This document shows, piece by piece, positions 1 to 64,000 of a stretch of 64,000 nucleotides of DNA. Within the stretch, counting starts at the first letter, position 1; each line of letters starts with the position of its first letter. Source of the DNA: Podarcis filfolensis. Its lineage: Eukaryota. The position numbers and the translations under genes were made by a program. The stretch lies in the NCBI GenBank assembly GCA_964270895.1, contig OZ185443.1, one strand, 5' to 3'. The notes beneath the pieces are model-generated. The model searched no databases. It saw nothing but the letters and a program-made list of their open reading frames with translations, and was not told where the DNA came from.

Positions 1-142
1 GTTCTTTAAAAGTAAGCTTTTCTGCTGCCCATGATTCCCTAAAACAAATTACCGGTATATCATAGCAAAGAAATGGTATTCAGCTTTAACTAGTTATGAT
101 AACTGCTATGGATTTCCTCTAAACAAAAAGTAATATTTTTAA

Positions 143-412
<270 letters not shown>

Positions 413-1148
413 TGATTCAAATGTGTGAAAAGAAAATAAGATTATTAAACCCCAGTATTTAGTCCCATTTGCAACTTGCATTGCTCTGTGTGTGTTGCCC
501 TTCATGTCCAGCTAAGCATTGAGAGTTATATGGGGAGATGAACAAGTCCCATTCTCAGATTTTTCTTGCAAACAAAATGCTTTGGGCAACATGACTACCA
601 AATTTCATCCTTCTAGCGAATGTTGATTAATTCTAGAGTTCATGTTCCCTCTTTTAAAGGAAGTCCGCATTACTGTTCAGCATCTTCTAGTCCCCTGGAG
701 TGTTTTGGGTTAGGGTTACTTGTGACTAAATTTCAGGTTATTATTTTTTGTGTTAATATTTTATGGAAAAAGAGAAGAAGAAAAGAAAAAGAAAAAAACA
801 ATATATAAATATTTACAGGGTGGAAAATCAGGTTTCTTGATTCTGTGGGGGTACATTTCAAGAGCGAAATACACATTACAGGTTGGATCCAAAGTGTTGC
901 TCCAAATGTCCTAAATCCTCAGAAGTGGCTTTTTGAGGGTTCAGAATACAGCAGCAGAAAGCAGGCATGGAGAAAGCCCCTTCCCATGAGCTGAGCCCCA
1001 TTTGCAATTGTTAAGACCCTAACCCAATATTTCTGATCATAAAACGTGGAGTTGCTTGCATAGATTTTAAATGGCTTTGTTTTTCAAAATGGCAGAGTTA
1101 TGCAAGCACCTTAACACTGTCCTCCCTTTTCTGTGTCCTTCCCCACAG

Positions 1149-1282
1149 GAGGTGCTTCGCGAGCATCCAGCCACAGTGCATCTAGTACCGTGAGTCGGAG
1201 AAGTGAAAGACCCGTTTATGACTCATCCAGTGGTGCCCTGCAGCGATTGAAACCCGCTAGTATTCGTGCTGCCTGGCTCTAA
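1149..1282 (+). CDS. CFAP97: CFAP97 last coding exon
   Basis: pyrimidine tract + CAG 1146-1148; phase-1 join gives R-GASRASSHSASSTVSRRSERPVYDSSSGALQRLKPASIRAAWL then TAA 1280-1282. Confidence 0.92.
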
Positions 1283-1667
1283 GTTATTTGCACTTTGCCA
1301 CCAGATTATTAATTCTGATGTATTTGCAGGTTGCTGTAAAGTCTGTGCAAGAGTATTGTAATATTCACTGTTGGTGATTAAAGGACACTGGAAAGTGATA
1401 TTAACTACAAACAGATACAACACTGATTATTATTATTGTTGTTGTTTTTTGAGCAAGCAAGATCCTTACTATATGTGTTGGATAATATCTTCCCAATCAG
1501 TATTTCTGCTAATGATATATTTGTATAAGAAAAGTGGCACTGTAATTCTTATTTATGTTCTTCAGTCACAACTGAAGTTCAGATGTGAAGAGTAGAGGGT
1601 GGACTTGTAGCACTTTTGGACCAGTGTAAAAGTGTAAAAAAAAAATGCATTTCATTTTTCATTGTAC

Positions 1668-1673
1668 AATAAA
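1668..1673 (+). terminator. candidate CFAP97 polyadenylation signal (AATAAA)
   Basis: AATAAA about 390 nt after the stop with U/GU-rich sequence downstream; another AATAAA at 3366-3371 could serve a longer UTR. Confidence 0.5.
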
Positions 1674-4600
1674 CATTTGCATTGGATTAGTTGCTCAGTC
1701 TTTTGTTTCTTACAGTGTATCTGCTGTTTTTAATTTAGCACAGTCAGTTTATGCAGTCTTCAAGGAGAATTACATCGCTGGTGTTCAGTATAATTATTTA
1801 TGAGGTCTTGTGGAAATGGTAGAGTGACAATATGCAGTACAATTCAACTCCGTTTCTTTCTGGTGATTCTTGAAATGGTTCTGTTTGGCTGAGTGCTTTC
1901 AGATGAGCTTATGCTTTGCTGCTGCTTCCGTGTCACATTCCAAGAATGATTTTTGATCAGGTCTCCATGCTTAATACTGATATATGTTATCTTTAAATGT
2001 TTTAATATTACATATATCCAGTAGCAGTCAGAATGGAGGGATGGGGGTGCTTACATGACCCTCCCCTTGCGTTGCTGTGCCCTTACCAGGAGGAGCAAGA
2101 TAAAGGCGTATCTGATGCGGTGTGAACATGCTGGCAGGAGCACCAGATGTGTTTGCACCCCATAGGTCATCTTGCTTCTCTGCCTCTTCATAAGGTGCAA
2201 CCATGCTGGTGACGGGAGGTAAGCACCACCAACCTTCTATGCTGACCCTTACTACTTGTAACTTAAGCAGTACATTTGGTTTTATCCATTGTCTCCCGTT
2301 AAAGCTTGGCAAACCTTTTGTTAATTAAACGAAGCTCTCCTTTTTGTGGATTAAACTCAATTTTGACAGTGATTTTAATGTCTTAAGCAGTAAACATTTA
2401 GACAGTGATGTGGAAAAGAGTAGCCTCTGTGAACTAAAGCTCTCTTATTGACCTTGCAACGTAACTAACGTTTTGATAGCTCTGCCAGTGTGAAGTATAT
2501 GCACAATTATGCTGATTGAATGGTTCTTTATGTAGAGTTTGACTGTTTCTTGAATGAAGTACAAATGAGCAAGCCATCTTCTGGTTGCACTGTTGTTGTT
2601 TTTTTAAAAACTACTAAGCACTTTTAAACCTTTCCGTGACTTTTTTCTCTTCATAGAAAGCACAGTGTGCTAGCGTTAAACTGTATCATCTTAAATGTTT
2701 TACTTGATTGATTATGGAAGACATGAAACTTGTATGTCACTCTTTTTAAAGCTTTAAGTAAAGGATTAATTGAATTACATCTGTGTTCAGCATTGTACTT
2801 CCTTTCTGTGAATATTTTATCCAGATATAAACAAGATGAGGTAAATTTGGAGCTTAAGTTTAGTAAGTCTGTCGTAGAGTCAAATTCCCTTCCTTCTTCT
2901 AATTAAAGTTCTGTCTGTACTGATTGCCAACTCTAGCACTCCGTAGCGATTTCCCATTATTCTTTGATATAGGAAATAATGTTCCCACCTGAAACACAAG
3001 TTCTATTGATGGTGTATTTTCTGGGTAGCTTTCTGGTTTGTTTGGAGTATGGTAAGCCCACAACTTGGACACATTTAACTTAACATGCAGATTTATGCTC
3101 ATGGCAAAAAATTGAAAGGTTGCAGGGTTCCAGGAAAAATGACTTTGTTAATCCCCACCTGCCACTGAACCCAGTGACTTTTGATGTGATTTTGGCTTTA
3201 GTTGCGATCCCCGGAACTTAAACCCCATGTAATTTACAGGCCTACTGTAGATTCTTGCTAGTATCAGAGAGTTGCCTCGCACAGTGTGAAGGAGCAAACA
3301 CTACATTAACCACACAATATGTATGTGCTACAGAGAACCATAGCCTATCTCAGCTCTTTAGTATAAATAAAGCTGTGTCAGTTATACACAAGCTATTTAT
3401 GTGTGTGCAGAAAACACTTGATTTTAGTGTACATAATTCAGTGCATGGAAAGCCCCCCTGAGAAACTATAGTTGTTATCCTATGCAGATTTTGGAGCTTC
3501 ACAGAAGAGTTAAACATGATTTGATGTATAAGCAGGAAAGGTTTAATCAAGGATTCAGAGGTAACTTAGGTTAGTGTACAGCACACGTTCATTTTCACAA
3601 ATACCTCCTTGCTGGATTTGACTGAATAGCTAGCTAGTTTGCCATACTGTGGGAAAGACCACTTGCAAGGCATAGCTGTAATAATCCTATCCTGCTGATT
3701 ATGTCAAGCATCTGCTAAGATGAGAGAGTCTCATATATTGAGTATTAACGAGAGGGCCCCAAAGTCCTGGTATAAGGCACCTTTTTATGTTCTTAAAAGT
3801 GTATTGTTCTGTGTATATTGGGTGCTTTCTGTTCTGTTAGCTTGAAGCAAGCGGTGATCAGCTTGGAGGCAGAAACTGGTGTCTATGTGTTCTGCTCCTT
3901 TTGCCCACAAAGCAAGTTCTGTTTACATGTCTCACATAATATATGAGATGTCATTTACTTGCACAGCATCCAAGAGTGTAGTCTTGACATTCTCCCATCA
4001 CTTCATTGGCTTGTTTGCTGTTCATTTCTGCAGTACCGGTACAGTATAGACATTTTCCCTGAAGTTCTGGTTAGTATCTTCTGCTAATTAAGGGCATCAG
4101 CAGTTTCCATGAAGAGGGTTAGAAATAATTGCCTGTTTGATGTATTTGCAGTCTAAAGTGCTTTGCCTGTAACTTTAGCTGGAAGCAAGATAATTATATT
4201 TCTGCTTCTGGAAAGACACCCAAGAACACCGTCTCCTTTTCGGAAGGAACAATAGTAGTGATAAACATTTGCAGAGATAAAAGCTGATATCAGTTTGCTC
4301 AGGGAAAGCAATGCCTACCTGTTTTGTTATATGACCCATATGTATGTATGTATGTTTTACAGTTCTACCCCCACTCTTCTAAAGAGCTCAGAGCAGCTTA
4401 ATGTGGTTTCTTGACAGCTTCTCATTCATGTAGCTTAAGGGTCAAACTAGCTTCAAAAGTTGTAACGGTATGCTCATTTTCAGACCATTTGCTGGCAGGC
4501 TGTGCAACAAAACGAGTACACAACACTGCTTTTAGCTAGATTTCCCCCCCCCCCAACTTCAAGCTGCAGGATTTAAAGGGTAGATAGGTAGATATGTTCA

Positions 4601-6511
4601 TTCTAAAATAGGCCTTGTGCTAGATTTACGCATGTAGTAGAATCCCAACCTTCGGTTGCTAGTACTAGTTTTCTTATTGTAAGGTTTTTTTTAAAAAAAA
4701 AATAGGAAGCACAGAAAGACAGCTTCACCTACCTTCCAATGGTAATACAGTCACTATGACTTCAAAATTCTAGCTTTACATACATCAGCTTTGCAAAACT
4801 CTCTTTGCATCCATCAGTAACTAACTCCTAGTGTCTTGTACAAATTTTTATTAATGACACAATTTAGCAGCTGGCCATAGTTAAGCATGTTTAAGGCCCA
4901 TTGACATTTGTAGGTTAGTCAAACGTGTCTTGCTCTTGCTGACTAGTTCTCATAAGTGCTTAACTTTGACAATTGGGTCCATGAGATGAGGTGAAGCAAC
5001 CGCCACCAGGGCAGCAGATCTTGATGTCAATCTTTCTTTTTTCCCACCACCCTCGTTCCTGATGCAGATCTTCCTGACCCCCTTCTTCACAAGCAAGGAT
5101 GGTGGGGTGGCTCCATTTTGGGGTCTGACTCGGGTGCCAAAATGTATTGGGCCAGCACTGAGCCAAATAACAAACCTGTGTAAAATGAGAACAGTATCCA
5201 CATTTTTCTTGCCAAGGTAACGCCTGGGCCACAGTGACTTGGAAAAATGAAGGCTCACTTTCATTTAGAAGTTTTCAATGCTGGGTTGCAGATTTGAAAT
5301 CTCCTCCCTTCTAATAATGTCCACAGCTCCTAATTAGCAGAGAGCCTTTCTAATTTGAAATCAGGGAAGGATTGCCAGAAACTAGGACAGCTGAAAGCTG
5401 TGCATCAGCATAATAGGGTGCTTCATAATTTGCTCCTTTCTTGTTTTAGGCTAAAGTGTGCTGTACATGGCTATTATGAGGCCTCTGGAGGCACTTAATT
5501 TAGCAGAATGCTCTTAAGCTTGTCTTCAATCAGTGTATCGCTCAGAATTAACAAACATCTTGATGATTATGATGCTGGAAAATGCATGAAAGAGGCCAAG
5601 GATTGAGGATGGTGGCATTTCAAGAGATTTAGTGGACTCAACCTAGAAATCTTATTCGGATAAAATACTCAAATGTCAGATAGCAAAAAAGGCACAGGGA
5701 ACTTTGATTTTTTTTTTTTTTACTTGAATGGCAATTCTCTATACTGTACAAGAACTTTCTGAATTATGCCTAGAGTTGTTGGCTACTGTGAGGTGTCATT
5801 TTTTTGCTTTCAAGCACATATAATGTCTGTGGCTTACAGTGACAGTAGAAAACCTCTAATAATTTGTGAAGAAGGAAGCTGAGGGTTGAAATGGAGGTGG
5901 ATGGTTGGCATGTTCTTCCATTTCTAACAAAGGATTTCTTGATACTTTTGCCTGTGTAGGAAACAAACAACAGCTGTAGCAGCCCTTTCATAAATATGAG
6001 ATTTTACTGCCTCAGTTCCAAGCTAATCTCCAGGTAGCAAATGCAATTACTGCATTTACTACAGGAAGCACACTGCTCTGTTAACTTACACATTGCCAAA
6101 TGGCAACACATCATTTGTACAACTCTCATAATAGGATTGTTTTGCCGTCTGGATGCACGATTAGCAGTCTGCCCTTGTGATTTTAAGACTTTCTCTGAAC
6201 AGGAAACATTCCCTCTTACCCCAGCACCTGTAGTTGGCAGCCTTCAGAGGCCTCTGTCTGGCAGCAGAGCAAGCAAGGGTAGGAGCAAAACCAACCCCAA
6301 CTGGGCTGTCCAATTCATGATGCAATGCTGCTTCAAGATTCTCTTGCCATGTCTTTTTAGAGATCTTTTCCCAGCTGTTGTTTGGTATGGAACCAATAAC
6401 CGTTTGTCAGGACTACCAAAAATATCCTAGGATAACTGCTTATAAACAAAACATATTTATAATAGGCTGGTACAAGTAAAGCTCCACTTTGTGTATTGTG
6501 GGAGCCTTTGA

Positions 6512-6776
6512 GAGCCAGTGTGGTGTAATGGTTAAGAGTGGTAGACTCGTAATCTGGTGAACCAGGTTTGCGTCTCTGCTCCTCCACATGCAGCTGCTGG
6601 GTGACCTTGAGCTAATCACACTTCTTTGAAGTCTCAGCCCCACTCACCTCACAGAGTGTTTGTTGTGGGGGAGGAAGGGAAAGGAGAATGTTAGCTGCTT
6701 TGAGACTCCTTCGGGTAGTGATAAAGCAGGGTATCAAATCCAAACTCTTCTTCTTCTTCTTCTTCTTCTTCTTCTT
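6512..6776 (+). mobile_element. tRNA-derived CORE-type SINE with (CTT)n tail (Squam3-like)
   Basis: box-A-like TGGTGTAATGG head, MIR-like core, (CTT)10 tail at 6747-6776, CTTTGA repeated at both flanks; homologous copy at 60176-60416. Confidence 0.8.
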
Positions 6777-7000
6777 TGAAGCTGCCCGGGGTGGGGTGGG
6801 GTAACACTCCTAAACATGGGAACTCTGAAGGCATGGATTGGGCTAGTACAGAAAATGCATGCTGAGAATGCCCTGTGACTATCATGTGGTGAATGCTTTG
6901 GGACAGATTTTATGGACCAAAAAAGGGCTATTATGTGGTGGCGACCATTATGCGGTGAAATATGGTACTAGCCAAAATGGCTCTGTTCTGCCTCCACTGT

Positions 7001-7150
7001 TGGAGGCAGTATGCTCCTGAATGCTGGGAATCACAAGTGGGGAGGTTGGTGCTGTGCTCAGATCCTGCTTTTTGGCTTCCCGTGGGCATCAGGTGGCCTC
7101 TGTGAGAACAGGATGCTGGACCAGGTGGGCCATTGGCAGGCTCTTCTGTT
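7001..7150 (+). mobile_element. old L2/CR1-type 3'-end (LF-SINE-like tail) fragment
   Basis: GTGAGAACAGGATGCTGGAC...GGCAGGCTCTT motif also seen diverged at about 31395-31518. Confidence 0.4.
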
Positions 7151-7730
7151 TTCTTCCTCTAAGCTCCCTCTGCTCCAGCATCTTCCATCTCACATCAAAT
7201 TTGGCCAAAATGGCCTTTGGAAGAGCATCGTGGAAGCCCTGGTACCATTTTTAATCGCAGAAGATGTGGGTGAATTAGGCACGTGCTGCATGTATAAACA
7301 GTTGTGTTTAATATTTTTGTAAAAAAAAGGGGGGGTCTTTTTAAAAAAGGTTGGAGGTTTTTTGGCACTTTGATATACCTTGGGGCTTGGACAAGCCTGC
7401 TGAGACCTTTTTCTTGTGTACGGATGGAGCTCCTCTTGCTATATAATTATCAAGGTTCTAGCCTGAATCACAGGCATAGAGGGAATGACAAGAAACTGAT
7501 CCCAATACATTTATGCTAAGCAATTTGAACCAGAACTGCAGGCCACAAAGTGCTAATCTATAATCCACTGTGGCAGGAGTTAAAAATAGTCTGTTGCTGA
7601 TTAATTTTCCATCAGCTTCAAGATGCTGCTTCCGCTTCCTATAATTACAAAAGCAAAATAAAAACAACACTTGACAATGACCTTACAGGGCACTGCACCA
7701 AAAGTGTCACAGGTAAGATTCCTCTTTAGC

Positions 7731-7920
7731 CATGGGTAGGCAAACTAAGGCCCAGGGGCTGGATCCGGACCAATTGCCTTCTAAATCCGGCCCGCAGACT
7801 GTCCAGGAATCAGCGTGTTTTTACATGAGTAGAATGTGTGCTTTTATTTAAAATGCATCTCTGGGTTATTTGTGGGGCATAGGAATTCATCAGTGGACTG
7901 GCCCCCTGCTGAAAAAGCTT
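7731..7920 (-). mobile_element. hAT-type MITE, internally deleted copy
   Basis: starts with CATGGGTAGGCAAACT terminal repeat; reverse complement of the copy at 61355-61603, other end degraded. Confidence 0.75.
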
Positions 7921-9312
7921 GATTGCTAGATTGTTACATGTGTCATGGTACGCAAGTATAATAAATGGCCCGTCGTATTTGATGATAGTATGCTGCCACA
8001 TGTTTAACAAATACATTAAAAACACAAGACGATTTTGTTCTTAGTGCAGAAATAAATGGAATTGCAGTGTTTATCTGGTTCATTATAGCATGTGTAATAG
8101 TGGTTGGGGGGCCACATTCACCTTTGACCCAACCCTCTAGTGGGCCACATGCCATTTCGGGTGTGTTATGGTGCAGTATCCCCTTACCTCAACATATACT
8201 CTCACGTGTGTATATGCAGATTGTAGGATAGGAGATAGTGAACTGCCCTATTCATAACTGACCTAAGATCTTTCACCATTGGCTTCTATGTGTCTAATCG
8301 GAATAAGGAGGATATCACAAGTGCTTTAGGCTGCAATGCTATAGCTAGTAACTGTTGAATGAATGCACTAAATTCAGTGGGACTTACTTCAGACAAGGCA
8401 TGTATCCTGCAAGTCTCTTTTTTAAAGAAAGTTATTTTCCTTTGCTTTCCAGTAATTATTTGATCAGGGCATTTAAGATCAGGTTGCTTTTCTTAAAAAA
8501 GTTTTCTTCCTCACTTCCCCCATTTTCTTGTTCTTCATATATTAAATTTGAGACAAATCTATAGCTGCCTATTACGGTTTCCATGAACTTTCCCCTTAAA
8601 GTAGTTGAAAGCTGTTTCAAAAATATTTTTATTTATTTGATGTCTATTTTGTTCTTACATGCATTCCCTCTCTTCTACCTATGCCTTCTTCTCAGAATTG
8701 TTGATTATTTTCCAGCTTCATAAAAAGTACCTACTGGGATTCTCATATTCCTGCCTGCCCTCATTTGAGCCTGTCTGGTTTTCTTGTGAGAACAGGTCCG
8801 TTCTAGCTATACAGGTATGACAACACCTGCCCACACTTAATCTTCACCCACAAACTTCCAGTAAGTGCGAAGGGAGGACAGAAGCTAAAACTAAAACCTT
8901 TTTTTATAAAAAAAATGTATATATGCTATCTTCTGCAGCAATTACACCAATGATTAAGCACAAGAGATAAAACTTGAATAATTCATGTTACACAATTTTA
9001 AACCGCAAAAAGTGATTGCCTGATTTTAATCCAGAGAAATTACACACAGAAATCCATTGAAATTATGCTTCACTTTCTGTAGTTTGTTTATTTAAAGCAC
9101 TTGGGCTTCATCCCTGTATGACTGTACTTCCCATGACATATTTTTGGCAGTGTTTGACATACACAGGTCAGAACCATTCACATGGTTGTAGTTTTGTGGG
9201 TGGCACAAATGCAAGGTAACATGCCCATGTTTTCCACAGTCTTTGAAGCTACCTTTATTTAGTATGTGCCATGCAGGAAAAGAAAATTGGCGGAGCTTTG
9301 ATTTAAATAGTA

Positions 9313-9318
9313 TTTATT
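9313..9318 (-). terminator. candidate SLC25A4 polyadenylation signal
   Basis: TTTATT on + (AATAAA on -) about 320 nt past the stop; second at 9254-9259. Confidence 0.45.
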
Positions 9319-9640
9319 GAATTCACATTTCTAGTTATCTGAATACTGTGTAACTTGCCGCCTTCAGGAAACGCACTTAAATATAGGAATATATTAATGG
9401 ATCTTTGTCAAATATATTTATATATACAGGTGCCTCTTTAGTTTTTCCATACAAAAGAGTTTGGCTGTAATCTAATGAACAAACCATCGATCTATCTTAC
9501 AATGCTGCAACCTGGTCTCTGAATTGGATTTAACCCACGAAAGCCATCTCTATTTCCCTAGGAAATACTTTGTTGCCCGTTAAACCACATGTAGGTACCT
9601 TACAAAAGAGAACTTTCATTTGAATCAAGCCATTTGAGTC

Positions 9641-9832
<192 letters not shown>

Positions 9833-10327
9833 TTACATTACCTGGAGAAAAAGACCATCGCAATACTGCCATAATTCCCCACCCCTCCCAAGACCTGGAA
9901 TGCAGTTCTCTGCTCTTTACTTGCTTCAGAAGGAGGACAATGAAACTATAATTTCACCAGCAGCACCACAAAGAAACCACATTCAAATTTGTCACCACAT
10001 TCTGGGAGTGAAAGAACCTTCCTCCCTTTGGTTTGTATACATGCATACTAAAACCCAGTACTATAAAACAGGACAAATGTAGATAAATATAACTTGCCCA
10101 AAGACTGCAGAACCGAAATAGCACTGTGCTATTAATGCACTTTACTACAAAATGTAAACATACACCAAACAGAAAAGCTGTAATATAAAATCAAATGGCA
10201 TTGCTCAAGGAAACTGCGTCAATAATAATAATTATTACGGTCAATTGCACCCGTGTCTCTGTTTCAATCTAACCTCTTAAGGAAAAGTACTTGGTTTTTA
10301 AGGCTTCTAGCTTCCCTTGAGCATTTA

Positions 10328-10639
<312 letters not shown>

Positions 10640-10721
10640 TTAATCAGTTCTACCTCAAGCAAGACCAATCATGCCAGTTAAGTTTTGTTTTATACCCAAT
10701 CAATCCAAGTCACATGATAGA

Positions 10722-10794
10722 GATTCCTGCATTGCAGGGGGTTGGACTAGATGACCCTTGGGTCCCTTCCAACTCTTAAAATTCTATTATTCTA
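10722..10794 (+). mobile_element. CR1-type 3' tail fragment
   Basis: GCAGGGGGTTGGACTAGATGACC...CCTTCCAACTC...ATTCTA ending; related copies at 44765, 54796, 55297. Confidence 0.7.
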
Positions 10795-11685
10795 GACGTC
10801 AGCAGCTGCAGCAGAATTCCAAGGCGAGTCATTTTGCATGCTGCTTTGGGAAGACGTACATATACACAGATGCTGTTGTGTTTTTATAGCTTTACCAGAT
10901 AGTAAGTGCATTCACACAATCAATTAGCATCCTAGCCTTCCTCCAACAAGTTCAGGTGGCAAACATGGGGCTATCTCACTTTATCCTAACAGCCCCATGA
11001 AATTAGGCCACTCCCAACGTCTCACTTGGTATACTTCAGGAATTTAAGCCCACATATTCACAGTTCAAATCCAGCACTCAAACTATTACACTACAATGAC
11101 ACTTTTGGGGAATTGCTTCTACTGCCAGAACTTAACAACAGAGTAGGAACCTAAGGAAAGGTATTTTTTTTACTAGGTGGGAATATTTAGCTTCATGTCT
11201 AGAATATCCATATGTACTAACCTCTTGGCCAGTTGGGCAAATATTAAGAGATGATTGGTTGAAGGAGACTAAGAGCCTTGTATGATGAGAGTCACAACAA
11301 GGGTAGGATAGGTATCTGAGTAATGGGGCATGGGAAGGGCAATTAAAAGAGCCTTACTAATCAGTGCATGGCCCTATGAAGTTAACTCATAACTACATAT
11401 AATACAAATTATACCCATTATAAATATTTGAAAATACTTGGATGAGGAGGTGGACATTTAAGAACTGCCCTGTTTTCTTTCTTTCCAAGAAAAGGGAGAA
11501 AGATGAAGCACACTCCAAACCTGTCTTAACTAGAAATACTTACCAACCTATTGAAGCAAGAAGAACCCTCTTTTGGGAGCATGTTTAAATATTTCATATT
11601 CTACATTCAGGGAAAACGCTATAACTCATAGAATCTAGGCTGTGTTTTGCTACTCGACTAACATCAAGTGGCTTCCCTTTCTTAC

Positions 11686-12172
11686 CCTTAGCTGTATCAT
11701 AGACGCCAAAATACGCTGCTCTGTAGATGATGATGCCCTGGACTGAAACATTGAATCCCAAGTAGAGACCCTTCAGGCCATCAGATTTGTAGATTTTGGC
11801 AATACAGTTGCCCAGCCCAGTGAACTGCCTTTCGCTCGCCCCTTTGCCCACATCAGCAGCTAGCCTGGTCCTGGCAAAATCCAGCGGGTAAACGAAGCAG
11901 AGAGAAGTTGCTCCTGCAGCACCCCCAGAGGCCAAGTTGCCGGCAAAGTAACGCCAGAACTGCTTGTGCCTGTCCACACCCCCAAGGAAGATCTGCTTGT
12001 ACTTGTCCTTGAAGGCAAAGTTGAGGGCCTGGGTGGGGAAGTACCGGATGACATTGGCCAAGTTGCCTCTCCAGAAGGAAATGATGCCCTGCTCCTTGGG
12101 GATCCGTATTACACAGTCCATGATCCCCTTGTACTGCTTATCAGCTGTGATCTGTTGGCTGGCATGCTGGAC
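11686..12172 (-). CDS. SLC25A4: ADP/ATP translocase 1, exon 2
   Basis: CAG acceptor, GTAAG donor; 487 nt; [59 protein letters not shown]...YFGVYDTAK. Confidence 0.97.
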
Positions 12173-12225
12173 CTGTTAAAGGAAGAAAAGGGATGGGAAG
12201 AAAGAGAGATGGAGAGAGGGAGGTG

Positions 12226-12281
12226 GGAAGGAAGGAAGGAAGGAAGGAAGGAAGGAAGGAAGGAAGGAAGGAAGGAAGGAA
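12226..12281. repeat. (GGAA)n microsatellite
   Basis: about 14 units at the 3' end of SLC25A4 intron 1. Confidence 0.95.
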
Positions 12282-13417
12282 AATCATTGTGGCACATTAT
12301 ACACAACCTCTCAATTGGAAGAAATAGCCAATCCTATCTTTGCACCTGCCGCTTTATCTTTGATTACTGTTTGGTGCCAAAGTTGGCCATCCGCTTGAGA
12401 TTAGCATCACTTGCTACAACACCAGGGCATAACAGCTGCACATAATGTGTAACTATAATAACTTACTTGACCATTAGAAATGGAAAGTGGAAGAACTGTA
12501 GTTGCTCCTCCTTCCAATCAAACAATTAAACCCCCCCCATACCCCCATATGAAGTTCTTGATAGGCTATGGACTAGCTTGATTTTCTCTATTATGCACAC
12601 ACTTTCTTTTTTAAAAAAACCATGGTGATTAGGTAGCATATGCAATATTAAATGGAGACTGGCTACATATGCAAGAAGTCATTCTTCCGTTTATACGGCC
12701 CTCCCGAGAGTTCATGTCCTTCAGCTGACCTCCAGTTAGCTATCAAGCTACTGATCCTAGTAGCAAATAGCACTTTCCCCCCAGATTGGTTCAAACGAAG
12801 GAAGTTTCCCTGACACATATATGGTACAAAACACCATTCCTTTCACAAAAGTTTTTTGGTGTATTTTTTTTACAAGTCATTGGACTTAATGGCCATCTGC
12901 CATATACATGCAAGCACACACTGAAAAGAAAAGAATAAAACACCAAAGATTTCAAGGCATTTCCCCCAATGCTCAGCACACTTGCAGATCTGTGCTATAA
13001 ACAGAGCCAAGGAAAAAAGAGCTGCGCTGGTCTTGTGTAATCAGAACTGCACAACTGGAGTTTCCATATTTAGTCACTTCAAGCTCTAGCCCATCTGACA
13101 GTAGAATTCCTGCTCCACTCCTGAGTCACAGGAAGATCCTTTCCTTAGAGATACAGCCGAGCAACAGCTCTTGAGGGCAGGAAACTTAAGGCATCGCCAT
13201 CACCAAACCATCACCACTTCTAACAAAGGACATATGAATTTCTAAGCCAAAAAACAACAACTTGTTGTCCTTGTTAATCTGGAAAGAACGTCCCTGCCAA
13301 TTACTTTTAGGTCCACAGAACGATGCAACCTTTCCAGGAACAGGTGCGGGTTGACTTTTTGGGCAGCTTATTTTGTGCACGCGCAAGCACACCACTTTAG
13401 AAAACCAACCTCCTTAC

Positions 13418-13528
13418 CTGTAGCAGCAGTTTCACTCTTTCAATAGGTGCTACGGCAGTTTTGGAAATGGCAGCAGCAATCCCACCAGCCAAGAAGTCCT
13501 TAAGGAAACTGAGAGCTTGGTCAGACAT
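13418..13528 (-). CDS. SLC25A4: ADP/ATP translocase 1, exon 1
   Basis: ATG 13528-13526, [42 protein letters not shown] donor; identity as SLC25A4 rather than a paralog rests mainly on synteny with CFAP97 and HELT. Confidence 0.95.
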
Positions 13529-13703
13529 GATGGAGGCAAGTCAGAGCGACACACCAATCGCCCCCTCCTCTTTTCTTCCTTTTATTATTTGTTTTCTTTT
13601 TGGCTAATGGAGGAGCTGTCCACAGGCACCTCCCCACCCAGCTGCGCCCCCCCAACCTAAAGCACCCGCGTTCCAAATGGACGGACCCTTACCCCTTTTT
13701 CAG

Positions 13704-13713
13704 CTATTTATAG
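13704..13713 (-). promoter_or_regulatory. TATA box (TATAAA 13707-13712) overlapping a MEF2 consensus
   Basis: minus strand reads CTATAAATAG, about 180 nt upstream of the ATG. Confidence 0.75.
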
Positions 13714-13772
13714 CTCCCCCCTGGGTCTCGCGATAGCCGGAGGGGGCCGGCCGGGGGCCGTTCCGCGCGCAC

Positions 13773-13777
13773 ATTGG
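13773..13777 (-). promoter_or_regulatory. CCAAT box
   Basis: minus strand CAGCCAATGT about 60 nt upstream of the TATA box. Confidence 0.65.
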
Positions 13778-15149
13778 CTGGGACCCCCCGTGAGGCGAGG
13801 GCACCGGGGCAAAGCCGCCATGCTGCTCTCCCCTGAAGGGGCAGCCCTGGCGAGGGGGACGTCTCGGCAAGGGCAAAGTAAAGTTATCTGCTGCTCCCTG
13901 TTGGAGAGCGCAATGTCACGGCATGTGCTCGCGCTATTATTAATAGCACACGGGGCGGCCCTGGCGGGGGCGAAACTGACACTCTCTGGGCGGAAGAGTT
14001 AACCCTTCCACGGGGCGACCGAAGTTCTGGCGAGGAGGAGCGCAAGTGGCGGCGCGGGAAATGGGGAAGCGCACGAAGATGCGCGCTGCGCCCTCGCGAT
14101 GGTGGCGCGCGCGCCTGTGCGTGCTGTTACAACATACGAAATAAAAGAAACCCGCCCTTCTTCCTCCAAAGAGCTCAGGAGGTGGGGTTCCATTTTTTAG
14201 CCTGCACAGCAGCCTTATGAGGTAGGCTAGGGAAGCTGAGATACAGTGATTGGCTGAAGATGTATCTGCCCGGGGATGGAGTCAGGATCTTCCCGGTCCG
14301 TGTCCTTGCTACTGGGTCACACTCGTTGCACCCAAACATTATTATTTTCAGTTTGTAAGCCCACTGCACTGTGCCTCGCATTTCTTTTTATTTATTTATT
14401 AAATTTTGGAAGTAGAACACAGACATTGTGGCTAATAGCCGGATCAGATCAAGTTCTTTATTATGCACTCCCTAGACCTGAACAAGCTAGTGGCCACTGA
14501 TAGCCCTGTCCTCCATTCACCTGCTTTTATTTCCAATTTAGTATAATTAGGATTGTGTTTTCATATGCCCTTTGCTTTGTCTTTCTAATTCTCTATTGCC
14601 TACTCTGGCTGGCAGCAGCCCACCAGTGTCTGGGGCAGAGACCTGTCTCAGCTCATCTGCAGAGATCCTTTAACTGTCAACTTGTACCCTTGCCCATGAA
14701 AAGCAAGTGCTGCGCCATTTAGCTATGACCTTCCTCATGTACACATATGTTTTTGCCTTCATAATTTACTTATTGTGCATGGTGAACTCTGAAAAGTAAT
14801 GAAGTGAGGAGTGTGCGTCCATATTTAAGATGCTGATCCTGGAATTAGAATATGAAGGGAGACCAATGAGTTTTCTTGCAAAGCGCAGAGCTGCAGCTTT
14901 AAAGTTCCACTGAGAGAGAGAGTATCTCATGCCAGCAGTTTCTCTCCATTCATGGATGTAGTGAGGAGGAGTTATTGCTCTTTTCCTAGTAGTGCCTTGA
15001 AAGGAGAACCACTGCATGTGATCAGAAGGCAGGTGTCACTCTTTAGGTGGAAAGGAGGCTGGTGGGAGGTTCCAGGAGCATATGACTAGGAAATGGAAAG
15101 TTCGTAACCCAAAATATGAACTATAAGTACAGGAGGTGCTTGTATACAG

Positions 15150-15556
15150 TATAATCCGGTCACTGCCTGACATCATGGATCTTGTGGATGTAGGCATATC
15201 AACCTGGGAAGGCAGCCCATTTAGGAGAAGGAAAACTCTGACCCTAAACCTTGCAGAATATATTCAGAAGAAAAGGCTAAGGAGTAAACCCTATACAAAT
15301 CCGGAGTGGAGATCCTAAGACGGTTGGATGGCGCTTTGTGCACCTTCCGGCAACTTCTGCAACAAAACTGGTGCCAAACATATTGCTCTGCTTTCCTTTG
15401 GACCATATCAGCGAGGCTGATGTCATCTGGGCAGCCCAGGACCTCTGTGCACACTGCCCTGGCTTGCACCCTGGGGAGTGCCGCTAACACAGTGGTTTGA
15501 CTTCACCTCCCAGAGGGGCACTCCATCGTCTCTTGAGACAGACAGATGGCAACAAC
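15150..15556 (+). mobile_element. probable RTE-clade 5'-UTR-like interspersed repeat
   Basis: GGAGAAGGAAAACTCTGA...AAATCCGGAG motifs recalled from RTE-type 5' regions, ends in CAACAAC; family name uncertain. Confidence 0.35.
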
Positions 15557-15564
15557 CATAAAAT

Positions 15565-15995
15565 ATTCTCATACTGTGTATACAGCATACATTTAAAGCA
15601 CAATCCTCCACCCCCTTCCAAAAACATCCTGGAAACTACAGTCGTACCTTGGAAATCGAACAGAATCTGTTCCGGAAGTCCGTTCAACTTCCAGAACATT
15701 TGGAAACCAAAGCACGGCTTCTGATTGGCTGCAGGAAGCCTCTGCAGCCAATCGGAAGCTGCAGAAGCCCCATCAGACTTTTGGGTTCCAAAGAACGTTT
15801 GCAAACCAGAACACTCGCTTCCGGCTTTACGGTGTTTGGGAGCCAAAATGTCCGAGTACCAAGGCGTTCAGGATCCAAGGTATGACTGTATTTTGTTACG
15901 GGTGGTGGGAATTGTAGCTCTGTGAGGGGCAACTACAGTTCTCATAATTCTTTGGGAGGAAATGCATTTTAAATGTGTTTTAAATTTATGATGAG
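15565..15995. mobile_element. Harbinger-like MITE interrupted by a Tc1/mariner MITE
   Basis: core GGGAATTGTAGCTCTGTGA...AACTACAGT shared with 28250-28544 and about 47140-47300; split at a TA by the 15639-15888 element. Confidence 0.5.
15639..15888. mobile_element. Tc1/mariner (Tigger/pogo-like) MITE, family 2
   Basis: TIRs CAGTCGTACCTTGG / CAGTCATACCTTGG with TA on both sides (15637-38, 15889-90). Confidence 0.85.
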
Positions 15996-17409
15996 TATGC
16001 AGCTTCACATCCTTTGCATTATTTACTGGACAGGCATTTTCACAAAAGAGGCTCAGGCTGTGTGCGCACAACAGATTGGTTCTGCATTACTCCATTGTGT
16101 GTCCATTTGAAAATAGATGTAGGAGATTCTGGCAATGGGTGGTATATACAAGAAGCACAATCACCACTTCCTTCTCTGTTCACCTGCGGCATATGCAGGG
16201 AGGAAAAGGTATGGAAACCTAAGTGATCAAGTAAACACCTTTGTGGATGGCGCAAAGGAAAGGAATAGGTAAAGTTTAGACACCACTGTTGCCAACTTCT
16301 GCTCTACTTGTGAACCAGTTTTCCACTTTAGCTTCCAGTGCAAAGTATGTAACATAGACACCACTGCTATGCAAAGTAGTGGTGCAACTATAGAGAAAAA
16401 TGGCCAAAGGAAGTTCTTCATGTTTATCAAAGCTTCAGGCTATGTGTCGCTCTGATTTCCTATCTCTGCATTATAAAGCCCTTTTCTTTATTGCATAGAG
16501 CTACTTTAAATACGTTGGGCATCTCTTACAGATCATCACAGCCAACTTTTCTTGCATGAGAGTTCTTGTACTTTAAGCAGCTGTACAGAAGTGGGAACAG
16601 TTTGCCATTCTAAGGTGGCAAAAGCTCTCCCATGCAATCTTTAAAGGTACAGGAGTCCTGCCATCCATTACATTTTGTCACCCCAGATCAATGCGGTTTC
16701 AGTGATGGGAAGGATAGGGTTAATTAAGGGGAGTTTTGTTGCGAAGAGGCAAGGGACCTTATTTACCTGGGACTACTTCCCCTGAGTTGACCTGTAGATC
16801 TCTCAGTAAACTGGCTTATTTTAGCACTGGCCTTCTGAGGTCAGATGACTTTTCACCTGAATAATAAGGTACAAAGCCAAAACTCAAGGACTTCTGCTGC
16901 TTGGAAAGCAGACTGCTGTAGCAACTGGATTCTTTCTCTGTTCTAAGACAAGTGACCTGAAATAACCTTATAACATATTCACTGTAATATTATCCCTGCC
17001 GTGCATCTCCGGAGAGACCCATTTCCATCTTAGCCATGCTAAAATCACTATTATCTACCTTGGCTCTGGAAGATATGAATAAGGAAAAACAATTTTTATA
17101 ACTTCCACACAATTCTGTTTCAAAATGTACATTCATTCCTCAGTGACATTCATCTTCTATTTTGTACCTGCAGCTAAAATGTTAATAGTTTCAGATTATG
17201 CTGGTATTTGCCATCTCTTCTGAAGTTCTAGCATTGGGACTGTGGCAGGAGTGAAATTGTCCAAGTGTCTAAAACACCTAATTCACTTATTGTAACTGCA
17301 TTTATTTGGAGATAAGACCTACCATTGTCAAAGTAAGGTTTGCTTAACTGACAAGCAAAAGAAAGCCAACATGTTCTTTGATAGTTCATGACCAACCAAC
17401 CAACCAACC

Positions 17410-17933
17410 AAAGCAATGACCAACCTAGACAGCATCTTAAAAAGTAGAGACATCACCTTGCCAACAAAGGTCCGTATAGTAAAAGCTATGGTTTTCCCAG
17501 TAGTGATGTATGGAAGTGAGAGCTACACCATAAAGAAGGCTGATCGTCGAAGAATTGATGCTTTTGAATTATGGTGCTGGAGGAGACTCTTGAGAGTCCC
17601 ATGGACTGCAAGAAGATCAAACCTATCCATTCTTAAGGAAATCAGCCCTGAGTGCTCACTGGAAGGACAGATCGTGAAGCTGAGGCTCCAATACTTTGGC
17701 CACCTCATGAGAAGAGAAGACTCCCTGGAAAAGACCCTGATGTTGGGAAAGATGGAGGGCACAAGGAGAAGGGGACGACAGAGGACGAGATGGTTGGATA
17801 GTGTCTTCGAAGCTACAAACATGAGTCTGACTAAACTGTGGGAGGCAGTGGAAGACAGAAGTGCCTGGCGTGCTCTGGTCCATGGGGTCACGAAGAGTCG
17901 GACACGACTAAACGACTAAACAACAACAACAAC
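17410..17933 (+). mobile_element. Bov-B/RTE LINE 3' fragment
   Basis: uninterrupted 167-codon frame (17416-17919) of the RTE ORF C-terminus (MTNLDSILKSRDITLPTKVRIVKAMVFPVVMYG...RRRGRQRTRWLD); (CAA)n tail; 98-bp flanking duplication. Confidence 0.95.
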
Positions 17934-18150
17934 AACTGCATTTATTTGGACATAAGACCTACCATTGTCAAAGTAAGGTTTGCTTAACTGACAAGCAAAA
18001 GAAAGCCAACATGTTCTTTGATAGTTCATGATCACATCAAGAAATAAACTTTTGGGATGTTCAGCTTTTCTTATTCCGGTAATGTCCTCAATTGCATCTC
18101 GTTGCCCTAGTCCCAATGCAATATATACAAGCACCAGAAGGTTAAAAAAA

Positions 18151-18519
18151 GGTAAGGTAAAGGACCCCTGGAGAGTAAGTCTAGTCAAAGGCAACTATGG
18201 GGGTGCAGCGCTCATCTCACTTTCAGACCAAGGGAGCCGGCATTTGTCCACAGACAGCTTTCCCGGTGATGTGGCCAGCATAACTACTGGTGCAACAGAA
18301 CACTGTGACAGAAACCAGAGCACATGGAAACGCCATTTACCTTCCTGCCACAGTGGTACCTATTTATCTATTTGCACTGGTATGCTTTCAAACTGCCAGG
18401 TTGGCAGGAGCTGGGACAGAGCTACGGGAGCTCACCCCATCGCGGGTATTCTAACCACTGACCTTCTGATCGGCAAGCCCAAGAGTCTCAGTGATTTAGA
18501 ACACAGCGCCACCCGCATC
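18151..18519 (-). mobile_element. Sauria SINE, full length
   Basis: (AAAGGT)n-type tail at left, tRNA-like head at right, homologous to other copies in the window. Confidence 0.88.
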
Positions 18520-19660
18520 GCAGAAGCATCAGAAATGGCACCTGGAAGCTCTGAGCCACATACTCACTGGTTGCTTACATAGCGAAGCAGTGACATGGCC
18601 CTTTCTCCTAACTCGTATATGTAATATGCTCCAAGCAGACACATGATTGTGGTGATGCTTGATTTGCTTAATTCTTCCCCACAGACAGAAGTGATAGTGT
18701 GGCAGTGGGGAGATGTCCCCATGGTTGTATAGCAATGTAGACTACCAGCATCATATGTGATGGTTTGCAAGTGAGATAAAAAGAAGCAGGAAAGGGATGC
18801 AATGTGAAGGACTCCTAAGCAGTGTCTGGATCATAATTTTATGCATTATGAATATTCTGCAAAAGGTGATGCTTCATGTGAACTGCTCATACATTGGAAA
18901 GTTCATACAACCAATCTGATGTGCTGAAATGCATTGCATAAGGGAATTTGTGCTGGTGTCAGTATTTAAAACATAGCCATGCATGTGACTTCAGGAACAG
19001 AGCCAAGATCCCGGGTGTCTATAACGTCACCTGCTCTGTGTCAAGCTGTCACACAGAATGGTGAGCATAAATAGAACAGAACTTCTGCATGTGATTTCTG
19101 AGCAGTAACCTTTTCCTTTTTCATTTCTCCCCTTCCACATTTTGTCCAAAGGCTGCATAGGCTGCTGCTGAAGCAAATTAGCAACCTAGTGCCATTTTGT
19201 GTTCCTGTCTCTGTTGGCAACTTTCTAGCAAGCCTATAATGAAGTCAAGCAAGTTCGGAATCAGTAAAATTACAAGCTGGTAAATAAACTAAACTAAACT
19301 CTGGAAATAGTTAGCAAGGCTATAATGAAGTTGAGTAGGTTAAGAATAAATTACAAGCTGGCTAAAACAATGAATAAATCACAAGGATCAAAATTTGGAA
19401 ATTTATGTTGCATAAACAATGCACATATGGGGACAAATTCACACAAAAATGCTAGTGAATTTTCATGAGGATTTAAAAAAAGAATGAAAAGTGACATGGA
19501 AATGTGTAGAACTTAATTTAAGAATGCAAATATTAGAATCTAAAATGGATATAGTCACCAATCCCTGGGAGGGATGTGCCTACATTGTGAGATTTGTAGG
19601 AGCAGTAGGTAGCCTAAGTTACATTTCAACCGAGCTTTGCTACAGCTGAATATTTTTCTG

Positions 19661-19674
19661 CCACTAGATGGCAG
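19661..19674 (+). promoter_or_regulatory. CTCF motif
   Basis: CCACTAGATGGCAG is an exact match to CCASYAGRKGGCRS. Confidence 0.55.
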
Positions 19675-20227
19675 AGTACCCATTGCTTAGATCTGATAAA
19701 GTGGGCTCTAGTACAAGAAGATTTATGCCTCAAGCTCAGTGGCAGGCGGACATACATTTGGGGGGGCATGAAGTTTGAACTGTTTTGGAGGCCCTTTCAC
19801 AATAAGCACCGAGATCTGGGTAGCCACTGTTATATTCTTCAGTGGGGTTATTCCATGCCAGATTACCACAATTAAAACAAAAAACTACTGCATCTCGGAT
19901 TTTGCTTAAAATGGCTGTACCGCGACCCTCCACTTTTACAACAGCTGACTCTCAAACTTCGGGACTGTTGAAATATACACAACAAATAATCAATTTGAGT
20001 CATGTGACTCAAATTGGGTCTACTAGACTCCATTTTTTAAAAGCCATATGGAGTAAAGTCGCTTCTGCTGCCCCTCCAGGATTAGGTGCCCTGAAGCTTA
20101 AGCTTCATTAGTCTTATAGTGGATCTGCCCCTGTTCAGGATTTGGGCACGTCCCACCCACCACCCAGATCACTTCTGCCACTTCAGCCTTCTGACCCTTA
20201 TTGCAATGGGTAGGGGGGGCTAGTAGT

Positions 20228-20620
20228 GGCACGCAGGTGGCGCTGTGGTCTAAACCACTGAGCCTCTTGGGCTTCCTGATCAGAAGGTCAGTGGTTTGAA
20301 TCCCCGCGACAGGGTGAGCTCCCGTTGCTCTGTCCCAGCTCCTGCCAACTTGGCAGTTTTAAAGCATGCCAGTGCAAGTAGATAAATAGGTACTGTTGCG
20401 ACTGGAAGGTTAATGGCGTTTCCATGTGCTCTGGCTTCCATCATAGTATTCTGTTGCACCAGAAGCGGTTTAGTCATGCTGGCCACATGACCTGGAAAGC
20501 TGTCTGTGGATAAACACCGGCTCCCTCATCCTGAAAGTGAGATGAGCACTGCAACCCCATAGTCACTTTTGACTGGACTTAACCGTCCAGGAGTCCTTTA
20601 CCTTTACTTTTACCTTTACC
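20228..20620 (+). mobile_element. Sauria SINE, full length
   Basis: GGTGGCGCTGTGG box A, GGTTTGAATCC box B, (CCTTTA)n tail. Confidence 0.9.
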
Positions 20621-20874
20621 TAGTAAGGGTAGAGGGGATCAGAGAAGGGTGCCAGCAAAGGTTGGAATATTCAAATTATTGCTTCAATCAATTGCACTTA
20701 TTGCATCGTGTAATAAAAAGAATGCAACTTTTATTATTAATAATAGTTTTCATAATCATCGATTGGCTACAAGTTACTTGTACTTATGTCCCATTGATTT
20801 CAGTGAGAACTTACAGTGTGATTGTATACGTCTATTTAGAAGTAAGACCACTGAGTTCAATAGGAAGTATGTAC

Positions 20875-21205
20875 GGCCATGGCCCTGTATACCTGAAGGA
20901 GTGTCTCCACCACCTAGACACTAAGGTCCAACTCTGAAGGCTTTCTGGTGTGCCCCTCACTTTGAGAGGTGAAGCTACAGGCAGAGGGCTTTCTTGACAG
21001 TGGTGCCAACCCTGTGGAACACCCTCCCATCAAATGTCAAGCAGATAAGTAACTATACAACCTTTAGAAGACATCTGAAGGGAAGTTTTTAAAAGTTTAA
21101 TTTTGTGTTATGTTTTTATATATGTTGGAAGCCACCCATCTGACTGGGTTAACCCAGTCAGATGGGTGGGGTACAAACAAATAAAAACAATAACAATAAC
21201 AATAA
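20875..21205 (+). mobile_element. L2-type LINE 3' end
   Basis: degraded RT C-terminal sequence then GTTGGAAGCC...CCCAGTCAGATGGG and A-rich tail; the same tail occurs at about 28015-28125. Confidence 0.7.
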
Positions 21206-21343
21206 TTAGGTATTTGCCTAGCAGGAGTGGCTAATCCTCAAACCCCACCAAGTGTTTCTGGGTGGCTAATCCACAGACCTCTCCCAACAATTCTGCATCA
21301 TCTTTAAAAAAGGTGAACCAAAAACTCAGATACAAAGGCATTA

Positions 21344-21569
21344 CAGTGGTCCCTCGGGTTACATACGCTTCAGGTTACAGACTCCGCTAACCCAGAAATA
21401 GTACCTCGGGTTAAGAACTTTGCTTCAGGATGAGAACAGAAATTGTGCTCCGGCGGCGCAGCAGCAGCAGGAAGCCCCATTAGCTAAAGTGGTGCTTCAG
21501 GTTAAGAACAGTTTCAGGTTAAGTACGGACCTCCGGAACGAATTAAGTACTTAACCCGAGGTACCACTG
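21344..21569. mobile_element. Tigger-like MITE, family 1
   Basis: TIRs CAGTGGT(A/C)CCTCGGGTTA, TA TSD; five copies in the window. Confidence 0.9.
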
Positions 21570-22167
21570 TATATAAATACACCAACAACATTGGTTTGTG
21601 CAATTGTACAAATTTTAGAAATGGGTTTTTATTGATTTTATAGTCTGTATCTTTTTTATCTTGTTTTTTTTTAGTCTATGGGACCCCCAAGCCACTGCTT
21701 CTGCAATTTTGCATCAATGCAATAATAGTGCATGGGTGGTGTCCACACATAGTTTCACCCTATTAGTTTTTCTGCGATGCTCCCTCAATGTTATTTGTGT
21801 TACAACAACTTACATGATTTCCGCAAGGAAGTTAAGGGACATGTACTCATTAGAAACAAAGCAGTATGCATACCCTAAAACCTTTGCAAGCTGAAACAGC
21901 ATTAATAGCAGGATCATGTATAATTGCTCTGATACCATCATGATCACAAATCATTAATAATTTGGCCAACTGGAAAGGTCCTGCATCTTTTGTGTGTTAT
22001 CTCATTTCATCTCATTGTCCAACAGTTTGAGAGTTTAGAAGCAGTTTAGAAATCTGTGAAACCAATCAAATGAATAAGCATAGCCAATTCGTGGAAGCAG
22101 CACATAGATGAAGCAACTGTTTATCTCCTCCTAACTGTTTAATAGACTTGATGGGGGAGGGGGGAAG

Positions 22168-22257
22168 CATAGCTGTCAACTTTCCCCTTTTCTTGCGAGG
22201 AATCCTATTCGGAATAAGGGAATTTCCCTTTTAAAAAGGGAAACGTTGACAGCTATG
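22168..22257. mobile_element. 90-bp hAT mini-MITE
   Basis: about 25-bp TIRs starting CATAGCTGTCAAC; perfect 8-bp TSD GGGGGAAG at 22160-22167 and 22258-22265. Confidence 0.9.
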
Positions 22258-22890
22258 GGGGGAAGCAATCTGGGCAGATGGTTGTAAACAAGGACAAACA
22301 AAAAATGAAGAAGTTCCTTTTGTGACTTTATGTTTTAAATGTCATGCATATGAAAGGAAGTTTATTCCGGTTGTTGATTTATATGGAGCAGCAGGGAAAG
22401 GCGAATGGTGGGACCAAAACAACAAATCCACATTGCACAAGTAAACCCTTTCATTGGCTTGCCCCAAAGGAAGCCTTTTCTCCCCAGCTCTCCAGAAGCC
22501 AGCCCTGCCTTATCAGCTCTGCAAAATGGAGAATGAATGCCTTGTTCATTATTATCGCTGAAGTCATTCCTATTTATGCCGGTATTTCATGGATTATGTT
22601 TTTATGAAAACACTTTCTTGCCTGTGAATAAACACAGGCGCTTTAAAAATATTTGTATGCAAAATGTATCGAAGGCCATTATGAAAATGCTTTGCGAAAA
22701 GGCAGTAAGAAGCCTTTTGCAACCTCGGAAAAAAAGAAGAAAAAAGAAACCCTCTCACATTTTCTCTACATTTTCTTTCATGCTAAACAGTCCAAAGAAA
22801 AGGCCTTTTCAGAGTTAACTAGTTTCAGCGATACCAGTGTTTTAGTGTAATGAATAACTTTTCAAAGGGGACAATCACACATCGCTCAGT

Positions 22891-23243
22891 ATGCTGGTAT
22901 TTCTATTTCTGTGCACCACCAATGGAAGGATTTCTGTGGCAGAATTTCTTTCTCAGAGAAAGCTGAAGCGATCAAAACCCTGATTAACCTCTGATATTCA
23001 CGTGCTGCTCTTGATCTTGGGGACCGAAGCTGTAACAAAGAGTTAATGGCAGCCATATGCTTGGGGTATTGTAGGTTCCGCTGACCCAAATGTGAACTCC
23101 ATGAGTGACTGCAGCGAACTGCTGTTTGTTCCAAGTTTGGCGTGCAGATTACTGATGAAGAGTTTGAGCTTCTACTTGACAGAATCCCCCTTGATGAAGA
23201 TGGAAATGTCAAATTTCCCCAGTTCATACCCATGTTTGATTCA
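22891..23243 (+). pseudogene. disrupted EF-hand coding relic (EFCAB6-like)
   Basis: 23115-23243 reads RTAVCSKFGVQITDEEFELLLDRIPLDEDGNVKFPQFIPMFDS (helix-loop-helix EF-hand); 22915-22950 reads TTNGRISVAEFL; stops and frameshift between them. Confidence 0.6.
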
Positions 23244-25758
23244 CAATTTACAGCCTCGACTTTTTGAATTTGTCATATGTCAATCAATTTCTGTTTGCTA
23301 GAGAAGCTTTGCAATAATCCACGAGAGCAGGTTCAGGCTATCTGGCCGTGTTGCATTTTATAGCATTTAATATTTTCAGGAAATGCAATTTGCCTCATTC
23401 AGTGACAGCTTAATTGGTGTTTAAGTACTGAACAAAGTTTGACATTCAGGGCATTTTCACACACAAGAGCTCAAGCGTTTTCAGATTTGAGAGTTGAATC
23501 AACCTAGGCTTAAATTTGGTCCTTACCATGGAGGTAAAACCTATACGGGCTACAAGGCACTTGCAATTTTTATTCCAACTTGTCATGCTTTGAAAATACT
23601 CACAGATGGCAGAAAGAATATGAAAGTGGCTCAAATCTGGTGATTCTTAATCTCATGTGTGAAAACGTTCTTGTTTGAACTGGGAATATGTTTGCAAGTG
23701 TGACAAGTGAACAACTTTTTCAAAAGGTTTGTAAGACATACTTTTTTAGTGAAGCTTTTTTATTGAAGGTGTTTCTGTGTCTGACTGCTTAGATCTGCGT
23801 TCCTAGTGTTGGTTCTGTTATAATGGGCAGGTTATATGTTGGGGAAGGGTGTGCATATTGAGTCTTCCCTAGGAGATAAGTCCAGAGTTCTGAGTGAATG
23901 AGAATTCATTCTTTCTCGATTTCCCTTGAAGCTTTTAAATGCTTGTAAAAACAAGAGTGGTGGATATTGTGTCTGCACACATACAAACCCATAATGTTTG
24001 CAATGGGTTAGGTTTATGTTCCACTCCCCATTTGATAAGACTTATCCATCATAGCTCTATCACAAACTACTAGTGATTGCATGTGTCTTAACCTTTTATG
24101 GGGACGAAACTAACTTGAGGATTCTTCTGGTATCCAAGCACCATTAGATTTTTGTGTTTTTTCAAAAGTTTTACTTTTCAAAATAAAATAGCCAACAATA
24201 TTGGTTTAACATGGAACTTAAAAGCCAAATAAAGCATTCCATTACTGTATTTATCATTAGGATGCAGAGGCTGTGACTGGTGAAGGTATTTTATGGCAGA
24301 ACTGAAACACTGACTTAGCAATCGACAAATCAATTCTGCAGCCTGTCCCAGTGTTATCCTGGTACAGGTCATCATATGGTTCCCAGGCAGCCTTCTCTCA
24401 TTTTTCTTCATTTATTTAAGCAACACTGAATATTCCTAGTTGCATGCACTCACATTGATGCCACATTTCGAAAGTGTGGGACTGAAATGCTTCTGTGGAA
24501 TTGTGGCAAAGCTGGTTTCTACAAGGGCAGATTTAACTCTCTCCACAAATATTTATTTTTCTCCAAAGATTTTGGTTTTGAGAATGGATGGAGCGGCACA
24601 AATTCAAAAGCAGCAACACATTTAAATTATTAGTATTACAATACGAGCAGAAAGCAACAAAAAAATTCAAAAGCCCTGGCCAAAGAAAACTCTCTTTACC
24701 TGGAGTCTAAGGTCTAATCCTATATGCATTTATCTGGGACCAAGATCACATTGAACTCAGCAGGATTTACTTCTGGGTAGAATGGTATAGGTATAGGATG
24801 ACACTGCAAAATTCAAAGGAGTAGCAATAAGCTATGTAGGCCAAAGGAGGACATTCCAAATATGGGTGTCACCTGATCTCTGGTCCCCACTCTTCTACCT
24901 CAGCATGCAGGAGTATCTGTAAGAGGTACTCTCCAGATAACTTTAAACTCCAGAAGGGGATCACTGGGATTGGAGTCTCAGAAAAAGAGAATGTATTTGG
25001 GTGGGAGGAGAATTGATACTGTAGTAGCAACCAAGAGGGGCTTCAAATTTGTTATGAACAGGTGCAAAAAAATCCAAACTATGGGTCCAGAAACATATTG
25101 GCTGTAGCCTCCTGAATCCCTTCATTTCATGTCAAAAAATATTTGCTGGAGAATATTGGGTGCAGCACTACAGTGAACACCAGACTTGTCTAATTCCGGC
25201 TGTGTTATCTCAGAGAGAGAGAGGATTTACAAGTCAAATGATCCACTGTGCCTTTTGTCAGCCAATTAAAACATCTTCACTGGGACCTACAGAACTAACC
25301 TTTGTGTGGTCTTTGGTCTCGGATGGAAATGATCGCTTGACGCGTTTGGCAGTGTGAATTTTGAGACGGTACAAAATGTGTGTGGGAACTTGGGGGGGAG
25401 AAAAAAAAGCCCATCTTAAAAATAAGTAGGATCAGGGTGGTGATGGTGAGGGGGGGGAGAGAAAGGTGACGTTAGAGATGCTGGTAAAAGTTAGTCGTGG
25501 TCAAGCTTGGGGCGAACAATAGCGCAGTGTTGTTATGGGCTGCTTTTACGACTTAGATATTCTTCCCATGTCAGTATAATCACTACTGGGAGGTAGCTCG
25601 ATTAAGGATTACCATATCATTAATAGTATCTATGACTTTTGTTCAAAGGCTACTTGTGTAATGTTGCCTTGTGGATGAAGCTTCCTAATCCGCTGAGCTG
25701 CAGCTGTAGAGGAGGGCCTTCCTTAGAGGCGCCCACACTGACTTCCCTGTCCCTTGGA

Positions 25759-25979
25759 NNNNNNNNNNNNNNNNNNNNNNNNNNNNNNNNNNNNNNNNNN
25801 NNNNNNNNNNNNNNNNNNNNNNNNNNNNNNNNNNNNNNNNNNNNNNNNNNNNNNNNNNNNNNNNNNNNNNNNNNNNNNNNNNNNNNNNNNNNNNNNNNNN
25901 NNNNNNNNNNNNNNNNNNNNNNNNNNNNNNNNNNNNNNNNNNNNNNNNNNNNNNNNNNNNNNNNNNNNNNNNNNNNNNN
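25759..25979. other. assembly gap (221 N)
   Basis: run of n. Confidence 1.
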
Positions 25980-26938
25980 TGCATGAGAAAAAGCACATTT
26001 ATTCTGTCTGTCTGTCTAATGCTCAGCCTTTTCTTATTTTCTTTGGCAACACAAGGCATGCTTGCTGCTGGGTGCCCAAGCTCGATGTGCTCCTATGCTG
26101 GCTTGGCTAGTTTCTCGCTACACATAACTGCCTTGAAATTGAAAATGTGTATGTTCAGACAACACTCTTGGAGGCTGAAGTGCTAAATATTAACAGTTTT
26201 GCCTAGTAAACCATGGTTAGAAAACAACCTACTTTAACAACAGCTATGATGCAAGTATTGGGTGCAGATACATAGCCAGTAGAAGAAATTACTGTAGTGG
26301 GAAATAAATGTGGCAGGTGGGAATAAAACCATAGACTTAGGACAGAAAGTACTTCTATGTAGGCTTTATGACAATAATCCACTTTTAAAAATAACAAACA
26401 AACAATGAAGTGCCTGCTGTCATCCAAGTCCAACATTTGGAAAAGGAAATGTCAGGTCTGTGAATAAACGGGCAATTTTGCAGTTAAGAAACCAGGTCCT
26501 GCTCACAGTTGCCTAAGCATGTGCTTGAGTAGACCCTGCAATAAACTTAAAGAACGTCTCTATCCTAGGTATTTCTGATCTATGAAAAACAGACAGGGTC
26601 TGCAATTATTCATGTTTGCCACTTAGGTAACAGTTTAAAAGTTAGTTTGGTCCAAGTCATACAAGCTGCTTCTCATAGGACACTATTGAAAAGATTTGGA
26701 ATGCCGCCTTTGGGGTCAAAATGTGTCAAATGCTTTCTTGTCTCCATGGAATTGTTGGTTTCTCAAGCAACATATATTGCAAAAGGCTTCGCCCGTTAAT
26801 TGTCTATACATTTTATTTGCCTTTCTTTTACTGTGCAAGTTATTTTTCTGATATGGGTGCTTTTACACATTTGTCTTATATCTTTCTTTCTTTGTCTATA
26901 TTTATTATCTAATATTTATATCTATATGCTTCGCTAAG

Positions 26939-27021
26939 AATGGTTACTGGTTAGTCCTGATTCCAATGGAGCCATAACGACTCTGAAATTTTCAGTCCAA
27001 CATTTCCCCAATGAAGATCTT
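26939..27021 (+). pseudogene. EF-hand-like exon relic
   Basis: after a pyrimidine-rich stretch and AG (26937-38): WLLVSPDSNGAITTLKFSVQHFPNEDL, matching EF loop positions D3,N5,G6,I8,T9,F13. Confidence 0.42.
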
Positions 27022-27750
27022 GTTACTTCAGTGCTATTATAAACTTTTGCTTTGGGATGACATTGACTCCTTTGATCATTAATTAATTTTTATCTACAGC
27101 CAGCCCTATCCCCCAAACTCAGTGAAGATAAAAAACATTTCCCTGTCATTTCCTCAATATCCCATATGAGACAGTGAATAGTGTTACTATTCCCACTTTA
27201 TCAATGGGATTATTGTGACTGAGAGATAGGACCCTATCTAAAGCACCTAATGAATCTATGTGATACATAGAAAGGAATATATACATCAAAGCACAAGTAC
27301 CAACTTCAGTTTTTCTATGGCAGACTACACAACAATTAAGTAAATGTAACATCACTCAATGGCTAAATGTTACATCACTCAATGGTTTCCTTGTGCAAAA
27401 AACTGATCAAGGTTGAAACTTCATATCATCTAACATCACCTCAAAGGCCCTGATCCAATGAGATGCACCCAGCAATCAGATGCCAACACTGATCACGCCT
27501 TCCAGCGAAAGAAAGGAGGGGATCTGGGGAATTTCTAGCTGGATTTTGTCACTAGATGTGAGAATGTTTTCAAAAGAGACACCCAAAAACTAATTTGAAT
27601 CTCTCTAACACTTTTACATGACTGCTGTTAATGCAGAATTTAGAATTCAGGAGATAAACTGAATGTACACTGCAGGCAATGAAGTTTTTATGTTCCCATG
27701 AGCGCTGATTTAAAACAAAGATTACTTAAGCCTCTTTAATGAAATGCTAG

Positions 27751-27819
27751 GAGTCTCTCCTTTGGGCTAATTGTGACTCTCATGGTATACTTAATCTTGT
27801 GCTCATTTAGCACATTCTG
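27751..27819 (+). pseudogene. EF-hand-like exon relic with in-frame stop
   Basis: TAG|ESLLWANCDSHGILNLVLI*HIL|GTGAGT, 69 nt phase 0-0. Confidence 0.42.
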
Positions 27820-27852
27820 GTGAGTCTGGTATAGGAATGGCTTGTGGATGAT

Positions 27853-28184
27853 ACCAGGCCCTCCAAGTGTCCCTATTTTCCAGGGACAGTCCTGGATTTA
27901 CAGAAGCTGTCCCGGTTTCTGATTTGATCCCAGAATGTCCCGCTTTTCCTTAGGACATCCCTTTTTTCATCAGAGAAATGTTGGAGGGTATGGAGTTATC
28001 TGACCCCCCCCCAAGCCATCTGAAGGGAGCCCTGTATACGGGAAATGTTTAATGTTTAATTATATTTTTATATATGTTGGAAGCTGCCCAGAGTGGCTGG
28101 GGCAACCCAGTCAGGTGGGCAGGGTGATGATGATGATGATGAAATAGGGTGTCCCTGTTTTCATCTGAGGAATGTTGGAAGCTA
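27853..28184. mobile_element. hAT-like MITE with adjacent L2 3' tail and partial repeated end
   Basis: CCCTCCAAGTGTCCCTATTTT...GAAATGTTGGAGGGTATG, L2 tail, then a second GTCCCTGTTTTCATC...GTTGGAAGCTATG. Confidence 0.55.
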
Positions 28185-28249
28185 TGTGATACTAATAAAA
28201 AGAATATTAATCATTGTAGTAAATGGCAGGTATGTGGCACTTTAGAGTA

Positions 28250-28544
28250 GGCCACATTCGCACCATACAATTAAAACACCATTATACTATAGCAGTCCTA
28301 TCTTCCCCCAAAGACTCCTGGGAACTGTACTTTTCTAAGGGTGCTGAAAGTTATTAGAAACCCCCTATTTCCCTCACAGAGCTACAATTGCTAGAGTTCC
28401 TTGGGAAGGGAGATTGGTTGTTAAATCACTTTGGAAATTGTAGCTTTGTCCCCTTAACAAGCAACGGTTCCCACAGTTCTGTGGGGGAAGCCATGACTGT
28501 TAAAGTCGTATAATGGTGCTTTAGACGTAGGGTGTGGATATGGC
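28250..28544. mobile_element. Harbinger-like MITE
   Basis: imperfect about 37-bp TIRs (GCCACATTCGCACC...CACCATTATAC / GTATAATGGTG...GTGTGGATATGGC). Confidence 0.65.
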
Positions 28545-29107
28545 GAGAGGCCTAAGGGCCTAATCTGCTCTCTCTCTGGCCCTCATAATAGCCTCATTTT
28601 TGTGTATCTTGCTTTCTCTGGATGCAAGCAGAGATAGCTTGCGAGATGCTAGCTGATGTCTCTTTCACTAATTATTTCCTGGTATGAACAGAAATAGAGG
28701 CTGTGACAGAATTCATCCCACCCCAATGTGCTTCAGTTGCCCACTCCCATGTGTGAACCACATGAGGCCCAAACCTCATGTGACAGAAATAGAATTTTAT
28801 TATTATTTATTTTTATTATTACGGTCACATACCAGTTCTCGCTCACTTACAATATCCGGAAAATCATGAAACACAACAGGAATGCATTGAATTGCAATTG
28901 GTTATAACAGAGACAATTCAGATATAGCGGCAGTTAAAAATATATATTAAATCTTGATCACTAAAATATAACCTAAAATTATCATTTAAAACCTTAATCA
29001 CGTGACAGAAATATAAGCCAAGCAAAAAAAAAAAAAAAAGGGATGATGATTATTATTACAACTGCACTTGCACTTTAGCACTGAAACAAAAATTGGTTTG
29101 TTTTTTC

Positions 29108-29244
29108 AAAGGTAAAGGTAAAGGTACCCCTGACTGTTAGGTCCAGTCGTGGACGACTCTGGGGTTGCGGCGCTCATCTCACTCTATAGGCCAAGGGAGC
29201 CAGCGTTTGTCCACAGACAGCTTCCAGGTCATGTGGCCAGCATG
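29108..29244 (-). mobile_element. 5'-truncated Sauria SINE
   Basis: 3' 135 bp only; TTGTTTTTT repeated at both flanks. Confidence 0.85.
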
Positions 29245-30206
29245 TTGTTTTTTTAAAGCCACACAAATACCAAAGACAAAAGGAAAGGAATGGGTGGAAA
29301 TAACCACACTGCAGATCATGTAGTGGTGGAGGGGGAAGTAGCCAACGCATAGTGCAGTCCCACTGATCAGGGAGAGAAGGAACCGAGGAAGGACAAATCC
29401 AGTCTCTTGATCCCTCTCGCAAACTGCTAATTTGTGGAATTTGTTAAGGGCTCCAGCTATGCAGGGCAGGTGATGGTAGCAGTTCAAGCAAGAAATTCAG
29501 GGGGGGACAGGGATAGGGATTCACCTTCCATGTCACAGTTGCCTCACAGACCATCATTGCTTCTTACCAGGCAAGTCAAAATCACTTTGCCAGTCGGCAT
29601 GCAAATCACCACAAACCAAGCCTTTTAAAAGAGAGAAGGACGGTGAAACTATTGGAAAATAGCAGTCATTTTGGATCAGGACTATTACCTATTCTGGTTC
29701 AGCATCCTGTTTTCACAGTGGGAAACCAGATGTCTCTAAGGAGCCTCCTAGCTGGACTCTCCCCAGTAATCCTTACGACAGCTCTGTAAAGTAAGTCAGT
29801 ATTTATCATCTTCATTTTGCAGAAATAAGACTGCCAAAGCTGGACCTCCTGTTGGCGGTGAGTTTTGAGCCATGGACTTCCTAGACTTATAGCCCCTTCA
29901 CTATTTCTAGGTGTGGAGTTTTTGTAAGACACCATAATTAACGGATGTCCAAAGGAATAAGAAACCTAGCGTTGTATACAATAAAATGGGGTGGAGGTGG
30001 ATATGGGGAGTTGCACCATGATGACAAAAGGTTGGAGAAGCAAATCTGGATTCGGTTATAATGCCACATCATAATCACCTGCTTTTAAGACAAAACTGTT
30101 ACTGCAAAGGTGACATATCTGAGCTCATTAGCAAGAAACATTTTGGCACTTGTGGACCAGTATAAAACTGAACTCATATTTCCATAGTATAGCTTTTATT
30201 ACCCAG

Positions 30207-30249
30207 TTTAATTATCGAAGATCAGAAGTCTGGCTCTCTCCTATGAAGG
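30207..30249 (+). pseudogene. weak EF-hand-like exon relic with 2-nt deletion
   Basis: CAG acceptor 30204-06; LIIEDQKSGSL then, restoring a TC lost from CTCTCTC, SYE. Confidence 0.28.
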
Positions 30250-33151
30250 TCCCACAGTTAAGAATTTACACGCTTTGTCCCCATATTTACAATACCTTTT
30301 GACTGAGATGTCTAAAACCTTTTAGCATAAGGTTTAAGCAGTGGACAGTCAGCTCTGGCACTTCTTAGAAATCTTTTCAGAGGGGCCATGTGGCTGAGTT
30401 CTAATCCGGGAAGAGCCACTGCCTCTCTGTGTGATCTGACAGAGTGACATATCACTTGACCCCGGTCACAGCAGCTGTAGACCTAGGTTAGAAAGTCAGG
30501 CCTGAACAGAAAAGCGGGCCATGCTATCTGTCCAGTCCTTTCCCTGCTAATAAATGAGAAGTGCTGTTTTTTTCCTTGTCCATTCCCTCCACAATTCAAA
30601 TATATATTTATGAGGGGCAGGCAAGAATTTGAGCCTCCCTTTCAATGCACACGTTTTCATGGGAAATTAAAAACCTATACATTGGCTGTCTAACAACTCG
30701 AAACAATAGATACTCCATGTGCATACCTGAATCTTTAATTTATACATTTAACTCTGACAATTTATCAACTTCAACTCAGTGGCTTGCAGAGGGGTGGGGG
30801 TGGGGAAACAAAAGGACTGTTTAAACACATAGCTAGAGCTCTGCCTAGCCAGAAATATTTTAATATATACGGTAAGGGGCATTTTTACGTATGAACACGT
30901 GGTTTTTAATCTCACTTTTGTTGAAATACCTGTTCAGATATTTGGATAGTGCGCATTACTTTATACACTGAAATCAGGATTGATAGAATATTCTCATTTT
31001 TAATGTCAGCTGGTGATGGTTTATTGTTGTTGCTGCTGCTGCTGTTTTAAAATTATTGTTATTATTACTATTTTAAATTTAAATTGCTTTTTCTGTTGTA
31101 TTCATAATATTTTTAAAAAAATCAGAATAAACAAACAAATAATGGGAGCTTTGAGGAAAAGAGGCATATTTTTAACAAAGGAAACTAAAATAGCACCTTT
31201 AATGCCAAGTTCTTTTCTAAGCATGATAAAATATTGATGAAAAGAAACCAGTTCTTTGTCTAAGCCTGCAGAGGGCGCAGTGCTTCTTCTTTAACCCTCT
31301 CGGGCATACAGTTCTGTGGAATTCTTAAGTTGGCAGTTTAAAGTCTATCAAGGCGGCCTGCTTACAGAATACACTTGCTGGGACCATAGGAGGGGAGAGT
31401 GCTGCTGCACTCAAGTCCTGCTTGTGTGCTTCTCACAGGCATTTGGCTGGCTCATGTGAGAACATGATGCTAGAACATTGGCTTGGTCCAGCAGGCTCTC
31501 CTCATGTTATTATGTTCATATATAGGAAAGTTGAATCCATATTGCTCGAGGGTGTGATGTGTTTTGTGGGTGTGCGTTATCGATCAGTGTCCTACACTTG
31601 GCTTTTAAAAAGGGTACAAGATGTCAAATTAACGTGCATTGCAAAATGATTCTATGCATTTATTGTAACGATGGCCATGTTTTCTGAGCAACTACAAAAA
31701 CCCAAAACAATAACCGGGGTAATGAATTCAGTTTAGCAAAATCTCGTTTAGACACGAAACATGATTCCCATCCCCTCAGTTTTGAAGTGGTTATTCTATG
31801 CTGCTAGGAAATTATTTTACTTATTTGGGCGGCCTAATTGACTCATACATATGTCAGAGTGAGTCCTGTGGGGCTTACACCCAAGCAAATGTGCAAAGGA
31901 TGGCACCTTTTGATATTTCCATCCCAAATAAACGGGGGAATCTGGCTCTTTTAGCATACATTTTCTCAGATTGATTCTTTTGAGTTCTTCCAAAGTGTAA
32001 GTATGAAGGACCTTCAGACAATATGGAATATATTTCTTACCGTCGGCTTCTTACAGAGTAATCTGAGCTACAGAAATTTCAGCCTGGCCAACCAGTCTCC
32101 AAATATAGTAGGTCTATTAAAAGTGCTGCAGTTGGGAGCTGGCCTTCTCTCATGCCAAATCATTTGACCTTAACATTAGCAAATATTTTGATTCCTGCTA
32201 GTGTATGTCTGAGCATAAGCCATCAAAAGGAATCCATATTGCAAGCTGTCCAGGGAGCCTGTCAGTCCCATGTTAGCAGCCCCCGGTCAATGAGGTCATC
32301 ATCTTTGCCCACATTTTGCTTCTTTGAAACATATGTTTATGCAACATCCAACACTTACACATTTTTGGATAAAAGCATTAGGATGTATAAATACTACTTT
32401 TGGGGAATTAAAATCGTCAAATGATAATATTATCCTAAACCACATACCAATTATGTGGGGTTTGACAGTCGGTCATCGTAGATAGACTTTTCGTGCCCTT
32501 ACTTCTGCCAAAAGATTGATATTGACTCACTAGAAAGAGAACACTACACCCCCCCCTTTGATCAATGAATAGAAGATATGACAACTCTTGCAACATGTGA
32601 ACAGGTTGCTTTTAGATGCATGGATAGATATAACGATCCTTGGAATGCATTTATGAAAAAATTATAATGACTCGTTAATAATTGTATGCTTGCTGGAATA
32701 ATAGCATTACTTACCGGTATATACATATATACTGTGTTCAGTTTCGATCACCTTTTTCTTCCCCCTCCCTCCCATTTCTTTATTTGTCTCCTGAAATTTT
32801 TTAATTAATAGAAACTTTGCCCACCCTGAGTGCCATTGTCCACTTATAGCATGTGACATAGCAAAGCACGGAAGCAGCTGCGCTTCTGCTTCTGTCAAGG
32901 CAACCAGGCCCAGCCCACGCCGTGGTTCAGCATCGCTTAGCTGTGGAAGCTCATAGGCTGTCAGTAAAACAAGCCTCCACCTGAATATGTGAAAAGTTAC
33001 ACTTGTCAGAGTTTGAGGGTGGTGGGGAAAGGGCCAGCCCTCCCATTAGGTAGAGGAGCAGGTGGCCCAGTGGAGGGAGCCACATCGGCTGTCTCCTTGC
33101 ATTCTTTTTTACTGCAGCGGCCAGCCACAACATACCCTTCTGCTTCCTATA

Positions 33152-33385
33152 CAGTGGTACCTTGGGTTACAAACACCTCAGGTTACAAACACTTCAGGTT
33201 ACAGACTCCACTAACCCGGAAGTAGTGCCTCGGGTTAAGAACTTCACCTCAGGATGAGAAGAGAAATCACATGCTGGCAGCAGTGAGAGGCCCCATTAGC
33301 TAAAGTGGTACCTCAGGTTAAGAACGGTTTCAGGTTAAGAACAGACCTCCGGAACGAATTAAGTTCGTAACCAGAGGTACCACTG
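33152..33385. mobile_element. Tigger-like MITE, family 1
   Basis: CAGTGGTACC TIRs; TA left, GA (mutated) right. Confidence 0.88.
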
Positions 33386-33944
33386 GATTATATTTAATAG
33401 TTAAAATGAAACAGCTATGTTGGAGTGGCAGCCTGTGATGTCTTAGTGCTTAGGTGCAGGCGTTCCTATGTATATGCACTACAGTCAAGGTGCATCTGCC
33501 CCACAATCGGTAATGTGCCTTCGAGAGACCTGAGGAAGGACAGCTGAACACCAAAGACTGGCAGATGCAGTGCGGTAAGAGGCCTGCACAAACTCTGCCT
33601 CCCTGAGAAAAATTGAGACAGTGTTTTACCAAGAACAGGTACCAGAAAAATTGGATCGTTGTTCCTAAATAGGAATCATCGTAAATGTGTGGGTATTTCG
33701 GTCAGGTTTTTGAGAAAACGGACGCCATTGCCCTAGCACTCACCTGCAATACCAAAATAATACCAGAAGGTGGCCGACTTGCTGGAACTTCCATTCCGTA
33801 TACTAAGCTATATCTCAGCAGTATATTTTGTGGTTGCATGCTGTTTCTGAACTGGGATAGCTTGAACACATGCTGGTAACCTCAAGGTTGGATTTCTGCA
33901 ATGCTCTGTATGTGGAACTAGCCTTGTTTGTTTGTTTGTTTGTT

Positions 33945-34690
33945 TGTTTGATTTATATACTGCCCTTCATCTTGAGATCTCAGGGCATTTCACATAAATA
34001 AAATACAAGATAAAAACAAACAAATAATTAAAACAAAGCAGCAAAACAATAAACACTCCCCCTTCCAACAAACACATTTTAAAGGCTGTAGAATATTAAT
34101 CAGCCAAGGGCCTGGTTGAAGAGGAACGTTTCCACCTGGCACCTAAAATATATATTTAATGAAGTTGCCAGGCAAACCTCCCTGGGGAGAGTATTCCGCA
34201 AATGGGGAGCCACTACAGAGCAGGCCTGTTCTCGTGTTGCCACCCTCCAGACGTCACAAGGAGGAGGCACATGAAGAAAGTGATGAACACAGAGTATGGG
34301 ATGGTTTATATGGGGAGAGGCTGTCCTTGAGGTCCTGAGCCATTTAAGGCTTTATAGGTCAACACAAGCGCTTTGAATTTGGCCCAGAAAATGATTAGCA
34401 GCAAGTGCAGTCAGGCCAGGATTGGTGTAATATGTTCAAACAGTTTTGGCCCAGTGAGCAACCTGGCCGCCGAACTCTGACCAGCTAAACCATCTTCAGA
34501 GGAGCCCTGCATTTAACATGTTGCAGTAATCCAAACTAGAGCTTACTGGATAATAAACTACAGAAATTGGGCTATCTGTCCCTATCCCTATCTGTCCAGA
34601 TAGGAGTGTAGCTGGGCCATCAGCTGAAGCTGATGGAAGGCATTCCATGCCACTGAGGCCATCTGAGCCTCAACCGACAGCAGAGGATCC
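33945..34690 (-). mobile_element. L2 LINE 3' fragment
   Basis: (TTTG)n tail at left, degraded L2 RT sequence; a short plus-strand L2 piece (LVTSRLDFCNALY) lies at about 33871-33920. Confidence 0.7.
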
Positions 34691-35161
34691 AGGAGCATAG
34701 GAGCCAACTCTTAGGGGCTGAGGACCCTTTGGCCCCCGCCCATAAAATATTTGAGGGGCCTGCCCACAAAAACATTAATGGGCATTGCCATTCAAATGGT
34801 GTGCATGTGTCGCATCATGTGATCAATTATGCAGGGCGGGGCTTACCTGTCCCCCGCCCCCATATTTTATTCAAGTTGACAACTCTGTCCAGGAGTACCC
34901 ACAAGCTATGTCCTTCAGAGGAAGTGTAACCCCATCATGAGCAGGCAGCCTCCCAGCCTTGTTGGTTTGGCCCTGGCTAGGTGAGGGCAAGCTACTGCCA
35001 GCCTATAACTCCTTGTGTTATACCAGTAACTGTCAACATTAACCACGTTCCGTACACTTTACCTTTTTAGTCCCTTTCTTCAGTGGTTGGCAATGTGGGT
35101 CCCAGGACCTGCAAAGGCTTTTCTCTGTATTGCTTCATTCTCTCCCCGCTGCCATATGATA

Positions 35162-35430
35162 GGTAAAGGTACCCCTGACGGTTAGCTCCAGTCGCGGATG
35201 ACTCTGGGGTTGCGTGCTCATCTCGCTTTATAGGCCGAGGGAGCAGGCATTTGTCCGCAGACAGCTTCCGGGTCATGTGGCCAGCATGACAAGCCACCTT
35301 TGGCGAACCAGAGCAGCGCACAGAAACGCCTTTTACCTTCCTGACGGAGCAGTACTTGTTTATCTACTTGCACTTTGATGTGCTTTTAAACAGTGCTTTC
35401 TGTGGTTTAGACCACAGCGCCACCCGCATC
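35162..35430 (-). mobile_element. Sauria SINE with internal deletion
   Basis: both ends present, 10-bp TSD CCATATGATA (35152-61, 35431-40). Confidence 0.88.
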
Positions 35431-38400
35431 CCATATGATAACAAATCACTATTACCTCAGAGAAAGTGGTAGGGGTGGCCATTTTACAAGGGGGCTGGAA
35501 AAACCACCTGAAATCAACCCACGGTCCTTAGGTTGCTTACATCTGCAGTTCCTTTTAACCGTTGAAGCAGGCAGTTGTCTAGGAAAGCTTGTGCCACTTT
35601 AAGCCAATTAGTCCCTGAGGTACAATAGCAGTTTTCCTTGCCCTGCTGCTACAGAACACAACAGCACTCCTTCCCAGCTTTGCTTTGGTGAGCCATATCT
35701 AATTAGCACCTCCTTATTCAGCAATATCCTGTTCTGCTGCTTAATTAAGAGTCTCTTGTGGCACATAATTCTCTGGGCTTCCTGTCTTTCTTTAGAGAAG
35801 TACACAAAAGCAGCAGGATCCCCTCCTCACCAGGCATTAACTTGATGTGGTGATGCTTTTTCTGAGAGACTTGACTTCTTGCCTTGTGCCTCCTCACCCC
35901 TTCCATGCTGAGATGCCTTGTTCCTTTCCCTCCCAGGGTCATGTCCTACACAGCATCCCCACTGCGGCATGCTCTGCTGGGTCACAGAAACATGAGATGA
36001 CACTTTGAAATACCATAAACATAGGAGGAAAACAAAATAACGGCACTCTGCACCCACATATCTAGATCCTTCTGGAAATACGATGGGACGCTAATGGCAG
36101 GGCCGCTTTAGGCTTCTGGTCCTCTTGCACCTTTAGGTGGGTACAGGATGGGACCTGTTGTTAACTTGTTGGATTCAGCCTCTTAAATAGCAAGCATGTT
36201 CCCAAGAACAGCCAGTGGATGCTTCTTAGGTTTCAGCCCTGGAAATATGTCATCTATGTTCAAGATCACATGAGGACAAGCGTCTTAAGTAAAAACTGTA
36301 GCTGTTCTTTACTAAAGAATAGGAAGAAAAGCAGCAACAACAACACATTTTCTGCATATTGCCAAGACGCTTTCTTTTAATAATCTGTTTAAACAAACTA
36401 GTGGTACTCCCCCCTTTTTTTCTTTTTTCTTTTGCTTATTGACATAAGCATTCATTTGCTAATTTGCAGGACATTAAACTCCACCACTGAGCCTCCTCTC
36501 TCTTTCCCGCCTCCCTACCCTGCAGTTCCTGAATGCGAGATAAATGCTTTCCTTCTTAAGGTTGCTTAGACCCTGCATGAGTCCCGGCACACATGTGTCC
36601 CCACCCACCCCAACCCAGTCTCTATCTTCTATATAAAAGTCAATGTTTTGATCGCCTTAAAGGAAATAATGAGTTAAATGGACCAATATTCTCTCCTTGG
36701 CTCTCAAACTGGGCCTTTTCATAAACGCCTCTGAGCACCTGCAGCAGCTAAGTCGTTTACACATACATAAATAAATAAATTAACAATGAATAAATAATTT
36801 AATCCTCCCGCCCTCCCCATTTGCACAATGACACCTTGCGGATTTGCTCCAAGTGAGTTTTTTCTTTCTTTCTTTCCCCATTTCTCCCCCCCCCCCAATT
36901 TTCTTTCTTTTTTTCTGATAAAGTCCTCTCAGATACTTGCTGACTGTCAGGCTAATTTTATTATTGTTTTCGCTTGATTAGTTCTGTATGACCTGGGTCG
37001 CCCTTAAAACCCACATCTCTCGGGGAGGCTCCCCAAAGGCTGCCTTTTTTCCCCCTTCCACCCCTTCCTCAAAAGGGATGGAAAGTGCCTGCCATTGCTC
37101 CGGACAAAAGCCCTGGAAGGTTTTTCAGTTATTAGTCTTCTGAAGCAGCCCCTTCCGCTCACCCAACCGCAAAAAAACCTCATTAGGGGGGCACCTTTAT
37201 TTTCTGGCTTCTATACCCAATGCATGTAAGGGTTACATATGTCAAGTTTCTCAGGTCTTGGATGAATCTGAACATTCTCTCCTTTAACCCTGCAGGGCTC
37301 TTTAAGTTGAGCCCACCACAGGGACTCGCTGCATCTTTTCACTTCTACATTGTCTTGGCTCAAGGGCCACGGATCCTTTAAAAATAAAAAGGAAAATGCA
37401 CACACCCAGAAACAAAAACCTAAGATGAACTTGTGTACAACGGCATAGGTATTATATTGCTGCACAGAAGTGAACTTTGACAGGTGTGCATCAACAAGCA
37501 GCAACAGATAAGCAGTGTTACCACAATCTCATAAAAGTTTCTCCCCAAAAGCAAACCGAAAACCCACACCCCACTAAAAGCAACAAAAGAATATTGTTTC
37601 AACATGAAAGCTAACATGAGCACCTGTCTGACATGTGGATGAAATACTCTCCAAATAAATTTACCCTTTCCAAAATATATGGAAATATATATATCTATGA
37701 AAATACTATGAATACTAGAAGGGTGAGAAGCTCATTTAAAAACAAAACATTTCCAGAGGGTTCGCTGTGTTATGCTGCAATCCTAGCCCATTTACCTGGG
37801 AGTTAGACACACTGCACTATATAAGACTTAACATTGTTAAGTAGACATTGTTAGGAGGACTGTGTTGTTAGTCTGTTGCAGGCAGCAGGGAAAATGAGCC
37901 TTGTGGCATTTTTAAGACTAAAAAACTTCTTCTGGCATAAGCTTTTGAAATGGACTCATGCCTGCAAAAAAGTCTACTATAATAAGGTGTCCCCCCCCCC
38001 ATCTTTGCTGTTTTTGCCCCTACAAAAGACTGACACAGCTACCTGGTTGGGTTTTTTTATTAAAAAAAACCCCCAAACCCACAGAACAGCTTTTCAGCCT
38101 TTCTGTGAAAACTGCCTATCATTTTGAAGAGGGTACATGTATTTGGAGGGGTGTGCCTTAGTTGTCTATATGCAGGAGTCAACCGCAACACGGTCCTGTT
38201 CATAGCTGTGCAAGTGCTTGTGTGAATTATAATAAATTGTTCTTTCCTGCTATGAAAAAACAAGCAAGCCGTGTTCAGTGGCAGATTTGGGGACCTCAAA
38301 TTTCTGTGGCGCCTTGGGCGACACTAAAATCCAGCTCCCTCCCTGCCTCTTGTGCTCTGTCCTACATCACTGTTGCAGCGCCGTCCCCCCACCCCACCCC

Positions 38401-38661
38401 CAGTGCCGGTGCACAGTGTGGCCACACCAGTTGTACTACCCTAAAACCACCTCTACCATGAGTGATGAGAATGCTATTGTGTTATATCAAGTGAAGGCGT
38501 ACCTAGCTCTCTGGGGTTTTGTGCAGCTAGGGGCCTGCTTGATGCCATTTCATGACTCGCAGCTGGTACTGGACAGCACATGTTTCTGACTGCTGAAAGA
38601 AGACATTTGGGAGTATGGGAAGAGTGTGCAAAGCCCTGTGTCCATATTGCATTTTTATTAT

Positions 38662-38705
<44 letters not shown>
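38662..38705. repeat. (TAG)n microsatellite
   Basis: about 14 units. Confidence 0.95.
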
Positions 38706-39435
38706 TTTGAATCTTGCCTGCCACCTTCCCATTGGCCTTTGACTGGTCTCTGTCTCTCACTTCACCCTGTTGCATGGTCCTGGGGCAGTCCAGGCTGAAG
38801 AGTCTCTAGCCATGAGGGGTTTGTTTGTTCAATAACGCTTGAAAGCACAAGTGACCTCTGTATTAAGAAGGCTGCCGGTCACTGGGTAGACCCATGCTGA
38901 CTGTAAGGCTCCTCCAGCAGTTAAGGCAAATTCAAGGAGACTGAGGCCTGGTCCTAGCAAGCAGCTTTGTTCCTTACTCCCATGGGCAGAGAGAACCTTT
39001 GATTTCATGGGGATGATTATTTTTATTCTTGCCCAATCAAGGATGAAGCCCAAGGAACAAGAGATTGCCCCTTTCAGAGACGCAACAATGGATCACCTCC
39101 AGCCCAAACCACTGGGAAGTTTTCTCTGTGTTTTGTTGAGGGCTCCTGGAAACCAGCACTATACAACTTACTTAAAAGGAGAGCGCATGAGAAGGGGAGG
39201 CGGCATGAATCGACACATTGTGGGAAGACAAGATGGGAGGGAGACACGCTGAACTCTTAACTCTGCCTCCAGATACTTCTCTGGCCAAGACTAACATTAT
39301 TGTCCTTAATGGAAGGAAATTGAAACTACTTCCAAAGTAATTCTCGGTCTTTATCGCAGAAGGCAGAAATGAGCGGAGGCATTTCAGGGCTAGAGATGGA
39401 GACAGGAGGTTCAGAGAGTCAGGGAAATATCTGAG

Positions 39436-39437
<2 letters not shown>

Positions 39438-39478
<41 letters not shown>
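39438..39478. repeat. (GT)n microsatellite
   Basis: about 20 units. Confidence 0.95.
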
Positions 39479-39482
<4 letters not shown>

Positions 39483-41124
39483 AAGGGGACAAGACTTTTA
39501 TCCCAAAGCCATTGTAAATCTAAAGCAGGGTTTATCCTCCTCTGTGAAATGAAAATTGGGGCAGGGGTGTTGAGATCAAGAACAACATTTGAGCCACAAA
39601 GACTGTCATGGGCCACTGCAAGTTTGCAGAATTATATGTAAATGACCTAAGTTTTGAATGTGGTGGCCTTGTGCTAATCCCAGAAAGAATATCTACTTAG
39701 CAAAAGAAAGTGAGGGAGGGCGGTGTGGTGGTTTTTGTCTAATTTGGTTAACAGTGGCCAAAAGTTGAATAAATTAATAATAATTTATATTTCCAGGGTA
39801 ACACTATCTCTGTAATGCTTCTGTGCTGCAGGAGTTTCTGAATGGCTTTGCGCCAGGAGAGAGAGAAAGAAATAGTCAAAGTTTTTTTTCCTTCTTCTTT
39901 CTCTCTCCATATTCTATCTCAAGGGATGAAGAAAATGAGTGTAAGACATGTTTTCCAATAATGGGCGCCAGGCACTCAATTTCTGCCGCTTCTATATTAT
40001 CCCTGTGGACATTTAACAAGCGCTATTTTCCTACAGCGCTCATTTGGATTTGGAGCCACAAGTGTGTCTTCACAAAACAGACAGTTATTTCTTCCCTGTC
40101 CTCAAATTGTCCACCAATATGACCTCTTTTTAAGTCAATCTGTCACACCCGGTTTTTCTGTGTTTACAGTTTAAATGGAAGAAATACACTATGCTTTATA
40201 CTCATTGTAATGAGGATTTTTTTGTCTGTCTCAGGATAATGGAGCTGATGGCTCACAAATTGTGGGTCAGCCTCTTCCATGACCTTAGTAAACAATCCAG
40301 CTCAGATCTCCCTAAAGCCTGCAGAATGAAATGGAATAAGTTAATTTACCTTCCGTCAACTGATCCGGAAGCCCAAAACACACTGAACAATGTAAAATAC
40401 TGATTGACACACACGTAGGGAAATATTTTCCCCCATAGCACATGAACGAATGCTGGTCTGGAACACAGCAAAGGTAAGTGCAACCTGAGGTAATAATAGG
40501 ACATTAAAATACAGGAATATTTGTGGGGTGAGAGAGAACTACACTGCAGCATGATTAATACATCTGAATTTAGAAAGTAACCTTTAGAATCATTGGATTG
40601 CCAAAACCTATACTTTTTGTTAGTTTGGCAAATTTAAAATCATTTTTTTAAAACTAACAACATTTTTCTGGTGTTAACTCTTTTGAAGTTTTAGTCAATG
40701 ACACTTGTGTGAACTGCTGAAAATGAAGTCTGTTTGTCCTTTACATGGTTTTAAGATCAAATATCTGTTTATACATAAGAATGAAAAAATGCTGTATGAT
40801 GATATTACTTCAGTATGGCATGAATGATTTTTTTTCCATGGGGGAAAGAATGAACTGTGAGCTCATTGGACAAAAGGAGGTATGTTGATGCAGTTTAAAA
40901 ATAAATAGTTTATATGGAAAGAGAGAAACAGCGCAGATCTAGCATCAGCTGCCATATGCAAGGCAAACAGTGCTGGATTAGCAAATAGGCAGAGTAGCCT
41001 ATGGGCCACACGACTTTTAGAGGCCCCACGACAATGGATCAAAATAGTATTGATTTGATCTTGAGAGAAAATTACAAAAATGTATCAGGAGATAATCTGC
41101 AAGCCTAAATGAGAGACAATGACC

Positions 41125-41310
41125 TGGGAGACTAGGGCTCAGATCTTCATTTATTCATGAAGTTCGCCTGGTGAACTTGGGCCAGTCACTGTCTCTCCAC
41201 CTAACCTACCTTACAGGGTTGTTCAGTTGATAAATGGAAAATAGGAAAACCATGTATGCAGCCTTGAGTTTTTGAAGGAAAGGCAGGATATAAATGTAAC
41301 AACAACAACA
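41125..41310 (+). mobile_element. old CORE/MIR-like SINE
   Basis: TTGGGCCAGTCACTGTCTCTC...CTTACAGGGTTGTT core and (AAC)n tail; further degraded copies near 10970, 14180, 27150, 29770. Confidence 0.6.
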
Positions 41311-42030
41311 TGGGAGTTTGGGTCAGTGCATACTTGAATTTTCTTTTTTCCTTATATTGAGATCTTATATGGAGTTCACCTTCATGGCAGCTATGCCTAT
41401 GTACCTCAGCAAGATTTTGTTACCATTGTTCTGAACAATTATAGAACCAAACTGTCAAAAGCCCTGGCAGTAAGTATTTTTCTTCTTTATTTACTCTGTG
41501 TTTTACACTCCCTTTTTGGTTTTCATTTTATATATGGTAACATTCCATTCAGCCTGCAAAAGGTGACTGGGAAGGGCATGGGGATTTATCTTTCAGGATT
41601 TGAGTACTTCAACTTCTTCATCTTAAAAAAAAGCTTATCCTCATTATGTAAGACTTCACCTTACTGTACAATGTAAAATTGGAGCCTTTCCATTTCCCTA
41701 CAGGACTTCTTTGCATGTTTTGCATAAAGGCAGAAAGGGTACGATCTGAAAGCAAGTTAAAATCTCACTTCTTGCAGCCTCAGTGCATCTCTGTTGAATT
41801 GTAGCATTACCTGGCTGAAATGCATATATAAACAGAACCACAAACTATCCTGGAAAGAGCTCTCACACCTCAAGTAGGCTTAGTCATCATTTTCTTTATG
41901 GATTCACTGAGTCATTGTGCTTTGCTTTGCTTTGCTTATTTAAATATGTATACTCTGCGTTTTGAGGAGCTTTCTCCCAAAAGCTGCTTATAATGTCCAT
42001 TGAAAACCAACTCCATCAGACAGTACAATA

Positions 42031-43370
42031 CAGTGGTACCTCTAGTTAAGAACTTAATTCGTTCTGGAAGTCCATTCTTAACCTGAAACTGTTCTTAACC
42101 TGAGATACCACTTTAGCTAATGGGGCCTCCCACTGCCGCTGTGCCGCCGCTGCACAATTTCTGTTCTCTCTTTTTTATATATATAAGATATTTATTAAAG
42201 TTTTTAGAAGTACAACAATAAAAATTAAAAAAACCTCATTTTAAACAAGAAAAGATAAAATACAAAAAAGAAAAAAAGAAAAATCAAAAAGAAAAAACAG
42301 AGAATTGAAATCCATTAAGCAAAAAATAAAATTCAATAAAAAATACAGCAAATCTTCCCATTACTTATCTTTCATTAACTTATTTCCCTGACCTCCTCAC
42401 ACCTCCCTTTTTTGTATTCTAAGTCAATTATCCATTTCAGCAAATCCTTTCCCTCTTTTCAAATTTTTGTCCTGTAAATTTATCTTAAAATTAATATAAC
42501 TTTACTTTCCCTCCTTTCACCAACTAACAGTCTATTTTTCCTAAATCTTTGTAGCATTTCTGCTAAAATCACATAAATTCATTCCAACATCATTCTAACA
42601 TTCATTAATCTTGCAATGTTTCTGTAAATAGTCTTTGAATTTCTTCCAATCTTCCTCCACCGACTCTTCTCCCTGGTCTCGGATTCTGCCAGTCATTTCT
42701 GCCAGTTCCATGTAGTCCATCACCTTCATCTGCCGTTCTTCTAGGGTGGGTAGATCTTGTGTCTTCCAATGCTTTGCAATAAGTATTCATGCTGCTGTTG
42801 TAGCATACATAAAGAAAGTTCTATCCTTCTTTGGCACCAATTGGCCGACCATGCCCAGGAGAAAGGCCTCTGGTTTCTTCAGAAAGGTATATTTAAATAC
42901 CTTTTTCATTTCGTTATAGATCATCTGCCAGAAAGCCTTAATCCTTGGGCATGTCCACCAAAGGTGAAAGAATGTACCTTCAGTCTCTTTACATTTCCAA
43001 CATTTATTATCAGGCAAATGATAAATTTTCGCAAGCTTGACTGGTGTCATGTACCACCTGTATATCATTTTCATTATATTCTCTCTTAAGGCATTACATG
43101 CCGTGAACTTCATACCTGTGGTCCATAACTGTTCCCAGTCAGCCATCATAATGTTGTGTCCAACATCTTGTGCCCATTTAATCATAGCAGATTTCACCGT
43201 TTCATCCTGAGTATTCCATTTCAACAGCAAGTTATACATTCTTGACAATGCACAATTTCTGTTCTCATCCTGAAGCAAAGTTCTTAACCCGAGGTACTAC
43301 TTCCGGGTTAGCGGAGTCTGTAACCTGAAGCGTTTGTAACCCGAAGCGTTTGTAACCAGAGGTACCACTG
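42031..43370. mobile_element. Tigger-like MITE, family 1, split by an L1 insertion
   Basis: halves 42031-42168 and 43249-43370, TA at both outer ends. Confidence 0.9.
42169..43248 (-). mobile_element. 5'-truncated L1-clade LINE (ORF2 C-terminus + 3' UTR)
   Basis: CCHC knuckle KCWKCKETEGTFFHLWWTC; one CGA>TGA nonsense, frame continues to TAG at 42595-97; AATAAA and A-rich tail; 18-bp TSD TGCACAATTTCTGTTCTC. Confidence 0.92.
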
Positions 43371-44165
43371 TATAAAAATAGGAAATGCAGTATAACTAAA
43401 CAATAAACCAGAATAGAAAGTAAAGTACAGTAATAGAATATTCAAAAGATTAAAAAAACCAACAAGAATTTTAAAATACAGTAATAAACAAATGCTGGGA
43501 TAATCCGAGCTGAAATCCCTCTGCTAGGAAATCATGAGACATATTTGGACATAATTATAACCAGCCGTAAGTTCACCACCTGCAACTAATAGTCACTTAA
43601 ATCAAATGTGGATGAATAAAAATTCACAGTGCAACTTTGTATGTTTGTTCAGAAGTATGTTAATCTACAGCTATCAGAATGAGAGCAATTGCTCCAGAGT
43701 CAGTGGGTTCTGTTTTCAATCCTCCACTAGAATCAGATCAAGTAACATGACTGAATCTAGCATGTTAAGATGTGGAAGTCACATCAGGAATCATCTGAGG
43801 GTGACAGAATCATGTAATTGGTCATCACTGCCCAGCTTCCCAAGGGTATTGAATTACGCAGCAAACACCCAGGTCTCATTCAGACACTTGCTGTCTTCCA
43901 TGGGATCACTGTTGGTGTGTGTGTGTGAAATTCAACTAGGATCACATGGAATCTCTAGCTATTTGAACTTTCACCTCTGCATGAGGTCGGGGGGCTGGAC
44001 ACACACACAGCCATTGTGGTATGTGCAGTATTGTAGATCTTTTACCTGCTTCTGCAGTCACACAGGTTACATGACTGCTGCATGTTGATCTCCCACATGT
44101 GAACACCTTCCCCATACAAGCAATGGGACATGACCATAGTTTAATGGCAGAGTATATATGTTTTA

Positions 44166-44516
44166 GGGACGTGGGTGGCACTGTGGGTTAAACCACAGAG
44201 CCTAGGACTTGTCGATCAGAAGGTCGGCGGTTCAAATCCCCGCGATGTGGTAAGCTCCCATTGCTCGGTCCCTGCTCCTGCCAACCTAGCAGTTCGAAAG
44301 CATGTCAAAGTGCAAGTAGATAAATAGGTACCGCTCCAGCGGGAAGGTAAACGTCGTTTCCGTGCACTGCTCTGGTTTCACCAGAAGCGGCTTAGTCATG
44401 CTGGTCACATGACCCGGAAGCTGTACGCCGGCTCCCTCGGCCAATAAAGCGAGATGAGCGCTGCAACCCCAGAGTCAGTCATGACTGGACCTAATGGTCA
44501 GGGGTCCCTTTACCTT
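44166..44516 (+). mobile_element. Sauria SINE, full length
   Basis: box A/B head, CCCTTTACCTT tail, 12-bp TSD TATATATGTTTT (44153-64, 44517-28). Confidence 0.92.
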
Positions 44517-44764
44517 TATATATGTTTTGCAGGTAGAAGGTCCAAGGGCTGCTGGATGGACCAATGGTCTGATTCAGTATAAGGCAGCTTGAAGAAATGT
44601 TCCAGCTCTGGGCCTCAAGTGGACCTGGAGTCCAGCTGGTACCTAGTGCATTCCCATGTGCAATGGTGTGAGAACTCCATGGGTGCCTTAATGGGGCAGT
44701 AGTAAAACAGCTCCATGGTGAGATCTGCAATGATCCATTCAATAGCCCCCTTTCTCTGTCATGG

Positions 44765-44833
44765 ACGCTTTGGCTGAGATTCCTGCATAACTTGGGGTCC
44801 CTTCCAACTCTACAATTCTGTGGTTCTATGATT
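44765..44833 (+). mobile_element. CR1-type 3' tail fragment
   Basis: CCCTTCCAACTCTACAATTCTGTGGTTCTATGATTC ending. Confidence 0.65.
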
Positions 44834-45323
44834 CCATGACATGCTAATATCATTGTGTGAATTGGCTCCAGAGCCCTTGAGATTAAATCCTATAAGGTTT
44901 GCTTTCAAGGAAGCATGGAGATCTCAAGGCCAGGTTGCAACAACAAACAACACCATATATACGCCAGGGTATTCCCATCCGCATCAAAGGACACATCTGC
45001 TTAAGTTAAAGTCTTGTGGTGCAACCTGGCTCCTATCAAACCAATAGCAAAATAACCTACTGATTTTCTTGGTGTACCTTAGCCATTTGACACAGGCATC
45101 TCCCCCATCGCTTAAATAAAGTTTCCATTCCCCTTAGCTGTGTTTCTTTCTTCTTAAAATGCTTTCTTTAAAAAGGTAAAACGAAACAAAGCTAATGTGC
45201 ACCTAACCTTACTCCATTTGTGCCAAAATCAGAGCAAACATTTAGAAGAACTGGCTGGCAGAAAGATGAATAAATAAACACAGCAAACATATCTCAGGCT
45301 GAACCTTTTTCCAGAAGTATATC

Positions 45324-45389
45324 TTTATTTCACTCCACCATTAATTTCATATCTATTTACAGTTGTGGAAGGAGGCCAGATAATTTATT
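45324..45389 (-). terminator. candidate HELT polyadenylation signals
   Basis: AATAAA on minus at 45384-45389 and 45324-45329. Confidence 0.45.
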
Positions 45390-45604
45390 CTCTTGAAATA
45401 ATATAAATAGGTAATATGCGCAGGTGAGCTCAGCACTGCCTGGCCTTGGAAGGCATTTGGGGCCTTTAGGAACTGCAAGACTTGGAGAAGGTCGATGGCA
45501 TGGCAACACTGGGAAGGCAAAAGCCATACACTTCTCTCTCTCTGGCAGCTCTTTAAGACACGGGGACCCTTTTTGGACCACCAGCTGGCAACGCCAGACG
45601 TAGG

Positions 45605-46095
45605 CTATAGCACTGATGGATGCTGGGCAGAAGGCAGGCTGAATGTGTTGGGGTGGGAATGGCCAATTAGGTTGAGGTAGTGGCGGTCCAGACTTTGCAC
45701 GGATGACAAGAAGGTGCTGCGCTGCTGCTGCCCGTGGCCAGTGAGGGGCACAGGAGCGTTGGGGAGGTAAGGGAGAGTGGGGCTCCTAGCGGAGCTGTGC
45801 CAGGAAAAGGGGCCGTGTCCAGATCCCTGTTGGAACACAGGGTCATTGGGGCTGTGGCCCAAGCAGTCTGGAGCTGGTGGGAGCTGATAGGAGAAGTCTG
45901 GCTCTGGGAGAGATCCCAGTGAGGAAAAGATGGGTTCGGTGACAAAGCGAGCTTTGGACTGCAGGAAAGCCAGGATCCGGGCGTACTTGGTGTCCTTGGT
46001 CTCCATTCTCTCCACGGTGGTCAGGTAGTGAACTAGGTTCTTCATGCACTCATGGTAGCCATAGTGAAAGTAGTTGGCAAATTCAGCTAGAAGCT
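45605..46095 (-). CDS. HELT: HELT exon 4 (Orange domain and Pro-rich tail)
   Basis: CAG acceptor 46098-96; (E)LLAEFANYFHYGYHECMKNLVHYLTTVERMETKDTKYARILAFLQSK...QHPSVL stop; total CDS 720 nt = 239 aa + stop; no WRPW, as expected for HELT. Confidence 0.96.
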
Positions 46096-46649
46096 CTGTT
46101 GGAAAGAAAGAAAAATTGGGTTAGAGCAGTGGTTCCTATTCACACAGAGGAAGCCTAAAAAGCCATTAACTGTTAATAACTCATTCTTGAACTGCCCCTC
46201 TTCAAAATCAAATTGCCCCCTGTGGGGTGTGTGGTTTGGAACCATGGCTTGCCTACATGGGGCAGGAAGAAACTCAAACACCCCACCCTACAATGGACAC
46301 CCTGTTTTTCCTGCCTCTTGCAGCAAATTAATGGGAACCTGTTTTGCCTAATTTAGTAAGTAGAGTTTGGCAACTAGTGCTTCCCAAGTGGGGGGGTCTC
46401 AGTGGAGTGGCGAAGTAAAAAAGTAGGACAAGGCTCCTGCACCTTTGCAGGTATTCACCTGTATCTTCTTCACCTGACCATTTTACACATGGGAAAAGGT
46501 GCATTGGTTAACGTGGGCATCCCATGGAAGGCAATGCAACAGGACAAAGGAGGCTTCAAGAATGTTGCTGTTTTTGGATAGGATTCAGCCATATACTGGC
46601 AAATTAAAGTTGCACAATTAGAGTTGGTTTGGTGCTCTTGTGTGACAAA

Positions 46650-46932
46650 GGGCTCATCCACACTTACATTTGTATCATGATTTCTAGGCAGGGGGCCAAG
46701 AGGTATTCCTTTTGTCCTGCCACTTCCCCTGGGAAAACCAGTGGTTTACTACTGCATCAGAACAAACGTCAAATGGGTTTTCTCCAGATTTATGTATGTA
46801 CTGATTCAGCAGTAAACTGTGGGTTTTCCAGGGGAAGGCAAAGGGACGGAAGAAAAACCTCTCAGACCCATGCCTAGAAATCATGGGGCAAATGGAATAA
46901 ATTGCAGGACAAAAGGGGGTGTGGATGAGCTC
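46650..46932. mobile_element. long-hairpin Harbinger-like MITE in HELT intron 3
   Basis: TIRs GGGCTCATCCACAC / GTGTGGATGAGCTC plus internal complementary arms. Confidence 0.7.
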
Positions 46933-48210
46933 ACTCCCTACCCCAGTGATGGGAAAACACACTGGAACGTGTGAGATAACAATCGCTTGATGTGGCATCA
47001 CATAACCTCCCCACAATAACTGAAAATGAATGCTCAATACACATCCCATGAAGCCTAACAAATCAGGGGTAGATCAGCAAATACAGCATAAGAACAGAGC
47101 AACCCATGTTCTGCAGTCTTCCTAGTTAAGGTAGAAAAAGCAGCTATGTTTAAAGCACATTTGAAGCACAGGTTCCCACTCAAAGAATTCTGAGCACTTT
47201 TGTTTCTTAAGGGTTGCTGGGAATTGCAACTCTGTGATGAGTAAACTACAGTGCCCAGAGATATTTGATGGAAATAATGTGCTTTAAAGTTATGGTGCGT
47301 ACACAGCCTCAGAGTGTACTGATAAATTCTCAGCCAACAATTTTGCACTGGACTTCCCCCCTATGTAGCCAGGTATATACAAACAATATACACCTATTTG
47401 AGTATATGTTCACATCATATACATCTGCTGAGTTTTAATGATTCATCTAGCTGATGAAGTGGGCTGTTGGTCACAGAAGATTGTGCCATAATAAATGCAT
47501 TATTTCTTCATTATTCTACATCTCACAAGTCTGTAAAATCCTTCCTTATCAGGGAAAGAAGTTATCTTGCTGGATCAAACGAAATGTTGTTTGAGTCCTG
47601 CACTCTTGTCTCCAAAACCACCCAGGCTTGGAAAGCTCAAAGCAACGCCTAAGCTACTGTAATGCACTGTCTCTAATCATGGAGAGCTCCACCTTCCATT
47701 AATTTGCTTACTTTTTTGGGGGGGGGGAGTTTAATTAATGTAAAGGATTGTTTATTTATGTTCCATGCAATCCATTCACTGTGAGGTAGAATCACTGATT
47801 CCCAAATTACATACTGAAAACTGAGGCCACCACCCCACACCCATTTATCTGGGAGCTGGCCCCATTGTAATCAATGGGACTTACTTCTGAGAAGATTTAT
47901 AGGGGATTGCACTGGGGATCTGAGTCTAAGAGCTAGTGGGTTGCCCTTGGCGATTTAACTCCTGGACCACTAATCTGGTCGTGAAAACGTTTGTGTCCAA
48001 AATCCCTCCCAGTGTCGCGAGCTGAGATTTCTTTTCCTCTCCACCCGTGTCGCCGGGATCCCCCAGTTTCACTAATGGGATTTCCCACAGCAAAGTGTGA
48101 TCCATTCCCAAGGCTTCTCAGAGCTCAGCCAGCAGTTCCCGGCCAAGGGTCTTCTCCCTGCGCGCCTGCGTGGCCAGAAACGCACAGCCGCGGAAGAAGA
48201 GCGCGCCTAC

Positions 48211-48307
48211 CCTTTTCTCTCCCCCGAGGGAAATCTGCAGAGTGAAGGGCCCGCAGGTACTGGACGGTCATCTCCAGGATCTCCGCTTTCTCCAGCTTGC
48301 CGGAACT
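48211..48307 (-). CDS. HELT: HELT exon 3 (bHLH helix 2)
   Basis: CAG acceptor, GTAGG donor; SSGKLEKAEILEMTVQYLRALHSADFPRGREK. Confidence 0.97.
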
Positions 48308-48614
48308 CTGAAATGCACAAAGGCAGACAGGACTTCAGGGAGTTGTTTTCCAACCCCGTGCACCCGGAGCTTTGAATCCAGCAGAGTGGAGTTAACCTAA
48401 CGACAAAAAGGCTTGCAAATGAGCAGGAGTAAGCCACACTTGTTTCATTCACAAAGCTATGATCACGATCCCCTTATTTTGCAAAATGCCACATACACTC
48501 CTTTCCATGCAAAAAGAACAACAGCAGCAGCAGCCACTCCTAAGAAACCCCACGTACGCAAATTGCTTCCCCTCTCGGCCGGAAAGACGCAAAACGCAAC
48601 TTTGGGATGCGCAC

Positions 48615-48719
48615 CTGTTTTGCCAAAGCCATTGGCACCGTCTTTCCGAGTTCGTTCAGACAGCGGTTGATCCGGTCCCTTCTCCTTTTCTCGATCACTT
48701 TATGGGAGACCGGGATCCT
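48615..48719 (-). CDS. HELT: HELT exon 2 (basic region, helix 1)
   Basis: CAG acceptor, GT donor; RIPVSHKVIEKRRRDRINRCLNELGKTVPMALAKQ. Confidence 0.97.
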
Positions 48720-49362
48720 CTGGAAAATGCATGAGAACGACAGGCTTAGGCTAGACACACGTGTGGTATGGCAAGATGGAAGGGAGCATCGCATCAGAAC
48801 GCGAAGTCGCTCCATCACCTTTAATTTTTCTTGACGTCTCCAGACACTTCTCTGCCCTTCAACACCTACTTCTGTACAGCTTGGAACAACTCTTTAAGAG
48901 CCAGGCACTTGTGAGCTCCTCCTATCCAACTCTCCAAGCTTTTGACATACTGGAGACAAAAAAGAAACAAAAACCTCCCCAAAACTTAGCAATGCAGCAA
49001 CCTTACTGCTGGAGACGATGATGGGCCCATCATCTGCTGATGGTACCATCATCCTAAGAAGGCAAACTGGGGTGGGGGACGGCAAAGCCTCAAAACTGAG
49101 ATATTGGAAACTTTCATACGAGATTTGAAACGTCCAGATATATGAAGCGCCAAATACTGCAAGGTTCCTATATCTCAGGAGTTTCGAGACTTCGCCTCTT
49201 TCTTTCTATTTCCTGAGTTCTGGTACTGCCCCCCCCCATCCCACACATAATCACAAGCCTCAAAACCGATGTCTAAGCCTGTGCAGCTAAGGGCCACCAG
49301 TTCCTTGAGGAAAGGTCGAGCCCAGTGGCAGCGCGCAGGGCACCTTCCCTTCTCCAACTCAC

Positions 49363-49389
49363 TTTCCGTTCCTTCAATTTGGAGGCCAT
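49363..49389 (-). CDS. HELT: HELT exon 1 coding part
   Basis: ATG 49389-87, MASKLKERK, GTGAGT donor. Confidence 0.93.
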
Positions 49390-49492
49390 CGTGACAAGAA
49401 GCCGCTGCTGGGGGAGAAGCTCGCAGAAGGCACCCGATGTCCTCCTTCAAGTGGCCCAGGTGGATTGCAGAGCCCTAACTTCCAAGGGGCGG

Positions 49493-49498
49493 TTTATA
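49493..49498 (-). promoter_or_regulatory. HELT TATA box
   Basis: TATAAA on minus about 105 nt upstream of the ATG. Confidence 0.65.
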
Positions 49499-52400
49499 AA
49501 GCGATCATTTCTGAAGGAGGGTGGGGGGATATATTCATGGCCTGCCTGATTCCCCAGGATTAGGGAAAGCAGCAGCGTTAGGAGGAGGAGGAGGCATGCA
49601 TTAAAGATCAGTTTTTTAAAATGTGTGTATGTTCGGGTCTTCCCCCACCCACCCCACACCCCCAGCCTAAGGGGCGTGTAAGGGTGGGGGGACGTCAGAT
49701 CAGCTTTGTCACTCCACGTGGCCCTTCAAAGGACACGTGATCGGCCCCCGAAGGGCATTTGCATGGCAACGACCCGCGCAGGGCTGAGGAGCAGGGAGCT
49801 GAGCGCAGTGGCGCGCCTGCAGGCTGCGAAACACTGGCCGTCTTCTTTCACTGGGCCGCCAAGCGCCTGGTCGGTCTCTCACACGACGGCCGCCTGTTTA
49901 CAAATCCCAGGCACCCCACACTCTCCCCCCCAGCCCAACACACACATGCACGCACCCTGCCGCCGCCCCCCTTCCCTGTCCAAGCGCTGACTGCATTTTA
50001 AAGCCTGTCCAGAGTCATTAAAGTAATTAAGTAAGCCCTTAATAGGCTGTTCCGCCCAGTTCAAGGAAGAGCCCTTGGAGACGGAGTGGGCCCGTTTGTT
50101 CTCAGGCTTTTCTCACACGACTTGGTGACACGTCCATCTTTATGAGAGATGGCAGCCAGGCCTTTTTGTTTCTCCCGCTTTATGTGGCGGGGACACCCCG
50201 GCAGGTGTGGGGACTGGAGGCTGGCACGAGATTCTCTCTCTCCCCCCACCCCACCCTTTAAATTTTTCTCTCCTCCCCTCTGCAGACCTTAGGAGCCTCC
50301 CTCAAACCTTTGGCACACGACGGTCGTTTCTGTAGTGTGTGTGTGTCTCTCGAGGTTGTTATTTTCCCCCTCCTCCTCGCCGCTTTGGAGAGGCTCAATT
50401 TGTAGCCTATTATCCTATAGGAAAATATCCCATTGAAAAGTGTGAATGGTTTCATTGGGCCTAAATCTTAATAATGCGGGTCAAAGAAAAGAGGGGCAAA
50501 ATAAAGAGGGGATCGCAGCTGGTCTGAGAGTGCATTATGTGGTGTCACCTGCGAGAAGGGTCGCCTACAGACCCCCTATTCATTTGCCTAATTTTGGTCA
50601 ATTTAACAAACTTCAGGAGAAATTATTGTGGCATTGTTAGGGAGGGTAAAGCTTTCTGATCGAATTAACAGCATGTTTTGATCCGGTAAATGTCATTAGA
50701 AAGAAAGAAACAATCGCGTTTAAAGGGGCTGGGAGTGAAATGCGCCAAGTGGAGACGCCAAAGCGCAACGCTCACAAAGGGAGCAAGTAACTGCCACAGG
50801 GAACTTTTGTACACGCACATTGCTGAAGTTTTTACACAAAAAGGCATTATTTCATACTTGAATACGTCTAATCCAACAATTGTCTATTTTCTGCAAACAT
50901 ATTTTCACAGCATTGTTAACTTTTTTCCTAGGGCCTCTGTTCTGGCAGCCGCGCTTCTCGCCTTGAGAGCGCAAAGGGCTGTCTTTTTGGGGGGCAACAA
51001 GTTTGTCCGAGGGGGGGCCGGAGAGGGAATAATGGAGCTTGGGGAAGTTGCTTGCTTTCTTTTGAAAGGCTTGAAGAGGAAAATATCGAAAACACACAAA
51101 CAGGAACTTGAGGAAATTAGCTAAAAAAGAGGGTGTATCCTTTTCCTCTCCAAAGCTTCGGAGCGCATTTTCGTGCCTCTTTCAACTTTCATTGGCACCT
51201 TCTTATTTAGTTGTATAGGGACACCCCCGCCCCTCAAACAAGCCCAATTTACACATCGACTAAATGAATAACAAATTCAACTCAGAATGTGACTATAGTT
51301 TGCACGTCCAAATAAAAACATCACCTAGACTTTGGAGATGTGTGCCAGTGTATCCAAACTTTAGTCCGTTCCATCGTGGAAACGGTGTATTCTCCAAAGC
51401 AATATTATGAACGTGTTTTTTAAAAAAGAGTCAGAAATATAGTTTCAGAGAGACGTTCTGCAAACTGTTTTAAGAAATAGGTTACTGTTCTCCTCCCTGA
51501 TTTTTATAATTTTATGTTTAGATGAAGGAAACTGTGCCATTTAATATCTCCTAGAACTGTAGTTTTGGTTTGCTTTTGGTTATTTTGTATTTCTTTTTTT
51601 GATTGCTGCAAAATGCAAATTCAGATTCTTGTCTGTTTAAAGAGCTCTCGCTTCTTGATGCTTTGTCTGTAACCTGTTTTGTCTGCAACCTGATGGGTGA
51701 CTAAACAAACCCCTACAAAATGTTATCCAAAACTGTGCGTGTCTTGCACGGTTCAGTCTGGGGGGGAGACGCTCCTGATTGTTGTCCAGTTTTCAAGATA
51801 CACTGTTTCAGAAGGCTTGTAGGTTTCAGTATATTCAATTCTGCACAATGGGATTAGAAACTAACCGTTATCATCCAAATTAACTAAACTGTGAATAGTA
51901 AATGTGGGAGCTTTATTTCTCTCCCTCTCTTTCCAGCCAGTGGAGATGGAGTTGATCCTCTTACTGTCTGTGTTAACCGCCAGCTGCAGGCACCTGCAAG
52001 GCAACCCCCTTTTTTTTACACCACTCAACTTGTTTATTTGCTTCTTTTTCCCTGCCGGAGAATTGTGTCTCGGTCAGGACAGGCTTGGATGAGGTGCAGG
52101 TTCAGGCTGACAATGGAAGCTAGAAAGGACACATGCAAAGTGGATATGACAGGGGTGATGGAGCTGGAGTGCTGGAAACGTTATGGCATATTAAGGGGAG
52201 ATGTTTGCTTTTACTTCTGATTTCTAACGTTACATCTCTGCTCAGACTAACAATGAGGGCCCCAGACAGACATTATGAGCTGCTTTGGAAAGCTCTTGAC
52301 ACATTTCCAGTTGGAGACTTCCAGAAGTATAAGAGCATTTATCGTTTAACTCTCCAGAAATACACAAAACCCACACCACTCTTTTATTCATCATAAACAG

Positions 52401-53359
52401 TAGAGTGCACATGTTTCATACATTTAGAAATGGGTACTCCCTATGGCCATGATTTCATGTATATACATAGAAAAAGCTCCCTTGGTTTGTGATTTATTTT
52501 TAAGCACTTTAGCAATGAGGATTCAACACAGACATAAATCTGGAAAATGCTCTTGTTTTTCTTTACACACAAGAAACAAGGCAGTTTGAATGCAAAGCAG
52601 TTCTTTCCATCCATTTATTTAAAGGTTCCAATCCTCTGTGTATTTTACTTGGGAGCAATCTCCAGTGAATAGAATGGGACTTACTGTGTAAACACGCAAA
52701 GGATTGGACTTAATGCCTCACGCTAGCATACACCTGTTAAAGCGCTGCTGCAAACTGACACCGAATACCATACAGCTATTAATATATAATATTAATTATT
52801 TCTTAATTATGCGGAAATTGCATACATTAATGTTAAGAATGTAAATGATATAGAAACATGACATAAACACATAAAAGCACTGACACCAGCATTTGAGCAC
52901 AGTTGGCATACTTGAAAGACACCTCCCCCCATTCAAAACCTTATTGGGAAATTATGCTGTAACTTGCACTTGTTTTAATAGGCTAATATCTGGCAAGAGA
53001 CATACCACACAAAAGCAAAAAGAGCTTCTTGTTTTTACTTCAGCATTGCTTCTTTACTCAATCCTTATTCCATAGTAGCCATTTGCTTCATTTAAAGAAG
53101 GATCTTTGATGACGGGGATAAAGTTATAGAGAGTCATCCATAGGCATAAATGCAAGTTGGGGCTGGCAGTGAAACAATAATTTCAAATGGTTTTGGATCT
53201 TTGTTGAGCTTCGCACACCCTTATTTCAGATCCAATCCATCTGTTTTTGTTTTGTGTTGTTATGGAAAGAAATTGAATTGAGGTTCTAACACCCCAATCC
53301 TATAAATTTTTACCAGGAAGTAAGTCCCACTGTAATCAATATGTAGCTAATGTAAAGGC

Positions 53360-53575
53360 AGTGCTGTGCAGTGGTTAGAGTGCTGAGCTAGGAATCTGGG
53401 AGAGCAGAGTTCAAATCCCTACTTGGCCATGATGCTCACTAGGGTGACCTTGGGTGAGTAACTTTCTCTCAGCCTAGCCTACTCCACAAGGTTGTTGTGA
53501 GGGAAAATGGGGGAGGGGATTGTGTATGTCACCCTGAACTCCTTGGCGGAACGGTTGCATGGAAAAATAATTGTA
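53360..53575 (+). mobile_element. tRNA/CORE SINE (Squam3/MIR-like), diverged
   Basis: GTGCAGTGGTTAGAGTG box A, GAGTTCAAATCC box B, core GGGTGACCTTGGG. Confidence 0.7.
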
Positions 53576-54314
53576 ATCATGCCCCCCCCCAAAGGAACTT
53601 ATTCCCACATAAATGTGTAAAGGATGGGCAGGCCACAGGCCTGGGCAGGCCGGGTCATCCTCTTATATACCTGCTGGGATTGACAAGGCATCTGACCCTC
53701 ACCTGAATCTCAGAGCTCTCCTGACGAGCTGCCTCTGATTAGTTATCATTTAACTCTTGGGGGAAATAGTTAGCTTCACACGTCATGTGCATGGAAGTTG
53801 CCAAGCCAATTAACCAACTAGAAGGATTACTGTTAACAGCACCAGTTTTCCTATAACTTGATATTGCTAGATAGTTTTGATGAACTGCAAAAGCATTTTT
53901 AGTTTGCTTTCTGTTGCCACCCTGGAACTTTTCTTTATTAGTGCCACTTTGTTTTGTATGATTTCTTGTAGATGAAGGAAAAGAACCTTTCTGCTTGTAT
54001 ATATTGATAATATAATTTTGGTTACTGAGGACAAACAAGATTGTACAAAAACAAAACGACAGGGCAGGAACTACACAGAGCAGGGCCTTTTCACTGGTGG
54101 TGCCCTGCCCTCACATGAAGTTTTGGGTTAGCAATTTTGGGAGAGGGGAGACTGCCTGCTGGGGAGCGGGCGGGCTGGCAAGGCCCCCTAGATTTAGAGG
54201 CCCTAGGCTTCAGCCTACTTAGCCTATACATAAATTTGGCACTGCTCCTTACATTATGCAATGCACATCCTGGGGTGCAACCTATCTAACCCCCAGTTGC
54301 AGTGCCCCTTTCAG

Positions 54315-54630
54315 AATAGGGAATGGCCTTCCAGATGTTTGGGACTACATCAGCCCCAGTCAGCATTGCCAATGGACATCTGCAGGGCCACAGGATCCTC
54401 ATTCCTGACTTATAAGGTGATGTACATTCTCTTCATTGTGACCTGCCATTAGTTGTGCACAGCACACTTATCCAGCTCTGAGCCACTGCTGCTTTCTCTA
54501 CATAGTCTACACCTGCCTTAAGACAGCCTGGTTCCCTCCAGATGCTTTGGACTACAACTCCCATCAGCTCCAACCAGCATGATGGGAACTGTAATCTGTA
54601 ACATCTAGAGGTTGGCAAAAGCTAGCCTAC
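54315..54630. mobile_element. two small palindromic hAT-like MITE copies (about 54315-54407 and 54515-54630)
   Basis: shared CCCTCCAGATG...GGACTACA...CATC core with inverted ends. Confidence 0.55.
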
Positions 54631-54795
54631 ATTCTGGGTTTTTAATTCTGGCTACCTAATTGACAGATGAGAGGTTTTTCTCATTTTCTTTTAAATATAA
54701 AAATACACTCCACTGAGGAACTCAAGGTCTTGGGAGCTATTTTATTACCTTATTCCAACACAGGTAGATGATGGAATTTGAAATGAAGCCCATTG

Positions 54796-54892
54796 TAGAA
54801 TCATAGTATTGTGGAGTTGGCAGGGACCCCAAAGATCATCTGGCCCAACCCCTTGCAATGCAGGAATCTCAGCTAAAGCATCCATGACAGAT
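54796..54892 (-). mobile_element. CR1-type 3' tail fragment
   Basis: AGAATCATAG...GGAGTTGGCAGGGACC...CAACCCCTTGCAATGCAGG. Confidence 0.65.
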
Positions 54893-55296
54893 GAAATGTA
54901 AAATGTTTGATGGCAGATGAAATGTAAACTGTTTGCTGGCTAACACTGGTATGTATTTATTATCATCTATTTACTGTCAATCTAACAGATGACGTATGAC
55001 TTATATAACATGCACAATTATATATATATATATAAAACAGATAAAGCATGTTGCTGTTAAACAAACCCCATTAAAGCAATCTATGGCTGCGTGAGAAGTT
55101 TCCAAAGCCCACCTGAAAAATAAAACCTCCCACTGGCTTCAGAAAATGCTCAAGCTCAGAGTTGGGTGGACCTCTGGAGGAAGGCTGTTCCAAAGGTAGA
55201 GTTCAATCTCAAGAATGCCTTTCCTTCTGCTCTTGATCACTGTATTTTGCACATAGAGGTATTATCAAAAGCTGTATTAATAAGATTATCAGTATT

Positions 55297-55443
55297 CATA
55301 GAATCATAGAGTTGGAAGGGATCCTGAGGATCATCTAGTCCAACCCCCTGCAATGCAGGGATAGGCAGCTGTCCCATTCAAGGACTGAACCTGCAACCTT
55401 GGTGTTATCAGCACCATGCACTATCCAGCTGAGCTATCCAGGC
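55297..55443 (-). mobile_element. tRNA-head/CR1-tail SINE (Squam2-like)
   Basis: minus strand TAGCTCAGCTGG...GGTGCTGATAACACCAAGGTTGCAGGTTCAGTCC (tRNA-Ile-like) fused to CR1 tail ending ATGATTCTATG. Confidence 0.75.
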
Positions 55444-55683
55444 TGGTGAAGGTCTTTGTAACATGCAGTTCCTAAGCTATGCAATGATACTGGCAATGAG
55501 GGCTCTTTGCTTTTCACAGATCCTTTTATATCATTGGCAGTAGCAGACGGTGGGTCAGAACTTCACTTGTTGTGCATGCTCATTTAGTTCTTGAATCAGA
55601 GAAGCCAAGACTAACTTTGGGATCCTATACATGCTTGCTCAGACACAGGGCCCATTGAGTGCCAATGAGATGCACTCTCCAGT

Positions 55684-55839
55684 TGGCAGGAGCTGGGACA
55701 GAGCAACGGGAGCTCACCCTGTTGCGGGGATTCGAACTGCCAACCTTCTGATCTGTAAGCCCAAGAGGCTCAGTGGTTTAGACCACAGCGCTGCAACCCC
55801 TTTGACTGGAGCATCCAGGGGTCCTTTACCTTTACCTTT
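55684..55839. mobile_element. rearranged Sauria SINE (inverted 5' part + sense 3' end)
   Basis: single 10-bp TSD ACTCTCCAGT at 55674-83 and 55840-49. Confidence 0.85.
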
Positions 55840-56392
55840 ACTCTCCAGTAAGTGGATGTTTTATTTCTGGAGAATTCTGCAATCTCACTCCAGAATCTGC
55901 TGCAGTCTTCCCACCTCCCACACCTCTGCTTGGGACCTTTGTAAGGATGAGATACCCCTTAAGGATTTACTCCTGCTCTCCCTGGTGACTTTCTAGGGGC
56001 TGCTATTTCCCATTTGGGCAAAGGAACATGCATATATTTTGCAATTGGTCTTTTCTGAAATATTAAGATATTGCTGTCTAATTTTTTGTGTTTAAGTTGT
56101 ACTTTTTAAATTTATTTTTTGGTTGAGTTTTGTATCTGGGAATTATCGTGTGTGAACCGCCTTGGGGGTTTTTTTGGGGGGGGTGTTGAAAGGCAGCATA
56201 GAAATAAACTTTAATTATAGCACTAACCATCTAAGGAAATTATTAATAACTGCAAATTCAGTATGAAGTTGTTTATGGGAGCTGAAGCTAAATACAACCA
56301 CCAGTGCTAAATCCTAGGGATGTTGACATTGTAGATTTGGCTTGTTCTGGTGTACGCAATGCTTTTTGTTCTGTTTTGCAGCTGTGCGATTT

Positions 56393-56632
56393 GTGGTACC
56401 TCGGGTTACATACGCTCCAGGTTACATACTCTTCAGGTTACAGACTCCACTAACCCAGAAATAGTACCTTGGGTTAAGAACTTTGCTTCAGAATGAGAAC
56501 AGAAATCATGCTTCAGCGGCGAGGCGGCAGCAGGAGGCCCCATTAGCTAAAGTGGTGCTTTAGGTTAAGAACAGTTTCAGGTTAAGAACGGACCTCCGGA
56601 ACAAATTAAGTACTTAACCCAAGGTACCACTG
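56393..56632. mobile_element. Tigger-like MITE, family 1
   Basis: left TIR missing its first bases, right TIR + TA intact. Confidence 0.88.
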
Positions 56633-58225
56633 TATTGTAATGGCCATTGGCTACAAACAATCAAATTGATTGGGGGAAAACCCACCAGCTAGACTTAAAA
56701 GCAGATCTGTTAGAGTCACTGGATTCTAGCAAGAATAAAAAGGTCTTAACAAACTTTTTTGGGAATATGGGAAGAAGGGGAACATATGTTAACTTTGACA
56801 AGAATATCATCTAGGTGATGAAGTGGCTTAATGGTTAAACCAGCACCTGGAGTTGGGCTCAGAAGGAAACAGATAAGCAATGCTATTTGCCGAACAGTGG
56901 TCAGATATGCACAGGCCACTCCATATCCTCGGCACCTATAGCGTTTCCCACCCACTGAAACTTCTGAGTCATCTTCAAGGGCAGCACCACCTACAGTGAA
57001 TTACAGAGGTCAATTTTAATGGGCTTTAAAAAATTTATTTCCTCGATTTTCTCACACACACAAAAATCAAAGCAGCTAGCAATCCAAACATTAAAAAACA
57101 AAGAACACCCATGCAAAAGAAAAACAGCAGAGCAGATTGTCAAGATGGGAGAGGAGAAGCAGATGGTGCCGTTGAGCAGAAAACTCCACATCTCTATCTT
57201 CCCAAACTGTCTCTGAGCTTTAAAAAATACAAATCCATGTCTGAATGAACACCAGGAAAAACTGCCCAATGTAATATAATATATATGCTTGCTTACAGTG
57301 GTATGTAGTTATTGTTGTCTAATGACTGCTCATCTATCAAAGAGGTGATATGTAGCATATATAACAAAAAAAGAAATTTAATAATAATTGCAGTTATGGT
57401 GCTAGTAAACAAACCCTTTCATAGTAATTTGTTGCTGTAGTCAGTTTCCAATGCCTGCCTGAAGAAAAGTACCTTCCATTGGCTTCAAAAAATGTTCAAG
57501 CTCAGATTTTGGTGGAGGTCCAGAAGGAGGCTGTTCTAAAGGAACATCCTTTCTACACAACTAGAGGCACGACCCTGGTAATGTGCTTGGCAATAAAGCT
57601 TTCATCATGAACCTGCTGAAGGCTCTTTCTATATGCCAGGCCACCTGCAATTATTTTCTCCTAGGGCCAGTTTTTTAAAATGTGCCAAGAGATGGCTACA
57701 AGCCCCAATAATCTCGCTCCTTGTCTCCTCCGCAATAATCTCCCTCCTTGGATGACCTGCACATGTGTGTCCTGTGGGCAAGAGGGTGGGGCAGCCACAG
57801 TCCTGTCCTGTCTAAAAAAGCTGATCTGAATTTGTTCCTATCATGCAGCTATTAGAGAAGAGGAGCTCTGCCAGAAAAACAGCTTGGCAACTCAACCAGA
57901 GCAAACCAGTATTAGGGGCCTGGGGTAGACAGGGTGTTCTTGTTCTCCTAGCTGTGTTTAGGAAATCCAACAAGACTCCACAGGCTTGTACATTTCTTCT
58001 TCATCGTCCTCTCACATGCAAACTCAGCTAGTGTTGCCAATCCTTCTCTTAACCCTGGTTCAAGCCTCTGCCTGAAAACTAGCCATGGTTAGCATTAATA
58101 TTGGCAGAAATGGAGCTGAGCAGCATGATTACCTCTGAAAAGAGAAAGGAAGGGAGTTTGCATAGCAGAGGAGAAGGAGGGAGAGGTGAAGCACACAGGT
58201 TTTCTTGCTCTCTTAACCCTGGTTA

Positions 58226-58580
58226 AAGGTAAAGATAAAGGGACCCCTGACCATTAGGTCCAGTCATGGCCGACTCTCGGGTTGTGGTGTTCATCTCGCT
58301 TTTTTGGCCAAGGGAGTCGTCGTACAGCTTCTGGGTCATGTGGCCAGCATGACTAAGCCGCTTCTAGCGAACCAGAGCAGTGCATGGAAATGCTGTTTAC
58401 CTTCCCGCTGGAGCGGTACCTATTTATCTACTTGCACTTTGATGTGCTTTCAAACTGCTAGGTTGGCAGGAGCAGGGACCGAGCAACAGGAGCTCACCCT
58501 GTCACGGGGATTTGAACCGCCGACCTTCTGATCAGCAAATCCCAGGCTCTGTGGTTTAACTCACAGCGCCACCCACGTCC
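58226..58580 (-). mobile_element. Sauria SINE, full length
   Basis: homologous to 44166-44516 in reverse. Confidence 0.9.
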
Positions 58581-60175
58581 TTGGTTAGGAAGTCAGAAAT
58601 CATACATGTGCAATAGGTCAATGTCAAGGTGCTAAGGATGAGTGCAGAACCCATATCCCCGGCATTTTATATTTTATGATCCCTGAATGGCTCACATTTA
58701 GTTAGAACTGCCTGATGCAAAATTTAACATGGCTGTATGTGCAGTCCCTGTCCTGTAAATCATATGCCATTCCAACAGATAAACTAGACATGTCTGGAAC
58801 CTGAATGGCTCCTATATGTTTAAGAGCAGCTTGAGCTACAGTAGCCTTCCCTGGCTTGGTGCGCTGCCAATGCTTTGGAGTACAACTGTAAACCGCCCTG
58901 AAATCTACAGATGAAGGGCAATATACAAATGTAATAAATAATAACAATAATAATAACCATGCAGGCTGCGGTAGATAGAAATTGCAGTCCGAGATAAGGG
59001 GAGGGCAGCAGGTTGGGGGAAGGCTGACCTATAGAAATCAGCAGATGAAACTTTTCAAGGCAATGAGATAAGCATTATTCTCCGCCAATGATGGCAGAAA
59101 GGCACCAGAGCAGAACCCAGTTAAAAGCTGGTGACCTTATAGTTCCTGTGGATTTGACCAACTACCCAAGGCAGAAATACCTTTTTAAATCTAATTTTGG
59201 TAAATTTATACCCAGTTTCTATAAGAATCTAGCTTCAAACCCAGGCATAGAGGGATGCTCTGGTCATACTGCCACCAGGTGGACAATGCTAGACCCTAAT
59301 TAACAGTTGTAGACATTAGGCAGCCTTCCCTCTTCCTAGTGATGAGGTCAGGTTAACATAGAAGGGGAAGCAGCGAACAAAGTGCAGTCTGAGCACTATT
59401 ATCCATATTGTGCTTCCGCAACTGTCTTCCAAGTGTTGTTGTTCATTTGCTGTGCCTTCTCTGGTTTCGTTTTTGTATCACTACTGATGCAAAACAATAA
59501 ACGATAGGTGCAAATGATAACTTGACAACTCTACCCATCTCCACCACCCTCTAAGAGAAGCAGAAATGTATCATCTTGTTTTATTGCCAGAATTCCCCCC
59601 CCCGACTTTTAATTTTTAATAATCACATCTATCCACAAAAAAAGACTAATAAAACAAGGAGAAATTTGATAAATGCGGCTTTTTCTATCCGTACTGGCAA
59701 AAATCCACCCTTCTGAATTTCTGCCACTCATGTAGTTGTAAAAGATAAAGGAAAACATATGCAGTACCAATTACCCTATTTAAAAATATTAATTACTCTC
59801 CCTGAACTCTGATGGTGAGGCACAAATTCTAACAATAGCATTTACAGACTTTTAAAAGAGTCCAGTACAAGGGGCAGGGTGTATACACACTCCCCATTAG
59901 GAATGCCGATTATATTATTAACCTATGCTCTTGTGCTTTTTACAGCATCTTAATTTGCAGACATTAGCAGGCGATAATGCTAACTTTGAAACCTTCTACT
60001 GAAATCTTCTACAGAAGAGTCAAGTTATATTCTGCAGGGGGACAGCCTAACTAGATTAAGAACAGGGACGGTAGCTGGTTAACATCTGTAACCCTGGTAG
60101 GGGTGTTCTGGTGTAAAATGCTAGATCAGTCCAAAATAAGAATGAACTCATCAATTCTTTGATTGTGGATGAGTG

Positions 60176-60416
60176 GGGCTGGCCTGGTGTAGTGGTTAAG
60201 AGCGGTAGTCTCGTAAACTGGGTTCGCGTCTCCGCTCTTCCACATGCAGCTGCTGGGTGACCTTGGGCCAGCCACACTTCTTCGAAGTCTCTCAGCCCCA
60301 CTCACCTCACAGAGTGTTTGTTGTGGGGGAGGAAGGGAAAGGAGAATGTCAGCCGCTTTGAGACTCCTTAAAGGGAGTGAAAGGCAGGATATCAAATCCA
60401 AACTCTTCTCTTCTTT
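60176..60416 (+). mobile_element. Squam3-like SINE
   Basis: close match to 6512-6776 with a small head deletion. Confidence 0.8.
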
Positions 60417-60444
60417 TGCATTACTCATAGCACATATACAAACA

Positions 60445-60510
60445 GTGTGCATGCACACGAAAGCTCATACCAAGAACAAACTTAGTTGGTCTCTAAGGTG
60501 CTACTGGACA
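60445..60510 (+). mobile_element. Penelope-like terminal arm
   Basis: GTGTGCATGCACACGAAAGCTCATACCAAGAACAAACTTAGTTGGTCTCTAAGGTGCTACTGGAC; repeated twice at 61255-61651. Confidence 0.55.
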
Positions 60511-60537
60511 TTTTATATATTTACAGATGTACAGTAC

Positions 60538-61058
60538 AAAAGCAATGACAAACCTAGACAGCATCTTAAAAAGCAGAGACATCACCTTGCCAACAAAGGT
60601 CCGGGTAGTTAAAGCTATGGTTTTCCCAGTAGTGATGTATGGAAGTGAGAGCTGGACCATAAAGAAGGCTCATCGCCGAAGAAGTGATGCTTTTGAATTA
60701 TGGTGCTGGAGGAGACTCTTGAGAGTCCCATAGATTGCAAGAAGATCAAACCTATCCATTCTGAAAGAAATCAGCCCTGAGTGCTCACTGGAAGGACAGA
60801 TCCTGAAGCTGAGACTCCAATACTTTGGCCACCTCATGAGAAGAGAAGACTCCCTGGAAAAGACCCTGATGTTGGGAAAGATTGAGGGCACAAGGAGAAG
60901 GGGACGACAGAGGACAAGATGGCTGGACAGTGTTCTCGAAGATACCAGCATGAGTTTGACCAAACTGCGGGAGGCAGTGGAAGACAGGAATGCCTGGCGT
61001 GCTCTGGTCCATGGGGTCACGAAGAGTCGGACACGACTAAATGACTAAACAACAACAA
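60538..61058 (+). mobile_element. Bov-B/RTE LINE 3' fragment
   Basis: homologous to 17410-17933; TGG>TAG stop at about 60730; 9-bp TSD GTACAG(T/C)AC at 60529-37 and 61059-67. Confidence 0.95.
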
Positions 61059-61092
61059 GTACAGCACCAGTTCCTTTAAGCATTTAGGCACA

Positions 61093-61235
61093 GGCTGTAG
61101 CTCAGTGCCAGAGCACACGCTTTGTATGCAAAGGGCCTCAGGTTCAATCTCTGGCATTTCCAGGTAGGGCTAGGAAGGATTTCATCCTGAAACCCTGGGC
61201 TGCTGCCAATCAGTGTTAATAATCCTGGGCTAAAT
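61093..61235 (+). mobile_element. tRNA-Ala-like SINE, truncated
   Basis: GCTGTAGCTCAGTG box A, GGTTCAATCTC box B; matching family tail alone at about 44546-44590. Confidence 0.6.
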
Positions 61236-61254
61236 ATATATATAAATAAATAAA

Positions 61255-61651
61255 TTGTCCAGTAGCACCTTAGAGACCAACTAAGTTTGTTCTTGGTATA
61301 AGCTTGGTATAAGCACTTCTTCAGATACCTGTGCGTGCACACGAAAGCTTATACCAGGGGTCAGCAAACTTTTTCAGCAGGAGGCCGGTCCACTGTCCCT
61401 CAGACTTTGTGGGGGGCTGGACTATTTTTTTGGGGGGGAATGAACAAATTCCTATGCCCCACAAATAACCCAGAGATGCATTTTAAATAAAAGTACACAT
61501 TCTACTCATGTAAAAACACCCTGATTCCCGGACCATCCATAGGCTGGATTGAGAAGGCGATTGGGCCAGATCCGGCCCCCGGGCCTTAATTTGCCTACCC
61601 ATGGCTTATACCAAGAACAAACTTAGTTGGTCTCTAAGGTGCTACTGGACA
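61255..61651. mobile_element. inverted pair of Penelope-like arms, right arm split by a hAT MITE
   Basis: left arm 61255-61328 inverted; right arm 61330-61354 + 61604-61651. Confidence 0.6.
61355..61603 (+). mobile_element. hAT (Charlie-like) MITE
   Basis: TIRs CAGGGGTCAGCAAACT / CATGGGTAGGCAAATT; perfect 8-bp TSD GCTTATAC at 61347-54 and 61604-11. Confidence 0.9.
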
Positions 61652-62323
61652 ATTTTTTATTTTTATATATATTTCGACTGCGTCAGACCAACACGGCTAC
61701 CTACCTGAATCTAGAATCCTGGACTAGATAGTCAGAATTGGTAATATGCAGTTTCCTGTGTTCCTATGTAGGTAGTTGGGTTTTGTTTTGTTGTTTTTAA
61801 CCACAGCCTTTAACTGCTGCAATGTTCAGAACTTGCACTTGCAGATAAGATGCTGACTAATGTCACAACTGCCATTCCTTGACTTAAGACCATGTGTCGT
61901 ATATCATATCCTTGCAGCTGCATCGCCGCAGATGGATCATCATTTAGGTCCTTTGTGCTGATGCCACATCAGGACTGCAGAGCTGTCAATAATGCAAAGT
62001 GATGCTGTATCAGCCAGCTCAAGAATGATGAGCTAGAATTCTTTCCCACTTGCATATCCCACAACAGAGGATAAGACTGGCCTGTGAGAAGATTCTCTAA
62101 ATAACAGATGGTTGCATCAAGTGGAAGCTGTTACGACCCTGAATTCAGTTCAGTTTAAATTCCATTGAAGTTACTGGGGTTAAGGGCTGCGATCCAATGC
62201 ACTCTTATCTGGGAGTAAGTCCCGCTCAGAAGTCAATAAGACTTCTGGATAAACACAAATAAGATTGTACTACTGAGAAATTATAATTATGCACAGTATT
62301 GCAGTCATAATAATTAAATATAA

Positions 62324-62700
62324 GGTAAAGGTAAATCCCCCCTGGACAGTTAAGTCCAGTCAAAGCTGACTATGGGGTACAGCTCTCATCTCGCTTTTCA
62401 GGCTGAGGGAGCTGACATTTGTCCACAGACAGATTTCAGGGTCATGTGGCCAGCATGACTGAACCGCTTCTGGCGCAATGGGACACCATGATGAGTGCCA
62501 GAGCGCACAGAAACGCCATTTACCTTCCTGCCACAGTGGTACCTATCTAGCTACTCACGCTGGTATGCTTTTGAACTGCTAGGCTGGGAGAAGCTGGGAC
62601 AGAGCAATGGGAGCTCATCCCATTGCATGGATTCGAACTGTCAACCTTCTGATCAGAAGCCCAAGAGGCTCAGTGGTTTACACCACAGCGCCACCTGCAT
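62324..62700 (-). mobile_element. Sauria SINE, full length
   Basis: 13-bp TSD TAATTAAATATAA at 62311-23 and 62702-14. Confidence 0.92.
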
Positions 62701-62781
62701 TTAATTAAATATAACCTGCATTCCAATACAGCATTGTTTAGCTGATTAATTAATTGGTTAAAAAGCAACAAACATTTAGTA

Positions 62782-63023
62782 CAGTGGTACCTCAGATTAA
62801 GTACTTAATTCGTTCTGGAGGTCCGTTCTTAACCTGAAACTGTTCTTAACCTGAAGCACCACTTTAGCTAATGGGGCCTCCTGCTGCTGCCGTGCCGCCG
62901 GAGCACAATTTCTGTTCTCAACTTGAAGCAAAGTTCTTAACCTGAAGCACTATCTCTGGGTTAGCGGAGTCTGTAACCTGAAGCGTATGTAACCTGAAGC
63001 GTATGTAACCTGAGGTACCACTG
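62782..63023. mobile_element. Tigger-like MITE, family 1
   Basis: CAGTGGTACCTC TIRs, TA TSD. Confidence 0.9.
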
Positions 63024-64000
63024 TATATCAGTACTATTATGCACTCACCTCTGTGTGTGCACGCACACACACACATTTAGTATAACTATTTGTATGAAAT
63101 GTGTGCAGTCTAACAAACTTTCCCCTGTTGAACACAGATATTTAATGCATAACAAAAAAAGAAAAGTCCTGCAAATACAAAGAGAGGTTAATTTGCCTTT
63201 CTTTTTGTAAAAAGGAAACATACAGTTTTGAGCATCATAGGCAATTTACAGGAAGTATATCTGATGGTGAAACTTTATATTTGGTGTTGGCTGCTGCCCC
63301 CAAGTGGTGAGAGAACATACCTAATTATTATTAATAGCATTTTAAACAGTTGCCTTCAGTGGAATGCAGCTGGCTTTATGACCGAGAGAATATGGATTGC
63401 ACCCAGCAAGGCAATCTGTATTATAAACAGATTCTTGTTTATGCATATGAGCTTCTCCTCCTGGGGGAAAAGACAGAAGTAATAAATAATTTAAAATCCT
63501 CTAGGAAAGCTTTTATTGCTGATTTTTATATACTAACTCAAACATATTTTTGTAGGAAAGATGACACACAAATATTTTGCATAAAAATAAACATTTCAGT
63601 GGAAGAGGAACTATCAAATAGTCTATCTAGGATGATAACCCATGAAAAGTACAACCAGCACCCTTAGATAGATAAAACTTTATTCGGCTATAAGCCCACA
63701 AGGTAAAACCAATCAATAAATAAAATAGCATTTTACATTCTAAAATATCAACTAAAATATTTCAACGCATAATCTCCTTCACGTTACATACAATCTCTAG
63801 ATGTACCATATTGTGGCCTTGAAGATAAAGATGGTGGATAGAGTTTACTAGATTTTTAATAGTCATGCAGCATTCCATGAAGTCTTTTATATGAAAGAAC
63901 TGAATTCAGGAATCTGGCAACCTGTAATGTTCTATAAGAGTCAATGTCCTGGAGTAGATAGGCTAGATGTAATTCAGGTGGTTTAGCAACAGTTTCCAAA

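Follow-up and report, generated by a model that had tools for sequence, protein, structure and literature searches.

A lone EF-hand exon between SLC25A4 and HELT in Podarcis filfolensis, probably the remnant of a lost EFCAB6-like gene held within a putative regulatory block

Between SLC25A4 and HELT, the 64,000-nucleotide stretch of Podarcis filfolensis DNA analyzed here (the window) carries a single 111-nt exon that is best read, with a probability of about 0.8, as the lone remnant of a unitary, nonprocessed pseudogene that has been kept as part of a conserved, putatively regulatory block (Table 1). The EFCAB6-like gene from which it derives is intact in ray-finned fishes and visibly decayed in birds and here has been eroded or deleted except for this one exon. 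The exon would have survived as the 3' terminal part of a ~0.85-kb conserved noncoding block, one of a collinear series that fills the introns of the ancestral gene and the flanks of HELT. The EF-hand gene would thus be a former bystander in the regulatory landscape of HELT, a developmental bHLH gene, and the exon an "exonic remnant" or regulatory element in that landscape.

Table 1. Features of the SLC25A4-HELT interval (positions in the window)
Feature	Position	Strand	Remarks
SLC25A4 coding exons, head-to-head neighbor	9549-9815, 10374-10523, 11679-12175, ~13402-13533 (span 9549-13533)	-	
Sauropsid-conserved block, ~0.85 kb	22394-23242	.	Ancestral intron plus relic exon; ends at about the 3' end of the exon
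Stop-to-stop open frame	23109-23264	+	Relic exon plus translated intron on either side
Former splice acceptor	23133-23134	+	AA in window; AG in Buteo, L004, L006, L003, and Amia (alignment)
Relic exon, 111 nt	23135-23245	+	Limits from three-species alignment (window, Buteo, Amia)
Former splice donor	23246-23247	+	AT in window; GT in Buteo, L004, L006, and Amia (alignment)
Deep conserved noncoding block	25206-25758	.	Abuts N gap; in large ancestral intron; 86% to Buteo
Assembly gap, 221 N	25759-25979	.	Flanks collinear and on same strand in Buteo, 214 bp between matching blocks
Conserved block continued beyond gap	25980-26082	.	Buteo 40376-40497, 76%
Conserved noncoding block	30252-30517	.	In ancestral intron; 84% to Buteo; adjoins segment 30207-30249
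Conserved noncoding block	36620-37329	.	78% to Buteo; 36944-37021 81% to Amia
Conserved noncoding block	38822-39225	.	74% to Amia L002 42663-43045
HELT, tail-to-tail neighbor	45605-48818	-	C-terminal exon 45605-46097; bHLH exons around 48209-48310 and 48540-48818

Sequence comparisons confirm the relic exon as a real EF-hand-encoding remnant, orthologous to one exon of a ~900-aa EFCAB6-like gene. Its peptide, (R)FGVQITDEEFELLLDRIPLDEDGNVKFPQFIPMFDS, corresponds to the degenerate second member of a pair of EF-hands of the EF-hand_11 type. The exon represents approximately the 12th of the 18 coding segments of that gene, with orthologous positions at 22106 to 22216 of the bowfin (Amia) locus L002 and ~30272 to 30382 of the hawk (Buteo) locus L001. 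By blastn, the exon is 72% identical to Amia and ~91% (90.7%) identical to Buteo. In tblastn searches, it matches residues 520 to 569 of the Amia protein (E value, 2e-12; 56% identity), and all 12 family proteins used as queries match 23115 to 23264 at one protein position (residues ~480 to 560). A family HMM scores 42.3 bits on the exon whole and 53.1 bits as a tile (profile positions 501 to 547). An earlier note on this DNA had considered the piece at 23115 to 23243 to be the only individually convincing one, and that judgment holds: the 51-codon ORF at 23112 to 23264, translated intron included, scores 22.8 bits against Pfam EF-hand_11 (PF08976; cutoff, 21.7), and the ~900-aa EFCAB6-like proteins match it with 44 to 56% identity at a fixed position (residues ~500 to 545). 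The limits assigned to the piece require correction, however, since the true ancestral exon begins at 23135 and ends at 23245, and the "RTAVCSK" upstream of it is translated intron (branch point CTAAC plus polypyrimidine tract). The loop of the relic EF-hand is PLDEDGNVKFPQ, in which positions 1 and 12 are occupied by P and Q, respectively, and fish orthologues share the same kind of degeneracy. The PROSITE EF-loop pattern (PS00018, ≤1 mismatch) has no matches in the six frames of 14001 to 45500; it misses the real exon because the loop of that exon is too degenerate.

The neighborhood of the exon is that of an ancestral gene whose presence the earlier note had predicted, namely, a multi-EF-hand gene lying head-to-head with SLC25A4 and tail-to-tail with HELT that has become a unitary pseudogene in this lineage. 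Comparison of the interval in outgroups supports this core inference. In Amia (L002), the order is CFAP97, SLC25A4 (Mito_carr, 298 aa, minus strand), an intact 926-aa EF-hand gene at the predicted place and orientation (plus strand), and HELT (HLH plus Hairy_orange, 224 aa, minus strand). In the herring Clupea (L009), the EF-hand gene (plus) is followed tail-to-tail by HELT (HLH plus Hairy_orange, minus), and in Buteo (L001) a Mito_carr SLC25A4 gene (minus) is followed head-to-head by the relic gene (plus), in which a search with the Amia protein reveals no fewer than 11 relic exons in collinear order, disabled by stops and a frameshift. HELT itself carries bHLH and Orange domains. In the window, one exon remains recognizable, and both of its splice sites are lost.

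It is hardly credible that the EF-hand likeness of this ORF arose by chance or that the exon came from EFCAB6 or a calmodulin-like gene as a processed or transposed fragment. The 36-aa exon alone does score only 16.5 bits against EF-hand_11, below the Pfam cutoff, and the fourth EF-hand of calmodulin is nearly as good a PDB match as single EFCAB6 repeats, EFCAB6 being the best PDB match for the 51-codon ORF. However, the match to the syntenic Amia gene falls at the homologous exon with the E value given above, and fish and bird agree in gene order and orientation. Furthermore, the acceptor and donor positions, the branch point, and the polypyrimidine tract line up across the window, birds, and Amia, so that the exon is not a retrocopy; a processed pseudogene is ruled out, since this single exon lies at the orthologous locus and is still flanked by conserved intron sequence. 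Judged by synteny and exon-boundary alignment, a chance or transposed origin is already refuted.

The ancestral gene had been described as being of the EFCAB6 type, which is correct as far as an EFCAB6-like multi-EF-hand gene is concerned but does not extend to EFCAB6 proper. The syntenic Amia orthologue falls within a separate, ancient clade of ~900-aa paralogues, apart from the ~1,500-aa EFCAB6 clade (support, 100/100). Vertebrates have two copies of this ancient ~900-aa EFCAB6-like multi-EF-hand gene, one of which is the parent gene of the exon. EFCAB6 proper is built of the same type of repeat (Pfam EF-hand_11 and EF-hand_7), with degenerate loops of the kind "IPLxxxG," and it provides the best match among solved structures (the chains that bear its name in PDB entries 7rro, 8i7o, and 9cpc), but its identity to the Amia protein is only 21 to 23%, and its N terminus extends ~600 aa further. 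The likeness to the SLC25A4-HELT-linked copy (Amia XP_066574296.1, Clupea XP_031415239.1, and Scleropages XP_029115115.1) lies in the exon boundaries, the neighbors, and the 56% amino acid identity to Amia, whereas the window keeps 1 of ~18 coding segments of that intact copy, with its splice sites destroyed, and holds no functional member. An "EFCAB6-like" gene of the frog Nanorana was considered as a possible tetrapod orthologue and rejected. It represents the other vertebrate copy, which, as in sturgeon, is flanked by a GPAT-type acyltransferase gene on one side and a ZP-domain gene on the other, and it has no neighbors or conserved blocks in common with the window. These results describe an animal-wide EFCAB6-like gene, found from corals to fishes, of which one copy has been disabled in sauropsids, and they give the exact locus and decay state of that copy in two lineages.

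No other exon of the ancestral gene was detected in the window by tblastn with the 12 family proteins, for which no match outside the relic exon had an E value below 0.04. Likewise, no further exon was found with the family HMM, whether run on full six-frame translations (X at stops) or on 50-aa six-frame tiles with reversed and Markov-shuffled sequence as controls, or when 13970 to 45640 was searched by blastn (word size, 7) and tblastx for matches to the Buteo relic exons. The earlier note had also listed EF-hand-like pieces at 22915 to 22980, 26939 to 27021, 27751 to 27819, 30207 to 30249, 41362 to 41469, and 41704 to 41745. The family HMM scores these pieces no better than shuffled DNA, with tile scores of 2.2 to −4.6 bits, compared with shuffle maxima of 0.7 to 5.8 bits and a reversed control reaching 9.5 bits. 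In the three pieces scanned with Pfam (22915 to 22980, 26941 to 27021, and 41362 to 41469), no EF-hand was found, and the peptide at 22915 is broken in Buteo by a 1-nt indel and a TAG at the corresponding site. Conserved anchors place all of these segments within an ancestral intron or past the 3' end of the gene. On their scores and positions they are chance matches. A collinear candidate at 19127 to 19276 (plus strand; 3.8 bits; profile positions 460 to 498) was not accepted; it reads "SKLAT*CHFVFLSLLATF" with stops inside (the bird counterpart reads "AKLANLVQSHFISLLAMF"), and we estimate an E value of ~4 even within the 5.5-kb syntenic subinterval. A minus-strand pair (26729 to 26682 and 26580 to 26509; E values, 2 to 5) was also rejected, as it is on the wrong strand and on a conserved noncoding block in an ancestral intron. 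Very weak relics could be hidden in the window by the 221-N gap and by fast lineage-specific evolution. The gap lies within a conserved noncoding block, and no ancestral exon maps to it.

Both splice sites of the relic exon have been lost (AG to AA at the acceptor and GT to AT at the donor), changes that are found only in the window among the sequences aligned and that are read from a single assembly of the genome. A shifted AG at 23134 to 23135 would alter the phase. Splicing into a coding mRNA is therefore very unlikely, despite a reading frame that is still open. We consider it very improbable that the exon still encodes protein, as part of a short or remodeled gene or of a microprotein transcript conserved for its peptide, like the Buteo "EFCAB6 isoform X1-X3." That possibility draws on the open frame over 51 codons, on a dN/dS below 1, and on the intact splice sites in Buteo and in Logan contigs L004 and L006, with bird gene models that use the exon. 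However, the window shows no detectable partner exon, stops and frameshifts interrupt the other bird exons, the synonymous sites are frozen, and the adjacent intron is conserved as much as the exon. In addition, five of the six amino acid differences from the bird are window-specific changes at residues kept from Amia to birds. The dN/dS against the bird is 0.36, a value that at 36 codons is indistinguishable from 1 or from strong constraint; together with the open frame, it is weakly compatible with residual protein-level constraint. The bird models at this locus (105 to 125 aa) are probably transcribed pseudogene fragments.

The pattern of nucleotide conservation points elsewhere. Between the window and Buteo, dS is 0.205 over the 36 codons of the relic exon and 0.671 for the neighboring SLC25A4 exon; against Amia, dS of the relic exon is 1.5 to 1.6. 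The flanking intron (22520 to 23134) is about 87 to 88% (86.6 to 88.5%) identical to the bird and to L006, close to the value for the exon, and conservation falls directly after the exon end in the alignment. An exon dS of one-third that of SLC25A4, beside an equally conserved flank, argues for constraint on the nucleotides, as in a conserved noncoding element, and such constraint, not slow decay, best explains the preservation of the exon. An exon core of ~37 nt is kept even in Logan contig L003, whose reading frame is broken. Part of the low divergence could have been inherited from a long coding period. It is improbable, though, that the exon is a functionless relic decaying neutrally and still recognizable through recent death of the gene in this lineage or a low local mutation rate. 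Pseudogene relics can persist, and the window lineage has accumulated five amino acid changes along with the loss of both splice sites. Yet roughly 17 other exons have become unrecognizable while this one retains its identity to birds, ~600 bp of noncoding sequence upstream is similarly conserved, several other blocks are 74 to 87% identical to a fish, and the dS of SLC25A4 indicates that the local rate is not low.

The exon has probably been preserved because it lies inside a strongly conserved noncoding block. The block at 22394 to 23242 is 80% identical overall to Buteo L001 29562 to 30382 by blastn and 90 to 98% identical in bins across 22766 to 23215, and L004, L006, and L003 also match it. 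Its ~0.7-kb upstream part does not align to Amia, so that the element can be traced back only as far as sauropsids. Across the SLC25A4-HELT interval, nine collinear blocks are common to the window and Buteo and four to the window and Amia; for example, 25450 to 25754 is 85% identical to Amia, and further blocks upstream of HELT are 84 to 87% identical. Some of the blocks conserved in Amia are inside the introns of the Amia gene. The block at 36620 to 37329 is the last anchor before the expected place of the 3' exons (about 37330 to 38821), and the Amia counterpart of the block at 38822 to 39225 lies downstream of the last exon of the EF-hand gene, so that this block sets the limit of the ancestral gene on the 3' side. 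An Rfam scan of 13 to 46 kb found no known RNA family, and nothing relevant on HELT or SLC25A4 conserved elements was found in the literature. The relic exon block is probably regulatory for HELT, with a predicted enhancer role; HELT rather than SLC25A4 is suggested as the target by position. The bird-squamate split dates back hundreds of millions of years. We tentatively propose, holding it slightly less probable than its negation, that the exon and ~0.7 kb of upstream intron became essential to cis regulation within the HELT (or SLC25A4) landscape and have outlived their host gene since that split, with no genome duplication.

The closest known cases are the exonic remnants, or regulatory coding exons, of genomic regulatory blocks (Dong et al. 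2010, Nucleic Acids Res 38:1071, PMC2831330), in which a bystander gene beside a developmental transcription factor gene is gone, one exon persists among conserved noncoding blocks, and the synonymous sites of that exon are constrained. The window likewise combines a lost host gene and a conserved exon, an array of conserved elements around a developmental regulator, and synonymous and adjacent constraint (over 36 codons). However, the cases of Dong et al. are duplicates that disappeared following the teleost whole-genome duplication while the same genome retained a coding copy elsewhere, whereas here the loss occurred in place in an amniote lineage and ~0.7 kb of former intron is conserved along with the exon. 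The locus also resembles vertebrate unitary pseudogenes, being neither processed nor a recent duplicate and having conserved synteny and bird relic exons with stops and frameshifts; it differs in that decay in the window is extreme, with a single exon left that has apparently been selected for something other than coding. The case thus refines known phenomena and is not a new kind of system. It provides a clean example of an exon held by noncoding constraint after the death of its gene and bears on how developmental genes such as HELT, through their regulatory landscapes, keep neighboring DNA in place. If the proposed cis-regulatory reading is true, it would also offer a natural experiment separating the coding and regulatory functions of one amniote exon. 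Motifs within the block include a SOX-like AACAAAG (23034 to 23040), TTAATGG (23043 to 23049), and the E-box CATATG (23054 to 23059).

The analysis supports the reading that the interval between SLC25A4 and HELT holds a unitary pseudogene, the SLC25A4-HELT-linked copy of an EFCAB6-like gene, of which one splice-dead exon is left, kept within a conserved non-coding element. This agrees with the earlier note's interpretation of a dead EFCAB6-like gene at the locus and sharpens it, and the case adds one more instance of two known phenomena, unitary gene loss and an exonic remnant in a regulatory block.

Among the segments previously listed as EF-hand pieces, only 23115-23243 translates into a clean EF-hand-like peptide (RTAVCSKFGVQITDEEFELLLDRIPLDEDGNVKFPQFIPMFDS). 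The 51-codon ORF at 23112-23264 matched Pfam EF-hand_11 (PF08976, the EFCAB6-type domain; cutoff, 21.7 bits) with 22.8 bits, and its top whole-protein match in the PDB was EFCAB6, via many weak repeats, with the fourth EF-hand of calmodulin nearly equal. The EF-hand loop is degenerate (position 1 is P, position 12 is Q), and 14001-45500 contains no match to the PROSITE EF-loop pattern when up to one mismatch is allowed. Alignment with the hawk Buteo buteo, the bowfin Amia, and three further contigs sets the ancestral exon bounds at 23135-23245 (111 nt); the upstream “RTAVCSK” is translated intron, with a CTAAC branch point and a polypyrimidine tract. The acceptor (23133-23134) reads CAA|G in the window versus CAG|G in all other aligned species, and the donor (23246-23247) reads A|AT versus G|GT in hawk, Amia, and two of the further contigs (L004 and L006). 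Both splice sites are gone, yet the reading frame is open. The mechanical ORF list also has a 115-aa minus-strand ORF (22886-23233) that overlaps both the conserved block and the exon; nothing supports it as a gene, and it probably arose by chance from conserved, stop-poor sequence.

When 12 family proteins were compared with the window by tblastn, the only match was 23115-23264 (E 2e-12 with the Amia protein), and the rest of the window gave E values of 0.04 or worse. A family HMM run on six-frame translations (stops as X) returned a single domain of 42.3 bits; in 50-aa tiles, the relic exon scored 38 to 53 bits and the next tile 3 to 4 bits, with controls reaching up to 9.5 bits for reversed sequence and up to 0.7 to 5.8 bits for 12 Markov shuffles. 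Hawk relic exons used as DNA and tblastx queries recovered the relic exon alone. The other segments proposed as EF-hand exons in the earlier note scored 2.2 to -4.6 bits with the family HMM, within the control range; they had stops inside or lacked a convincing register, and Pfam found no EF-hand in those that were scanned. Conserved anchors common to hawk and Amia place 26.9-30.2 kb within a large ancestral intron that is exon free in both (Amia locus L002, 22268 to 34088; hawk, 30404 to 55663), and 41.3-41.7 kb is past blocks whose Amia counterparts sit downstream of the last exon; because of these positions, the segments in both regions are excluded as exons. What stands of the original observation is one real exon, the other five or six pieces being chance matches.

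The peptide “NGRISVAEF” at 22915, also among the listed segments, falls in the conserved former intron, where hawk has an indel and a TAG. The exon that truly precedes the relic exon lies 1.8 kb (Amia) or 12 kb (hawk) upstream of it. A segment at 19127-19276 (+), “SKLAT*CHFVFLSLLATF”, resembles the bird exon two before the relic (“AKLANLVQSHFISLLAMF”) with the right order and strand, but the similarity is weak, stop containing, and without statistical support.

An exhaustive phmmer search returned long multi-repeat proteins and two other kinds of match: short fragments, 67 to 84% identical, from birds and further assemblies, and proteins of ~850 to 1,000 aa with 40 to 56% identity, all at residues ~480 to 560. 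The latter, annotated in their sources as “EFCAB6” or “EFCAB6-like,” come from bowfin, sturgeon, characiforms, herring, arowana, lungfish, frog, sea cucumber, periwinkle, and coral. EFCAB6 proper (~1,500 aa) is different, with only 21 to 23% identity to the ~900-aa Amia protein, and a maximum-likelihood tree places the two families in separate clades (100/100). Within the ~900-aa family, the vertebrate proteins form two well-supported subclades, one of frog, sturgeon, and lungfish and the other of bowfin and teleosts, an arrangement at odds with the species tree that suggests two old vertebrate copies. The tree separates these copies with 100/100 support, and they may be 2R duplicates; in human, their neighborhoods correspond to paralogous regions.

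Gene order tells which copy the window once had. In Amia ocellicauda, the order is CFAP97 (+), a 298-aa mitochondrial carrier (-), an intact 926-aa EF-hand gene (+), and a 224-aa HLH+Hairy_orange gene (-), and the SLC25A4 and HELT exons of the window, used as tblastn queries, verified both neighbors of the EF-hand gene. Herring has an HLH+Orange gene downstream of the EF-hand gene, tail-to-tail, and in Buteo buteo, a 125-aa “EFCAB6” model begins head-to-head with the mitochondrial carrier gene. The remnant is therefore the SLC25A4-HELT-linked copy, and the suggestion that an ancestral EF-hand gene lay head-to-head with SLC25A4 and tail-to-tail with HELT is borne out. The other vertebrate copy (sturgeon and frog) is flanked by genes for a GPAT-type acyltransferase and a ZP-domain protein and has nothing in common with the window; it was seen upstream of the ZP-domain gene in Nanorana parkeri and Acipenser oxyrinchus, with the acyltransferase neighbor in the sturgeon.

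The Amia protein aligns to its own locus in about 18 coding segments. In the hawk locus, it matches at least 11 relic exons, collinear and on the plus strand, among which there are in-frame stops and a frameshift. In birds, the gene is therefore a pseudogene, of which the short “isoforms” are pieces. The NCBI “EFCAB6 isoform X1-X3” models of Buteo buteo (105 to 125 aa; OZ076920.1 locus, 8824-57246) join a few relic exons and are likely a misannotated transcribed pseudogene, other than EFCAB6 proper.

A block at 22394-23242, with 80% identity to hawk over 864 bp, has the relic exon at its 3' end. In 50-bp bins, identity is 0.80 to 0.98 over 22766-23215 and then 0.55 to 0.69 directly past the exon; identity to hawk and L006 is 86.6 to 88.5% for the former intron (22520-23134) and 90.7% for the exon. 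Against hawk, the exon has a dN of 0.074 and a dS of 0.205 (NG86), compared with a dS of 0.671 for the SLC25A4 exon in the same species pair, so its synonymous sites are about three times more conserved than those of this highly constrained neighbor; its dS against Amia is 1.5 to 1.6. Contig L003, the most diverged, has a broken reading frame and an almost intact central stretch of ~37 nt, and five of the six amino acid differences between window and hawk are window-specific changes at residues kept from Amia to birds. Taken together, intron conservation, low dS, the L003 core, and these residue changes suggest that what is constrained is the DNA sequence and not the peptide. At 23034-23059, within the best-conserved stretch of the former intron, SOX-like AACAAAG, homeodomain-like TTAATGG, and E-box CATATG motifs stand close together; read as a pattern, they would be a set of the sort found in neural enhancers.

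Conserved blocks in and beside the SLC25A4-HELT interval (window coordinates)
Feature	Position	Conservation
Conserved block	25206-25758	86% to hawk over 553 bp
Conserved sub-block	25450-25754	85% to Amia over ~310 bp
Conserved block	36944-37021	Collinear series in interval
Conserved block	38822-39225	Collinear series in interval
Conserved block	39584-39674	Collinear series in interval
Conserved block upstream of HELT	49979-50920	84-87% to Amia

The interval has a genomic-regulatory-block layout around a developmental transcription factor, with putative regulatory elements in the introns of a bystander gene. We infer a regulatory role for the relic exon block, with HELT as the target; the nearest precedent is the regulatory coding exon, or “exonic remnant,” of Dong et al. 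2010 (PMC2831330). An Rfam search of the interval matched no known RNA family. Upstream of the HELT 5' end, 49703-50920 has blocks of 40, 250, and 538 bp with 84 to 90% identity to bowfin, probably the HELT promoter, 5' UTR, and proximal enhancers.

The sole N run in the window (25759-25979, 221 N) lies inside a conserved non-coding block of the ancestral intron. Its flanks (25206-25758 and 25980-26082) have their hawk counterparts at 39609-40161 and 40376-40497, with strand and order preserved and 214 bp between them, and the order, orientation, and approximate length of the gap are therefore consistent. No reading frame crosses the gap, and the conclusions are independent of it; since the sub-block conserved to Amia abuts it, part of a deeply conserved element is probably unread. 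BovB/RTE-type LINE 3' fragments occur at 17416-17919 (+) and 60670-61048 (ORF end ...HGVTKSRTRLND), and SINE-like repeats are scattered in the interval (e.g., 21352-21572, 33148-33392, 42024-42168, and 43250-43374). A 163-aa ORF at 42787-43278 (-), in the stretch from the last conserved block to HELT, has a CWKC...HLWWTCP zinc-knuckle-like motif, as at the C terminus of L1-type LINE ORF2, and is a retrotransposon fragment.
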